Source of the DNA: Basidiobolus meristosporus CBS 931.73
Taxonomy: Eukaryota > Fungi > Basidiobolomycota
Length of the DNA stretch: 64,000 nt
Reading direction: 5' to 3'
Assembly (NCBI GenBank): GCA_002104905.1
Contig: MCFE01000143.1
Span: forward strand, 62,001 to 126,000
Below, piece by piece: positions 1 to 64,000 of this stretch. Under the pieces are notes generated by a model. That model saw only the letters and a list, made by a program, of their open reading frames with translations, ran no database searches and had not been told where the DNA came from. Position numbers and translations under genes: made by a program. The stretch's first letter is position 1. Each line of letters begins with the position of its first letter.

Positions 1-303
1 GTTTTCACTTAATGATTTATTGAATGTAAAAGTTGTATTAATACTTTTCCCTGGTCTTGGCATTACAAACACGTAGAATAGGCTAAGAAGGTCCCAAGAA
101 GATGTGTGCAAAGTTTGGGGCCGTTGGGACAACTTTGAGAATTCTCATGTTCTGGGTAACTGGTATTTTGGTGAAAATATTCTATGTAAATCCCAACAAG
201 GAATTTGGTCAGTATTCTCTAGAATTTGAAGGTGATGATGTAAGTGACTAAGTTAGGTGAATATTTAGGTGGAAATACAAATTTTTACAACACTCCCACT
301 CAG

Positions 304-3016
304 CTAAATGTTCATACTAACTAGTCCTAATTTTGACCTAAGATATTCAAACTTGTCTCTGGCTAATGGTTTGGTAAATATGTCTGCAATCATTTCATCT
401 GTAGGACAGTAAGCTAAGCTAACTAAGTTATTCTATATAGCTTCACGTATGAAATGATGTCTAATATCTATGTGCTTGGTTCTAGCATGAAAAGTTGAAT
501 TTCTACCTAATTGTATACATCCTTGATTATCTTGAAATAAAGTAATAGGCATTTTTTGACATAGGCCTAATTCTGTAAAAGCTTTCTTAACCACATTGCT
601 TCTTTTGTAGCTTCACAGGCTGCCATGTACTCTGCCTCTGTGGTAGAGAGTACTATGGTTGATTGCTGTCTTGAATTCCATGAAATTGCTCCTTTACAGT
701 AAAGAAAGGTGTATCCTGTGGTGGATCTTCTGTCTTGTAGATTTTGTCCCCAATCAGCATCAGAGTATCCCACAAGATCCTGTTCTGAATCCTTATGAGT
801 GTATCTTACGCAGATATCAGCAGTTCCTTTTAGGTATCTAAAGATCCGCTTAACTCCTGCAATATGATCAGATCCATAGTTCTGATTATGTTGGCTGACA
901 ACTCCCACTGAATATGAGATACCTGGACATGTTCCAAGCATGATATACATCAGACTGCTGAGCATAGACTGATAAGTAAAGTCAGGGCTTTCAGATGGCA
1001 CCAAGCTCTCTTGATTTGGTTGAGTTTTGACCAAGTCAAGGTTTGTCTCCATTGGGGTAGCTGCCAGTTTACAGTCTTCCATTTGGTACTTCTTTAGTAT
1101 ATCTTGAATAGACTTGGATTGGCTTAGGGTGATAGTCAGGGTACTTCTGTCTATGGAGAACTTGATCCCAAAGTAGTAATTAAGTTCTCCTAGATCAAAC
1201 ATCTTGAGCTCCTTTGATAGGCTGGATTTAGTCTCTTCCAATATTTCTAGGTTATTGGTGGCTATAATAAGATCATCCACGTATAGAGCTAATAGAACTG
1301 GATTTACTCTATCTGGCTTATAGTACATACTATAGTCAGCATTACTCCTTTTGAAACTCAAAGATTCCAAATAAGAATCTATCTTGCAACTCCAGGCTCT
1401 TGGTGATTATTTGAGACCATGTAGTGACTTTTTAAGCTTGCAGACCAAATGGGGGTTATCTTGGACAACAAACCCATCAGGCTGGTCCATATACACATGT
1501 CCTCATCAAGTTCTCCATTCAAAAATGCAGCTTTTACATCCATTTGATGAATAAAAAACTTATATTCGGCTGCAATAGCCAATATTAATCTGATGGAATT
1601 AAACTTGGCTACCGGTGCAAAGGTCTCAGTATAGTCAAGTCCTTGTGTTTGAGAGTATCCTTTGGCTACAAGTCTTGCTTTGTATCTTTCAACTGTACCA
1701 TTGGCCTTGTATTTTTTCTTGAAGACCCATCTGTATCCAATTGATTTTTGGTTGATTGGTAATTTGACTAAGTCCCAAGTTTGATATTCCATCAGGGCCT
1801 GATATTCCTCAGTCATTGCAGATCTCCAAAACTTTGTCTGAGGGCTCTTTAGGGCCTCATTTACAGTCTGGGGCTCATCAATATGGACTGAATAGGCATA
1901 GGCTAAGCTTGTACCCTCATTGATATAGTAATTTGGGCTATTTCTTGTCCGATTGGATCTCTGGGCATTTGATACTGGAATGATCACTTCTGAGATATTC
2001 CTGGGCACTGATTCTGGCTGGACAACAGTTGTAGAGTCCTCTGAAGTGAAAAAATTCTTATTGTTTTGCTCTGATTCAATCCTGACAATTGGTGGACTTG
2101 GGATCAGATTTTTGTCATCATCTGATGTCATTTTTGGGGAAAACTGTGAATTTTCATCAGACAACACATCCCTAGACTTGATCAGCTTCTTTGCTTTGGT
2201 ATTGTAGAGTCTGTATGCCTTACTCTCATTGCAATAGCCCAAAAATATGCATTTGACACTTTTTGGCTCAAATTTTGACTGATTTCCAGCCAGTTTTTTG
2301 GCATATGCTGTACACCCAAATATTCTTAGATAGTCAGCACTAGGTCTGTATCCACACCATGCTTCAAATGGAGTAGAATCATGAAGTATTCTGTTATAAC
2401 TCCTATTTTTAAGGTATACAGCAGTGGCAACTGATTCCACCCAAATATTATAGGATAATTTTTGATCATGGATCATAAATCTTGCCATATCAGTTATTGA
2501 TTTGTTAGAATGTTCTGTTACTCCATTTTGCTGTGGGGAGTATGGTACAGTAGTCTCTTGCTTTATTCCACAATTTTTGCAGAAGTGAATGAAGAGTTTT
2601 GAGGTATATTCTCCACCATTGTCAGAGCATATTTTCTTGATTTTTTCACCAGTTTCTCTCTCCACCATGGCTTTAAACTCCCTGAACTTAGACAGAGCTT
2701 CTTCCTTTCTCTCCATGAAGTAGATCCATGTGTATCTTGTATAATCATCAATAAAAGTGATTAAATACTTCATCCTGCCTAAGGATAAATTTTGCATAGG
2801 TCCACACAGATCTGAGTGAGTTAAATCTAATTTTTTATTGGTTTTGATTAGCCCAGAGCTCTTGAACAGTTGTCTGGCTTGTTTCCCATATATGCAGGCT
2901 TCACATTGCTCCAAATTAGCTGAGGGATCAATTTTCACTCCAGAAATTAGCTGATCTTTGATCATTTTACGCAAATAATCAAAATTGATGTGTGCAAATC
3001 TCCTATGCCAAAGCAT
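304..3016 (-). pseudogene. copia A1 pol (integrase-RT-RNase H), disrupted
   Basis: ORFs 1379-3016 and 567-1370 are joined by a frameshift near 1490. A premature stop lies at 567; the homologous end LGLVSMNI* lies at 304. Confidence 0.92.
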
Positions 3017-3030
3017 TGGTGTTTCTTCAT

Positions 3031-3490
3031 TTAAGTTACATATATTGGCTTCCAGATATGATGGAATTTAATTCTGTTAATTAGATTTTTCATTTCTTCT
3101 CCTGGCAGCATCATTGTAGTAAAGAATTTTTGTCTCAGATACATTTTCTTAGCAGCTGAACATGACTGGTAGGTGTCTTCTAATGCATTCCAGGCATTCT
3201 TTGCCATTTTTGCTCTTGAGCATTGAATTAGCAATTTGTCTTTAACATTACGGCAAATGCAGTTAAAGGCACTTTGTTCTTTCTTCTGGTACTTTAAGGC
3301 TTCCTCTTCCACATTTTTAGGAGGGCATTCTTCTCCCATGACAATATCCCAAAGGCCTCTTTCTTGTAGCAGCATCTTCATCTTCACCTTCCACACTTGG
3401 TAGTTAGATCCATCTAACTTTTCAGCAGAGGGAAAAATTCCAGTAGTAGCAGTAGTAGACCTTGCAGAGAGTGACAGCTCAGGGCTCATA
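3031..3490 (-). pseudogene. copia A1 gag, N-terminal part only
   Basis: KLDGSNYQVWKVKMKMLL and AKNAWNALE copia gag motifs. It is fused directly to the pre-integrase region by a 787-bp deletion relative to copy A5. Confidence 0.9.
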
Positions 3491-3493
3491 ACC
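3482..3493 (-). promoter_or_regulatory. Primer-binding site, internal (half-molecule) tRNA-iMet type
   Basis: GGTTATGAGCCC immediately follows the LTR end on the minus strand. The same motif occurs at 14812, 18991-19003, 37009-37020 and 53586-53597; this PBS type is known from Drosophila copia and Ty5. Confidence 0.85.
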
Positions 3494-3842
3494 TGTTGTA
3501 AGAGTCTTGGAGATATTGGAAGTGATTGGGAGGACAAGTAGATTATGTGGTTTTCACTTAATGATTTATTGAATGTAAAAGTAGTATTTATACTTTTACA
3601 TGGTCTTGGCATTACAAACATGTAGAATAGGTTAAGGAAGGTCCCAAGAACATGTGTGCATAGTTTGGGGCTGTTTGGACAACTTTGAATATTTTCATGT
3701 TCTGGGTACCTGGTATTTTGGTGGAAATATTCTAAGTAAATCCCAACAAGGAATTTAGTCAGTATTCACTAGGATTTGAAGGTGATGATGTATGTGACTA
3801 AGTTACGTGAATATTTAAGTGGAAATACAAATTTTTACAACA
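3494..3842 (-). repeat. Family A LTR (5' LTR of A1)
   Basis: 349 bp with TGTTGTAA...TTACAACA inverted termini. Homologous LTRs at 1-292, 6163-6512, 14460-14811, 27547-27898, 37021-37370, 48193-48801, 53598-54077 and 54300-54647. Confidence 0.95.
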
Positions 3843-6512
3843 GAACATACCTCAAAACTCTTCATCCACTTCTGCAAAATTCATAGGATAAAGCAAGAAA
3901 CTACTGTACCATACTCCCCACAGCAAAAAGGAGTAGTAGAATGTGCTAACAGATCAAAAATTGATATGGCAAGATATATGATCCATGACCAAAAATTATT
4001 CTATGATTTTTGGGTGGAATCAGTTGCCACAGCTGTATACCTTAAAAATAGGAGTTACAATGAAATACTTTGTAATTCTACTCCATTTGAAGCATGGTAT
4101 GGATACAGACCAAGTGCAGAACATCTAAAAATAGTTGGATGTACAGCATATGCCAAAAAAACTGGCTGGAAATCAGTCAAAATTTGAGCCAAAAAGTGTC
4201 AAATGCATATTTTTGGGCTATTGCAATGAGAGTAAGGCATACAGACTCTACAATACCAAAGCAAAGAAGCTGATCAAGTCTAGGGATGTGTTGTCTGATG
4301 AAAATTCAAAATATTCCCCAAAAATGACATCAGATGATGACAAAAATCTGATCCCAAGTCCACCAATTGTCAGGATTGAATCAGAGCAAAACAATGAGAA
4401 TTTTTTTCACTTCAGAGGACTCTACAACTGTTGTCCAGCCAGAATCAGTGCCCAGGAATATCTCAGAAGTGATCATTCCAGTATCAAATGCCTGGAGATC
4501 CAATTGGACAAGAAATAGCCCAAATTACTATATCAATGAGGGTACAAGCTTAGCCTATGCCTATTCAGTCCATATTGATGAACCCCAGACTGTAAAAGAG
4601 GCCCTAAATAGCCCTCAGACGTAGTTTTGGAGATCTGCAATGACTGAGGAATATCAGGCCCTGATGGAATATTGAACTTGGGACTTAGTCAAATTACCAA
4701 TCAACCAAAAATCAATAGGATGCAGATGGGTCTTCAAGACAAAATACAAGGCAGATGGTACAGTTGAAAGATACAAAGCAAGACTTGTAGCCAAAGGATA
4801 CTCTCAAACAAAAGGACTTGACTATACTGAGACCTTTGCACCAGTAGCCAAGTTTAATTCCATCAGATTAATATTGGCTATTGCAGCCAAATATAAGTTT
4901 TTTATTCATCAAATGGATGTAAAAACTGCATTTTTGAATGGAGAACTAGATGAGGACATGTATATGGACCAGCCTGATGGGTTTGTTGTCCAAGATAACC
5001 CCCATTTGGTCTGCAAGCTTAAAAAGTCACTACATGGTCTCAAACAATCACCAAGAGCCTGGAGTTGCAAGATAGATTCTTATTTGGAATCTTTGAGTTT
5101 CAAAAGGAGTAATGCTGGCTATAGTATGTACTATAAGCCAGATAGAGTAAATCCAGTTCTATTAGCTCTATATGTGGATGATCTTATTATAGCCACCAAT
5201 AACCTAGAAACATTGGAAGTGACTAAATCCAGCCTATCAAAGGATTTCAAGATGTTTGATCTAGGAGAACTTGGTTACTACTTAGGGATTAAGTTCTCCA
5301 TAGACAGAAGTACCCAGACTATCACCCTAAGCCAATATAAGTATATTCAAGATATACTAAAGAAGTACCAAATGGAAGACTGTAAATTGGCAGCTACCCC
5401 AATGGAGACAAACCTTAACTTGGTCAAAACTCAACCAAATCAAGAGAGCTTGGTGCCATCTGAAAGCCCTGACTTTCCTTATCAATCTATGGCCAGCAGT
5501 CTGATGTATATCATGCCTGGAACACGTCCAGGTATCTCATATTCAGTGGGAGTTGTCAGCCAACATAATCAGAACTATGGATCTGATCATATTGCAGCAG
5601 TTAAGCGGATTTTTAGATACCTAAAAGGAACTGCTGATATCTGCTTAAGATACACTTATAAGGATTCAGAACAGCATCTTGTGGGATACTCTGATGCTGA
5701 TTGGGGACAAAATCTAGAAGACAGAAGATCCACCACAGGATGCACCTTTTTTTATTGTAAAGGAGCAATTTCATGGAACTCAAGAAAGCAACCAACCATA
5801 GCACTCTCTACCACAGAGGCAGAGAATATGGCAGCCTGTGAAGCTACAAAAGAAGCAATGTGGTTAAGAAAACTTTTTACAGATTTAGGCCTATGTCAAA
5901 AAACACCTATTACTTTATTTCAAGATAATCAAGGATGTATACAATTAGGTAGAAATCCAACTTTTCATGCTAGAACCAAGCACATAGATATTAGACATCA
6001 TTTCATACGTGAAGCTATATAGAATAACTTAGTTAGCTTAGCTTACTGTCCTACAGATGAAATGATTGCAGACATATTTACCAAACCATTAGCCAGAGAC
6101 AAGTTTGAATATCTTTGGTCAAAATTAGGACTACTTAGTATGAACATTTAGCTGAGTGGGAGTGTTGTAAAAATTTGTATTTCCACCTGAATATTCACCT
6201 AACATAGTCACTTACATCATCACCTTCAAATTCTAGAGAATGCTGACCAAAATTCCTTGTTGGGATTTACTTAGAATATTTTCACCAAAATACCAGGTAC
6301 CCAGTACATGAAAATTCTCAAAGTTGTCCAAACAGCCCCAAACTCTGCACACATGTTCTTGGAATCTTCCTTAACCTATTCCTAGTGTTTGTTATGCCAA
6401 GACCAGGGAAAAGTATAAATACTACTTTTACATTCAATAAATCATTAAGTGAAAGCCACATAATCACTTGTTCTCCCAAATCACTTCCACTATCTCCAAG
6501 ACTCTTACAACA
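3843..6512 (+). mobile_element. copia family A copy A2 (3' half: partial integrase, RT, RNase H, PPT, 3' LTR)
   Basis: Starts abruptly at EHTSKLFIHF next to the A1 LTR. ORFs 3819-4187, 4135-4518 and 4874-6022; pol end at 6151; PPT gagtgggag at 6154-6162; LTR 6163-6512. Confidence 0.93.
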
Positions 6513-6791
6513 GTTTTGACTTTGGAGGCTTTGGTACATTGTCATCTCAAAGGATGCTGAATCCAGCACATACTTTTGTTAAGACACCAACTAAGTTGGG
6601 GATTGTAGCTCAATAGTTTTCCCTTGACAAGCTTGTGGCTTTATTCCCCTTCACATTAGATTAGAGACAGAACCCAAGTATTCCTAGCAAGCTTTTGCCA
6701 GATGTTATTGCACCCAGTGAACACCCCACACTCAAAACACTTGCAAAGTGTGGACATATCTCTCTTTTGGACTTATACACCACCACATATT

Positions 6792-6809
6792 TGGCACCTA
6801 ATGTGGGGG
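6792..6809 (+). promoter_or_regulatory. PBS, tRNA-Lys type (mutated)
   Basis: TGGCACCTAATGTGGGGG versus the canonical Lys PBS TGGCGCCCAACGTGGGGC; three of the four differences are C>T/G>A transitions. Confidence 0.65.
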
Positions 6810-6927
6810 GCTCATACAAGCTCCCTAGGACCCAACAAGACTTACCTGAAGATTTGAGCTGTTATCCACTTATTGAAACAAGACTACCAATATTATCAAG
6901 ATAACAACACCAACCTACCTACCCAAA

Positions 6928-7968
6928 ATGAATTCTATGCCATTACCACTCTCACATGGAGCCCCACAGTTTGATGGAAAGAACGTGGAAAGCTTCATAT
7001 TCAAGTGGGAGAAGCTCTGCAAGATGTGCAGCCTATCTGAACAAGAAATGGCTGAAGACTTCCCCTACTACTGCAGCAATGATATTACCACTAAGCTTCT
7101 CAGACAAGGAGACATTCTCACTGAGTGGGCCTTAATGAAGACATACCTACACACCAAGTATGGTAGACCCCAGATATACTATGGAATTGAAGACCTCAGA
7201 CACTTTGGTAGGACCGGACTTTCCAAGCTACCACTTGAAGAGTTCATTCAACAGTATGAAGATATGGCCAAGTCACTCCTAGAGTCCCAGACTATAACTG
7301 AGTTTACCATGACACTTTACCTTGCACAAGGGCTTCCTCAGGACTTGGCAAGGAAAATTGACTTACATGCAGCCAAGGATGACAAGTCTGGCATCCCTTG
7401 CTTTGCAGATATGAAACGTGTTCTCCTAGAGGTAAAGCAAACTTCCACCTTTATGAGACTCCTGACATCTAATCTGCCAGACCAGTCAACTAAGGAGCCA
7501 AGGAGTGCTGTTGCTGACAATCAGACCTACACTACCAACAGAATTGACCAACTTGCTGAACAGCTACAAAAGCTAGCCCTCAAGATTAATGGCTCAGCTG
7601 AGGTTGCTACTGAGGGTCAAAGACCTTTGCCCAGACACTGCATCTGGTGTGACTCTACTCAACATGCCAGACAAGAATGCTCAGAGCTTAGTCAGCTACT
7701 CAGAGAAGGAGCAGTACAGTTTGATGCTGATGGAATGCTTGCTGACAAGGAAGGAAGAAGGATTCCCACTAATTTCCAAAGAGGAGGGATGAGAGCCCTT
7801 TTACAGAAATCTGACTCAGCAACCAGAAAGATTACTATTGATGCGCCTACTGGGACTCATACAGTGAATCCAAACAACCCTGACAGCAAACAATACAAAG
7901 TTGATGCCTTTGCTACCAAAAGACACCTCCCTGAAGAACCTGCCAAACCCATCCTTAGAAGACCATGA
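6928..7968 (+). CDS. gypsy B gag (346 aa) with CCHC zinc knuckle
   Basis: APQFDGKNVESFIFKWE retrotransposon-gag-like N-terminus; CIWCDSTQHARQEC fits CX2CX4HX4C. Confidence 0.8.
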   Translation: MNSMPLPLSHGAPQFDGKNVESFIFKWEKLCKMCSLSEQEMAEDFPYYCSNDITTKLLRQGDILTEWALMKTYLHTKYGRPQIYYGIEDLRHFGRTGLSKLPLEEFIQQYEDMAKSLLESQTITEFTMTLYLAQGLPQDLARKIDLHAAKDDKSGIPCFADMKRVLLEVKQTSTFMRLLTSNLPDQSTKEPRSAVADNQTYTTNRIDQLAEQLQKLALKINGSAEVATEGQRPLPRHCIWCDSTQHARQECSELSQLLREGAVQFDADGMLADKEGRRIPTNFQRGGMRALLQKSDSATRKITIDAPTGTHTVNPNNPDSKQYKVDAFATKRHLPEEPAKPILRRP

Positions 7969-8039
7969 TTTGACAAACCTGAAGCTGTTATTGACAAGAG
8001 GCCTAGTATGCTGCCCACCCAAGATCCATTGCCTCACCT

Positions 8040-11000
8040 TTGATGACCTCAAAGATAGCAAGCTACTCAAGCCCTCAACTGATTACTGAGAAGCTGCTGA
8101 AGCAGAACCTCACTTTGTTGGTTGGAGAAATCATTAGTGTATCCCCATCTGTTAGGAAGACCTTTGATGGGCAGCTTAGAACAAGACAACAAGCTGTTGA
8201 ACATATGGACACCCATATAATTCAGACAAACCATGAAGACCACCAAAAGGATGACAACACTACTGAATATAAGACCTTTTACTCTATTGCAACTGCTGTG
8301 GTGAAAGGGTATATATATGATGACCCTGTTGACTGCCATATTGACAGTGGCTCAGAGATTTGTGTTATGCCGCTAGATTTCTGGAAGACACTTAGAGGCA
8401 AGGAGCTACTGCCTGTTGATAGAGTTATTGGATGGAACATGACTGATGCAAACTCAGGATCTAGTCCACCCTATGGTGTAGTGCACAAGTTCCCTATTGA
8501 GGTACAAGGAATCAAGGTCTGGCTTCCCCTCTTCATCTGCCAGAAGGCAAACTTTGACCTTCTGCTAGGTAGACCATGGGAAACCAGTACCAAGGCTACA
8601 ACTACCAACTATTTCAATGGGTCAGTATGGTACACCATACAAGGATCCAGCCCAGAACTACAGTCAACCTTCTGTGGTGTAGCACCCAACAATAAGAGGA
8701 TGCATACTGCTTGCCAGAAGACACATCCTGTTATAGAAGAAGATGAGGAGCCTGACAATATACACCCCAACATTTGGAGCTGCTCATTAGGTATACAGGA
8801 GCAGACAACTATGGTTTAAACAAAATACAAGACAATAGAACAGAAGATTAGACCATCACTTGCCCCTTTGATTGATGGATCTTGACCTGCTGATTACATT
8901 AGACCACCAGAAGAAACACCAGAAGATATACAACTTACACCTGAGAGACTCAAGCAACTTATCATTGGTGATGGAAGCCTAACACCAGAGGAGATACTAT
9001 TACTTAAAGAGACCTTGAAAAGGCATGATAAGGGCTTCTCATATAGTGACAAGGAGATGGGACTCTTAAAGACACTGGCTGAAAAACCTATTAAGATTCA
9101 TACAGTGCCCCACACACCCTGGTCATTTAAGCCTTACCCACTGCCCAGAGGACTCCAAGCTGATGTGCATGACCTACTTAAGAAGAAGATAGAAGCTGGT
9201 ATCCTAGAACCTTGCCATGGACCTTATGCTAACAGATGGTTTGTGACCAAAAAGAAGAATGGAAAGCTCCAATTCATTCAAGACAGGCAACCTGCAAATG
9301 CTATCACTATCAGAGATGCTGCTATACCTCCATCTATTGATGACTTTGCAGAAAGCTTTAGTGGCCACTCCATCTACTCAACATACAATCTCTACTCAGG
9401 ATATGACCAGATCCCCCTTGATGAGACATCAAGAGATATGTTTGCACTCCAGACACCATTTGGACTATTAAGGATGATAAGACTCAGCCAAGGGGCTACC
9501 AACTCCGTGGCCCAGTTCCAGAGATGCATGGTGAATGTGCTGTATCAGTTTATACCTGAGAAACTTGCTGTCTTTGTTGATGATATATGCATCAAAGGAC
9601 CAAAAATCCGGGACACTACTGAAGTTATGCCTGGAGTAAGAAAGTTTTTCTATGATCATATTTCAGACAATGATGCCATATTAGGAGCCATTGAAGAAGC
9701 TGGACTCACCATCAGTGGTGAGAAAAGCAGCTTTGGTGTATCAGAGATATCCATTGCTGGACAAAATGCAACACCTTTGGTTGCTCACCTGAAGACTCCA
9801 AGACACAAAAGATATGCAACTGGCCTACCCCCACAAATCTCACACAAGCTTGTGGCTTTGTGGCAGCTTGTGGGTTCTTTAGGATCTGGATTCCAAGATT
9901 TTCTGAGATAGCAGAACCAACTTACCAACTACAGAGAAAGAATACCCCATTTATCTGGGGAGAAGAGCAAGAAGAAGCCATGCAATTACGAAAAGAGGCC
10001 TTAGTATCTCCACCAGTTCTAAGACCTCTTGACTATCAGAACACTGAATGCCTACCTATTTTGACAGTGGATACAAGCCCTATAGGAGCTGGAGCACTAC
10101 TTGGCCAAGATGATGAAGATGGCAACTGCTATACCTGCAGATATGAGAGCTGCCTATTCTCTCCTAGAGAACAAAGATACTCACAAATTAAGAGAGAGCT
10201 ACTAGGAGTTGTGAGGATGCTGAGGAAACTGAAGTCACAACTCTACATGACACATTTCATCCTGGAAACAGATGCCAAGCCACTTATAGGAATGGTCAAC
10301 AAGCCTGACCTACCTGATGATGCCACAAACCAATGGATGGCATGGCTGAAAATGCTTGACTTTGAGGTCAGACATATCCCTGGCAAGACAAATGTTGTAG
10401 CTGATGCACTCTCCAGGAAGGGACCACATTTATTTGAAGACTTGGACGCTCACTTTGATGATATTATTGATGCAGAGATCTGACAGATTGCCATCAAAGA
10501 CCAAGAGAGAACTACCTGGAGTCTGATCAAGGATTATCTAAGGACACTTAAGAAACCTAGTTGGATGGAAACTCAGGAAGAAGGCACACCACTACTATCT
10601 CAAAGATGATCTTCTCTTTAAGCAAGTGAAGCCTGGACTTATGCCAAGAAGAGTAGTCACTACCCCACAAGAGCAACTGAACATCATGACAAGTATCCAC
10701 CAAGGAGAACCAGGAGGACATAGAGGACAAGAAGCTACCTACAATGCCACAGCTCAGAGGTACTACTGGGATAACATGTACTCTGATATCCAACACTTTG
10801 TTGAGTCATGTGTAGCCTGCCAGAAGAGATCATCCAAGTGTTATGAAGAGCCACTGCATCCTACTTACACAATCTGTCTATGGCAAAAGGTTGGTATTAA
10901 CCTTGTCCACATGCCAACAGCTGGATCAAAAAAGTACCTGATTGTTGCAAGAGATGACCTTAGTGGATGGGCAGAGGCTTGAGCCTTGCTAAACAACAAG

Positions 11001-11597
11001 AGCCATACCATATGGAGATTTATACTTGAAGACATCATATGCATATTTGGCTGCATCCAACAGTTTGTTGCTGACAGAGGGGAGATGACATCCCAAATGA
11101 TCCAGGAGTTGTGCTCAAAGTACAAGATACACATTGCTTTTACAACAGCTTACCACCCTCAAGCCAATGGAATGACAGAGAGAGGACATGGACCATTGGT
11201 GAACTCTTTTGTCAAGACCTGTGAGAATAATAAAACACTGTGGCCACAGCAATTATATCTTGCACTCTGGGCAGATGGAATTACTACCAAGAGAACAACT
11301 GGATTATTGCCATTCAAACTACTCTATGGACATGACTGCATACTATCAGTTGAGTTAAACACAGTCACTTGGTACTCATTGAATTGGAGATTCAATATGC
11401 AGACTGAAGACCTCCTTGCAACTTGCATACAGCAACTTGATCACCATGACTTGAATATCAGCAGAGCTGCTGAACAACTTAAGGATACACAACTGAAGAA
11501 CAAGGTGCCCTTTGACAAATCACACCCAACAAGACCAAAACCACTATCACTAGGAGACCCAGTATTACTCTATGATTCCACCTTGGACAAACAATGA
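8040..11597 (+). pseudogene. gypsy B pol: protease (8040-8819), RT (9015-9911), RNase H (9860-10483), integrase (10626-11597)
   Basis: IDSGSE protease site; LYSGYDQ, LSQGATNS and VFVDD RT motifs; TVDTSP, ELLGVV and ETDAKPL RNase H motifs; GHRG...C..C zinc finger; YHPQANGMTER integrase. Broken into several frames. Confidence 0.9.
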
Positions 11598-12119
11598 AGT
11601 TGGAAGTTTGACAACAAATGGACTGGCCCCTACCTCAGACCACAGGGCTCTCCCAGGAAGCCGCACTGACAGCCAACTGACCTTGGAGGCACTACTTGTG
11701 AGGAATACTCAGAGTAGGCATCTTTTATTATATTTGATTCTTTCCCAAGTTTGTTCTTGTACAGGCAAAGATACTTTTCTGTCTTTGTAACTATTGACCA
11801 CAGCTGCATTCTTATCAAGTCCCTGCTGGTGGAGTTTACAGTTGTTTTGACTTTGGAAGCTTTAGTACATTGTCATCTCAAAGGACGCTGAACCCAGCAC
11901 ATACTTTTGTTAAGACACCAACTAAGTTGGGGATTGTAGCTCAATAGTTTTCCCTTGGCAAGCTTGTGGCTTTATTCCCCTTCACATTAGATTAGAGACA
12001 GAACCCAAGTATTCCTAGCAAGCTTTTGCCAGAGGTTATTGCACCCAGTGAGCACCCCACACACAAAACACTTGAGAAGTGTTGGATGTATCTCTCCCTT
12101 GGACTTATACACCACCACA

Positions 12120-14149
12120 GTGCCAATGAGAGGGAAAGAGAAAATGCTTTAACAATCGATGATAACCAACAAAGGAGGTACCCAAGACCCAACAAAGGCA
12201 ACAGCCACCTGTTTTGCAACTACTGCAAAAGGAAAGAACACACATCAGACAGGTGTCACAAAAAGTGAGATTATCAGCAAAAGAAGCCTGAGTATTGAAA
12301 TGCTGCAACGACTGAAGATAGACTATTCATATCTGCACTAAATATGACCACAAACAAGGATTCTCAGAAGTGGTGCATTGACTCCAGAGCATCTCAACAC
12401 TTTACACACCAAAAAGAACATTTTACCAATATCAAGAAATTCCAAATAATAAGGTTTTCATGGATGACAATAGAACACTTGATGCAGTGAGAGAAGGAAC
12501 TATCCATGTAAACCTTAGAAGCAGTGAAGAAAGCCACACACTGACCTTTAAAGAAGTACTCTTTATACCAGAAATAGCCCAAATTACTATATCAATGAAG
12601 GTACAAGCTTAGCCCATGCCTATTTGGTCCATATTGGTGAGTCCCAGACTGTAAAAGAGGCCCTAAATAGCCCTCAGACAAGGTTTGAAGATCTGCAATG
12701 GCTGAGGAATATCAGGCTTTGATGGAAAATCAAACTTGGGACTTTGTCAAAATACCATCAACTAAAAATCAGTTGGATGCAGATGGGTCTTTAAGTCAAA
12801 GTATAAAGCTGATGGTACAATGGAAAGATACAAAGCAAGACTTGTGGACAAAGAATACTCTCAAACAAAAGGACTTGACTATACTGAGACCTTTGCACCA
12901 GTTGCCAAGTTTAATTCCATCAGATTGATATTGGCTATTGCAGCCAAAATAAATTTTTTATACATCAAATGGATGTAAAAACTGCATTTGCAAATGGAGA
13001 ACTTGATGAGGACATATATATGCACCAGCCTGATGCATTTTTTGGCCACAATAACCCCCATTTGGTCTGCCAGCTTAAAAAATCTCTCTATGGTCTCAAG
13101 CAATCACCAAGAGCCTGGAATTGCAAGATAGATTTGCATTTTTGGAATCTTTGAGTTTCAAGAGGAGTAATGCTGTCTATAGTTTATAATATAAGCCAGA
13201 TAGAGCAAGTGCAGTTCTATTAGCTCTAAATGTGGATGGTTTTATTGTAGCCACCAATAATGTAGCAACATTGGAAGAGACTAAATCCAGCCTATCTAAA
13301 GAGTTCAAGATGTCCAACCAAGGAGAACTCAGTTTATACTTAGGGATTAAGTTCTCCATAGACAGAAGTACCCTGGCTATCACCCTAAGTTAATCCAAGT
13401 CTATTCAAGATATACTAAAGAAGTACCAAATGGAAGACTGTAAACTGGCAGCTACCCCAATGGAGACAAACCTTAACTTGGTCAAAACTCAATCAAATCA
13501 AGAGAGCTTGGTGCCATCTGAAAGCCCTGACTTTCCTTATCAATCTATGGTTGGGGGTCTGATGTATATCATACTTGGAATATGTCCAGATATCTCATAT
13601 TCAGTGGGAGTTGTCAACCAACATTATAAGAACTATGGATCTGATCATATTGTAGCAGTTGAGTGGATTTTTAGATACCTAAAAGGAGCTGCTGAGATCT
13701 GCTTAAGATACACTTATAAGTACTCAGAACAGAATTTTGTGGGATACTCTGATGCTGATTAGGGACAAAACATGGAAGACAGAAGATCTACCACAGGATA
13801 CAGCTTACTTTACTGTAAAGGAGCAATCTCATAGAAATCACAAAAGCAACAAACCATAACCCTTTCCACCACAGAGGCGGAGTATATGGTTGCCTGTGAA
13901 GCTACAAAAAAAACAATGCGGTTAAGAAAGCTTTGTGCAGATTTAGGCCTATGTCAAAAAACACCTATTACTTTATTTCAAGATAATCAAGGATGTATAC
14001 AATTAGGTCGAAATTCAACTTTTCATGCTGGAACCAAGTACATAGATATTAGACATCACTTCATACATGAAGCTATAGAGAATAATTTGGTCAGCTTAGT
14101 ATTCTGTCCTTCAGATGAAATGATTGCTGACATATTCACCAAACCATAG
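12120..14149 (+). mobile_element. copia family A fragment (gag C-terminus/protease joined to RT-RNase H by an internal deletion)
   Basis: CNYCKRKEHTSDRC knuckle and protease start, then a jump at 12570-12579 into the pre-RT region. Degenerate RT/RNase H ends at ADIFTKP* (14149). Confidence 0.85.
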
Positions 14150-14170
14150 TTGTATATGTAACACTATATC

Positions 14171-14459
14171 CCCTATAAAAAATATCTTGGTCCCTTAGGT
14201 GGATCCAATCCAGATCAGCCATCAGGATCCCACTGTGAAGCCATTATAATGCTAGCAGCGATGAATTATTGACCCACTTGCATGGTGGGATCATGACAGC
14301 ATTTAACTGACATTACTGCCAACTAAAGCAAGAAACTTGATAGTATTTAAATAGCTGTATGGTAAGAATATCATAGCAAACTCTACATCTATTGTGGCAG
14401 ACCTATGCAGCCAATATATCTAATTAACTCAAATGGTAAAAATCTTGACAGTGTTTCAC
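14171..14459 (-). mobile_element. CACTA/En-Spm-like element right-end fragment
   Basis: CCCTATAAAAAATATCTTGGTCC followed by the gatccaatccagatcagccatcaggatcc subterminal block, also found at 27212, 33963 (inverted), 43708 and 54866 (inverted). Confidence 0.6.
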
Positions 14460-17400
14460 TGTTGTAAAAGTTTATAATTCCACCTAAATATTCAACTAAC
14501 TTAGTAACTAGGATCTTTACCTACAAATCTTTGAGAATACTGATCACATTCCCTGTTGGGATTAGCTAGGAATATTTTTACCAAAATACATATGAGGTAC
14601 CCAGAACTTGAAAATTCTCAAAGATGTCCAAGCAGCCCTAAACTTTGCACACATGTTCTTGGAATCTTCCTAAACCTATTCTACATGTTTGCCTTGCCTA
14701 CAAAATGTAGAGTATAAATAATACTTTTTTCTTCAATAAATCATTGAGTGAAAGTCACTGAGTCTAGTTGCTCTCCTAATCCCTTCCTATATCTTGAAGA
14801 CTCTTACTGCAGGTTATGAGCCCCAAGCTGTCACTCTCTGCAATGTCTAATACTGCTATTACTTGATTATCTTCCTCTGCTGAAAAGCTGTATAGATTGA
14901 ACTACCAAGTGTAGAAGGTGAAGATGAAGCTGCTGCTACAATAAAGGGATCTTTGAGATATTGTTGTGGGAGAAGAAGGTCCTCTTGAAAATGCAGGAGA
15001 GAAAGCCTTAGAGTACCAGACAAAAGACCAAAGTGTTTAAGCCATCTTTGCCTTGATAATAAAAACAAGTTGCTAACTCAATGCTCAAGAGCAAACATGA
15101 CAAAAATGCAAGGAAGGCACTTGAAGACACATACCAGTCATGTCCAGCTGCAAAGAAAATGCATCTTACATATAAGTTCTTTACTACATAGATGCTAGCA
15201 GATGAAGAAATGGAAAATATAGGTAACAGAATAGCCCTATTGGTGGATGAGATGGGATCTGCAGGTGTACCAAATACTGATGAGGATGTTGCAATTTAAG
15301 AAGTGATTTGGATGCAAGGAACTTATCAAGAAATAGTGATAATAGTTGAACTGTTGTTTATTAGTAAAGAAGCGCAGTATTTATACCTTTGTAGAAGTAA
15401 TACAGCTGTAACACAAAGTAGGAAGGGTTTCTCAATATTCAGGAGCATTCTGTAACAGTTTCAGGGTTAGTACATAATGTTTGGTAATAATGCTAATTTG
15501 ATCCTGACTATAGGGGAATAATCATAAGATCATATATCTGGAGAAAGTGGCGAAGTTAAGGCAGTAAATGAGTCCTACAGTGACTAAGACTAGTCTAGAA
15601 TTGTTAAGTAAATTTTTAGCTGCTGAATGATACCAAATAGTCCAATATTTCAACACTCCCCCTCAACTAAATAATTCCTGAATCCTAATTCCTCCCTGAG
15701 ATTCTCAAATTGTGGCATAGCTAGTGGTTTTGTCAATATATCTTTTGGTCCATATTTGAGCTGTTTTCATCTATAACTGGCTGAGATTTGCTTAATTTCA
15801 AGTTATTGCCCATAGGGGTTGCTGCAGGTTAGCAATTTTCCATTTTGAAGCTTCCAAGAATGTCCCTGATGTACTTAGACTGATTCAGCACAATTTTCTG
15901 CGTAGGTATGTCAAATTTGACCTCAATTCCAAGAAAATAGCTCAATTTTCCAAGATCTTTCATCTAAAACTTGCTGAACAGATCTGATTTTGTCTGTTTA
16001 AGTGCCGCTTGGTCACTTGTAGCTATAATTAGGTTGTCCACATAAAGAACTAGGATGATCACACCCTTTTTGAGCTGTTTAACATATATACTCTGAAGTG
16101 CAGTGCTACAAGAGAACCCAATTTCCTCTAGGTATGTGTCAATCTTGTTATACCATGCTCTAGGTGCCTGCTTAAGCCCAAACAACAATTTTCTAAGTTT
16201 GCACACCTTATGGGGGTCTTTTGGATTGGTAAAACCTTCTAGTTGCTCCATATATACTGTTACTTGCACATCCCCATTTAGAAAGGCTGTTTTGACGTCC
16301 ATTTGGTGTAGATCTAGACTGTGTACAGCTGCCAGGGCTAGGACTGTCCTAACAGAGTTAAGCTTGGCAACCAGAGCAAATGTTTCCTTAAAGTCTAGTC
16401 CCTGGATCTGGGTATAACCTTTATCTACCAATGTAGCCTTGTAGTTATCAACGGCACCATTTGAGGCTATCTTGATCTTCTAGACCCATGTACATCCTAT
16501 TGACTTTCTCCCATCTGGTAAATCTACCAGTTCTCACATTTGTACCTTGATCAGTGATAGGTACTCCTCTTGCATGGCTTGTTGCCACTTAGTAGCATAT
16601 GGACTTTGCATTGCCTGTTCCAGATTTGGAGGTTTGGCACATAAGGCAAGATAAGCTTCTTCATGATCATTGGATGTCTGCCACCAGGATCCAGGGGGAT
16701 TTCTTATTCTGGTAGATCTCCTAACTGGAATAATCTGTTCTAATCTGGAACTGGTAGAAGTATCTTCTGTATCTGGCTGGATATGGTACATGTCTTCTTC
16801 ATTAGTGTTGATTGCATCATCAGGCAGCTGGCCAATGATTTCAGTGGCTTTCTGATCTGAATTCTCCTCAAATACAACGTCCCTGCTCTTGATCAGCTTC
16901 TGAATTTTGCCATCATACACTTTACACGCTTTAGTATCTTCACAATACCCAAGAAAGATCCCTTTCCTACTCTTTGGTTCCAACTTTGAGTGTTTTTTGT
17001 CAGGGATGTGATAAAAAACATCACTGCCAAAGATCTTGAGGTGCTGGAGATCCAGTTTTTTGCCTGTATATGCTTCAAAGGGTGTAGAATTGCGTAGTGC
17101 TGTTGTTGGGCATCTGTTCTTGATGTATGCAGCAGTAGTAACAGATTCAGCCCAAAACTTGTAGTCAATTCCCTTATTAGGTAGCATGGATCTTTCCATA
17201 TCTACTATTGTTCTATTTGCATGTTCTGCTACTCCATTTTGCTGTGGAGTATGAGGAACAGTGGTCTGTTGAAGTATACCAGTAGATGAGCAGTATTTTG
17301 CAAACTCTTTTGAGCAATATTCCTCTCCATTGTCACTTTGTAGCACCTTCAATTTACACCCAGTTTGTGTTTCTGTCATGTTCCTGAAGTGTTTAAATGT

Positions 17401-19700
17401 CTCTGAAGCTTCATTCTTTGCTTAGAGGAAGTACACCCAAGTATATCTTGTTTTGTCATCAATTAACGTCATAAAGTATCTCTTGGCTCTAAAGGACAGT
17501 GTTCTCATGGGACAATATATGGCTGAGTGTACAGTAGCCAGTATTTTGGTGGTATTGATGCCTCCTGAGCTCTTGAAACGTTACCCAGCTTGTTTGCCAT
17601 ATGAACATCCCTCTCAGACATTCAATTTGATTGGAATTGTGTAATTTAGGCCCAAAACTAGTTGATTTTTCACCAATTGGCTCATTTTCTGTTGCCCTAT
17701 GTGTTGTAGCCTCCTATGCCACATCTCCCAGCTGGTTTTATCAGTTTCAGCAATGTTGACATGCTCAGGTACAATGATCTTGCATTGTAACTTGTATATA
17801 TTGTGATCTCTGATTCCCAAAGCTAATTTTTGCCCATTTAAACTCAATATTGAGCAGCTCAGCTTAATAAAAACAAATTTCAGTCCCTGAGTAGTTGCTT
17901 TACTGACTGAGAGTAGGTTCTTAGCTATTCCAGGTACATAGAGTATGTCAGTCAGTTTTGCTGTTGTTGCCCCTGAGTTATCACTCATATTTAGTTGTAT
18001 AGCCCACTGGTGGTAGCTTCCAATGCAGAGTTATCTCCCAGATAAACCTTTCTTACGGGAATAGTCTTTAAGTTGCTGAACTAATCCTTTATACCACAAA
18101 TATGCTGTGATGCTACAGAGTCAGTATACCATTCTTTACTTTGGTTACTTGCACTCTCTTGTATGGTTACAAATAACTGTTCATCAGTAGTTATACTGTT
18201 TGCCTGCTCTTGTTTCTGTTTTTGTCTGCTTGTTTTTTCTTGCATTCTCTTGCCCAGTTTCCTGGCTTTTTACAATAGTTGCAGCAACCAGGTTTTCTTT
18301 GGTTTTGTTGTTTTCCCTTCTTTTCTGAGTGCCTTTCTGAGCTGAATAAAGCATTATCTTCAATTTTCTCTGCTTGATCATTATGTCTGAGTTCTTCATG
18401 GAGCAGTCTTCCTTTGACATAGTCAAAAGTCAAGTTGTCTTCTCTGCCTTCAAAAGAAAGTATGAGTGGCTCATACTTGTCTGGTAGGCTGCAAAGCAGA
18501 CAGAGTATATTTTCTTCATCATCTACACCAGCATTAATACTGTAAAGTTCTTCTGCAAGTGTCTCCATTCTGGTAATGAGGTGTAGCATGTAATCATCTG
18601 GCTTCTTCCTCTTGTTGAAGAACTTTTGTTTCAAATAAAGCTTGCTTGATACTGACTTTGCTCTAAAGATCTTCTCTAAGGATTCCCATGCTGCTTTGGC
18701 AGTATTTGAGGCATGGATTTGTCCAATGAAGGAGTCTTGCACATTGATTCATATGACATGGATGGCCTTTCTCTCCTTCTCTTGAAACTTCTCCACATCT
18801 TTTGCTGTTCCTTTGGGCTCAACTTCCTTTCCTGTTACTATGTTCCAAAGCTTTCTTTCCTCAAGGTGGATCTGCATCTTGATTCTCCAAAGTCTGTAGT
18901 TCTTCCCATCATACCTCTCCTTTACTGGGAAGATGTTGGTATTACTCTGTTTGCTGGTAGAAGTCATCTTTAGAATAGATTAAGGCAATTGGGGCTCATA
19001 ACCTGTGGCAATTTAAGAAGTGATTGGGACATAAGGATCTTATCAAGAAATAGTCATAATAGTTGAACTGTTGATTATTAGTACAGAAGCTCAGTATTTA
19101 TACCTTTGTAGAAGTAATACAGCTGTAACACAAAGTAGGGAGGGTTTCTCAATATTCAGGAGCATTCTGTAACAGTTTCAGGGTTAGTACATAATGTTTG
19201 GTAATAATGCTAATTTGATCCTGACTATAGGGGAATAATCATAAGATCATATATCTGGAGAAAGTGGCGAAGTTAAGGCAGTAAATGAGTCCTACAGTGA
19301 CTAAGACTAGTATAGAATTGTTAAGTAAATTTTTAGCTGCTGAATGATACCAAATAGTCCAATATTTCAACAGAGGATGTGATAGTTACCATCTTCAATA
19401 GCCTGACAAAGGAGCTTCAGGGTCTTGTATCAGCACTAGAGTCCAGAACTGAAGTTTTTACCTAAAATTACATATATGGAAGACTCCTGAATCTAAAATT
19501 AACAAAATCAGGTGCTAACAACAAGGAAGAAGTAATGCTTCAATAAGCAGTGATAACCAACAAAGGAGGGACTCAAGACCTTTCAATGGCATCAGCAACC
19601 TATTTTGCAACTACTGCAAAAGAAAATGACATATTACAGACCAATGCCTACTAAAGAGAGATAATGCACTAAAGAAGCCTGAATATTGAAATATTAATAA
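14460..19700 (+). mobile_element. copia family A 5' portion (LTR 14460-14811, PBS 14812-14824, decayed gag) interrupted by copia E
   Basis: The gag reading ...PNTDED|VIVTIFNSL... resumes at 19378 after the inserted element. Confidence 0.85.
15287..19372 (-). mobile_element. Ty1/copia family E, both LTRs present, 5-bp TSD GAGGA
   Basis: LTRs 15287-15655 and 19004-19372 (369 bp), PBS GGTTATGAGCCCC, PPT ttagttgagggggag. gag 18191-18967, integrase 16534-17379, RT 15964-16431; RNase H is largely deleted near 15750. TSD at 15282-15286 and 19373-19377. Confidence 0.95.
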
Positions 19701-19704
19701 ATCC

Positions 19705-21435
19705 TTGGAATATTCAAGTGTGTTTTCTTGAGCACTGCTCTTGAAGAATTGCTGCTACCTCTTGGTGTGCCTATTAATGTTCCAAGATCCCACTGTAGGT
19801 ACTGTATTAACCTTTTGAGTCCTCAATGTTACTACTTTATCTGTCAGTGGGATCTACACTCTGCCAACAATGGAGCCCATGGAGGCTGTGGTAAACAAAT
19901 TGCCTTTCTCAGCAAACTCATATACCTTACTGGAGTGTAGCACAGCTGGCTCAGCTTCCAATTCCTGTGAAATAAGCTGCTTTCTTGTCAGTAATTCTAT
20001 AGAGCTGTGGCTTTTTTCTCCTACATCCCTGTCTCTGGCTTGGGTAGACTTTTCTCTGTTGACCTTTACTTTTATAACTGCCAGCTCCATCACTGTTACT
20101 TTGTCTGAGTACTTCATGTATTGAACTACATGGTGCTTAGCTAATTTCACTGCTCAATAAGGTTGAGAAACTTGACAGGGTCTAATTGGTGTTGAGTATT
20201 AATTGCGTGGCATTGTTGCGGTCTTAATACGCTCTACAGCTATTTTAAATGGATCTAACTGGCCATTACATCCTGTTGCCTTATATGGCAAGATATATGA
20301 CTGTCTCTTGATGGCCTCATTGCAAGTCTCTGATGGCATTATTACGGCAATATTGCAGCCTACAGCTGGCTCTGTACAATGCCACTATGCCAATTTACCA
20401 AATGATACTTACTTTTTCTACCTCCCCTTGTGCAACTCATGTTTCACTGCACAATCACCCATCTTTATTTGCTAACACACTACGACCTTGGGTATTCCAC
20501 ATATGGTTTGAATAAAAAAAAACTCTGGCCTTCTGCTTACTAACCTCTGCAAATGTGCACACCTGCCATAATTGACATACTTCCATCACATGAAGCTTAC
20601 AGCTTTTTAGTATGATACTTGCAAAGTTACATATGAAAAAATACAAATCCAGTTCATCCAATCTTTGCAATTGTATTGTTGCAAATGAGTATGAATATTT
20701 ATTGGAACCTGTGAGAAGTACTTATGGTAGCAGATTCACTGTATTATCTTGCCAATTCTTTGAAGTATCTTTGGTATCCTGAAGGGTTCATCTAGCTTGA
20801 AATGCACCCTATACAACTTGCTCATCAGTATAGGGATATTTTTAAAAAGCAAATGCAGTACTCCCAGTGGAAAGCTGTTGCTCCAACAAATGTCCTCTAT
20901 CTTAAGTATTTCTGGTTTCTGCTTGATTCTATATTCCAGCTGATGGCTTGTAGCTTGCCAACTTTGCTGCAGTTGCATGCTGACTCCTGTACCTTCTCTC
21001 TGTGGGAAGATGATGTTCTGGGTGTTGGTGTTTGGGTAATAATAATGTTTGTGAGTTATGGAATAAATCACCTGGATCTTACACATCTGACAGTAATAAC
21101 ATTCATTGTACCTGGAAAAACCTGTTATCTTGCTGATGGCTGGAGTATCTCCAAATGCAGATAATTATATGTGCTTTTATATAGCAGCAATTAATTGTTA
21201 TCCTACTGGAAAACATATATAATTTGTCTAGCAATGGAGACAGATAGCAATCCAGGTTGGATAGTGATATGGGCCCAGATACCTGTGTGACTGCAATCAT
21301 ATTTTTGCTCTGATACTGTAAGATGTGCAGCAGATTAAGGTTCATGAGAATAAGTGGCCAGCAGGATTTGCTGGTAGAGTACTTGTTTAATGAGAATCCA
21401 TCAAGTGGTAAGACAGAGGAATGGTTATACATACC
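19705..21435 (-). mobile_element. Decayed CACTA (tnp2) element fragment plus ORF2 fragment
   Basis: SGPISLSNLDCYLSPLLDKL and SFPLGVLHLLF match the tnp2-like pieces at 31808-32506; 19705-20125 matches the ORF2 region at 27960-28400. Confidence 0.75.
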
Positions 21436-21530
21436 TGTTACAAGTCTTAGTATAAAAGTTGTAGAGGAATAGGGAGTTTAGCTAGTATTCTGTTTGCTAA
21501 AACTTGAACTGATTCTTACTGAGGTTCCAG

Positions 21531-24500
21531 TGTTATGATCTGCCGCTTAAATGTTTAAGTTAGATCAGTTTTTAGTCAAATCAATTAGTATATGTTTAGG
21601 TTATCAGTATATCAGTATTATCTATGAAATCAGTAGCATTAGTCAGCAAATGAATCAGCAGATCCTTATCAGACAGAAATAGATACATTAATTAGGATCT
21701 TATTGGGTGATGATGATGCAATCAAATGAGTCATCAGCCACAACCTACATTAGGAAATACAATTAGTCAGCAATTGATCTGGCAAAATGTATAAAAGGAG
21801 CTGCTGGAACCTCAATAAAAATCAGTTCAAGTTTTAGTGAATACAATACTAGCTAAACTCCCTATTCCTCTACAACTCTTATACCAAGACTTGTAACAGA
21901 AGATCAATGACTATGAAGAAGACCTGCAGGCTTATATACTTGGGAACTGCAAGTTTGACCTTGTACTTGGGAAAACCTGGCTATTTTGTCGTAATCCATC
22001 AATCAACTGGAGAACCCATGCTACTCAGATCCAAAAAGACATCAAGACCTATGAGCTATTACCTGCCAGGCTGGATTTCAACTTGGTCAATTCCAGTGTG
22101 TGTGAGACAAGTGAACTTAGCAAGACCCAGTTCTGTAGAGCACTTAGAAAAGGTACCCAAATGTTCCTCATGGCGGTATTACAGGTGGATTCCTCTACCC
22201 CGGCACCCCAGCAGGTCCAGACTCTCTTGAAGAAATATTCAGACGTGTTTCCAGATGAGCTTGTAAGCCTACCACCAGGCAGAGACGTGGATCAAGCCAT
22301 TGACACAGGAGATAGCCCTCCAGTGAGCAAGACACCTTACAGAATGAGTCCATTGGAATTGGAGGAAATGAAGAGACAAATTGATCAGCTATTAGAGCAA
22401 GGATACATCAGGCCCAGCAAGTCACCCTGGGGAGCACCAGTGCTTTTTGTGAAAAAGAAGGATGGAACACTTAGGATGTGCATTGACTACAGAGCCCTGA
22501 ACTCAGTTACCGTCAAGAATAAGTACCCCATACCTTGGATTGATGAGCTTTTGGACCAACTTAATGGAGCCACTATTTTCAGCAAGATTGACCTCATGTC
22601 AGGATACAACCAGATTAGGGTGAAACCAGAAGATATCCCTAAGACAGCATTCAGGACCAGATATGGACATTATGAGTACTTAGTCATGAGTTTTGGCCTC
22701 ACTAATGCCCCTGCAACATTCATGACGCTGATGCAGACTGTCTTTCAGGAGTACTTAGACAAGTTTGTGATAATCTACCTGGATGACATATTGATATACA
22801 GCAAGACAGAAAAGGATCACATGGTACACATTGAAAAGGTCTTGAAGAAACTAAGAGAGAACAAGCTCTATGGCAAGCTAGCCAAGTGTGAATTCTTCAA
22901 GGAACACGTAGAATATCTGGGACACATAGTGACTAGCACAGGAGTAACCTTAGACCCCAAGAAGGTGGAAGTAATCAAGAATTTGAAGCAGCCCCATAGC
23001 ATATCAGAACTCAGATCCTTCCTTGGAATGGTTTCCTATTATCAGAGATTTGTCAAGTCATTTGCAAGTATTGCAGCCCCTTTAACTGATATCCTCAAGA
23101 AAGACAATAACTACAAGTGGGACATAGCTTGTGAGACTGCCTTCCAGACGCTAAAGAATGAACTTGCTAAGCTGCCAAGCTTAAGAATACCAGACTTCAG
23201 AAAAGAGCTCACTCTATGCACAGATGCTTCAGATTATGCAATTGGTGGAGTGCTGAGCCAAGAACACAAGGGAAAGGACTACCCTGTTGCCTTTGAATCC
23301 AAGAAACTGAACTCAGCAGAACAAAACTATCCAGTCCATGAGAAGGAGATGCTTGCTATAATACACTGTTTGAAGACATGGAGATGCTATATTGAAGGTG
23401 TCAAATGCACTGTGAAGACTGATCATGCCTCCCTCAAGTATATATTTACTCAGAAGGTACTCTCTAGAAGAATGACAAGATGGAGTGAATACATTCAGCA
23501 ATTTGACCTGAAGATTGTCTACTGCCCTGGAAAAAACAACACGGTTGCTGATGCCTTATCAAGATTAGATCAAGTTGCACAACTCAACTTGGTGCATGAA
23601 TCAGATTGGCCTAGCCTATTACCAAAGTACTTGGAGGACCAAGCCATTCCTAATGAGGTGGATGAAGATATCAAGAAGATAATCCGTGATGAAGCCAGCA
23701 AATTTGTTGTACAGGATGAAACACTCTACCAAATTGTTGATGGAAGCCCTATTGCCTATTGTCCTTATGTTGCTTGCCTGGATTTTATACATAAGCTACA
23801 CAATGGATATGGACATCTTGGGATTGAAGGAACCTATAGCCTTGTGAAAGCAAGAGCATGGTGGCCCAGAATGAAACAAGATATTGAGAAGCTAGTGAAA
23901 ACATGCCCAAACTGCCAAATCAATCAAGGCCAGCCACAAAGAATTGCCAAACTCTTCCCTTTGGAGCCTGTAAGACCATTTGAGAGATGGGGAATTGACT
24001 TTATTGGAAGACTGCCAACTACCAGGAAATGCAACCGTTGGATCCTAGTAGCAATTGACCATGCCACTAAATGGCCAGTTGCTAAAGCTGTACCAATAGC
24101 CAGTGAACAAGAAGTTGCAAGTTTCATTTACCATGAGATCCTGATGAAATTTGGATGCCCTGTGGAGATCTTATCTGATAGAGGAGCAAACTTTATGGCA
24201 AAGACATTAGAGGCTTACCTGGAAATGCAGCAGATCAGACACTTGAAAACCTTGGCATATCACTCCAGAACTAATGGAGTCACTGAGCAGTTTAATGGTT
24301 TATTTGGAAAAATGCTGACCAAGTATGCAAATGGAGTTGTCAGTAGATGGGATGAGTATATAGACCAAGCACTCATTGCATGCAGAGTCAGAGTACACAA
24401 CACCACCCAGCAATCACCATTTTACTTAGTTTATGGATGTGAACCAAGGATTCCAGGAGTTCTCACACAACCAAAGCTTACAGACACCTTAGAAGATGAA

Positions 24501-25250
24501 CTCAGTCATCCAAGTAGACACCAGCAACTGGAACAAAGATGTCAAGAGGCACAGACCAAAGTATCTCAAAGTGCAGAAAAGATGAAGCAGAGATTTGATA
24601 AGACTATAGCACCAGAAGCATTGACAGTTGCAAACTTTGTATTGCTAAGAAACAACACTTGGAAGAAGTTTGAGCCACAATGGACAGGACCATTCAAGAT
24701 CATCAGAGAATGTCCATTTGCAACTTGCCAACTGGTGGACATACAAGGTAATATCCGGGAAGACTTAGTGCATAGGGACAGACTCAAGCGTGTAAGACTT
24801 GCTGATAATACCGGACCATCAAGATATTGGAATCACAAGAAAAGAGATTCAGGAGAACCCTCTCAACCTTAGTAGGGGAGAATGTTATGATCTGCCGCTT
24901 GAATGTTTAAGTTAGATCAGTGTTTAGTCAAATCAATTAGTATATGTTTAGGCTATCAGTATATCAGTATTATCTATGAAATCAGTAGCATTAGTCAGCA
25001 AATGAATCAGCAGATCCTTATCAGACAGAAATAGATACATTAATTAGGATCTTATTGGGTGATGATGATGCAATCAAATGAGTCATCAGCCACAACCTAC
25101 ATTAGGAAATACAATTAGTCAGCAATTGATCTGGCAAAATGTATATAAGGAGCTGCTGGAACCTCAATAAAAATCAGTTCAAGTTTTAGTGAATACAATA
25201 CTAGCTAAACTCCCTATTCCTCTACAACTCTTATACCAAGACTTGTAACA
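21531..25250 (+). mobile_element. Ty3/gypsy family D, young, 4-bp TSD CCAG, lacking PBS and gag
   Basis: LTRs 21531-21898 and 24883-25250 (368 bp; about 4 differences seen by eye). PPT AGTAGGGGAGAA at 24871-24882. CCAG at 21527-21530 and 25251-25254. Confidence 0.95.
22083..24872 (+). CDS. gypsy D pol, RT-RNase H-integrase (929-aa open frame)
   Basis: [32 protein letters not shown] zinc finger, GIDFIG and GPF motifs. No chromodomain is visible. A protease remnant (FDLVLGK) lies just upstream. Confidence 0.92.
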
Positions 25251-25396
25251 CCAGTAGCTCCTTATATACATTTTTGCCAGATCAATTGCTGACTAATTGT
25301 ATTTGGTATTGTAGGTTGTGGCTGATGACACATTTGATTGCATTGTTATCACCCAATAAGATCCCACTTAATATATGTATTCCTGTCTGATAAGGA

Positions 25397-25765
25397 TGTT
25401 GCAATTTAAGAAGTGTTTTGGATATAAGGGTTTTATCAAGAGATAGTGAAAATAGTTGAACTGTTGTTTATTAATAAAGAAGCTCAGTATTTATACCTTT
25501 GTAGAAGTAATACAGCTGTAACACAAAGTAGGGAGGGTTTCTCAATATTCAGGAGCATTCTGTAACAGTTTCAGGGTTAGTACATAATGTTTGGTAATAG
25601 TGCTAATTTGATCCTGACTATAGGGGAGTAATCATAAGATCATAGATCTGAAGAAAGTGGCAAAGTTAGAGCTGTAAATTAGTCCCACAATGACCAAGAC
25701 TAGTCCAGAATTGTTAAGTTGATTTTTAGCTGCAGAATGATGCCAAATAGTACACTATTTCAAAA
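25397..25765 (-). mobile_element. Solo LTR of copia family E, 5-bp TSD AAGGA
   Basis: 369 bp homologous to 15287-15655; AAGGA at 25392-25396 and 25766-25770. Confidence 0.92.
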
Positions 25766-25929
25766 AAGGATCTGCTGATTCATCTGCTGACTAATGCTGC
25801 TGATCTGACAGATAACACTGATAAACTGATAGGCTAAGCATATAACTAATTGATTTGACAAAAACTGATCTGACTTAAAAATTCATTTGGTAGCTCATTA
25901 TATATTCAGCTTTATACCTGTAGAATAGC

Positions 25930-26450
25930 CGCTGAAAGCTCATCACAACTTTGTCACATCAATGCAGTTGATGCTTTCAGCAAATGGCCCACTAATCAGG
26001 GTGATATTACCCTCAATTTCAGATAGTCCTCACACTTCACACAGTGCATCTTGTATTTGCCAGAATAAAAGTGCCTCTGCCCTCTACAAGGTCTGTTGAT
26101 CCTGACTGAGAAGGTATCCAGAATACTCCTGATATGGAACCTATTGCTGATCACTCTGGGTTATGGAAGTATATTGGAGCTTCTGAGCCTAGTATCCCAA
26201 GCTTGCTCTAAGTCATTTATGCCCTCTGCAAGGTGGTTTGCTATTGCTCTGAGCTAGAAATGAAGGCTTATAGGACTTTTGCTACCATGGATGGAGGGAT
26301 GAAACCTTGCAAGGCAATGGTACTATTAATAGCAGAGAAGCATAACAAGGCAATACCTTGAGTAGATTGAGGTAGATGGTCCACAGTGATTGGTATAGAT
26401 TTCCTCCAATGTGCAAAAAGGAAATTCAGTGATAGTGATGACATTGATGA
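25930..26450 (-). pseudogene. Possible PIF/Harbinger- or ISL2EU-type (DDE_Tnp_4) transposase relic
   Basis: Minus-strand translation gives ILDTFSVRINRP...QRHFYSGKYKMHCVKCE, resembling the D...NRP...YSGKHK.H..K motif of this family. The frame is broken and the limits are approximate. Confidence 0.45.
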
Positions 26451-27546
26451 GAAAAGACTGTTCCAATGAGTTAGTCATATCAAAATTAGTTTGTACGCAA
26501 GTAGAGGTGATGTGAGTTGATTTGGTGCAATCAAAATAATTTTTTTGATGTTCCATGCATTATGATTAGATCTCCATCAATTGCCATATATCCCATTATT
26601 ATGTTGCAAAAATCATCCACAAAAAATGACTTAGTAACTTAATGATGATTTGCCAGCAAGTATATAATCATAAAGGAAATCTGCAATTGATGTGATCTGA
26701 TCCATGTCAATGCAACCCAAGATGCATCATGCATAATATATGGAAAGTTCAACAATCACATTAGTTTTCATAGTTATGTTGTATACAACCAGGTTGATGC
26801 CAATATACTACTGTATAAGTAACCAAATATGGCACTATGGTCCCTATTTCAAGTCTTGACTCATCTTTAGTACAACCCAGATACACCCATCCCCCAGCTT
26901 GCAAGCATGGTCTTGGCCAAAAACATCAGTGTCAGATCCACTTGAGCTCTTGCCAAATGATTTTAGTATGGCCCAAGTGTCTATGGTGAGCCTTCATACA
27001 GATACATGGGTACTACTCTTTAATCTAGCAGAGCTGGATACCTCAGAGAGTCAGCAAAGATGGGAGAATCGGAGCAGGGAAGCTGTGGCATGAGTTCTAC
27101 ATCAAGATGCCAGCATAGGTATGTAAGAAGATATATTACAAGACAAATATGAAGATCAATAATGAGCTGAGAGTAAGGGGATTTGATGAGGAAGCCATGT
27201 GCAAATAATTCTCCTATCAAAAGTAATTTGGTCCTGTAGGTGAATCTGATCTAGATCTGCCATCAGGATCTTTTTTGGAGACCATCATAATACCAGCAGC
27301 TTAGAATTAATGGCAGCCCACTGCTAGTTTTGTATAGTGCCACCATACCAGTTTACCAAATGGTATTTCCTTTTACTACCTCCCCTTTTGCAATTCATAT
27401 ATCACTGTACAATCACCCCTCTTCATTTGCTAGCACACTGCTACCTTGGGTACTCCACATATAGTTTGAATCAATAAGACTATGGCCTCCTGCTCACTAA
27501 GCCCTACAGAAGTGCACACCTGTAGCAATTGACATACTCATATCTA

Positions 27547-30500
27547 TATTTATAAGAGTCTTGGAGATATTGGGAGTGATTTGGAAGAACAAGTAGATTA
27601 TATGGTGTACACTTGATGATTTATAGAATGTAAAAGTAGTATTTATACTTTTACATGGTCTTAGCATAACAAACACATAGAATAGGCTAAGGAAGGCTCC
27701 AAGAACATGTGTGCAAACCTTGGGGCTGCTTGAATAACATTGAGAATCTTCATGTTCTGAGTACCTGATATTTTGGTGAAAACGTTCCAAGTAAATCCTG
27801 GCAAGAAATTTGGTCAGTATTCTATAGGCCCTGAAGGTAATGATATAAGTGACTAAGTTAGGTGACAATTTAGGTGGAATTACAGATTTTTTACATCACT
27901 CCCACTCAGCTAACATTCTACTTCCACAACTTTAGCAGGAACCCAACAGCTTTATGCCACTGTTAATTCACCGGTTCCCATATGTCCTGGTCTTCAGGCA
28001 GCACTGTAAGGTCTAGCTCTGCATCTGCCAGTCTTTGCAATAAATCCTGGCAATATTCTGGTGCGTTTTCTTGAGCACTGCTCTTGAAGCTGTGCTGCAA
28101 CCTCTTTGTGTGCCTATTAATGTTCCAAAATTCCACAGCAGGCAATGTGATAGTCTCTTGAGCTATTGATACTGTAGCCTTGTCTATTAGTGGGATCTCC
28201 ACTCTGTCAGCAGTGGAGGCCATGGTGGCTGTGGTAGATAAACTGCCTTTCTCAGCAAGCCCATCTACCTTACTGACAAATATGGAAGATGTGGAGGCTG
28301 TGGTAGACAAATTGCCTTTTTCAGTAAACTCATCTACCTTGCTGGAGTGTAGCTCAACTGGCTGTGGTTCTAACTCTTGTCAAAACAGCTGTTTTCTTGT
28401 TGGTTATTCTTCTTGGATATGATGGGATTCAGTCTGTTCCTGGCTTGCAGCATTACTTGGCAAGCATTGCAGGTTTTTTTTACATGCCTCCCTGTCTCAG
28501 ACTTGGGTAGACATTTTACCTTTACCTTTTTCTTTATTACTTCCTGGTCTTTCACTGCTACTTTGTCCAAATGCTTCTTGTAAAGAACTAGATTTTCTCC
28601 TTAATACATCTTGCTCTGATGCATCTGTTCTGGCCTGCTTGTCCCTTGCTGGCACTCTTTTGGCAACCTGATGTTTCTTTTCCACTTGCTTTGAGCTCTC
28701 AACCATGATTGTGACAGGCTGCTGTAAAAGCGGCTGGTTTTTATCACTACCAGGACCACTGCTACTTTAACTGGGTGCTTCTTGAGTAGTACTACACCTT
28801 CTCCTTGACAAATGTTGTGCTAGTGCATCTGTGTCTGCCTACTTGTGCCTAATTGGCACTCTTCCAGCTACCTGACATCTCTGCAACACTTGTCTGGAGC
28901 TTTTGGCCCTGCTTGCGGCAGGCTTTTGAGGAAGCTGCGGGTTTTTAGCCATGGCACCCTGGTTCTTCTGCCTTTGATAGTTTCTGCTATTCTTAAAATA
29001 CTTTCTTAGCATATCAATGCTGGCCCAAGATGTGTTTGCCAGTTTGAATCCAGGATAATGCTCATGGAACAAGTCAAGTACATTCTACTTGGCCTTGAGT
29101 TCCTGATGGTTCCATGGTATGCTGACCTCAAGGTGATGGCATGCTAGACTTCTGACAGCCTCTTGAATATTAGCCCACTCTTCATTATTGCACTCAACGG
29201 CTTCACAGATCTCCAATGTCTTTTGATTTTTAGGCATTGGTATGAAAACCACATTGTCTCCCTCCGGCGCTGTGATAGGTTTTTCTGTGGGCTTTATCTT
29301 TGAGCATTGTTATTGTGCTTCAAAGACTGTACATTGTTCCTTTGCTGTTACACTGGAAATGACTCAGTTCTTGGCCATGACATCAAGCTACTTGAGTTCC
29401 TTCTTTGCAGCAAAGCTACTGCTTTCTCTACCGGTGATATTGATTGCTCTACACATATTATCCTCTCATACTGTTTCTGGACTATTTCCTGACTTCTCTG
29501 GGCCATTGCATCTATCCTATCAGCCACTGCACCTAATATCTTTTGCTTCATTAATACTTTGGTATGAGCTGACTAGATACTTGCTAATATGGGTGGTGGT
29601 GGTGATGTTATGACAGCTACTTGACTGAGAGCCTGAGGAGTCTGATTACTACCTTCAATGGGCACACTGTCCACAGGGCCTTTTTTGGATGTAGCCCTGC
29701 TTGTTACACTGAATGTCAAAGCAAGCTGTTGTCCAACCATTCTTCTGTTGCCATCAGCGGTTGGGTTTGGTTGGGAACCAGACAACTTTGCTTTAATTTT
29801 TGCCAGCATATATATGGAAGTGAGTCAAACCTAAGGGGAAATAATGTTACATATATGTGTGTATGTGGTACCACAACTTTATTTGTAATGCTTTTTATGG
29901 CAGGTCATCATTGAATCTTGCATTCATGTAGGTGCAATGTCTTATATACAAGACATGCGCATTGACCAAAAAGTGATATAATAGCATTGGGTCGTTGAAG
30001 GTCAAACTGTTTGCCCCATAGATAAGACTACTTTGACTCAATGCTGTAAGAGAAGAGAAAATAGGCCATGTGGCTATTGTGGCAAGCCTCGAAGCATGCA
30101 GACAGCATAGGAAGTATTACAAGGATCACAGCCAGTATTTTGCCACCCAAGTCATAGTTGACTGTTCATTGATCAATATTGTACCAACATTATCTTGCCA
30201 GCCAGTGGATACTTCTATGTTGGCACCTGGTTGTCTTTGTCACCTTGCACAAACTGAGTCAGGTGCATTTGTGATGACTTTACGCTCACCTCAGCCTTCT
30301 GAATATGGCACGCAAAGTGATAGCTCTGACAAAGAAGGTTCACTGATGGATTTGTTGTGTTGTATTATGACTAGTTTGGGGCTTGTTCTACAATGTAGAG
30401 GCTAACCAACAATATACCACAACTTTCAGTATGCTAATACTGAAATAGTTTATTGGGAGTTTGATATACCAATAGAAGTTATAACTTCCACTAATATCCT

Positions 30501-33500
30501 CAGTCTTAGGCTCAAAATATACCATAGGCAGAGTTTCTCACTTCTACAGCAGTGTTCTGACCTTCTGTTGACTAATGGGCATATTTGCTTTTAAAATAAC
30601 TTTTCCTTATTTGGAAGTCATGTTCCTTTCTGAGAAAATTTTTCCAAATATAGAAATACTGAGCTCCCCTTTAACCTAAAGGGGTGTGTTGTAGAAGTCT
30701 CTAAAGGGGTCTTTAGACCTGAAGGGGTGTCTAAAGGGGTGTTCTTAGAGTAAAGGGGCTTCTGGTAGTGGTCTCTAAAGTGGACTTTACACTAAAGGGG
30801 CTTCTTAAAAGGGACTTTTCTGACAGAAAAGAGGTAGTTTTTGTAGAACTTAGATTGGATTCTTGTGAGCTTTGCGGTCTCTTTACTGATGTAGTATTGA
30901 TCAATGTCAGAATACTCAACAGTGCAAGTGATGCAGGGGAAGTCTTATAACCTTTAAACATGTAATTGTAGTGTGAAGATTCTGGAAAGAGAGGCTCTCC
31001 TTTATTTTTCAGCTGGGGAAGTCATATATATGAGATTTCTGAAGGATCAAAGTTTTTGGGCAATTGCACAAGCAATGCACATGATACAAAGCTAAAACAT
31101 TGCAGTGGTGCAGATTGGACATAGGCGCAGCACCTGTGAAAATTTCATGTATCCCATAACAACAGTACCATGTATGAGTCCGGTCAAATCCCTATATGCA
31201 ATGAGACAACAACTGTTGAAACAAATGCCAAGGATAGTTTATGGAGCCAAGTGAGCCCAGTAATCCATCTACTGGTGAATGATGTAATGTTGTGGCTAGA
31301 GAAGTGGCGTGTTTCCACTAATAGCAGTAATGGGGGCTTTGAGGATTTATTACTACTTCTTGCCAAAATTATTCCAAGATGCAACTTACCATGTATATGG
31401 TATAAGTGGACAACCGTCATGTGGCTGGCAACATATGACCCAGAGACTGTCCTGATTCCAGCATGCGTTAACAGTTGAATGGCATTCATATCCAAAAATG
31501 CTACCATTGAAACATGTCCAAATTGTCAGGAATCCACCACCATTGCAGGAAAACATTGCTCACACTCTGGATATATTCCAGTCATACCCCATCTGAGGAA
31601 GCTAATGCAGTCCAACAAATATAGCAAAGCTATATAGTACCACACTCAGTATCAATTAAGCGCAAACATATCCAATATATTTCATGGCAAACATTAGAAA
31701 CAGCTCAGAAGCAAGGGTACTTTGAAGGTATGTATGACCATGCCTTTGCTTTAGCACTTGATGGATTCTCATAATACAAGTACTCTACTAGCAAATCCTG
31801 CTGGCCAGTGATTCTCATCAATCTGAGTCTGCTACCCATCCTATGGTATCAGAGCAATAATCTGATTGTAGTCTTACTGGTATCTGGGCCTAAATCACCA
31901 CCCAACCTGGATAGCTACCTGTATCCATTGCTGGATGAATTTTGTATGCTTTCCAGCAGGGTAATAGTGAATGGCTGTCATGTAAAAGCACATATTATTA
32001 TCTGCATTGGAGATACCCCAGCCATCAGCAAGATAGCAGGTTATTCCGGGCACAATGAATGGTATTGCAGTCAAATGCATGAGATCCAGGGGATTTATTC
32101 CATAACTCACACACATTATCATGACCCAAACACCAGCACTAAGTACATCTTCTTTCCACAGAGCAAATGCAAAGAAGTCAGTGTGCAATTGCAGCAAAGT
32201 TGGCAGGCTGTACACTGTTGGACAGAAAATGGAATTAACTGGAAACCAGAGATACTTAAGATAGAGGGTATCTGTTGGAGCAAAAGCTTTCCACTAGGAG
32301 CAATGCATTTGCTTTTCAGCAATATCCGTATACTGAAGAGCAAGTTTTGCATGAGGCATCTCAAGCTAAACAAGCCCTTCAGATACTGGAGAAATTTGAA
32401 CAGATTGGCAAGATATTGCAGAGTAACCACTACCCTAAGTACTTCTCATGGGCTCCAATCAATATTCATACACATATGCAACAATACAAATGCAAAGACT
32501 GGATGAACTGGATATGTATTTATTCAAGTGGTGTTTAGAAGCCATTCCTATCAAGAGTACATTGGAAGCATTGGGAGTCATATGTGATCATTGTAAGAAT
32601 ATTTATCCAGAAGCAGATCACCAATGCCAACTTGACGCATATATAGCTGTGGTGCAAGGAGTTTGTGATAGGACTTGAGCAGATATACTACAAACTTAAA
32701 GCTGAATATGTAGATCTCTGCCGCTACTGTATTCATTCTCTACTCCATCTTGCCCAGTTTGTGGAGAATATTGGACCTTGCTTCACCTTTTGGATTTTCC
32801 TATGGAGTGGATGTGTAGGAGATAGGAAGACAAGTCAAGTTGCAGGTACTATCATATCTCAATCTCATCAAGAATACTACCTTCAAGTCTGTCATGGATG
32901 TGATGAGTTGGTACATGCAGGACAGCCCGGAAGAGTTGAAAATACTGAGGACAAATGTGCACATGGAGTCACCTATGCCTATGGCATTAAGAAGCTAAGT
33001 AGCCCAAATGTGTGGGTAATCAGTTAAGTAATGCAAAGTTGGGTTAGATGCAACAAGCAACTAATTTTTATCAGGAAAACTCTACCAAGGTATGCATGAT
33101 TTCTCATGGTCATAAGCCAACTTCCACACCATTCAATACAGTATTCACACAAACAAAAGCCAGAGCACACCTATAAGGGGGACTAGAATCCAGCAGGGAG
33201 AAGCAATATATTGGCTATATACCAAGAAGTTCTTCTCAGATATTCAGGAGGTATTCATGGCAGGAGTGGTGACAACCAAGCATATGTTTGCAAGATGTAT
33301 ATGTTACCAGCAGTACAAGGTATATGGCAACTTTGCAAGTATCACACTAAAAAGCCATAAAGTTGAGGTTATAGAAGTATGTCAATTGCGGCAGGTGTGC
33401 ATGTCTATAGAGGTTAGTAAACAGGAGGCCATAGTTTTTTTTTTGATTTGAACTATATGTGGAATACCCAAGGTAGTAGTTGGTAAGTAAATAAAGAGGG

Positions 33501-36500
33501 GTGATTCCACAGTGGAATATATCAATTGCACAAGGGGAGGTAGAGAAAGGAAATACCACTTGGTAATTGGTATGGTAGCTTTGTACAGAACCAGTGGTAG
33601 ACCATCATACTGCTGATATAATGCCATCAGAGTTTCACAGTGAGGCCATCAAAATACCGTCAAGTTTCTTGCCATATAAGGCAATTGGATGTCCTGGCCA
33701 ATTGGACCTATTTAAAATAGTTATAGAGTGCTAAAAGACCACAACAGTACCATGCAAATATTGTCACAGCACCAATTAAATATTGTCAAGTTCTATCCCT
33801 TTATTGGTTTGTAAAATCAGCAAAGCACAGTTGTGATCCTGTCATAAGATTGTTAGGAGGGTCACTAATTCCAAGCTGCTGATATTATGATGGTCTCCAA
33901 ATGGGATCCTGATGGCTGATCCAGATTGGATCCACTTGTGGGCCCAAATTATTTTTCATAAGATTTCTTGAATTCCATGAAATTGCTCCTTTATAGTAAA
34001 GAAAAGTGTATCTTGTAGTGGGTCTTCTGTCTTCCAAATTTTGTCCCCAATCAGCATTAGAGTATCCCACAAAATCCTGTTCTGAGTCCTTTTAAGTGTA
34101 TCTTAAGCAGATATCAGCAGTTCCTTTTAGGTGTCTAAAAATCCACATAACTGCTGCAATATGATCAGACCATAGTTCTGATTATGCTGGCTGACAGCTT
34201 CCACTGAATGTGAGATATCAGGATATGTTCCAAGCATGATGTACATCCAACAGCAGGCCATAGATTGATGAGGAATGTCAGGGCTTTCAAATGGCAACTG
34301 GCTCTCTGAATTTGGTTGAGTTGTGACAAAGCTTAGGCTTGTCTCCATTGAGGTAGCTGCTGGTTTACAGTCTTTCATTTGGCACTTCTTTAGTATATCT
34401 TGAATATACTTGGATGGGCTTAGGGTAGTATTCTGGGTACTTATGTCTATGGAGAACTTAGTCCCTAAGGAGTAACTGAGTTTTCCTAGATTGGATATCT
34501 AGAACTCTTTAGATAGGCTGGATTTAGTCTCCTCCAATGTTACTAGGTTATTGGCAGCTTTAATAAGATCATCCATATATAGAGCTAATAGAACTGGATT
34601 TGCTCTATCTGACTTATAGTATATACTATAGTTAGCATTACTCCTTTTGAAACTCAGAGATTGCAAATAAGAATCTATCTTGCAATTACAGGCTCTTGGT
34701 GATTTTTTGATACTATAGAGTAGTTTTTAAAGCTTGCAGACTAAATGAGGGTTATCTTGGCTAACAAACCCATTGGGCGGGTTCATATACACTTCCTTAT
34801 CAGGTTCTCCATTCAAAAATGCAGTTTTACATCCTATTGATGTACTAAAAACTTATATTTGGCTGCAATAGCCAATATTAATCTGATGGAATTAAACTTG
34901 GCTAGCAGTGCAAAGGTCTCAGTATAATCAAGTCCATTTGTTTGAGAGTATCCATTGGCCACAAGTCTTGCATTTTATCTTTCAATTGAACCATCAGACT
35001 TGTATTTTGTCTCAAAGACCAATCTGCATCCAATTGATTTTTTGCTGACTGGTAACTTGACCAGGTTCCAAGTTTGATATTCCATTGGGGCCTGATATTC
35101 CTCAGCCATTGCAGATCTCCAAAACTTAGTCTGATGGCTATTTAGGGCCTCTTTTGCAGTCTGGGGCTCATCAATATGGACTGAATAGGCATAGGCTAAG
35201 TTTGTACCCTCACTAATATAGTAATTTGGGCTATTTCTTGTTCAATTGGATCTCCAGGCATTTGATACTGGAATGCTCACTTCTGGGATATTCCTGGGCA
35301 CTGACTCTGGCTGACCACAGCTGTAGAGTCCTTTAGAGGGAAAAACCTTTCATTGTTTTGCTCCAATTCAATCCTGACTATTGGTTGACTTGTGATCAAA
35401 TATTTGTCATCATCTAATATCATTTTTTGTGAAAATTTTGAATTTTCATAAAACAACACATCCCTGGACTTGATTGGCTTCTTTGCTTTGGTTTTGCAGA
35501 GTTTGTATGCCTTACTCTCATTGCAGTAGCCCAAAAATATGCATTTTACATTTTTTGGCTAAAATTTTGACTGATTTGCAGGCAGTTTCTTGGCATGTGC
35601 TGTACACCAAAATATTCAATGTTTCTGCTCTTGTCCTGTATCCATACTATGCTGCAAATGGAGTAGAATCACAAATCATTCTGCTATAACTCCATTTTCA
35701 AGGTATACAGCAGTGGCAATGGATTCTACCCAAAAGTCATAGGATAATTCTTGAACATGGATCATAGATGTTGCCATTTACTGATTTTGGCTTCCAGATA
35801 TGATGGAATATAAGTCATCTTCTATAGATTTTGATCTCTGATACCCAACGCAATATGAGCACTATTTTAATCAGTGACCCTGCATCCTGAATTGTCAAAG
35901 CAGAAGCTGAATCCTTCTGCTGTGGCCTAGCTTACAGATAGTAGGTTCTTGGCTATTTCTGGTACTTGGAGTACTTCTTTAAAAGTCAGTATATGGCTTC
36001 CTTTGCTGCTTCTGAGGTTTACTTGTAAAGTTCCTTCTCCCTCTGCGTCAAGTGTTCTATTGTCATCCATGAAAACCTTCTTGATTGGAATTTCTTGATA
36101 TTGGGTAAAAAGTTCTTTTTGGTGTGCAAAGTGTAGAGATGCTCCATAATCAATATAGCACATCTGAGAATCCTTGTTTGTGGTCATATCTAGTGCAGAT
36201 ATGAATAGACTATGTTCAGTTGTTGCAGTATTTCCATATTCAGGCTTCTTTTGCTGATTATCTCTCTTTTTGATACACCAGTCTGATGTGTGTCCTTTCC
36301 TTTTGCAGTAGTTGCAAAACAGGTTGCTGTTGCCTTTGTGGGGTCTTGGGTACCTTCTTTGTTGGTTATTACTGCTTAATAAAGCATTTTCATCTTCCTT
36401 CCTATTGGCACTAAATTTTCTTAATTCTTCATCAAGGAGCCTTCCATACACATAATTTAAGGTCAAATCTTCAGTTCTGGACTCTAGGGCTGCTACAAGG

Positions 36501-37370
36501 CCTTGCAGCTTGTCTGTCAGCCTTTTTGGAATGGTGACTATCACATCCTCATCAGTAGCTGGTATGCCCACAAATTCTATTTCATACACCAGCAGGTAAT
36601 TCTGCTAATTAGAATTTTCATTTCTTCTCCTGGCAGCATCTTTGTAGTAAGAATTTTTGTCCAAGGTACATCTTCTAAGCAGCTGAACATGACTGGTAGG
36701 TTTCAACTAATGCCTTCCTGGTGTTCTTTGCCATTTTTGCTCTTGAGCATTGAATTAGCAATTTGTTTTTAACATTAAGGCAAATGCAGATAAAGGCACT
36801 TTGTTCTCTCCTCTGATACCTTAAGGCTTCCTCTTCCACATTTCTAGGACGGCATTCTTCTCCCATGACAGTATCCAAAAGGACTCTTTCTTGTAGCAGC
36901 ATCTTCATCTTCACCTTCCACACTTGGTAGTTAGATCCATCCAACTTTTCAGCAGAGGGAAAAGTTCCAGTAACAGCAGTGGTAGACATTGTGGAGAGTG
37001 ACAGCTTGGGGCTAATAACCTGTTGTAAGAGTCTTGGACATATTGGAAGTGAGTTGGGAGAACAAATAGATTATGTAGTATCACTTGGTTATTTATTGAA
37101 TGTCAAAGTAGTATTTATACTTTTACATGATCTTGGCATAACAAACATGTAGAATAGGTTAAGAAAGGTCCCAAGAACATGTGTGCAAAGTTTGGGGCTG
37201 TTTGAACAGCATTGAGAATTGTCATGTTCTGGGTACCTGGTATTTTAATGAAAATATTCTAAGTAAATCCCAACAAGGAATTTGGTCAGTAGTCTCTAGA
37301 CTTTGAAGGTAATGCTCTAAGTGACTAAGTTAGGTAAATATTTAGGTGTAATTTCAAATTATTCACAACA
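27547..37370 (-). mobile_element. copia family A copy A3 (older), split by an inserted CACTA element
   Basis: 3' LTR ~27547-27898 plus PPT; internal region 33964-37008 (RT, partial integrase, gag ORFs 35927-36589 and 36675-36989); degenerate PBS; 5' LTR 37021-37370. Confidence 0.8.
27916..33963 (+). mobile_element. Inner CACTA/En-Spm (transposase tnp2) element, decayed
   Basis: tnp2-like remnants on plus at 30070-33027 (YDPETVLIPACVNS; NLSLLPILWYQSNNLIVVLLVSGPKSPPNLDSYLYPLLDEF; IGDTPAISKIAGYSGH). Divergent ORF2 remnants on minus at 27960-29820. Terminus at 33963. Confidence 0.8.
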
Positions 37371-40300
37371 CTATCACCTCAACTTTACAGCTTTTTAGTG
37401 TGATACTTGCAAAGTTGCCATATACCTTGTACTGCTGGTAACATATACATCTTGCAAATATAAGCTTGGTTGTTGCTACTTCCACCATCAATACATCCTG
37501 TATATCTGCATCAAACTCCTTAATATTTAACCATGTATTCCTTCTCCATGCTGAAATCTAGTCCCCCTTATACATGTGCTCTGGCTCTTGTTTGTATGAA
37601 TTCTTGATTGAGTGGTGTAGAAGTTGGCCTGTGACCATGAGACATCTGGCATACCTGAGTTGAGTTTTCCTAATAAAAACTAGTTGCTTGTTGCACGCAA
37701 TCTAGTTTTGCATTACTTAACTGATTACCCACCCATTGGGCTGCTTAGCTTCTTAATGCAACAAGCTTAGGTGTCTCCATGTGCACATCTATCCTCAGTA
37801 TTCTACAACTCTTTCTGGCTGTTCTCCATGTGAGCACTCATCATATCCTTGACAGACTTGAAAGTACTATCTTGATGAGATTAGGATAGGGTAGTACCTG
37901 TGAATTGACTTGTCTTCCTATCTCCCCACACATTCACTCCATAAGAGACTCCCAAAAGGTGAAGCAAGGCCCAATATTTGCAATAAACCAAGCAAGATGG
38001 AGTAGAGAATGGATATAGTAGTGGCAGAGATCTACACATTCAGCGTTATGTTTGTAGTGTAGCTGCTCAAATCCCATCACAAGCTTCAGACTGATGAAAA
38101 ATAAGTGCATTGCTCCCAGTGTAAAGCTTTTGCTCCAACAGATACCCTCTATCTTAAGTATCTCTGGTTTCTAATTGATTCCATATTCTGGCCAATGGCA
38201 TATAGCTTGCCAACTTTGCTGCAATTGCATGCTGACTTCTATACATTCTCTCTGTGGGAAGATGATGTTCTTAGTGTTAGTGTTTAGGTAATAATAATGT
38301 GTGTGAGTTATGCAGTAAGTCCCCTGGATCTCACACATTTGATAGCAATACCATCCATTGTGCACAGAAAAACTGCTATCTTGCTGATAGCATGGGTATC
38401 TCCAATGTAGATAGCAATATGTAACTTTACATGACAGCCACTTACTGCTATCCTGCTGGAAAGCATACAAAATTCATCCAGCAATGGATACAGGTAAATA
38501 TCCAGGTTGGACGGTGATTTAGGCCCAGATACCAGTAAGACTACCAACAGATTTTTGCTCTGATACTGTAAGATGGGTGGCAGATTCAGATTGATGAGAA
38601 TCATAGGCCAGCAGGATTTGCTGGTAAAGCACTTGTTTTATGAGAATCCATTAAATGCAAAAGCAAAGATATAGTCTTTGATACCTTCAAAGTAGCCCTT
38701 GCTTCTTAGCTGTTTGTGATGTTTGCCATCAGATATATTGGATATTTTTGTGCATGACTGATACTGAGTGCAGTACTCTGTAGCTTTGCAATATTTGCTG
38801 GACTGCATGAGCTTCCTTAGATACAATTTTACCAGAATATATCTGGAGTGTGAAAAATGTTATCCCTCAACAGTGCTGGATGCCTGACAATTTGGTCACA
38901 TTGCAATGGTAGTATTTTTGGATGTGAATGTCATGTAACTGTTAACACATACTGGAATCAAAACAGTGTCTGGGTCATATGATGCCAGCTGCATGATGGC
39001 TGTCCACTTGTACCATGTACATGGTAAGTTGCATCCTGGAATGATTTTGGCAAGAAGTAGTAATGAATCCTTAAAGCCCCCATTGTTGATATTTGTGGAA
39101 ACATGCCACTTCTCTAGTCACAACATTATATCATTCATCAGCAGATGGATTGCTGTGCTCACTTGGCTCCATCAAGTATCCTTGGGATTTATTTCAACAG
39201 GTATTGTCTCATTACACATTGGGATTTGGCCAGGCTCATGTGTGGTACTGTTGTCAGGGGAGATAGGGTCACAATCAATCAGTGAACCTTCTTTATCAGA
39301 GCTATCACTCTGCAAGCCATATTCCAAAGGCTGAGGTGAGCCTAAAGGTGTCACAAACTCATCTGACTTGGTTTGCGCAAGGTGACAAAGACAGCCAGGT
39401 GCCTATATAGAAGTATCAACTGGCTGGCACAATAATGTTGGTACAGTAGTGACTGATGTATAGTCAAATATGACTTGTGTGGCAAAACACTAGCTATGAG
39501 CCTTGTAATACTTTCTATACTGTCTGCATGCTTTATGGCTGAGAGGCTTGCTACAATAGCCACATGGTCCTTTTTCTCTTCCCTTACAGCATTGAGTCAA
39601 AGTAGTCTTGTCCATGAGGCAAACAGCTTGACCTTCAACAATGCAGTGCTATTATATCACTTTTTGCTCAATATTCATGTGCATTCAAGACAACCTTGTA
39701 TTTGGGGCATTGCACCTACATGAATGTAAGATTCAATGATGACCTGCCATTGTAATCATTATAAATAAAGTTATGGCACCATATATGCATGTATATGTAA
39801 CACTAGTTCCCCTTTGGCTTGACTCACTTCCATATATATGCTGCCAAAAAGTAAAGCAAAGCTGTCAGGTTCCCAGCCAAACCCCACTGCTGATGGCAGC
39901 AGAAGAACAGTTGGGCAACTGCTTGCTTTGACATTCAATGGAACAAGCATGGCTACATCCAACAAAGGCCATGTTAACTGTGGGCCCACTGCATGTAATA
40001 ATGTGGACTCCTCAGGCTCTCAGTCAAGTAGGCAATTGAGAACCTCTGCAGAGCCACAAGCTAACTGTTATGCTCAGGCAGATGTGAATGTAGCAAATGC
40101 AGTACCCTCAGTTGAAGACCAGCAAGTAGCTGTCATAACATCACCATCACCCATATCAGCAAGTATGTTGTCTGCTCATACCAAAGCATAAATGAAGCAA
40201 TTAGGTGCAGTGGCTGATAAGATAGATGCATTGGCCTGAAGACATCAGGAAATAGTCCAGAAACAGGATAAGTGGATAACATGTGTAGACCAATCAGTAT

Positions 40301-43099
40301 CCCAGGTAGAGAAAGCAGTATCTTTGCTGCAAAGAAGGAACTCAAGTAGCTTGATGTCACAGCCAAGAATTGAGCCATTTCCTGATGTAACAGCAGAGGA
40401 AGACTGCACAGTCTTTGAAGCACAACAATAGTACCCAAAGATAAAGCCTGCAGAAAAACCTATTACAGTATGGGAGGGAGACAATGTGATGCTTATAACA
40501 AAGCCTAAAAATCAAAAGACATTGAAGATCTGTGAAGACATTGAGTGCAATAATAAAGAGTGGGCCAATATTCAAGAGGCTGTCAGAAGTCTAGCTCACC
40601 ATCACCTTTAGGCTGGCATACCATGGGCCATCAGGAACTCAAAGCCAAGTAGAATGCTCTTGACTTGTTCCATGAGCATCATCCTGGATGCAAACAGGCA
40701 AACAGATATTGGGCTAGCATTGGTATGCTAAGAAAGTGTCTTGAGAGTAGCAGAAACTATTAAAGGCAGAAGAACAAGGGTGCCATGGCTAATAACCAGT
40801 GGCTTCCTCAGGAGCCCATCCCAAGCAGAGCCAAAAGCCCCCAACAAGCATCAAGGAGATGTCAGGTAGCTGGAAGAGTGCCAATAGGGGACAAGCAGGC
40901 AGTCATGGATGCACTAGCACAACATTTGTCAAGGAAAAGGTGTAGTACCACTCAAGAAGCACTCAGTCAAAGTAGAAATGGAGGACTTGAAGGTGATAAA
41001 CACCAGCGGCTTCTACAGGAGCCTGTTGCAACTACAGTTGAGTCCTCAAAACAAGCAGAAAAGAAATATCAGGTTGCCAGAAGAGTGGTGGCAAGGAACA
41101 AGCGGGCTAAAAGAGATGCATCAGAGCAGAACCTATCAAGGAGAAAATGTAGCTCATTACAAGAAGCACTCAGACAAAGTAGTAGTGAAAGACTGGCATT
41201 GATAAAGGAAAAGGTAAAGGAAAAAATTTCTACCCAAGCCTGAGACAGGTAGGCATGCAAAAAAACTGCAGTTCTTGCTAATCAATGCTGCAAGCCTGGC
41301 ACAGAATGAATACCATCATAGCCAAGAAGAATCAGCAACAAGAAAACAGATGTTCTCACAAGAGTTGGAAGCGCAGTCAGTTGAGTTACACTCCAGCTAG
41401 GTGGATGAGTATGCAGAAAATGGCAATTTGTCTACCACAGCCTCTGCATCCTCCACTGCTGACAGAGTGGAGATCCCACTGACAGACATTCTACAATGTC
41501 AAGAACTCAAAAGACTATTGCAATGCCTTCAGTGGAATTTTGCAACATTAATAGGCATACCAGGAGGTAGCAGCACTTCTTCAAAAGCAGTGTGCTAAAA
41601 AACCCCTTGAATATTGCAAGTATTTATTGCAAAGACTGGCAGATGAGGTGCTAGACCTTGCAGTGCTGGCTGAAGACCAGGATGTGTAGGAACTAGTGAA
41701 TCAACATTGGCATAAAACTGTTGGGTTCCCACCAAAGTTGTGGAACCAGAGCATTACAGCAGAGGTACTTATTGAGTAGAGGATTTTGATGGAGTTACTT
41801 GTTGAGCGTGGGGTTGGGCTTAATGTTAGTGGAGGGTATAAGGACTTGTATAGGTCAATACAATGGTGTCCTGATAGGATCACAATCTCTTAGTCACCGG
41901 ACTTTAAATTTGTGATAGCCTTTTGACAGGATCATTACAATAACTTTTTGTAGGGTTCCACATGCAATTTGCACAGTATGGGCCAGACATGTCCATTTGT
42001 GCCTCAACTTTGGAAACCCAAGAGATATTGAATGAGTTTTTGCCTCAGCTAAGTAATGTAATAAGTGATATACTAGTAGAGCTACATGGTTTCCAAGAGC
42101 AATACACACAGGACTCATCAAGGCAACAGTGCCAAAGTATTAGACAGAGGGTGAGTGGGTACCTTGAGTAATCAGAAGGTGACTTCAACAGGAAGAATAC
42201 ATACCAGAAGCAACTGTGTCAAGAGTGCACCAGCATGCCTTGCTGGATTCCTTACCATCCCCTGCAGCATTGGCATGTTGATGCTTGTCAGTCCAATCCA
42301 CACTAACACCCCTCACAAGAGTGCCCCACATTGAGTCAAAATGCATCAGATCAACATTCATTCTTCAGGGCAAAACTACCAGAACCCACTAAACTGCTCA
42401 TTTAGGCACAAGTCCATTGGAGAGGGCCAAGATGAGTCAACCTGTAACATCACATTGAGCTCAGCCATGGGCTGTGCCAACACATCAAGTTGTGCCTGAG
42501 CATGCTGGCACATCTGAACATCAGCAAGTTACTTCTGGTGAACTGACTGACAATGACCCACATGAAGTGCCTCCACCACCAGAGTCTTTGGCAAGTAAAA
42601 GAATGCATCAGCATGTGGCACCTCAGGCTGGTTCTGCTATATTGTCTGGGGCAATTTAGTGCAGCCAAGCTCCAGTATTGTGCTCATTAACTAGGAGGCA
42701 AAATACTGACTACAAGTACACAAGTAGCCAAGATGATTGTGCACAAGGAGGTAGTTCAGGTGTTCAATGTGAATCACTACCAAATTTTTCAGTAGTAATG
42801 CCTGTAAGAAAAAATCTAGGAGAAGATGATACAACCACAGTGAATTGTTGACATTTGTCACAATCCAAATCATGCATTTTTTTTGCAATCTAAATTGAGC
42901 CATTGCAAATCTGTGATCATTAAGTTTTTGTCATAAGTAATATCAAGGTTGTCTTGCATTTGAGACTGTGCCCCTTTATAAACACCCTGCATATTTACAC
43001 ATCATTTGTAACACCAGTGCAGCTATTTAATCTGATTTACATCAACACAACTAGTTGCATGCTTGCTATGACACCAAGTCCAATTACTGAGATCAGGAA

Positions 43100-43707
43100 C
43101 TTACTTGCTCAATGGGCAAAATGAAATATTTGATGATAAATCAGGTAGCTTGTGTGTTGGTCAATGAGCCAATTGGGGGCCAAGAGCTTTAGGATACTTT
43201 TAGACCAATCAACCATTGTCATACTATCTAATTGGAGTGATGGCAACCATAATGGTGAGTATCTGTGTAGTTTATAGTGTGATACACATTTATTTCCATC
43301 CACATTAAAGAAACATATCCAAGTACTGGACTTTACCTACCACAATAACAGTATGTGATTGCCCATGTGATGCAAACATCACAAGTTGGGGTAATTGTCT
43401 GTGCTAACCACATTGTGTCAGATTATGCCATAGTGTGCAAGATTGTCCCACATAGTGCAAAATTGACCAAGAGCAATCCTGCCTACTGGTTGCTACACTA
43501 CCATGCCTGATTGTTCTTTGCAACCACAGATTGCACCACATGCCCTGGAGCAGTACAATGGAACAAGTCTCTTGAGTGTTAGCAATGTTTTCCTCCTGAG
43601 GAGGTGGATTCCTGACAAGTTGAACACCTTGCAATGATCACATTTTCTGATTTGAATATCATGCAGGTCTTAATACATGCTGACATTAGAACAGTCTCTG
43701 GGTCATA
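43100..43707 (-). pseudogene. Relic of a related tnp2 N-terminal region
   Basis: 43600-43707 resembles the YDPETVLMPACVNSC...ARCSTCQE segment at 46048-46389. It is cut off by the next element's terminus. Confidence 0.45.
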
Positions 43708-46700
43708 CTCTATGAAGAATAATCTGGTCCTGCAATAGATTCAATTTAGATCAGCCATCAAGATCCCATCAGGTGACTGTTTCGATACCAGCAGCTTGGA
43801 ATTAATGATCATCTACACAATCTTATGATGGAACCACAATGGTGTTTGGCTAATTTCACCACCAAATAAAGTTAAAAAGCATAACAGTTTTTGAGTGGTT
43901 TTTTGTCAAGCATTGTTGCAGTATTGGTGTGCTCTATAACTGTACAAGTGGATCTAACCAGCCAGTGCATTCAGTTGCCTTATATGGCAAAAAACTTGAC
44001 AGTGTTTTGACAGCCTCATTGCAAGCCTCTGATGGCATTATTATGGTAGTATGGTGGCCTAAAGCTAGCTCTGTAAAATGCTACAGTACCAATTTACTAA
44101 ATGATATTTCCTTTTTCTACCTCACCTTGCACAGTTCATATATTCCACTCTAAAATCATCCCTCTTTATTTGCTTACCCATTACTACTTTGGGTGTTCCA
44201 CATATAGTTCAAATCAAAAAACACTATGGCCACCTGCTTACCAACCTCTACAAGCATGCGCACCTGCTGCAATTGACATACTTCTATCACCTCAACTATA
44301 CAGCTTTTTGATGTGATACTTGCAAAGTTGCCATATACCTTATATCACTGGTAACATATATATCTTGCAAAAATATGCTTGGCTACCACCACTTCTGCCA
44401 TGAATACCTTCAGGAATATTTGCAAAGAACTTTTTGGTATTTAGTCAGTATATTCCTTGTCCCTCCTGGATTCTAGCACCCCTTATAGTTGTGCTCTGGC
44501 TCTTGTTTGTGCCAATTCTGTATTGATTAGTATAGAAATTAGCTTGTGGTCAAGCAAAATCCAGCATTCCCTGGTAGAGTTCTTGTAGTTAAAAATCAAG
44601 TGCTTATTGCACCAAACCCAACTTTGCATTACTTAACAGATTACCCATGCATTGGGGCTGCTTAATGCTATAGACATAGTTGTCTCCATGTGTACATCTT
44701 TATCAGTATTTTCCAACTCTTCTTGGCTGACCTCCATATGCCAACTCATCCCTTCCATGACAGACTTGAGGTAGCATTCTTAATGAGATTGGGATATGGT
44801 AGTACCAGCAACTTGACTAGTCTTCCTATCTTTCTACACATCTGCTCCATAGGAAACTCCCAAAAGGTGAGGCAAGGTCCCATATTTGCAATAAACAAAG
44901 CCAGATGAAGTAGAGAATGGATACAGTAATGACAGAGATCTACACACTTGGCTTTATGTTTGTAGTATAGCTGCTCAAATTCCATCACAAGCTTCTTGCC
45001 CAAAAGCTCTAGGGGCATCAAATCAGCATTGGTGATCCACATCTGAATATATAGTCCTTCAATGTCCACTTATAACTCCCAATGCTTCAATGTACTCCTG
45101 GTAAAAATGACTTCAGAAGGCCACCTGAATAAGCACATATCTAGTTCATCCAGTCCTTGCATTTGTATTGTTGCATATATATATCAATATTGATTGGTGC
45201 TTGTGATCAGTACCTGGGTAGCAGATACTCTGTAATATCTTGCCAATTCTTCAAATTTCTCCAGTATCACAAAGGGCTCATTTAGCTTGAATTACCTCAT
45301 ACAACTTGGTCACCAGTATGGGGATATTGTTGAGCCACAAATTCATTGCTCCCAGGGAAAAGGTTCTGCTCCAACAGATACCCTCTTTCATAAGTGTCTC
45401 TGGTTTCTGATTAATTCCATATGCTGGCTAATGGCTTATAGCTTGCCAACTTTGCTGCAATTGCAGGTTGACTTCTGTACATTTTCTTTGTGCAAAGATG
45501 ATGTTCTTAGTGTTGGTGTTTGGGTAATAAATATGTGTGTGAGTATGGGGTAAGTCCCCTGGATCTCACACATTCAACAGCAATACCATTTATGGTGCCC
45601 AAAAAGCCATCTATTTTGCTAATGGGTGGGGTATTGTTAGTGCAGATAATAATATGCACTTTGAAATGATGGCCGTTTACTGTTATCCTGCTGGAAAGTA
45701 TGCAGAATTCATCCAGCAATGGATACAGGTAGCTATCCAGGTTGGACAGTGATTAAGCCCCATATACCAGTGGGACTACCATCAGATTTCTGCATTGATA
45801 TTGTAAGATAGGTGGCAGATTCAAGTTGTTGAGAAATCAGTGGCCATCAGGATTTGCTGGTAGTGTACTGGTTTAATGAGAATCCATCAAGTGTCATGGA
45901 AAAGACACGGTCATATGTACCTTTAAGTAGCCCTTGCTTCTTATCTGTTTATTATGTTTGCCATTGAATATATTGGATATGTTTGCTCTTGAATGCTACT
46001 GTACTTATAGCTTCACAATATTTTTTGGACTTCATGAGCTTCATTAGTCATGGTATTACTAGAATATATCCAGAGTGCAAACAATGTTTTCCCCCAATGG
46101 TTGTGGATTCCTGACAAGTTGAACACCTTGCAATGGTAGCATTATCTGATGTGAATGCCATGCAGCTGTTAACACATGCTGGCATCAGGACAGTCTCTGG
46201 GTCATATGTTGCCTGCTGCATGATGGTTGTCCACTTGTACCATGTGCATGGCAAGTTGCATCCCTGGATGATTCTGGTAAGAAGTAGTAGTAAATCCACA
46301 AAGCCCCCATTACTGATATTAGTGGAGAAGTGCCACTTCTTTAGCCACAACATCACATCATTCACCACTAGATGGATTACTGGGCTCACTTGACTTCACA
46401 TAGTATTCTTGGCATTCTTTTGCCATGGGTGGTGCTGCATTACATGATGCAATTTAGCCAGGCTCATGCAGGGTACTGTAATTAGAAAAGATAGGCTCAC
46501 AATCCATCAGTGAGCTAGCTTCTTCAGAGCTATTACTCTGCATGCCATATTCAGAATGCTGGGGTGAGACCAAAAGCATCACAAATTCTCCTGACTCAGT
46601 TTATGTAAGGTGACAAGTACAGCCAGGTGCTGTTATAGAAGTATCAAGTGGCCAGCAAGATATTGCAGATACAGTAGTAACAGCTGAATGGTAAAATATG

Positions 46701-46930
46701 ACTTGTGTGGCAAAACACTGGCCTTGATCCTTGTAATACCTCCTAAGCTGTATGTGTGCTTCATGGCTGAAAGGCTTGTTACAATAACCACATGGTCTTT
46801 TTTCTCTTCTCTTATGGTGTTGAATCAAAATAGTCTTGTCCATGGGGCAAACAGTTTGGCACTTAACAATGTAAAGCTGGTTTATCATTTTTTTGTCAAT
46901 ACTAATGTGAATTTAAGACAGTCTGTTATT
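43708..46930 (-). mobile_element. CACTA/tnp2 element, decayed (right end plus transposase)
   Basis: Terminus CTCTATGAAGAATAATCTGGTCC at 43708. Transposase remnants include FWEFPMEQMC (44746-45069) and YDPETVLMPACVNSC (46048-46389). Confidence 0.8.
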
Positions 46931-46934
46931 TGAG

Positions 46935-48192
46935 ACTTTGAACATTGCTGTTGCCTTTGTTTGGTCTTGGGTACCTCCTTTGTTGGTTATCATTGCTTAT
47001 TAAAGCACTGTCTTCTTTCTTCTTATGGCACTTGATTTTCTTAATTCTTTGTCCAGCAGCCTTCCATATACGTAATTTAAGGTCCAATCTTCAGTTCTGG
47101 ACTCTAGGGCTGATACATGACCCTGAAACTTGTCTTTCAGGCTAATCAGGATGATTACTATCATATCTTCATCAGTAGTTGGTACGCCCACAGATTCTAT
47201 TCATCTACCAGCAGGGTAATTCTATTAATTAGATTTTTTATTTCTTCTCCTGGCAGCATCTTTGCAGTAAAGAATTTTTGTCTAAGATACATTTTGTTAG
47301 CAGCTGAACATGACTGATAGGTGTCTTCTAATGCCTTCCAGGCATTCCTTGCCATCTTTGCTCTTGAGCATGTCATGATCACATGACAACCATGAACACC
47401 CATGACAAGTTTCAGCTTCCTAGCTCAATTTCTAAGAGATTCCTTCTGGAACCTTCTACCACCTTCCAGAAAGTTCCTGACCATTCCAAACCCTTGTTAC
47501 ACAATGGAACATTCCATGGAAGCTTCCCACTGTATTTTTCATATTCCAGTACCATATATGGAGATACCATGTCACATGACTTAGGCACATGATCAGGTGA
47601 CTCAATCCATTTCCCCATCCTGACTCAGTGCCTTGCCTTCTATATTATTATCCCCAGCACATTGCTGTGCCTCACCCCACAACCCCATTAGTATTAGCCA
47701 ATATCTCTTGGCATTGGAATAACCAAAAAGTAAATATAGTCCTATCCCCCCTTAAGTATTCCTCAGTTTGATAAACACAGGTCTTGAATAAACAGCCTTG
47801 CCTTAGAAATCCACCTTGCCTTGGAAATCTGCCTTGCCTTGGCAATCCACACCTAAGTCCTTTCCTGGTCCTGCCTTGCCTAGCTCTACTCTCCTGCCTT
47901 GTGTCTATTCATAACAGAGCATGGGATTAGCAATTTGTCTTTAACATTGAGGCAAATAGAGTTAAAGGCACTTTGTTCTTTGTTCTGGTACTTTAAGGCT
48001 TCCTCTCCCATGCTTTTAGGAGGGCATTCTTCTCCCATGACAATATCCCAAAGGCCTCATTCTTGTGGCAGCATCTTCATCTTCACCTTCCACACTTGGT
48101 AGTCAGATCCATCCAACGTTTCAGCAGAGGGGAAAATTCCAGTAATAACAGTAGTAGACATTGCAGAGAGTAGCAGCTTGGAGCTCATATCT
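46935..48192 (-). pseudogene. copia family A copy A4, gag portion with degenerate PBS
   Basis: gag fragments 47000-47403 and 47917-48180 are split by a solo LTR; agatatgagctcc PBS remnant next to the LTR at 48193. Confidence 0.85.
47371..47916. mobile_element. Solo LTR of an unrelated family (F), 5-bp TSD GAGCA
   Basis: 546 bp, TGTCATGA...CATAACA termini, with GAGCA at 47366-47370 and 47917-47921. Contains CCTTGCCTT repeats at ~47795-47880. Confidence 0.85.
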
Positions 48193-48801
48193 TGTTGTAA
48201 TAGTCTTGGAGATATTGGAAGTGATTGGGAGGACAAGTAGATTATGTGGTTTTCACTTAATGATTTATTGAATGTAAAAGTAGTATTTATACTTTTACAT
48301 GATATTGGCATTACAAACATGTAGAATAGGTTAAGGAAGGTCCCAAGAACATGTGTGCAAAGTTTGGGGCTGTTTGGACAACTTTGAGAATTTTCATGTT
48401 GTGGGTACCTGGTATTTTGGTGAAAATATTCTAAGTAAATCCCAACAAGGAATTTGGTCAGTATTCTCTAGGATCTGAAGGTAATGATCTAAGTGACTAA
48501 GTTGGGTGAGTATTTAGGTGGAATTACAAATTTTTACAACAGTATTTAGGTGAAAATATTCTAAGTAAATCCCAACAAGGAATTTGGTCAGTATTCTCTA
48601 GGATCTGAAGGTAATGATCTAAGTGACTAAGTTGGGTGAATATTTAGGTGGAATTACAAATTTTTACAACAGTATTTTGGTGAAAATATTCTAAGTAAAT
48701 CCCAACAAGGAATTTGGTCAGTATTCTTTAGGATCTGAGGGTAATGATCTAAGTGACTAAGTTAGGTGAATATTTAGGTGGAATTGCAAATTTTTACAAC
48801 A
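48193..48801 (-). repeat. Family A LTR shared by A4 and A5, with the terminal 130 bp in three tandem copies
   Basis: TTTTACAACA ends at 48541, 48671 and 48801. PBS remnant on the left, PPT on the right. Confidence 0.92.
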
Positions 48802-48812
48802 CTCCCACTCAG

Positions 48813-50996
48813 CTAAATGTTCATACTGACTAGTCCTAATTTTGACCTAAGATATTCAAACTTGTCTCTGGCTAATGGTTTGGTTAATATGTCTGCAATC
48901 ATTTCATCTGTGGGACAGTAAACTAAGCTAACTAAGTTATTCTCTATAGTTTCACATATGAAATGATGTCTAATATCCATGTGCTTGGTTCTAGCATGAA
49001 AAGTTGGATTTCTACCTAATTGTATACATCCTTGATTATCTTGAAATAAAGTAATAGGCGTTTTTTGACATAGGCCTAAATCTGTAAAAAGCTTTCTTAG
49101 CCACATTGCTTCTTTTGTAGCTTCACAGGCTGCCATATACTCTGCCTCTGTGGTAGAAAGTGCTATGGTTGGTTGCTTTCTTGAATTCCATGAAATTGCT
49201 CCTTTACAGTAAAGAAAGGTGTATCCAGTGGTGGATCTTCTGTCTTCCAAATTTTGTCCCCAATCAGCATCAGAGTATCCCACAAGATCCTGTTCTGAAT
49301 CCTTATAAATGTATCTTAAGCAGATATCAGCAGTTCCTTTTAGGTATCTAAAAATCCGCTTAACTGCTGCAATATGATCAGATCCATAGTTCTGATTATG
49401 TTGGCTGACTACTCCCACTGAATATGAGATATCTGGACGTGTTCCAAGCATGATATACATCAGACTGCTGATCATAGATTGATAAGGAAAGTCAGGGCTT
49501 GAAGATGGCACCAAGCTCTCTTGATTTGGTTGAGTTTTGACCAAGTTAAGGTTTGTCTCCATTGGGGTAGCTGCCGGTTTACAGTCTTCCATTTGGTACT
49601 TCTTTAGTATATCTTGAATATACTTTGATTGGCTTAGGGTAATAGTCTGGGTACTTCTGTCTATGGAGAACTTAATCCCTAAGTAGTAACTAAGTTCTCC
49701 TAAATCAGACATCTTGAACTCCTTAGATAGGCTGGATTTAGTCTCTTCCAATGTTTCTAGGTTATTGGTGGCTATAATAAGATCATCCACATATAGAGCT
49801 AATAGAACTGGATTTGCTCTATCTGGCTTATAGTATATACTATAGTCAGCATTACTTCTTTTGAAACTCAAGGATTCCAAATAAGAATCTATCTTGCAAT
49901 TCCAGGCGCTTGGTGATTGTTTGAGATCATATAGTGACTTTTTAAGCTTGCAGACCAAATGGGGGTTATCTTGGTCAACAAACCCATCAGGCTGGTCCAT
50001 ATACATGTCCTCATCAAGTTCTCCATTCAAAAATGCAGTTTTTACATCCATTTGATGAATAAAAAACTTATATTTGGCTGCAATAGCCAATATTAATCTG
50101 ATGGAATTAAACTTGGCTACTGGTGCAAAGGTCTCAGTATAGTCAAGTCCTTTTGTTTGAGAGTATCCTTTGGCTACAAGTCTTGCTTTGTATCTTTCAA
50201 TTGTACCATCAGCCTTGTATTTTGTCTTGAAGACCCATCTGCATCCAATTGATTTTTGGTTGATTGATAATTTGACTAAGTCCCAAGTTTGAATTTCCAT
50301 CAGGGCCTGATATTCCTCAGTCATTGTAGGTCTCCAAAACTTTGTCTGAGGGCTATTTAGGGCCTCTTTTACAGTCTGGGGTTCATCAACATGGACTGAA
50401 TAGGCATAGGCTAAGTTTGTACCCTCATTGATATAGTAATTTGGACTATTTCTTGTCTGATTGGATCTCAGGGCATTTGATACTGGAATGATCACTTCTG
50501 GGATATTCCTGGGAACTGATTCTGGCTGAACCATGGTTGTAGAGTCCTCTGGAGTGAAAAAATTTTCATTGTTTTGCTCTGATTCAACCCTGATAATTGG
50601 TGGACTTGAGATCAGATTTTTGTCATCATCTGATGTCATTTTTTGTGAAAATTTTGAATTTTCATCAAACAACACATCCCTGGACTTGATCAGCTTCTTT
50701 GCTTTGGTATTGTAGAGTCTGTATGCCTTACTCTCATTGCAGTAGCCCAAAAATATGCATTTTACACTTTTTGGCTCAAATTTTGACTGATTTCCAGCCA
50801 GTTTTTTGGCATATGCTGTACACCCAAATATTCTTAGATGTTCTGCACTTGGTCTGTATCCATACCATGCTTCAAATGCAGTAGAATCATGAAGTAGTCT
50901 GTTATAACTCCTATTTTTAAGGTATACAGCAGTGGCAACTGATTCCACCCAAAAATCATAGGATAATTTTTGATCATGGATCATAGATCTTGCCAT
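48813..50996 (-). CDS. copia A5 integrase C-terminus-RT-RNase H (727-aa open frame)
   Basis: RYKARLVAKGY, HQMDVKTAFLNG, YVDD, YSDADWG and ADILTKPL motifs. Confidence 0.9.
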   Translation of the reverse strand: MARSMIHDQKLSYDFWVESVATAVYLKNRSYNRLLHDSTAFEAWYGYRPSAEHLRIFGCTAYAKKLAGNQSKFEPKSVKCIFLGYCNESKAYRLYNTKAKKLIKSRDVLFDENSKFSQKMTSDDDKNLISSPPIIRVESEQNNENFFTPEDSTTMVQPESVPRNIPEVIIPVSNALRSNQTRNSPNYYINEGTNLAYAYSVHVDEPQTVKEALNSPQTKFWRPTMTEEYQALMEIQTWDLVKLSINQKSIGCRWVFKTKYKADGTIERYKARLVAKGYSQTKGLDYTETFAPVAKFNSIRLILAIAAKYKFFIHQMDVKTAFLNGELDEDMYMDQPDGFVDQDNPHLVCKLKKSLYDLKQSPSAWNCKIDSYLESLSFKRSNADYSIYYKPDRANPVLLALYVDDLIIATNNLETLEETKSSLSKEFKMSDLGELSYYLGIKFSIDRSTQTITLSQSKYIQDILKKYQMEDCKPAATPMETNLNLVKTQPNQESLVPSSSPDFPYQSMISSLMYIMLGTRPDISYSVGVVSQHNQNYGSDHIAAVKRIFRYLKGTADICLRYIYKDSEQDLVGYSDADWGQNLEDRRSTTGYTFLYCKGAISWNSRKQPTIALSTTEAEYMAACEATKEAMWLRKLFTDLGLCQKTPITLFQDNQGCIQLGRNPTFHARTKHMDIRHHFICETIENNLVSLVYCPTDEMIADILTKPLARDKFEYLRSKLGLVSMNI

Positions 50997-51058
50997 ATCA
51001 ATTATTGATCTGTTAGCTTGTTCTGCTACTCCATTTTGCTGTGGGGAGTATGGTACGG

Positions 51059-51862
51059 TGTGGTAGGGTAAACATACCTCCCACAGACAAGTTTATTCAT
51101 ATAGTCATTATGATATACTTATCCATATTTTATCTTATTAGTATTATCCCATTCTTCTTTTGCCCATATTATCAGTTTTATCCCCATATGATGTTTACCC
51201 TGATTAGTTATTAGCATTAGTTATCCCAGATGTTATTCAGCTTTGTGATCAGTAGATGTATCTATATAAGGCAAGTACCCGCGTCAGTACCTGTGACACA
51301 TGTCCTAGGTCTGTGTTACCATCCCTACCATTTCAATACCATATATGGTATTTCTATGTTGCACAGGTTTCAGACTACTGATTCCTGATTGGTTGAGAGT
51401 GCTGTGCCTTTTAGAACCTTCCAGGACATTCTTGGCATATTTTTAGCTCATGGTGATGTCATCAAGAATTCCACTGATACCTAGAATCTTCTAGAACCGT
51501 GTCATTAGTAATCACTTGGCAATCAGAAAAAGTATTTAAGGGAAAACAATCCCTCATCAATAAATCATCCCTTCTATCAGTAACACTTCTGCCTTATTGA
51601 TTAGCAGTTGATCACTGCACCTGCCTTCAACAGTACATCTAAGACCTGCCATCAAGGAGCTTTTCAGGGTAGTGCACAAGACACACAGAGGCCTTTGGAG
51701 ACACTTGGAGCACCTAGGAAGCTAAAGAAGCAGGAGCTTTTACCATAGTGACATATTGACAAAGACACCAGCAGTTTAGACACAGAGGTTATTGCACCCA
51801 TCAGACACCTCACACACCTTGAGTTGTGTAGCTTCTCCCAGGAGTACCTCTACACCACCACA
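51059..51862 (+). mobile_element. Solo gypsy-type LTR (family C, related to B at its 3' end), 4-bp TSD ACGG/ATGG
   Basis: 804 bp, TGTGGT...ACCACA. The last ~70 bp resemble the B LTR end. The host integrase sequence tatggt-acgg-tagtctc is restored on removal. Confidence 0.88.
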
Positions 51863-54077
51863 ATGGTAGTCTCTTGCTTTATCCCACGAATGTTGCAGAA
51901 GTGGATGAAGAGTTTTGAGGTATATTCTCCACCATTGTCAGAGCGTATTTTCTTGATTTTTTCACCAGTTTCTCTCTCAACCATGGCTTTAAACTCCCTG
52001 AGCTTAGACAGAGCTTCTTCCTTTCTCTCCATGAAGTAGACCCATGTGTATCTTGTATAATCATCAATAAAAGTGACTAAATACTTCATCCCGCCAAAGG
52101 ATAAATTTTGCATAGGTCCACACAGATCTGAGTGAATTAGATCTAATTTTTTCTTAGTTTTTGATTAACCCAGAGCTCTTGAACAATTGTCTGGCTTGTT
52201 TCCCATATATGCAGGCTTCACAGTGCTCCAAATCAGCTGGGGGATCAACTTTCACTCCAGAAATTAGCGGATCTTTGATCATTTTATGCAAATAATCAAA
52301 ATTGATGTGTCCAAATCTCCTGTGCCAAAGCATTGGTGTTTCTTCATTTAAGTTACTTATATTGGCCTCCAAATATGATGGAATGTAAGTCAACTTGTAT
52401 AGATTCTGATCTCTGATGCCCAAAGCAATATGGGCACCATTTTGATCAGTGATCCTGCATCCAGAGTTGTCAAAACCAAAACTGAGTCCTTCTGCTGTGG
52501 CCTTGCTTACAGAGAGTAGGTTCTTGGCTATTTCTGGTACATAGAGTACTTCTTTGAAGGTCAGTGTATGGCTTCCTTCACTGCTTCTTAGGTTTACTTG
52601 GATAGTTCCTTCTCCCAATGCATCAAGTGTTCTGTTGTCACCCATGAAAACCTTCTTAATTGGAATTTCTTGATATTGGGTAAAAAGTTCTTTTTGGTGT
52701 GTAAAGTGTTGAGAAGCTCCAGAGTCAATATACCACGTCTGAGAATCCTTGTTTGTGGTCATATTTAGTGCAGATATGAATAGTCTATCTTCAGTTGTTG
52801 CAGCATTTCCATATTCAGGCTTCTTTTGCTGATAATCTCTGTTTTTGAGACACCGGTCTGATGTGTGTCCTTTCCTTTTGGAGTAGTTGCAAAATAGGTT
52901 GCTGTTGCCTTTGTAGGGTCTTGGGTACCTCCTTTGTTGGTTATCATTGCTTATTAAAGCATTTTCTTCTTCCTTCTTATTGGCGCTTGATTTTCTTAAT
53001 TCTTCATCCAGGAGCCTTCCATATACGTAATTTAAGGTCAAATCTTCAGTTCTGGACTCTAGGGCTGATACAAGGCCCTGAAACCTGTCTGTCAGGCTAT
53101 TCAGGATGGTAACTATCATATCCTCATCAGTAGTTAGTACACCCACAGATTCCATCTCATCTACCAGCAGGGTAATTCTGTTAATTAGATTTTTCATTTC
53201 TTCTCCTGGCAGCATCTTTGTAGTAAAGAATTTTTGTCTCAGATACATTTTCTTGGCAGCTGAACATGACTGGTAGGTGTCTTCTAATGCCTTCCAGGCA
53301 TTCTTTGCCGTTTTTGTTCTTGAGCATTGAATTAGCAATTTGTCCTTGACATTAAGGCAAATGCAGTTAAAGGCACTTTGTTCTTTCTTCTGGTACTTTA
53401 AGGCTTCCTCTCCCACATTTTTAGGAGGGCATTCTTCTCCCATGACAATATCTCAAAGGCCTCTTTCTTGTGGCAGCATCTTCATCTTCACCTTCCACAC
53501 TTGGTGGCTAGATCCATCCAACTTTTCAGCAGAGGGAAAAATTCCAGTAATAACAGTAGTAGACCTTGCAGAGAGTGACAGCTCAGGGCCCATAACCTGT
53601 TGTAAGAGTCTTGGAGATATTGGAAGTGATTGGGAGGACAAGTAGATTATGTGGTTTTCACTTAATGATTTATTGAATGTAAAAGTAGTATTTATACTTT
53701 TACATGATCTTGGCATTACAAACATGTAGAATAGGTTAAGGAAGGTCCCAAGAACATGTGTGCAAAGTTTGGGGCTGTTTGGACAACTTTGAGAATTTTC
53801 ATGTTGTGGGTACCTGGTATTTTGGTGAAAATATTCTAAGTAAATCCCAACAAGGAATTTGGTCAGTATTCTCTAGGATCTGAAGGTAATGATCTAAGTG
53901 ACTAAGTTGGGTGAATATTTAGGTGGAATTACAAATTTTTACAACAGTATTTTGGTGAAAATATTCTAAGTAAATCCCAACAAGGAATTTGGTCAGTATT
54001 CTCTAGGATCTGAAGGTAATGATCTAAGTGACTAAGTTGGGTGAATATTTAGGTGGAATTACAAATTTTTTACAACA

Positions 54078-55250
54078 CTAATGACATCAATACTTCTTGA
54101 TCAAAGGAATTAGTTACTGTGACAGCCTTTTGATATGACCATCACAGTTATTTTCACAGGGTAGAGCTGTTACAAGATCATTAAAACCCCATCATAAGGA
54201 TATCAGAACACTGTTAGGTTTCAACCACAAATGACAATTGGACATATTGGCCAGTTAGGCTCTGTCAAATAATTGTTGGTTGCATAGGACTCTTACAAAT
54301 GTTGTAAGGGACTTGGAGATATTGGAAGTAATTTGGAGAACAAGTAGATTTTATGGTTTTCACTTAATGATTTATTGAATATAAAAGTAGTGTTTATACT
54401 TTTACATGGTCATGGCTTAGCAAGCATGTAGAATAGGCTTATTAAAGTCCCAGGAACATGTGGGCAAAGTTTGGGGCTACTTAGATAACGTTGAGAATTT
54501 CATGTTCTGGGTACCTGATGTTTTGGTGAAAATATTCTGAGTAAATCCCAACAAGGAATTTGGTCAGTATTCTCAACAATTTGTAGGTAATGATCTAAGT
54601 GACTAAGTTAGGTGAATACTTAGGTGGAATTACAAATTTTTACAACAACAAAGCCATTAGAGCTTTATCATAAGGTCATCAAAACACTATCAAGTTTATC
54701 AATATATCAAGGAGTCTAGACAGCAAAACACTATTATGACCCTGCCACAACCTAATTAATGGGGTCAAGAATTCTAAGCTGCTGGTACTAAAATGGCATC
54801 ATTGTGGGATCCTGCTAGCAGATCCATATGAGATCTATCTGCAGGACCAAGTCATTTTTCATGAGGAAAACACACTTGAATATTGCAGGCACTTGTTACA
54901 AAGTCTGGCAGTTGAGGTGCTAGACCTTACATTGCCACCAGAAAACCAGGACACATGGGAACCAGTGAACAAACAATAGTATAGAGCCTCAGGGTTCCTG
55001 CCAAAGACAAGGGCAGAGGATGTTGAGGCAGAGGCACTTATAGATTGGTAGATTTTAATGGAGTTACTAGTCAAATGTGAGGCTGGGTTAAATGTTAATG
55101 TTGGGTATAGGGACTTATATAGGTCAGTATACTTGATCAAATTTCTAAATAAGGCACCTAGAAGCTGCATGCAAAACTTAAAGTCTCATGAAGTTTTAAG
55201 TGTGCTTCACTTGTGCAGGCAAAAGAATCATCTACAACAAAGATGAGAGC
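54078..55250 (+). mobile_element. CACTA-related fragments (right end terminating at 54866; ORF2-distal fragment 54870-55250)
   Basis: Inverted terminal block GGACCAAGTCATTTTTCATGAGG at 54844-54866; 54905-55130 is homologous to 41645-41870. Confidence 0.55.
54300..54647 (-). mobile_element. Solo LTR of copia family A, 5-bp TSD ACAAA
   Basis: 348 bp; ACAAA at 54295-54299 and 54648-54652. Confidence 0.92.
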
Positions 55251-55914
55251 ATTTGAAAAGGCTATAGTCAGGTGAAAAGCTTAGTACAAAAAATCCGATA
55301 GTCACAGTTGAGTTATTATGCGCAGTGCTAACAATCTGACAGAAATCATTTCCATGTAATATGCTGTCCCAATTATGAATTGATTATAATGCATGTTGCC
55401 CTAATCATTTATGATTTCTGTTGACTACAACTATCCAAATACAGTCGAATGCGGTTGACTGCAGCCAATTATTGCCAGAGGCCAGAATAGTGGCTGCTGA
55501 TGTTTTAGTTAGATTGCTCTAGTGCTAGATTCCCATGATAGCTCAAATCGAATAAAATATGAAGTAATCATGATTTGATTCAATACAATCCATTTAATGG
55601 AAACATCATCTATACGTCTCATGAATATCATATGCTTTATAGATATCCCATTATATAATGGCATATGATATCAGAGAGTCATGTGACTGAAAATCAAGCG
55701 TAAATTAAAGCAGTCCCACTATGAATGATAAAATATCCATTCAACAAGGTCAGCATGACCGTTTCCCTTGATCATTTCTCTTGTGCATAAGACCCTATTG
55801 GACTTTTCTCAATATTGCTTACACTGAGCTTGAACTAATTCAAAGTACGTATGTACCGAGGCACCCGATGTAAGCCTGGGTTTCTAACACGGTTTGCTCA
55901 AGTAGTATCTTGCT

Positions 55915-57190
55915 ATGGAAACCTACACTGTCTCAGTAAAAGATACTTGGCACGAGCATGATGGCGTGACTTTCTACACAAAACTCTTTGAGGTAGAATA
56001 CATTAACTTAATTTCAAGGCTTCTTCTCATTCATCCGACCACTGTAGGTAACTCCTAAACCAAGAGCCACGGTGACACTCATTCACGGATTGGGAGAGCA
56101 CTGTGACCGTTATGAGGAGCTTGGAAAATACTTAGGAGAAAGAGGAATTCAAGTGTTTACATACGACCAACGTGGTTTTGGGAAAACCGGGTACCGTAAC
56201 CCTCCCTTGGGCCATAGCGGTGGTTTCGAAAAGGTGCTACAGGATGTCGATTACTTTGTAGAGCGGTCGAGCTTTTCGGATCTGTCGGTCCCTCATTTTC
56301 TGGTATTGGCGAGTTAGATATGTAAGCATCCGACCCGATTGTAATATTAGATCGTTTTGTAGTTTGGTCACTCGATGGGTGGTATGATTGTTTTAAATTA
56401 CGGTGCCGTGTATAGCACACGCGAAATAGCCGGAATCATCGCATCAGGTGCAGTAGGGCAATTGATTAGTAAGTGAATGTTGGCTATAGCTGATACTTTG
56501 GCTACGTAGCACCCTGTATTCAAGCTGGGAAAGGTTATATCGTTTCTGGCATCCAAGCTAAAGCTCTCGGGTTCTTGGGATCGATCCCGATTATCAACAC
56601 GCTTCCGATTCAATCCAACATCAGTTAAGGCCTATACCCAGTGCGTCATCACGTCCACCAGTACTAACCCGTCCAGTAGAGGCTGAACATCTCAGTTTTA
56701 ATGAAAAATCCAATCAAGAGTATATGGGCAGCATGTATAACTTTGGCTACGCATCACTCAGTTGCCGTAAGTGGCCCATCACCTCATTTTATCACCCGCC
56801 ATGTTAACTCGCGCTTCAGTTTCGGATATCTTTTATTACGGGAAACTACTTCTCACTGATCGTTACAAAAACTTTTTGACTCCAGTGCTGCTGACACATG
56901 GTGAACAAGACCAGATCACCAGGTAAACAGAGTGTCATACTTTTATATCTTGCGATATACTAATCAATGCAATAGCTGTGCGGCAACAACAGAGTTTCAT
57001 GACCTTCTGGAAGCAGACAAAACTCTCAAGATCTGGCCAAACTCAGCTCACGAACGTACGTAAACCCAAATGCTATCAATCATTCAGCCATTAATATAAG
57101 TTTGCAGTGCACTTCGAGGACAACAAACAGGAAGTAATGGAGTACTATTACCAATGGCTGGACAACAAAATTCACCGGGAAGAAAAGTAG
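55915..57190 (+). CDS. Alpha/beta-hydrolase, monoacylglycerol lipase/lysophospholipase family (Hydrolase_4, Yju3-like); 8 exons
   Basis: Exon 1 55915-55992, exon 2 56048-56302, exon 3 56363-56447, exon 4 from 56510, with short GT-AG introns throughout. The spliced frame gives LIHGLGEHCDRY, YDQRGFG, FGHSMGG (nucleophile Ser), LTHGEQD (Asp) and AHELHFE (His). Confidence 0.9.
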
Positions 57191-57518
57191 GCCAGAAGCT
57201 CGAATTCTTATGTTCTGCATAGCCTAATTTGCATCTATTTTCCAGCTGGCCCAGCTTGGCTAAAGCATCCAATATTGACTGAGGTGCTCTTCCAGGATTC
57301 ACTAAGGGTATCTAACTATAACGGACTATTAAACCGCAAATTCTGTCAATACTACAAGCTGTCTACGCCTTTCAAGGTCCCGATATTGATAAACAATTGG
57401 GCATCAATGATTAAATATATACGTATCCCCACATGGTTTTCAATTTGAGTGAAACTGGTTGTAGAGATAAAAGAATCATTGCCATGACCTTTATTCAGTA
57501 TTGCATGCATTTTCACAT

Positions 57519-57782
57519 TTACCAATTATCCTCGTCATGGTGGCCCGATTCATCGCCAGGACCATCCTCATCCTGGTCGTCTCCGTAGTCACAGAATGGA
57601 CCAGTGGCATCCTTTTCCCGGCAAACTGTCTGCTCTCCGCACATAGTCTCCACCCATTCATCGTTGACGCAGCGGATAATAGCTCGGTCATCCTCTGTGG
57701 AGCATTTACTTTCAAGGTTGTTGCAAGCCAGAACAATCTGACTCAAAAGAGCAAGCACAAGAATGGTTGCGTGGAACTTCAT
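57519..57782 (-). CDS. Small secreted 6-Cys CBM19-like protein 1 (87 aa, acidic tail)
   Basis: Signal-peptide-like MKFHATILVLALLSQIVLA; C-x6-C-x10-C-x4-W-x4-C-x5-C-x9-C; D/E-rich tail. Confidence 0.88.
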   Translation of the reverse strand: MKFHATILVLALLSQIVLACNNLESKCSTEDDRAIIRCVNDEWVETMCGEQTVCREKDATGPFCDYGDDQDEDGPGDESGHHDEDNW

Positions 57783-58051
57783 TAGATTATTGCCAGTGAT
57801 GAAGAGTGCGTGATCTATTTATGTACAGCTTTGGAATCTGAGGTCCTTTCAATTCAGGAGCAGTCGCATGCTAATACTGCACAGCTTGCGTTGCCTTTGC
57901 AGAGGAAACCCCTTGGTCCCCCGTACTAAATAGTCAAATCGTTCTGGATAATTCAATACCCTGGGACCTCATGGATGAAAACTATTTAAGCAAAAAGCCT
58001 AATATAGAGTAATCTGCTAGAGACTTGTGGAAGTATAGGGCGAGGTTGGCT

Positions 58052-58058
58052 TATAAAA
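58052..58058 (+). promoter_or_regulatory. Putative TATA box of protein 2
   Basis: TATAAAA ~80 bp upstream of ATG 58136; a similar TATAAAT lies at ~59109 upstream of protein 3. Confidence 0.45.
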
Positions 58059-58135
58059 GTGGGGCATCTTCTATCGATGACACTCAACAAGTGCCAATTC
58101 CTCCACAGTATCGTCTCCGTTGAAAGATTACACCA

Positions 58136-58411
58136 ATGAAACTCTACGCCACGCTGATATTCTTCGCTATTTTGAGTCAGGTTGCGCATGCCTGTCAAAG
58201 TATGGAAAGTAAGTGCTCCACTGAGGATGATCGTACAATCGTTCGCTGCGTCAATGATGAATGGGTCGAAACCAAATGTGGAGAGGGAACAGTCTGCCAA
58301 GAAAAGCGTCATACTGGGCCGTTCTGCGATTATGAAGGACATGATGACTGGGAGGAGGATAATGATGGAGAAGATCATGGTGATGGTGATGATGAAGAGA
58401 GCGAAGATTAA
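58136..58411 (+). CDS. Small secreted 6-Cys CBM19-like protein 2 (91 aa, acidic tail)
   Basis: Signal peptide ending AHA|C; CVNDEWVETKCGEGTVC core; tail DDWEEDNDGEDHGDGDDEESED. Confidence 0.88.
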   Translation: MKLYATLIFFAILSQVAHACQSMESKCSTEDDRTIVRCVNDEWVETKCGEGTVCQEKRHTGPFCDYEGHDDWEEDNDGEDHGDGDDEESED

Positions 58412-59182
58412 AAAGATGCAAGACGTTCGAGTTGTATTTGGCTTACAATAAACAGAAGATATTCTCTTGAACAATGTTTCTTTTCGCCAGATTTAAAGGA
58501 TCTCGTGCCGAAAATATCCATCTTTTGTCATCTAAATTGTGACTACTGTGACAGGTAATATCCCGAGTACTTGGATATTTGAAGATTGTATGTTACCACA
58601 CGAGTGGTACTGAAGATTGTATATTACCATGCGAGTGGAGGTGCTTTCATCTTGGCCCACCTCCATCTCCTAATCACCCTGCCATCATGTAATACTAAGC
58701 TTTGTACATAAACCTGTAAGTTCAGCTTCAAAGGTGATAGTAGATAGGATTACTGCACATATTGCACTTCTGCATGGAAATGCTCCATTACTCTACCCGT
58801 CGCAGTTTCTGCTACTCCACAATTCTGCAGCTGCACATTTACAATTATAGAAATTAAGTTGGTAACTCGTTATCACACCATTTGCCGTCATTCCAAGCTT
58901 TTGCAGTGGTGTCTTACTCCTTAATACCTAAATTTATCTCTCCATTTCACTCCAGTGCTAGGGGGTCTGTGATACTTCTCCGGATGGATGTAGGGGATTT
59001 GCAATGGTAAGGACTTTTAGAAGCGTATTGGTCATTGATACGCAGTTATGGGGAAAGGAGCACTATATTTAGAAACTATTAGTAACCACATAGAGATACC
59101 ATTTACTACTATAAATACCTTGAAAGCTACTTCCCAAATGACATACTCACAGCCTATCCTCTACTTCAACTACGATCATACC

Positions 59183-59452
59183 ATGAGAATCTGCACTGCA
59201 TTTGTTGTTCTTGCCTTTCTGAGCCAGGTAGTGATGGGATGCACCCAAAACGAAAGCAAATGTTCCTCAGAGGATGCCCAGACTATCGTCCGATGCGTCA
59301 ACGATGGCTGGGTTGATACGAAGTGCGGACAAGGAACAGTCTGTCGTCAAGGTGACCACACTGGGCCATTTTGTGATCACGAGGATGTGGAAGACGATCA
59401 AGAGTGGGGCCAAGATGATGATGAGGAGGAGGAGGAGGAGGACAATGAATGA
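59183..59452 (+). CDS. Small secreted 6-Cys CBM19-like protein 3 (89 aa, poly-D/E tail)
   Basis: The start is placed at MRICTAFVVLAF by homology with the paralogues. CVNDGWVDTKCGQGTVC core. Confidence 0.87.
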   Translation: MRICTAFVVLAFLSQVVMGCTQNESKCSSEDAQTIVRCVNDGWVDTKCGQGTVCRQGDHTGPFCDHEDVEDDQEWGQDDDEEEEEEDNE

Positions 59453-59589
59453 TACATCGTATAGTAATAATGATATTATATGTCTACCACTATCCAAATA
59501 TCCTCTAAATAATAAAGCTCATCAGTAAGTGCAATCAATGCTATGAATCTGTGATAATATCATACTATTGGCCATTCTCCTGATACTTC

Positions 59590-59680
59590 TCGTTGTCACA
59601 TTAACTATCAGTCCTTGTCATTGTCCCCATCACCGCTTGATCAGAAGGTCTAGAGCAATTGGTGCAGCATAGACTCTCAT
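59590..59680 (-). pseudogene. Truncated paralogue of the secreted family
   Basis: MRVYAAPIALDLLIKR* followed by GDNDKD-like tail remnants, with the Cys module missing. The family upstream motif ctgatttatattcacc is retained at ~59742-59757. Confidence 0.65.
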
Positions 59681-60099
59681 GATTCGATTGTTTTATTCGA
59701 GGTATTAAAAGCGTTCAACGGCACCCTCGCCTAACCCTTTGCTGATTTATATTCACCAAGTAAAAGCTAAGTTATAGCGCCAACGAAATTTACTCTATTC
59801 AGATGAACAACCATAATCCCATCTACTTTCTAGTGAACTATCGTAGCTTGCAAGTAACTACAAAAAGCTGTGACCATCAAGTATAAATCGTATTGGCATT
59901 TGTCCAGATTCGAAAACGTGATCTAATATGGCTATCAAGAATAGCACAAGACAGACAAAGGCAAGGTATTGAGACGACAGCTCTTGTGAAATATTACTTT
60001 ATTATTTAGTACAGCTAGTGTCGGCAGATCTATAAGCTAAAGCAGAGTTCTTGATACTTCTCTGCAACAATACTAATTTCATATACAGCACAGTCCGGA

Positions 60100-60396
60100 C
60101 TAGTGACCATGGTGGCGGTCATCCCAGTGCTCGTCGTGGTCTCCATCCCAGTGACCGTCATGATCCCCATCCCAATGATCATCGTGATCCCAGCCATCAT
60201 GGTCACAGAATGGTCCGGTGTGATCCTCCTCATGACAGACTGTCTCCTTGCCACACTTCGTCTCCACCCAGTCGTCGTTGACACAGCGGATAATGGTGCG
60301 GTCATCCTCGGACGAGCACCGGCTTTCATCGTGGGTGCATCCAATCACCACCTGGCTGAGAAAGGCCAAAGCAATCAGTGCAACGTAGACTCTCAT
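60100..60396 (-). CDS. Secreted CBM19-like protein 4 with His/Asp/Trp repeat tail (98 aa)
   Basis: MRVYVALIALAFLSQVVIG|CTHDESRC...; tail DHDGW-DHDDHWDG-DHDGHWDG-DHDEHWDD-RHHGH. Confidence 0.9.
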   Translation of the reverse strand: MRVYVALIALAFLSQVVIGCTHDESRCSSEDDRTIIRCVNDDWVETKCGKETVCHEEDHTGPFCDHDGWDHDDHWDGDHDGHWDGDHDEHWDDRHHGH

Positions 60397-60467
60397 GATT
60401 TGGCTGTTGTATTCGAAATATGGAAAGTAAGGCACTGATGGGTATCATTCAACGGCATCCTTGACTG

Positions 60468-60475
60468 ATTTATAT
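60468..60475 (-). promoter_or_regulatory. Conserved TATA-like box of the tandem units
   Basis: ATATAAAT lies ~72-79 bp upstream of the ATG, with identical context at 61478-61485 and 63473-63480 and a variant at ~62465-62471. Confidence 0.55.
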
Positions 60476-61085
60476 TCACCAGCTCACGCGATATGAGCTT
60501 CCGTTAAATTGTAGTGCCAATAGAACTCACTGAATACAAATGAATCGCATCGATCATCCTTACCCTGCTTTGATAGCCTAGACTCCTTAATTTTGCCAAC
60601 TGACTGCTACTGCACACGCACTCGCCAATTTCCCCCGCCTGATGGATGTCTTGGAGAGACTCGAGTGGATAAAAGAGACCCTATGTCATTCGGCCTTGAC
60701 GCATATTCCAGAAGCATACTGCATTTAGGTGATGTTGTGAAGACTGGTGTCATGTGACATAAAAAGTGGCTATCCGACTCGGGATTTCCTGGATAGCATC
60801 AGTCTACATTCCATTGAAGTTTATTTGATAAATGCCATACCTTCAGCTAAATATTATTGTGAAATATGCTTAGCACTTGGTATAACAACACGGCGTCATC
60901 AAGTATGTATCACAACCACAATCCTCATGATTCAAACATGCGATTGGATGTTACAGGACAGACGAAGGTAAGGTGAATAAAGACAACAAATGATGTAGGA
61001 AGTGATTTATTATTAAGTGCAATCAGCGACAGCAGGTCTTTAAACCAGTACAAAGCTCTTTATATCGTTCACAAAGTAATCCTGA

Positions 61086-61406
61086 CTAGTGATCACGGTG
61101 GCGGTCATCCCAGTGCTCGTCGCGGTCTCCATCCCAGTGACCGTCGTGATCCCCATCCCAGTGACCGTCATGATCCCCATCCCAATGATCATCGTGATCC
61201 CAGCCATCATGGTCGCAGAATGGCCCGGTGTGATCCTCCTCACGACAGACTGTCTCCTTGCCACACTTCGTCTCCACCCAGTCGTCGTTGACACAGCGGA
61301 TAATGGTGCGGTCATCCTCGGACGAGCACCGGCTTTCATTGTGAGTGCATCCAATCACCACCTGGCTGAGAAACGCCAAAGCAATCAGTGCAACGTAGAC
61401 TCTCAT
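61086..61406 (-). CDS. Secreted CBM19-like protein 5 with His/Asp/Trp repeat tail (106 aa)
   Basis: Same architecture with one extra 24-nt/8-aa repeat. Confidence 0.9.
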   Translation of the reverse strand: MRVYVALIALAFLSQVVIGCTHNESRCSSEDDRTIIRCVNDDWVETKCGKETVCREEDHTGPFCDHDGWDHDDHWDGDHDGHWDGDHDGHWDGDRDEHWDDRHRDH

Positions 61407-62098
61407 GGTTTGGCTGTTGTATTTGAAGTATGGAGAGTAAGATACTGATGGGTATCATTCAACGGTATCCTTGACTGATTTATATTCACCAGCTCACGCG
61501 ATATGGGCTTCCGTTAAATTGTAGTGCCAATAGAACTCACTGAATACAAATGAATCGCATCGATCATCCTTACCCTGCTTTAGTAGCCTAAACCCTGTAA
61601 TTTTACTGACTAGCAGCTGCTACTACTACATACAAACACACAAATCCCCCGCATGGTGAATATCTTTGAGTGGCTCGAACAGATGAAGGAGACCTCATGT
61701 GGATCGACAACAGTGCGTATACCAACCCCATACAGTATTTAAGTGATCTGGTGAAGGATGGTGTCAAGTGGCATCAAGTTATCTTGCATACCCCCATTAT
61801 ACATTCTCTTGAACTATCTGCTGATTTTCAATGTCGTGAATGCCATTTTAGCAGTTACTACAAAAAGCTGTGGTGATCAAGCACGTACTGTAGCGGCAAT
61901 TTCGAATTTCGAATATATGATCCTATATTGTTGTCGAGAATAGCTCAAACCAGGCAACGACAAATTACTGAGATAAGAACTATTATACGATATTATTTTA
62001 TTATTAGGCATTATCTGTGTCATCAGGTCTAGAAGCCGACATAAGGTTCTCAATGTTTTTCTTCGACAATACCACTATCATAGACAACGCAATCTTGA

Positions 62099-62395
62099 CT
62101 AGTGATCATGGTGGCCGTCATCCCAGTGCTGGTCATCGTCTCCATCCCAGTGCTCATCGTGGTCCCCTTCCCAATGGTCATCGTGATCCCAGCCATCATG
62201 GTCGCAGAATGGCCCGGTGTGATCCTCCTCACGACAGACTGTCTCCTTGCCACACCTCGTCTCCACCCAGTCGTCGTTGACACAGCGGATAATGGTGCGG
62301 TCGTCGTCGGACGAGCACCGGCTTTCATCGTGGGTGCATCCAATCACCACCTGAATCAGAAGGGCCAAAGCAGCCAGCACAACATAGACTCTCAT
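62099..62395 (-). CDS. Secreted CBM19-like protein 6 with His/Asp/Trp repeat tail (98 aa)
   Basis: Same architecture; the most diverged of copies 4-7. Confidence 0.9.
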   Translation of the reverse strand: MRVYVVLAALALLIQVVIGCTHDESRCSSDDDRTIIRCVNDDWVETRCGKETVCREEDHTGPFCDHDGWDHDDHWEGDHDEHWDGDDDQHWDDGHHDH

Positions 62396-63104
62396 GATTC
62401 GATCGTTGTTTTGGCAATAACAAAAAAGCGGTGCTGATGGGTTTCATTCAACGAAATTTTGGCTCTTATATCTACGGACTCATGCAATGCTAGCTTCCGC
62501 AAAGTTGTAGTGCCAACAGAATTCACTTTATTTAAACGAATAGCATCATGCTTCTTTTCCCTGCTTTGATAGTTTAGACTCCTTATTTTTACAAAATGCC
62601 TAGCACTATCACTACTACACACACGCACGCACGCCCATAAATCCCCCCTGCTAGTAGAACGTCTGGAAGTGTATCGAACGGATATAAAAGACGCTGTGTT
62701 GATCGACACTAATGCATACTAATTTCACACTGCATTCGAGTGATGTTGCGAAAGATGGTGACATGAGACATAAGAGAGTAGTCACCTGACACGCGTTGTC
62801 TTAGATAGCCTCATACTACTATTGATTTTAATATGGTATGTTACTTTACTTTCTATGCATTCTAGCACAGTAAGGGTAGCAGCTACTAAAAACATATGAC
62901 CATCAAGTACATCGTAGTGGTGATTGTTCACATTCGAATACGTGATCTGATATAGCCATCCAAAATGACAAAGGACAAGTATTACAAGATTGCATGAAAT
63001 TATTTATTGTTAAGTACTATCAGTATAAGCAGGCCTATAAATCAACGCAGAGTTCCGAATACCTTTCTACAACAATGCTGGCATTATATGATAGGCAGCT
63101 CTAG

Positions 63105-63401
63105 CTAGTGATCGTGATGGCGGTCATTCCGGTGCTCGTCGTGGTCTCCATCCCAGTGACCGTCATGATCCCCATCCCAATGATCATCGTGATCCCAGCC
63201 ATCATGGTCACAGAATGGCCCGGTGTGATCCTCCTCACGACAGACTGTCTCCTTGCCACACTTCGTCTCCACCCAGTCGTCGTTGACACAGCGGATAATG
63301 GTGCGGTCATCCTCGGACGAGCACCGGCTTTCATTGTGGGTGCATCCGATCACCACCTGGCTGAGAAAGGCCAAAGCAATCAGTGCAACGTAGACTCTCA
63401 T
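63105..63401 (-). CDS. Secreted CBM19-like protein 7 with His/Asp/Trp repeat tail (98 aa)
   Basis: Same architecture; start placed at MRVYVAL by homology. Confidence 0.9.
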   Translation of the reverse strand: MRVYVALIALAFLSQVVIGCTHNESRCSSEDDRTIIRCVNDDWVETKCGKETVCREEDHTGPFCDHDGWDHDDHWDGDHDGHWDGDHDEHRNDRHHDH

Positions 63402-64000
63402 GGTTTGGCTGTTGTATTTGAAGTATGGAGAGTAAGGCACTGATGGGTATCATTCAACGGCATCCTTGACTGATTTATATTCACCAGCTCACGCGATATG
63501 GGCTTCCGTTAAATTGTAGTGCCAATAGAACTCACTGAATACAAATGAATCGCATCGATCATCCTTACCCTGCTTTAGTAGCCTAGATTCCCTAATTCTA
63601 TTCACCGGTTACTACTGCTACTACTACTACTACTACACACACATGCAAGCGGCTCGAATGGATGACGGAGAATATCCGTTTATCGGCACCAGTGCATGCA
63701 GCAACCTCATACTGCATTTGTGTGGCGTTTTGAAGGATGGTGTCAAGTAGCATCAGCAAATGATCCTGAATAACCCCACTCTACTTTCTATTGAACTATC
63801 GTTGATTGCAAATAACTACAAAAGGCTGTGACCATCAAGTATAAATCGTATTGGCATTTGTCCGGATTCGAATACGTGATCTTATATGGCTATCAAGAAT
63901 AGCACAAGACAGGCAAAGGCAAGGTATTGAGAGACGAGAGCTCTCGTGTAATATTGCTTTATTAATAAGCGCAACCAGTGGTAGCCTATCTATAAATAAA

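Follow-up and report, generated by a model that had tools for sequence, protein, structure and literature searches.

Tandemly amplified, small putatively secreted proteins with a CBM19-related module and charged tails in Basidiobolus

Basidiobolus carries a genus-specific, tandemly amplified and undescribed family of small, putatively secreted proteins. The analysed window, 64,000 nucleotides of contig MCFE01000143.1 from Basidiobolus meristosporus CBS 931.73, contained seven copies, each combining a signal-like N-terminus, a six-cysteine module and a low-complexity tail. No relatives outside Basidiobolus were detected in an exhaustive HMM search of 1.84 billion representatives, and the family had neither a name nor a description in the literature. 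It had likewise gone unrecognised in the first-pass annotation, and we matched it to no characterised family above threshold. As a tentative reading, possible but short of probable, we suggest that this Basidiobolus-specific amplified family makes a chitin-docked, cation-binding, pH-switchable coat.

Array layout and gene structure

The spacing pattern C-x6-C-x10-C-x4-W-x4-C-x5-C-x9-C was searched as a regular expression in six frames over the whole window and gave exactly seven matches, all within 57,591-63,344. Every match lay inside an unbroken Met-to-stop ORF and the genes were intronless. With each copy as a tblastn query against the window, the other six were found at E 1e-24 to 1e-40, and beyond the seven copies there was no match below E 0.1. 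The first-pass annotation had counted seven intact intronless paralogues, as we did, and its cysteine spacing was exact in all seven. The module length it gave, 46 aa, was not upheld, as the module, counted from its first Cys to its last, has 45 residues. The hyper-acidic or His-rich low-complexity tails that it described were recovered as two classes, one rich in Asp/Glu with few His (copies 1-3) and one built from a 24-nt repeat encoding the octapeptide HWDGDHDx, in 2.5-4 units (copies 4-7).

Copy 1 (57519-57782, minus strand) encodes 87 aa, with the module at 57591-57725 and a 23-residue tail of net charge about -12; an identical protein is encoded on the second haplotype (L005). Copy 2 (58136-58411, plus strand, 91 aa, module at 58193-58327) has an acidic tail of 27 residues with a net charge of about -18, a TATA-like box at -84 and AATAAA at +36. 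Copy 3 (59183-59452, plus strand, 89 aa, module at 59240-59374) ends in a Glu/Asp tail of 25 residues whose terminal GAG run lies at 59423-59442. The repeat-bearing copies are all on the minus strand. Copy 4 (60100-60396, 98 aa, module at 60205-60339) has a His/Asp/Trp tail of 34 residues with 3.0 repeat units at 60120-60191, a TATA-like box at -78 and AATAAA at +97. Copy 5 (61086-61406, 106 aa, module at 61215-61349) has a 42-residue tail with 4.0 units at 61106-61201. Tails of 34 residues were found in copy 6 (62099-62395, 98 aa, module at 62204-62338, 3.8 units at 62101-62190) and in copy 7 (63105-63401, 98 aa, module at 63210-63344, 2.5 units at 63137-63196).

The window end cuts the array. 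Extended along the contig, it totals 12 intact copies and one decayed copy, and the family ORFs are 87-122 aa long without any other domain. The second haplotype carries the array too, with other copy numbers and repeat numbers, and nine copies were found in B. ranarum. Seven minus-strand copies are near-identical (dS about 0.04-0.08) and, together with the differences between haplotypes, bear out the earlier description of the cluster as expanding. The left flank of the array is occupied by a multi-exon alpha/beta-hydrolase (Hydrolase_4) gene outside the family (55915..57282, plus strand). The call was made on the second haplotype, at L005 6868-8235, where Hydrolase_4 and Abhydrolase matched, and the gene was positioned in the window via the copy 1 offset; an ORF fragment matching it lies at 56072-56317 of the window.

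On inspection, the N-terminus of every intact copy combines a K- or R-containing n-region, a hydrophobic core of 11-13 residues and small residues at -3 and -1 ahead of the first Cys, such as V-I-G. AlphaFold2 predicted this N-terminal region as a helix. These features resemble those of a signal peptide and mark the proteins as putatively secreted.

The dN/dS ratio of the module was about 0.04-0.06, and among the older paralogues synonymous sites had reached saturation (dN 0.16 and dS 2.8 for copy 1 against copy 5). Of 19 copies, 13 had a TATA-like box between -130 and -50 (8% expected by chance) and 16 had AATAAA 50-130 nt 3′ of the stop (5% expected by chance). Judged from these comparative sequence data, the family consists of real genes kept under strong purifying selection. 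The opposing reading, that the ORFs are non-functional repeats or an annotation or assembly artefact and that the real gene is a public 479-aa model on the opposite strand, is hardly credible. That model does overlie six of the copies in antisense, the antisense ORFs (111-119 aa) exceed the sense ORFs in length, and a public protein is absent for 9 of the 12 genes. However, it is the sense proteins that are kept across two species and across plus- and minus-strand copies at a dN/dS of about 0.05, that are homologous to CBM19 and that have a confident predicted fold. The signal-peptide-like N-termini and the TATA and poly(A) signals are also all on the sense side. The antisense model has merely a faint FHA_2 match, and its frame is open because GAY, CAY, TGG and GGN codons yield no stop when reverse-complemented. 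The public model of copy 3 (P0003, 134 aa) starts at 59048 and so has an extra N-terminal extension. This extension is probably wrong, as the TATA-like box of copy 3, at -73, lies downstream of the model's upstream ATG.

Sequence relationships and predicted fold of the module

In yeast and Mucoromycota, GH18 chitinases such as Cts1 carry CBM19 (PF03427) as their C-terminal module. Direct Pfam evidence for CBM19 in the family stayed below threshold. The best match was that of copy 2 (E 0.037, 14.5 bits versus a cut-off of 20.1); none of the ten family members scanned reached the cut-off and most had no match. No CBM_14 match was found for any window copy at E values up to 10. Sub-threshold CBM_19 was all that Pfam gave for the family proteins, and no catalytic domain was found in them, in agreement with the earlier description of a stand-alone module.

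The family HMM, in the exhaustive search, matched the family itself and one further protein, P0007 (E 2e-9), a Basidiobolus protein with four CBM19 modules recovered from Logan run ERR14048323. Scores were also obtained for a cadherin-domain protein of 7,596 aa and for a GPCR-like repeat protein, and both look spurious. P0007 is 80% identical to K493DRAFT_373193 (P0013) of B. meristosporus and passes the Pfam cut-offs for both CBM_19 (6.9e-11, 42.4 bits) and CBM_14 (9.6e-7, 29.3 bits versus a cut-off of 22.1). When the family was aligned with the P0007 repeats by hhalign (probability 95.4%, E 1.8e-8), the six Cys and the N, W, G, T and D positions were all aligned. The profile alignments thus indicate that the module descends from CBM19-type repeats, its remote homology being established through a bona fide CBM19 intermediate. 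The CBM19 resemblance noted in the first-pass annotation was therefore genuine, although the direct check against PF03427 that it had proposed gave a match below the cut-off.

The four-module protein (P0013/P0007) is the nearest relative of the family found anywhere among the representatives searched. It comes from the same genus, has a signal peptide and shares the Cys spacing of the family save for a 3-residue indel. Unlike the family, it has four tandem modules per chain and no Asp/His/Trp tail, its identity to the family is 26-33%, and it passes both Pfam thresholds. CBM19 in general has in common with the family the six-Cys framework, the C-x-N-x-x-W-V hairpin, the C-G-x-G-T-x-C turn and the aromatic-C-D ending. 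The family differs by an acidic 3-residue insertion between Cys2 and Cys3, by its score below the Pfam gathering threshold, by a charged low-complexity tail in place of the GH18 catalytic domain, and by the replacement of two aromatics of the CBM19 repeats (Y before Cys2 by Ser, F before Cys3 by Ile). An N-D-x-W hairpin and a Phe before the last Cys are invariant in the family.

AlphaFold2 modelled the module of copy 5 with a pLDDT of 83-88 in the full-length protein and 90 as an isolated domain, so that the structure prediction suggested with the first annotation gave a confident model. Seven of the nine best structural matches of the domain model (VIA) were CBM14-type modules (rmsd 1.9-2.4, 45-48 of 49 residues aligned). 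The Z-scores were 5.5 for EHEP, 5.5 for Der p 23, 4.8 for CfAvr4 (TM 0.71; rmsd 2.2 over 48 of 49 residues), 4.7 for PfAvr4, 4.4 for Blo t 12, 4.4 for the CBM14 of CHIT1 and 3.7 for tachycitin, and unrelated structures scored 3.0 or less. Although Z-scores of 4-5.5 count as modest, the domain is just 49 residues long. Foldseek probabilities for Der p 23, EHEP and Avr4 were 0.87-1.00. The module is thus predicted to adopt the disulfide-knotted beta fold of CBM14/19 (peritrophin-A/tachycitin). The animal peritrophin-A/CBM14 proteins (Der p 23, EHEP, the CHIT1 chitin-binding domain, Blo t 12 and tachycitin) share the disulfide-knotted beta-hairpin core, but they belong to another kingdom, their CBM_14 profile has no sequence match in the family, and they have no comparable tail.

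The residues critical for chitin binding vary across the fold, and EHEP and Der p 23 have been reported to lack chitin-binding activity (PMC10619976). Chitin binding by the family module is plausible from its sequence and predicted fold, and we put it no more firmly because of these two reported non-binders and the two lost CBM19 aromatics. The same observations favour a re-use of the fold for a non-chitin ligand (dietary polyphenols or tannins, another polysaccharide or a protein), with the His/Trp/Asp tail acting in ligand capture or precipitation. EHEP, the best structural match, binds phlorotannin (PMC10619976). A further precedent is an Avr4-family member reported to bind de-esterified pectin, not chitin, and to disturb Ca2+ cross-links (PMC8104879). 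We nevertheless consider a non-chitin ligand rather unlikely, given that true CBM19 repeats are the nearest sequence relatives, that strong purifying selection has kept the invariant N-x-x-W hairpin and the aromatic ahead of the final Cys, and that chitin is the default ligand of fungal members of the clan.

Charged tails and candidate functions

Asp (38%), His (23%), Glu (14%), Trp (8.6%) and Gly (8.5%) together make up about 92% of the tails, and this composition is the same in both Basidiobolus species despite differing repeat patterns. At pH 7.4 the net charge of the tails is -12 to -38 and that of the module about -5, whereas His-class tails are at +6 to +15 at pH 3. The tail of copy 5 had a pLDDT below 50 in the AlphaFold2 model, and the tails are predicted to be disordered. 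Their composition suggests that they may bind cations. The functions put forward in the first-pass annotation (metal chelation or mineral nucleation on chitin, masking of chitin, and hardening of spores or walls) are at this stage candidates.

In the pH-switchable coat that we tentatively favour, the module would dock on chitin after signal-peptide cleavage, either on the fungus's own wall or on the chitin of insects in its gut and dung surroundings. Once docked, the protein would display its tail as a polyanionic, His-rich brush able to bind divalent cations (Zn, Cu, Ni, Ca), and the His-rich class, strongly negative at neutral pH, would become positive at a pH like that of the stomach. The chitin surface would thereby gain a pH-switchable, metal-loading coat, with dose and tail length tuned by gene amplification and variable repeat number.

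A chitin shield of the Avr4 type is a less likely possibility. The module would then coat the fungus's own wall chitin, the bulky charged tail would repel chitinases sterically and electrostatically, and metal binding would be incidental. Avr4 of Cladosporium fulvum and Pseudocercospora fuligena, a CBM14 protein, is small and secreted, a stand-alone chitin-binding fold without a catalytic domain, much as is predicted for the family, and it guards chitin from chitinases (PMC6128652). Structurally it resembles the family at Z 4.7-4.8 over 46-48 of 49 residues, though at 15-19% identity and with no Pfam CBM_14 sequence match. High gene dosage would fit a stoichiometric coat. Basidiobolus lives as a gut symbiont of herptiles and is spread by insects (PMC9391592). 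In a stomach, the change in the sign of the charge under acid conditions would count. Avr4 differs in having an additional N-terminal helix and no charged tail (PMC6128652), and in being encoded by a single gene of a plant pathogen, as opposed to a 12-copy array in an animal-gut fungus. Its chitin-binding residues are an NDN motif and Trp100, of which the invariant N-D-x-W hairpin and Phe of the family are possible counterparts. A shield would leave the 23% His and 8.6% Trp of the tails, conserved across species, without a reason. Such a shield could face chitinases from competitors, from bacteria of the gut or from the stomachs of insectivorous hosts.

A role as secreted mini-proteins active against microbes or fungi, resembling tachycitin or bubble protein/PAFC and aimed at chitin-containing competitors in dung and gut, is improbable. 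Besides tachycitin, the antifungal PAFC was matched structurally (Z 3.5, with 29% of 45 residues identical), Pfam gave a weak Bubble match for the sister protein P0007 (E 0.048), and tandem amplification with diversification is common among antimicrobial peptides. However, most antimicrobial peptides are cationic, whereas both tail and module are anionic at neutral pH; selection on the module is purifying rather than diversifying, and the antifungal-protein matches were weaker than those to CBM14 modules.

Mollusc Pif, crustacean CAP-1 and the His-rich proteins of squid beak and Nereis jaw combine the binding of chitin with regions that are acidic or rich in His. In these animal chitin-matrix proteins a chitin-binding unit is coupled to an Asp- or His-rich stretch that takes up Ca or Zn inside a chitin composite, and the layout proposed for the family resembles this by analogy only. 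It is conceivable, but doubtful, that the family is a fungal counterpart of animal chitin-protein-metal composites, in which the CBM19-derived module would anchor the protein and the Asp/His/Trp tails would supply Zn, Cu or Ca to the wall, for instance that of thick-walled zygospores or of cells in the gut stage. If so, the wall might be hardened or mineralised, or it might hold a tethered metal reservoir or zincophore whose charge switches from acid stomach to neutral intestine. We know of no mineral or metal-hardened structure in Basidiobolus.

Among known metal- and Ca-binding families, we considered the zincophore Pra1/Zps1 type, thrombospondin type 3 and EF-hand-like motifs for the tail. 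A Pfam scan of the full-length proteins at E values up to 10 gave no match to such families, returning noise (Tad3, TrAA12). Some repeats contain a D-x-D-x-D-G string (DGDHDG), and in others Asp or Glu takes the place of its Gly.

Structure and annotation of the array

A six-frame regular-expression scan of the window for C-x6-C-x10-C-x4-W-x4-C-x5-C-x9-C returned seven matches, all between 57,591 and 63,344, and each lay inside an uninterrupted ORF of 87-106 codons. Every encoded protein opens with a charged residue, followed by a hydrophobic run and a c-region of small residues. This agrees with the first-pass annotation, which had described seven intact paralogues with a signal peptide, a six-cysteine pattern and a charged tail; the cysteine pattern was right, but the module is 45 residues long rather than the 46 given there. 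The seven copies recovered one another by tblastn (E 1e-24 to 1e-40), and nothing in the window beyond the family was matched below E 0.1. The proteins share 31 invariant positions.

The window cuts the array, and extending the contig to count copies, as had been proposed at first pass, raised the number to 12 intact and one decayed. The source contig, MCFE01000143.1 of Basidiobolus meristosporus CBS 931.73, is 155,646 bp long; L001, a stretch of it that runs past the window, coincides exactly with the window between base 59,204 and the window's end. The intact copies comprise three on the left (-, +, +), seven on the minus strand and two on the plus strand. The decayed copy, interrupted by an in-frame stop, separates the minus-strand block from the right-hand plus-strand pair (L001 8265-8300, about 67,468-67,503 on the window scale and outside the window). 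On the left the array begins directly after a Hydrolase_4 alpha/beta-hydrolase gene. On the right it is followed in both haplotypes by three PTR2 peptide-transporter genes (L001 11044-20369; 5406-14731 on the second-haplotype locus L004), for which a functional link with the family is not evident. Upstream of about 55 kb the window consists mostly of retroelement ORFs, Copia-type (RVT_2, rve, gag) and Gypsy-type (RVT_1, RNase H, integrase), at 1379-3016 (-), 4874-6022 (+), 22083-24872 (+), 48813-50996 (-) and 52154-53443 (-); the array borders this transposon-rich stretch.

A second haplotype or homeologue was divided between MCFE01000604 and MCFE01001087. Copies 1-3 encode identical proteins there and on the main contig. 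The right-hand plus-strand copies numbered three on L004 (2355-4731; 112, 127 and 114 aa) against two on L001 (9100-10369; 112 and 122 aa), and their octapeptide numbers differed between the haplotypes. The strain is therefore polymorphic in the number of genes as well as in the number of octapeptides. In B. ranarum, contig JASJQH010007384 carried nine copies on one strand, of which six were intact and a seventh was cut by the contig end. The two damaged copies lie at 3472-3633 and 8717-9208 of this locus (L002). One lacks a start codon and meets an early stop within its tail, beyond which tail-like coding sequence goes on; in the other the signal-peptide region is disrupted or replaced.

Public annotation of these genes was poor. 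Nine of the 12 contig genes have no public protein, and three unannotated window copies were absent from public assemblies in an exact-sequence look-up. A public 479-aa model read from the other strand covers six of the minus-strand copies (window 60109-64000, +, and on to L001 6408); its only match was a faint one to FHA_2. Opposite every His-tail gene the antisense strand has an open frame of 111-119 aa, which is explained solely by the codon composition of the tail. The 479-aa model is probably a mis-annotation masking real genes. In the public 134-aa model of copy 3 the start lies 45 codons 5′ of the signal-peptide Met of the family (extension 59048-59182, +). Since the TATA-like box of this copy (about 59110) lies 3′ of the upstream ATG, the 45-codon extension is probably untranslated. 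These cases expose an annotation gap of missing proteins and a wrong-strand model, and Basidiobolus secretome surveys have therefore undercounted the family.

An artefact is one rival reading of the array, and the substitution pattern and flanking signals bear on it. Module dN/dS (Nei-Gojobori, ratio-of-sums) was 0.06 within B. meristosporus, 0.04 within B. ranarum and 0.05 between the species, with synonymous sites saturated between old paralogues. The modules of copies 1 and 5, for instance, differ by 15.5 non-synonymous and 20.5 synonymous differences (dN 0.16, dS 2.8). Low synonymous divergence (dS about 0.04-0.08) marks the seven minus-strand copies as young, and they were recovered as a clade in a nucleotide tree of the 144-nt module, the resolution of which was too poor to tell orthology from lineage-specific expansion. 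A TATA-like box was found 50-130 nt 5′ of the ATG in 13 of the 19 intact copies (chance 8%) and AATAAA 50-130 nt 3′ of the stop in 16 of them (chance 5%), and these signals were kept even beside diverged flanks. Judged from sequence, the copies are independent transcription units under selection rather than an artefact.

Affinity and predicted fold of the module

The first-pass annotation had likened the module to CBM19. In Pfam this likeness was sub-threshold, with two copies matching CBM_19 (E 0.037, 14.5 bits, cut-off 20.1), and no window copy matched CBM_14; homology was established instead through a second protein. When 1.84 billion cluster representatives were searched exhaustively with the module HMM, the genuine hits were the family's own members and a single outsider, P0007 (E 2e-9), a secreted protein of 251 aa from Logan ERR14048323 with four tandem modules that exceeded the Pfam cut-offs for both CBM_19 (6.9e-11) and CBM_14 (9.6e-7). 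Two other matches were spurious: in a 7,596-aa protein the matched region carried bacterial cadherin-like and Ig-type (Big_9) domains, and a GPCR-like protein was matched through an ESKC-containing repeat. The closest relative of P0007 is K493DRAFT_373193 of B. meristosporus (P0013, 80% identity), and therefore the nearest kin of the module are in the same genus.

When the family profile was aligned with a profile of the P0007 repeats, the probability was 95.4% (E 1.8e-8), and in their joint alignment the six Cys and N, W, V, G, T and D were invariant. The family differs from the P0007 repeats in a 3-residue acidic insertion and in having Ser and Ile at two aromatic positions. A four-module protein of the P0013/P0007 type is likely to represent the ancestor type of the tail-bearing family. 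Both proteins carry a short His/Ser/Gly linker ahead of the last of their four CBM19/CBM14 modules. An N-x-S glycosylation sequon (N-E-S after the first Cys) is present in family copies 3, 5 and 7; it reads D-E-S or M-E-S in others and in all those of B. ranarum, so the sequon is not conserved.

Structure prediction, a check suggested at first pass, gave a confident fold whose best matches were CBM14-type modules. AlphaFold2 modelled a five-stranded, disulfide-rich mini-domain with a pLDDT of 83-88 in the full-length protein and 90.0 as a lone domain (20-row alignment, all five models at least 86). In a Foldseek-independent scan of 48,161 PDB representatives it matched the EHEP peritrophin-A domain and Der p 23 (both Z 5.5), CfAvr4 (4.8), PfAvr4 (4.7), Blo t 12 and the CHIT1 CBM14 (both 4.4) and tachycitin (3.7). 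CBM14-type modules made up seven of the nine best rows, and unrelated rows reached at most Z 3.0. Foldseek was concordant (probability 0.87-1.00, TM 0.6-0.71). A likeness to protease inhibitors (pacifastin/Kazal) was very weak (Z 2.2) and was discarded. PDB sequence searches gave no match at E up to 10 with the family profile and only noise (complement factor H Sushi domains) with the sister-protein profile, so no solved close relative is detectable by sequence. The CBM19 homology and the CBM14-type structural matches together place the module in the CBM14/19 fold group, of which it is, on sequence and predicted structure, a divergent, CBM19-derived member.

Membership of this fold does not fix the ligand. 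EHEP and Der p 23 have the same fold and are reported not to bind chitin, and the critical residues vary among its chitin-binding members (PMC10619976); one Avr4 relative is described as pectin-binding (PMC8104879). A non-chitin ligand, such as polyphenols, is accordingly a rival reading for the module. Chitin binding by CfAvr4 needs the NDN motif and Trp100 (PMC6128652). An N-D-x-W hairpin and a Phe before the last Cys are invariant in the family and are candidate counterparts of the CfAvr4 residues. Further rival readings are an Avr4-like shield against chitinase and an antimicrobial role. We lean slightly towards the module binding chitin.

Tail chemistry, distribution and possible role

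Across both species the tail consists of D (38%), H (23%), E (14%), W (8.6%) and G (8.5%), five residues that account for 92% of it. It has no hydrophobic anchor, matched no curated Pfam family and was predicted with pLDDT below 50 (AlphaFold2). Copies 1-3 have Asp/Glu-rich tails (the acidic class) and copies 4-7 a 24-nt repeat encoding HWDGDHDx in 2.5-4 units (the His class). The spacing of Trp is 8 residues in the His class of B. meristosporus and 6 to 24 residues in B. ranarum. Repeat patterns vary between the species while composition is retained, which argues for selection on the bulk chemistry of the tail. The octapeptide could be read as a D-x-D-x-D-G calcium loop, but its Gly is not conserved among copies, and this reading was not retained as a defining feature.

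With generic pKa values, the net charge of the tail is -12 to -38 at pH 7.4; at pH 3 it becomes +6 to +15 in the His class and about neutral in the acidic class. By established coordination chemistry, a peptide this rich in Asp and His binds divalent cations in vitro, and cation binding may be the biological role of the tail.

The first-pass annotation had not recognised the family, and our searches bear this out. A literature search found neither the family nor the tail motif HWDGDH described. A word-indexed search of 5.8 billion clustered proteins returned four Basidiobolus clusters only, and no relatives beyond Basidiobolus were found there, in the 1.84 billion representatives or in JGI metagenome contigs, the last of which yielded no relatives at all. 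Database entries related to the family are confined to "hypothetical proteins" from B. meristosporus and B. ranarum.

CBM-only secreted proteins are known as effectors of plant pathogens (Avr4, LysM and CBM18 lectins), whereas Basidiobolus is an animal-gut fungus and occasional human pathogen. Unlike the known CBM-only effectors, the present family is genus-specific and heavily amplified. Newly described here, it consists of putatively secreted CBM-only proteins amplified in tandem, in which a CBM19-derived module is joined to an unprecedented tail, 60% of it Asp plus His and with Trp at regular spacing.

This is an amplified gene family under selection, in which the predicted fold derives from CBM19 and the D/H/E/W/G tail is predicted to be disordered. 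We propose that the proteins would be secreted, that the module would dock on chitin, either in the wall or in insect remains, and that the docked protein would display a polyanionic, His-rich brush able to bind metal or calcium ions and to reverse the sign of its charge with pH. Such charge reversal would fit an organism cycling through the acid stomach, intestine, dung and soil of insectivorous herptiles, as Basidiobolus does (PMC9391592). Should chitin binding by the module and metal binding by the tail both hold, the family would offer a simple natural way of placing a pH-switchable, metal-binding polyelectrolyte on chitin, with a bearing on wall biology, gut-passage survival, metal nutrition and biomaterials.

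A separate observation concerns the mature N-terminus. Apart from the acidic-tail copies 1-3, which are without the His in question, cleavage after V-I-G would give mature Cys-Thr-His in copies 4-7 (e.g. 60337-60339 down to 60331-60333, -), and this cut would leave His at mature position 3, as in ATCUN Cu/Ni sites.

Follow-up and report, generated by a model that had tools for sequence, protein, structure and literature searches.

CBM19 modules occur in fungal chitinases such as yeast Cts1. His-rich stretches are found in metal-binding proteins, among them the His-rich loops of ZnuA type, the fungal zincophore Pra1/Aspf2, Hpn and the histidine-rich Ca-binding protein. In the squid beak, His-rich and chitin-binding proteins are separate, and the His-rich ones are rich in Gly, Ala and His and basic to neutral. 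Basidiobolus is a fungus of amphibian and reptile guts that is also able to cause human infection; to our knowledge, its surface biology is barely known. Histidines of the prion protein octarepeat PHGGGWGQ bind Cu, Zn, Ni and Mn, and its spaced tryptophans control phase separation (PMC11126799). Disordered stretches in which His alternates with Asp or Glu are reported to bind Zn or Ni with modest affinity (review PMC9175090; PMC8561739), and Dx[DN]xDG is reported as a calcium motif of many families (PMC3123361).

The window analysed here, 64,000 nucleotides that overlap base for base with contig MCFE01000143.1 of Basidiobolus meristosporus CBS 931.73, contains genes that share traits with several of these systems. 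As in CBM19, their module has about 45 residues and six cysteines, shows the shared core and is linked by profile to the Basidiobolus protein P0005. Unlike CBM19, it falls below the Pfam cut-off when taken alone, stands without an enzyme and is fused to an Asp/His/Trp tail. Avr4, Der p 23, tachycitin and the CBM14 of chitotriosidase, which are among the best fold matches, are likewise small single-module proteins, secreted as is predicted here, but the Z scores are only 3.6-5.0 and none of them is known to bear a His/Asp/Trp repeat tail. With the prion octarepeat the tail shares an eight-residue unit with His, Trp and Gly, location in a disordered region (here predicted) and a variable copy number. 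It differs in being strongly acidic, in having two His per unit, in its C-terminal position on a carbohydrate-binding-type module and in being fungal; there is no sequence kinship and the likeness is one of analogy only. The ZnuA-type loops, Pra1/Aspf2, Hpn and the histidine-rich Ca-binding protein also have stretches in which His and Asp/Glu alternate, but share no domain with the family and are not known to have regular Trp or a tether to a chitin module. The squid beak resembles the present case by His-rich disordered chemistry (predicted here) on a chitin scaffold; here, however, one fused chain replaces two proteins, the tail is polyacidic and there is no kinship.

A twelve-copy gene array and its annotation

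Seven complete small ORFs, g1 to g7, lie in the window (Table 1). They belong to an array of 12 copies (g1 to g12), of which five are located just past the window edge, and B. ranarum has a counterpart family of at least nine copies. All reading frames of the array are intact. The products of g4 to g7 consist of a predicted signal peptide, a six-Cys module and a tail of 34-42 residues, with calculated mature masses of 9.4-10.4 kDa. This agrees with the initial annotation, which had described a chitin-binding-type module fused to the tail in one chain of about 9-10 kDa; the module is a divergent, CBM19-like one. The N-terminus, judged by eye, is signal-peptide-like, with a basic start, a hydrophobic core and small residues before C20, and we infer secretion of the family proteins. 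Alignment of seven upstream regions revealed TATA and CCAAT blocks, conserved on the coding strand, as putative promoters.

Only three of the 12 array genes are called in the public annotation. Six of the nine uncalled ones are found beneath a spurious antisense model that spans g4 to g9; g4 is absent from the record. Gene g3 appears there as a 134-aa protein (P0004), started from an upstream ATG at 59048. Plus-strand ORFs over g4 to g7 (e.g. 61089-61448) mirror the repeat. We rejected this antisense reading, since it is the minus strand that agrees with conservation, with the substitution pattern, with the signal peptide and Cys module and with the TATA/CCAAT blocks. By sequence criteria, g4 to g7 are real genes for 9-10 kDa proteins that are predicted to be exported. 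An exact-protein look-up gave no transcript-derived copies of g4 and g5 on record, and we found no paper naming these genes or this design. The array neighbours are three PTR2 peptide transporters, an alpha/beta hydrolase and retrotransposons; no link to metals was apparent among them.

Table 1. Positions of the array genes and their features in the window.
Feature	Position	Strand	Description	Source
g1	57519-57782	-	87-aa paralogue; tail Asp/Glu-rich, His-poor	ORF, alignment
g2	58136-58411	+	91-aa paralogue; Asp/Glu-rich tail; weak Pfam CBM_19 match	ORF, alignment
g3	59183-59452	+	89-aa paralogue; Glu-run tail	ORF
g3 GAG repeat	59423-59442			Tandem Repeats Finder
Remnant between g3 and g4: signal-peptide coding stretch of a lost copy	59636-59680	-	weak, E 0.6-1.7	low-stringency tblastn
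g4	60100-60396	-	98-aa precursor	ORF, alignment
g4 Asp/His/Trp tail	60103-60204	-	stop 60100-60102	
g4 period-24 array	60120-60191		3.0 copies	Tandem Repeats Finder
g4 six-Cys CBM19-like module	60205-60339	-		
g4 signal peptide	60340-60396	-	predicted	
g4 conserved upstream blocks	60470-60522	-	ATATAA at -79; TATTGG (CCAAT box, reverse) at -126	
g5	61086-61406	-	106-aa precursor	ORF
g5 tail	61089-61214	-	42 aa, longest tail in window	
g5 period-24 array	61106-61201		4.0 copies	Tandem Repeats Finder
g5 upstream blocks	61480-61532		ATATAA and TATTGG	
g6	62099-62395	-	98-aa precursor	ORF
g6 tail	62102-62203	-		
g6 period-24 array	62101-62190		3.8 copies	Tandem Repeats Finder
g6 upstream block	62466-62471		ATATAA	
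g7	63105-63401	-	98-aa precursor	ORF
g7 tail	63108-63209	-	last Trp replaced: HRN instead of HWD	
g7 period-24 array	63137-63196		2.5 copies	Tandem Repeats Finder
g7 upstream blocks	63475-63527		ATATAA and TATTGG	

Searches for relatives led back to the genus. A word search with whole proteins returned three proteins, all from Basidiobolus, and when all 1.84 billion representatives were scanned with HMMER, only Basidiobolus proteins and, as short partial matches, two giant bacterial repeat proteins came back. With the tail alone, a search of proteins of 67-213 aa gave no relatives beyond P0001 and P0002; within this size range the tail thus appears to be without relatives outside the genus. 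The ESM Atlas gave no usable match. One locus (L003) from a metagenome scan was rejected: it is a bacterial NADH-dehydrogenase contig in which 15 residues of an off-frame ORF match by chance. The array locus shows an amplified family, restricted to the genus in these searches and mostly missed by public annotation.

The chitin-binding-type module

Cysteines C20, C27, C38, C48, C54 and C64 were invariant across all copies of both species, and the module displayed the core C..N[DG].W....CG.GT.C. Its best score with Pfam CBM_19 (PF03427) was 14.5 bits, obtained for g2 and below the gathering cut-off of 20.1 bits; a CBM_19 match at E<1 was seen in 3 of 18 family members. Pfam returned no family besides this weak one, neither for the tail nor CBM_14, and the Pra1/Aspf2/Zps1 zincophore domain is not in the family. 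The family profile matched the four-module P0005 with an E value of 1.8e-12 over four modules, and hhalign gave a probability of 93.5% (E 2.3e-7) over 45 columns. P0005 itself scored 42.4 bits for CBM_19, against the cut-off of 20.1. Tied by profile to this cut-off-passing protein, the module is classified from its sequence as a divergent CBM19.

The AF2 model of the module had five strands and pLDDT values of 74-88. The best structural matches were EHEP (Z 5.3), Der p 23 (Z 5.0), Avr4 (Z 4.8) and chitotriosidase CBM14 (Z 4.8), with Blo t 12 and tachycitin as further ones. In a wide structure search, CBM14-type chitin binders made up seven of the nine best matches, all of them weak (Z 3.6-5.3, Foldseek E 0.17-1); a search of the PDB by sequence gave nothing meaningful. 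The module may bind chitin. Between species, pS of the module was 0.6-0.96 versus a pN of 0.07-0.2. By calculation the module itself is acidic, and the idea of a cationic antimicrobial peptide with an anionic propiece was rejected on this ground.

Composition and selection of the tail

Tandem Repeats Finder detected period-24 arrays at the 3' ends of g4 to g7, all in frame, which recovers the tail octapeptide repeat of the initial annotation with 2.5-4.0 copies per gene. The repeat is not due to chance, since all nine array genes of the His/Trp class have the same in-frame period. Copy number is variable, as had been proposed: g5 carries exactly one 8-codon unit more than g4 and g7. Trp residues are spaced by 6, 8 and 8, with one more 8 in g5. 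Our count of 10 His, 17 Asp and 5 Trp in the 42 residues of the g5 tail is identical to the earlier one, and the description of the g1 to g3 tails as mostly Asp/Glu was also correct, with only 1-2 His and 1 Trp in each. The pLDDT of the tail was about 50 in the AF2 model of g5, and the tail is predicted to be disordered. Processing of the repeats into peptides by Kex2 was considered and rejected, as Lys-Arg and Arg-Arg sites are absent from the tails.

The comparison with B. ranarum separated what is kept from what is not. In all 16 His/Trp-class tails of the two species, His accounted for a fraction of 0.21-0.29 and acidic residues for 0.41-0.56. Trp was kept in both species, the first two at a fixed spacing of 6. 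The eight-residue tandem period was present in B. meristosporus only, and the B. ranarum tails contained no HW and only 1-2 HxxH motifs. Between species only composition (His, acidic residues, spaced Trp) is kept, and not the H-x2-H-W register claimed at the outset. An evolutionary transition from acidic to His-x2-His-Trp tails, also proposed initially, was not confirmed. In a weak, unrooted tree g3 was placed beside g4 to g10, and g1 and g2 grouped with His/Trp-rich B. ranarum copies. As far as this tree goes, the acidic tails thus do not form a basal group and rather resemble secondary losses.

The strong evidence for selection on the tail stems from the older comparison of g4-g10 with g11/g12, rather than from g4-g10 alone. 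Between these paralogues 20 of 23 tail residues were identical despite saturated synonymous sites, and 9 of the 17 identical non-Trp tail codons differed synonymously. This is far beyond neutral simulations of the tail, where the mean identity was 0.26-0.34 and the maximum 0.65. Neutral evolution of the repeat composition, named beforehand as a refuting outcome, is thereby rejected: judged from codon comparisons, the tail is under purifying selection, which implies that it does something. We consider it extremely improbable that the tails are functionless low-complexity products of slippage on functional or decaying genes. Such an origin would be in line with the different copy numbers of the near-identical paralogues g5 and g7, and with the young copies g4-g10, where 18 of 31 codons varied in the tail versus 8 of 45 in the module. 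It does not account for the conserved residues just described, for the intact reading frames or for the composition kept in a second species. Among the g4-g10 tails, 10 synonymous and 12 non-synonymous minimal changes were counted, a modest selection signal in an alignment blurred by unit turnover.

A shield of the Avr4 type might be another option. The module would coat wall chitin and protect it against chitinases or immune recognition, with the tail as a negative, hydrated coat in which His is secondary. Stand-alone, predicted secreted single modules of chitin-binding type, with fold matches to Avr4 and other CBM14 proteins, are as expected for such a role. A gene dosage of 12 copies would suit a stoichiometric coat, and the plain acidic tails of g1 to g3 suit it as well. 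We nevertheless regard it as rather improbable, because it leaves unexplained the high His content and kept Trp of 16 tails in two species, and the survival of specific His positions through saturating synonymous change.

Possible functions at chitin surfaces

Our best reading of the whole, to which we give about an even chance, is a chitin-tethered, cation-binding and pH-responsive polyanionic tail on an exported CBM19-like protein. The divergent CBM19-type module is predicted to hold the protein on chitin, be it the fungus's own wall or surrounding chitinous material. The disordered tail would have grown via slippage or unequal exchange of the 24-nt unit and would be selected for its composition, with about one His per two acidic residues and Trp spaced along it. 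It would most likely form a polyanionic brush, tethered to chitin, in which many weak His/Asp sites bind divalent cations, with Zn, Cu and Ni as candidates and Ca through Asp, and its net charge should swing strongly across the pH range of His titration. Composition hints at metal binding and at coacervation of the tail, and the calculated charge at pH switching. The missing conservation of the H-x2-H-W register in B. ranarum argues against a defined metal site. His is probably not essential to every member, since three paralogues, g1 to g3, do without His-rich tails.

Binding of calcium, or nucleation of mineral as in acidic matrix proteins, might alternatively be achieved by Dx[DN]xDG-like loops together with the Asp runs. 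The unit D-G-D-H-D-G fits the motif, and the tails are 41-56% acidic. The strict motif, however, was found in only 6 of 19 tails scored: in four of the 12 B. meristosporus genes (g1, g4, g5 and g7; it was absent in the other eight) and in two of the seven B. ranarum tails scored. As the conserved His would also stay without explanation, we find this role very unlikely.

A bolder proposal, drawn by analogy and in our view doubtful, would see in the tail a new chitin-tethered element for metal handling and pH switching, a fungal equivalent of the prion octarepeat. It would condense via its spaced Trp on acidification and, at chitin surfaces, load Cu or Zn or buffer them. If this were true, the loading of Cu or Zn might serve, for example, copper-dependent chitin-oxidising enzymes or counter metal withholding by the host in the gut, and the combination of His-rich stretches with CBM19-like modules would be a genus-wide design principle of Basidiobolus. 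Should the tail capture metals or change in a pH-gated manner on chitin, the family would provide a compact natural scaffold, about 10 kDa in size, with a chitin anchor and a tunable repeat. Such a scaffold could be used to study repeat number against metal capacity or phase behaviour, and it would be a fungal addition to the His/Trp octarepeats, of which very few are known.

The tail might, finally, be a pH-gated sticker, in which the spaced Trp are the stickers and the His/Asp pairs the charge switch, leading to condensation, self-association or gluing of chitin at falling pH, with metals being incidental. We think this possible, if unlikely; passage through the animal gut and adhesive spore material could be settings for it. 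By calculation, the g5 tail carried a net charge of about -15 at pH 7.5, of -5 at pH 5 and of about 0 near pH 4.2, whereas the His-poor g3 tail was still at -7.5 at pH 4. The conservation of Trp in both species, with the first two at their fixed distance, points in the same direction, as does the prion protein octarepeat, whose phase separation is controlled by regularly spaced Trp and by neither His nor copper (PMC11126799). On the other hand, known coacervating His-rich proteins are far less acidic than this tail, and a basic partner region for cation-pi contacts is missing, the module being acidic as well. A sticker function of this kind is compatible with metal binding.

The gene array and its surroundings

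Seven complete small ORFs, g1 to g7, lie within the final 6.5 kb of the window, and five further copies (g8-g12) follow beyond its edge, giving 12 copies in ~12 kb on the MCFE01000143.1 record (L001). Over the 4,797 nt that L001 has in common with the window, the two agree at every base. Immediately after the array come three PTR2 peptide-transporter genes (L001:11044-20369), for which no connection with it was seen. Between g10 and g11, outside the window, lies a thirteenth copy, decayed and interrupted by an in-frame stop (L001:~8265-8333, minus strand; tblastn E 0.3), and a remnant of a signal peptide lies in the window between g3 and g4. Each ~1-kb period contains a duplicated unit of 0.5-0.75 kb, to which the putative promoter belongs; the seven upstream regions compared have in common, on the coding strand, ATATAA near -79 and TATTGG at -126. 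A (TAC)9 microsatellite was observed ~210 nt upstream of g7, at a site where the other promoters have GT/GTA-rich stretches of differing length, and in the g2-g3 spacer a 31-nt stretch is duplicated in tandem (1.9 copies at 89% matches).

Coordinates of array genes and neighbouring features in the window
Feature	Position	Strand	Description
g1	57519-57782	-	complete small ORF
g2	58136-58411	+	complete small ORF
g3	59183-59452	+	complete small ORF
g4	60100-60396	-	complete small ORF
g5	61086-61406	-	complete small ORF
g6	62099-62395	-	complete small ORF
g7	63105-63401	-	complete small ORF
Signal-peptide remnant	59636-59680		
Tandem duplication	58580-58638		g2-g3 spacer
(TAC)9 microsatellite	63610-63636		upstream of g7
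Antisense public model	60109-64000, on to L004:16564	+	spliced, 479 aa, across g4-g9
Alpha/beta-hydrolase gene	~55915-57282	+	annotated, 305 aa, just upstream of g1
Retrotransposon ORFs (RVT_2, RVT_1, rve, gag) and tnp2-type transposase fragment	567-6022, 16534-17379, 22083-24872, 31808-32506, 35927-36589, 48813-53443		left of array

Remains of copia- and gypsy-type retrotransposons abound elsewhere in the window, and several of the ORFs left of the array are broken. Nothing indicating metal handling was found in the neighbourhood formed by the retrotransposons, the alpha/beta-hydrolase and the PTR2 genes.

The family is real, under selection, restricted to the genus and largely unannotated; its function is predicted only. 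Three of the 12 array genes are called in the public record: g11 (protein P0002), g12 (P0001) and g3, the model of which starts at an upstream ATG and comprises 134 aa. Uncalled are g1 and g2 as well as the genuine minus-strand genes g4-g10, and an exact look-up of protein records returned none for the g4 and g5 products. The antisense model, which has a faint FHA_2 match, seems to have been built from mirror ORFs of the repeat. Database searching placed three hypothetical proteins closest, two from B. meristosporus CBS 931.73 and one from B. ranarum. In the latter species, the 13-kb contig JASJQH010007384.1 (L002) holds nine family copies at L002:1-11289; that at 3415 stops early and that at 11083 is truncated by the end of the contig, and a single gene (P0003) is listed as called.

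A divergent module with predicted chitin binding

The first 64 residues could be aligned in all seven window proteins. Judged by eye, their N-termini resemble signal peptides: the chain opens with a basic residue, becomes hydrophobic and has small residues ahead of Cys20. Next comes a module of 45 residues whose six cysteines are invariant. The computed mature masses are 9.4-10.4 kDa. An N-E-S sequon, a possible N-glycosylation site, occupies precursor residues 23-25 at the module start in g3, g5 and g7-g12; g4 and g6 have D-E-S there (Asn to Asp).

Taken alone, the module scored at best 14.5 bits against Pfam CBM_19, below the cut-off of 20.1, and matched at E<1 in only 3 of 18 family members. 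When 15 modules were combined into a profile and run against 1.84 billion representative proteins, matches were obtained to the family itself, to the four-module 251-aa protein P0005 (E 1.8e-12) and, in short and partial alignments, to two very large bacterial repeat proteins. Both P0005 and P0010, its homologue in B. meristosporus, reached 42.4 bits for CBM_19, above the Pfam cut-off, and also matched CBM_14. Alignment of the family with the P0005-type sequences by hhalign covered 45 columns, brought every cysteine into register and gave 93.5% probability (E 2.3e-7). P0005/P0010 (K493DRAFT_373193), encoded elsewhere in the genome, are putatively secreted proteins of 251-258 aa with four bona fide CBM19 modules and a short Gly/Ser/His linker with three consecutive His ahead of the last one.

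An AlphaFold2 model made with the 18-sequence family alignment showed five strands in the module (pLDDT 74-88) and predicted a disordered tail (pLDDT ~50). Top matches in both structure searches were CBM14-type chitin binders: Aplysia EHEP (Z 5.3), Der p 23 (5.0), Avr4 (4.8), chitotriosidase CBM14 (4.8), Blo t 12 (4.3) and tachycitin (3.6). A stretch of 45 residues can be expected to score this weakly, yet the matches appear coherent. We file the module as a divergent CBM19 with predicted chitin binding.

Composition, selection and history of the tail

On this known kind of module sits a new kind of tail. In g1-g3 it is rich in Asp/Glu and has 1-2 His and a single Trp; in g4-g7 it consists of Asp, His, Trp and Gly, with Trp spaced by 6, 8 and 8 residues and by an additional 8 in g5. 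The variable repeat described in the initial annotation was confirmed as an in-frame 24-nt unit, for which Tandem Repeats Finder gave 3.0 (g4), 4.0 (g5), 3.8 (g6) and 2.5 (g7) copies, and its counts for the g5 tail (42 aa, 10 His, 17 Asp, 5 Trp) were exact. Among proteins of 67-213 aa no tail relatives were found outside the genus; Pfam gave no match to the tail and the ESM Atlas no usable look-alike. A single metagenome match, on a bacterial contig, was rejected as a chance match.

Between the young g4-g10 and the older g11/g12, synonymous sites of the module are saturated (pS ~0.84). Nevertheless, the tails agree at 20 of their first 23 residues, and 9 of 17 identical non-Trp tail codons differ synonymously. 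Neutral simulations (0.6 changes per site, 2,000 runs per setting) gave a mean tail identity of 0.26-0.34 and a maximum of 0.65, which the observed identity exceeds. Neutral evolution of the repeat composition, part of the outcome named in the initial annotation as refuting its proposal, is rejected; the tail does not evolve neutrally. That the tail is a functionless slippage product is contradicted by these observations and is barely credible. Within g4-g10 alone the selection signal is modest, blurred by unit turnover.

Tails of B. ranarum, at 38-72 aa, are longer; they lack the 24-nt period and any HW pair and contain just 1-2 HxxH motifs. What they keep is the opening D-H-x-x-W-D-H-D-x-x-W and a composition of 0.21-0.24 His and 0.51-0.56 acidic residues, with Trp every 6-24 residues. 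What selection maintains is therefore composition and coarse patterning, and not the H-x2-H-W register. Conservation of this kind is more in keeping with bulk properties of a disordered region than with a defined metal site.

A transition from acidic to His-rich tails, as initially proposed, was not supported. The maximum-likelihood tree, built on the first 198 nt, is unrooted and weak (1 of 14 inner branches well supported); in it g3 adjoins g4-g10 (92/91) and g1+g2 group with His/Trp-rich B. ranarum copies (84/92), so the acidic tails are not basal as a group. Tails rich in His/Trp are found in both species and on either side of the tree. A loss of His is no less likely than a gain, and the regular 24-nt unit looks derived in B. 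meristosporus.

Possible functions of the tail

For the mechanism of action, we infer, with about an even chance of being right, that the tail is a chitin-tethered, cation-binding and pH-responsive polyanionic brush. With 8-17 His and 13-26 Asp it would bind Zn, Cu and Ni, and Ca via Asp. Metal binding by His/Asp-rich loops is established chemistry. In PrP, the octarepeat His are ligands for Cu, Zn, Ni and Mn (PMC11126799). That the tail serves to bind calcium or to nucleate mineral is very improbable: the strict motif Dx[DN]xDG (PMC3123361) occurs in only 6 of 19 tails. A pH-gated condensate or glue with Trp as stickers, which we consider unlikely, is supported by the finding for PrP that spaced Trp, not His, govern phase separation (PMC11126799). 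Quite doubtful, too, is an Avr4-like chitin shield on which the tail would merely be a charged coat. As for the pH response of the proposed brush, model pKa values gave the g5 tail a net charge of ~-15 at pH 7.5, -5 at pH 5 and zero near pH 4.2, and the His-poor g3 tail still -7.5 at pH 4.
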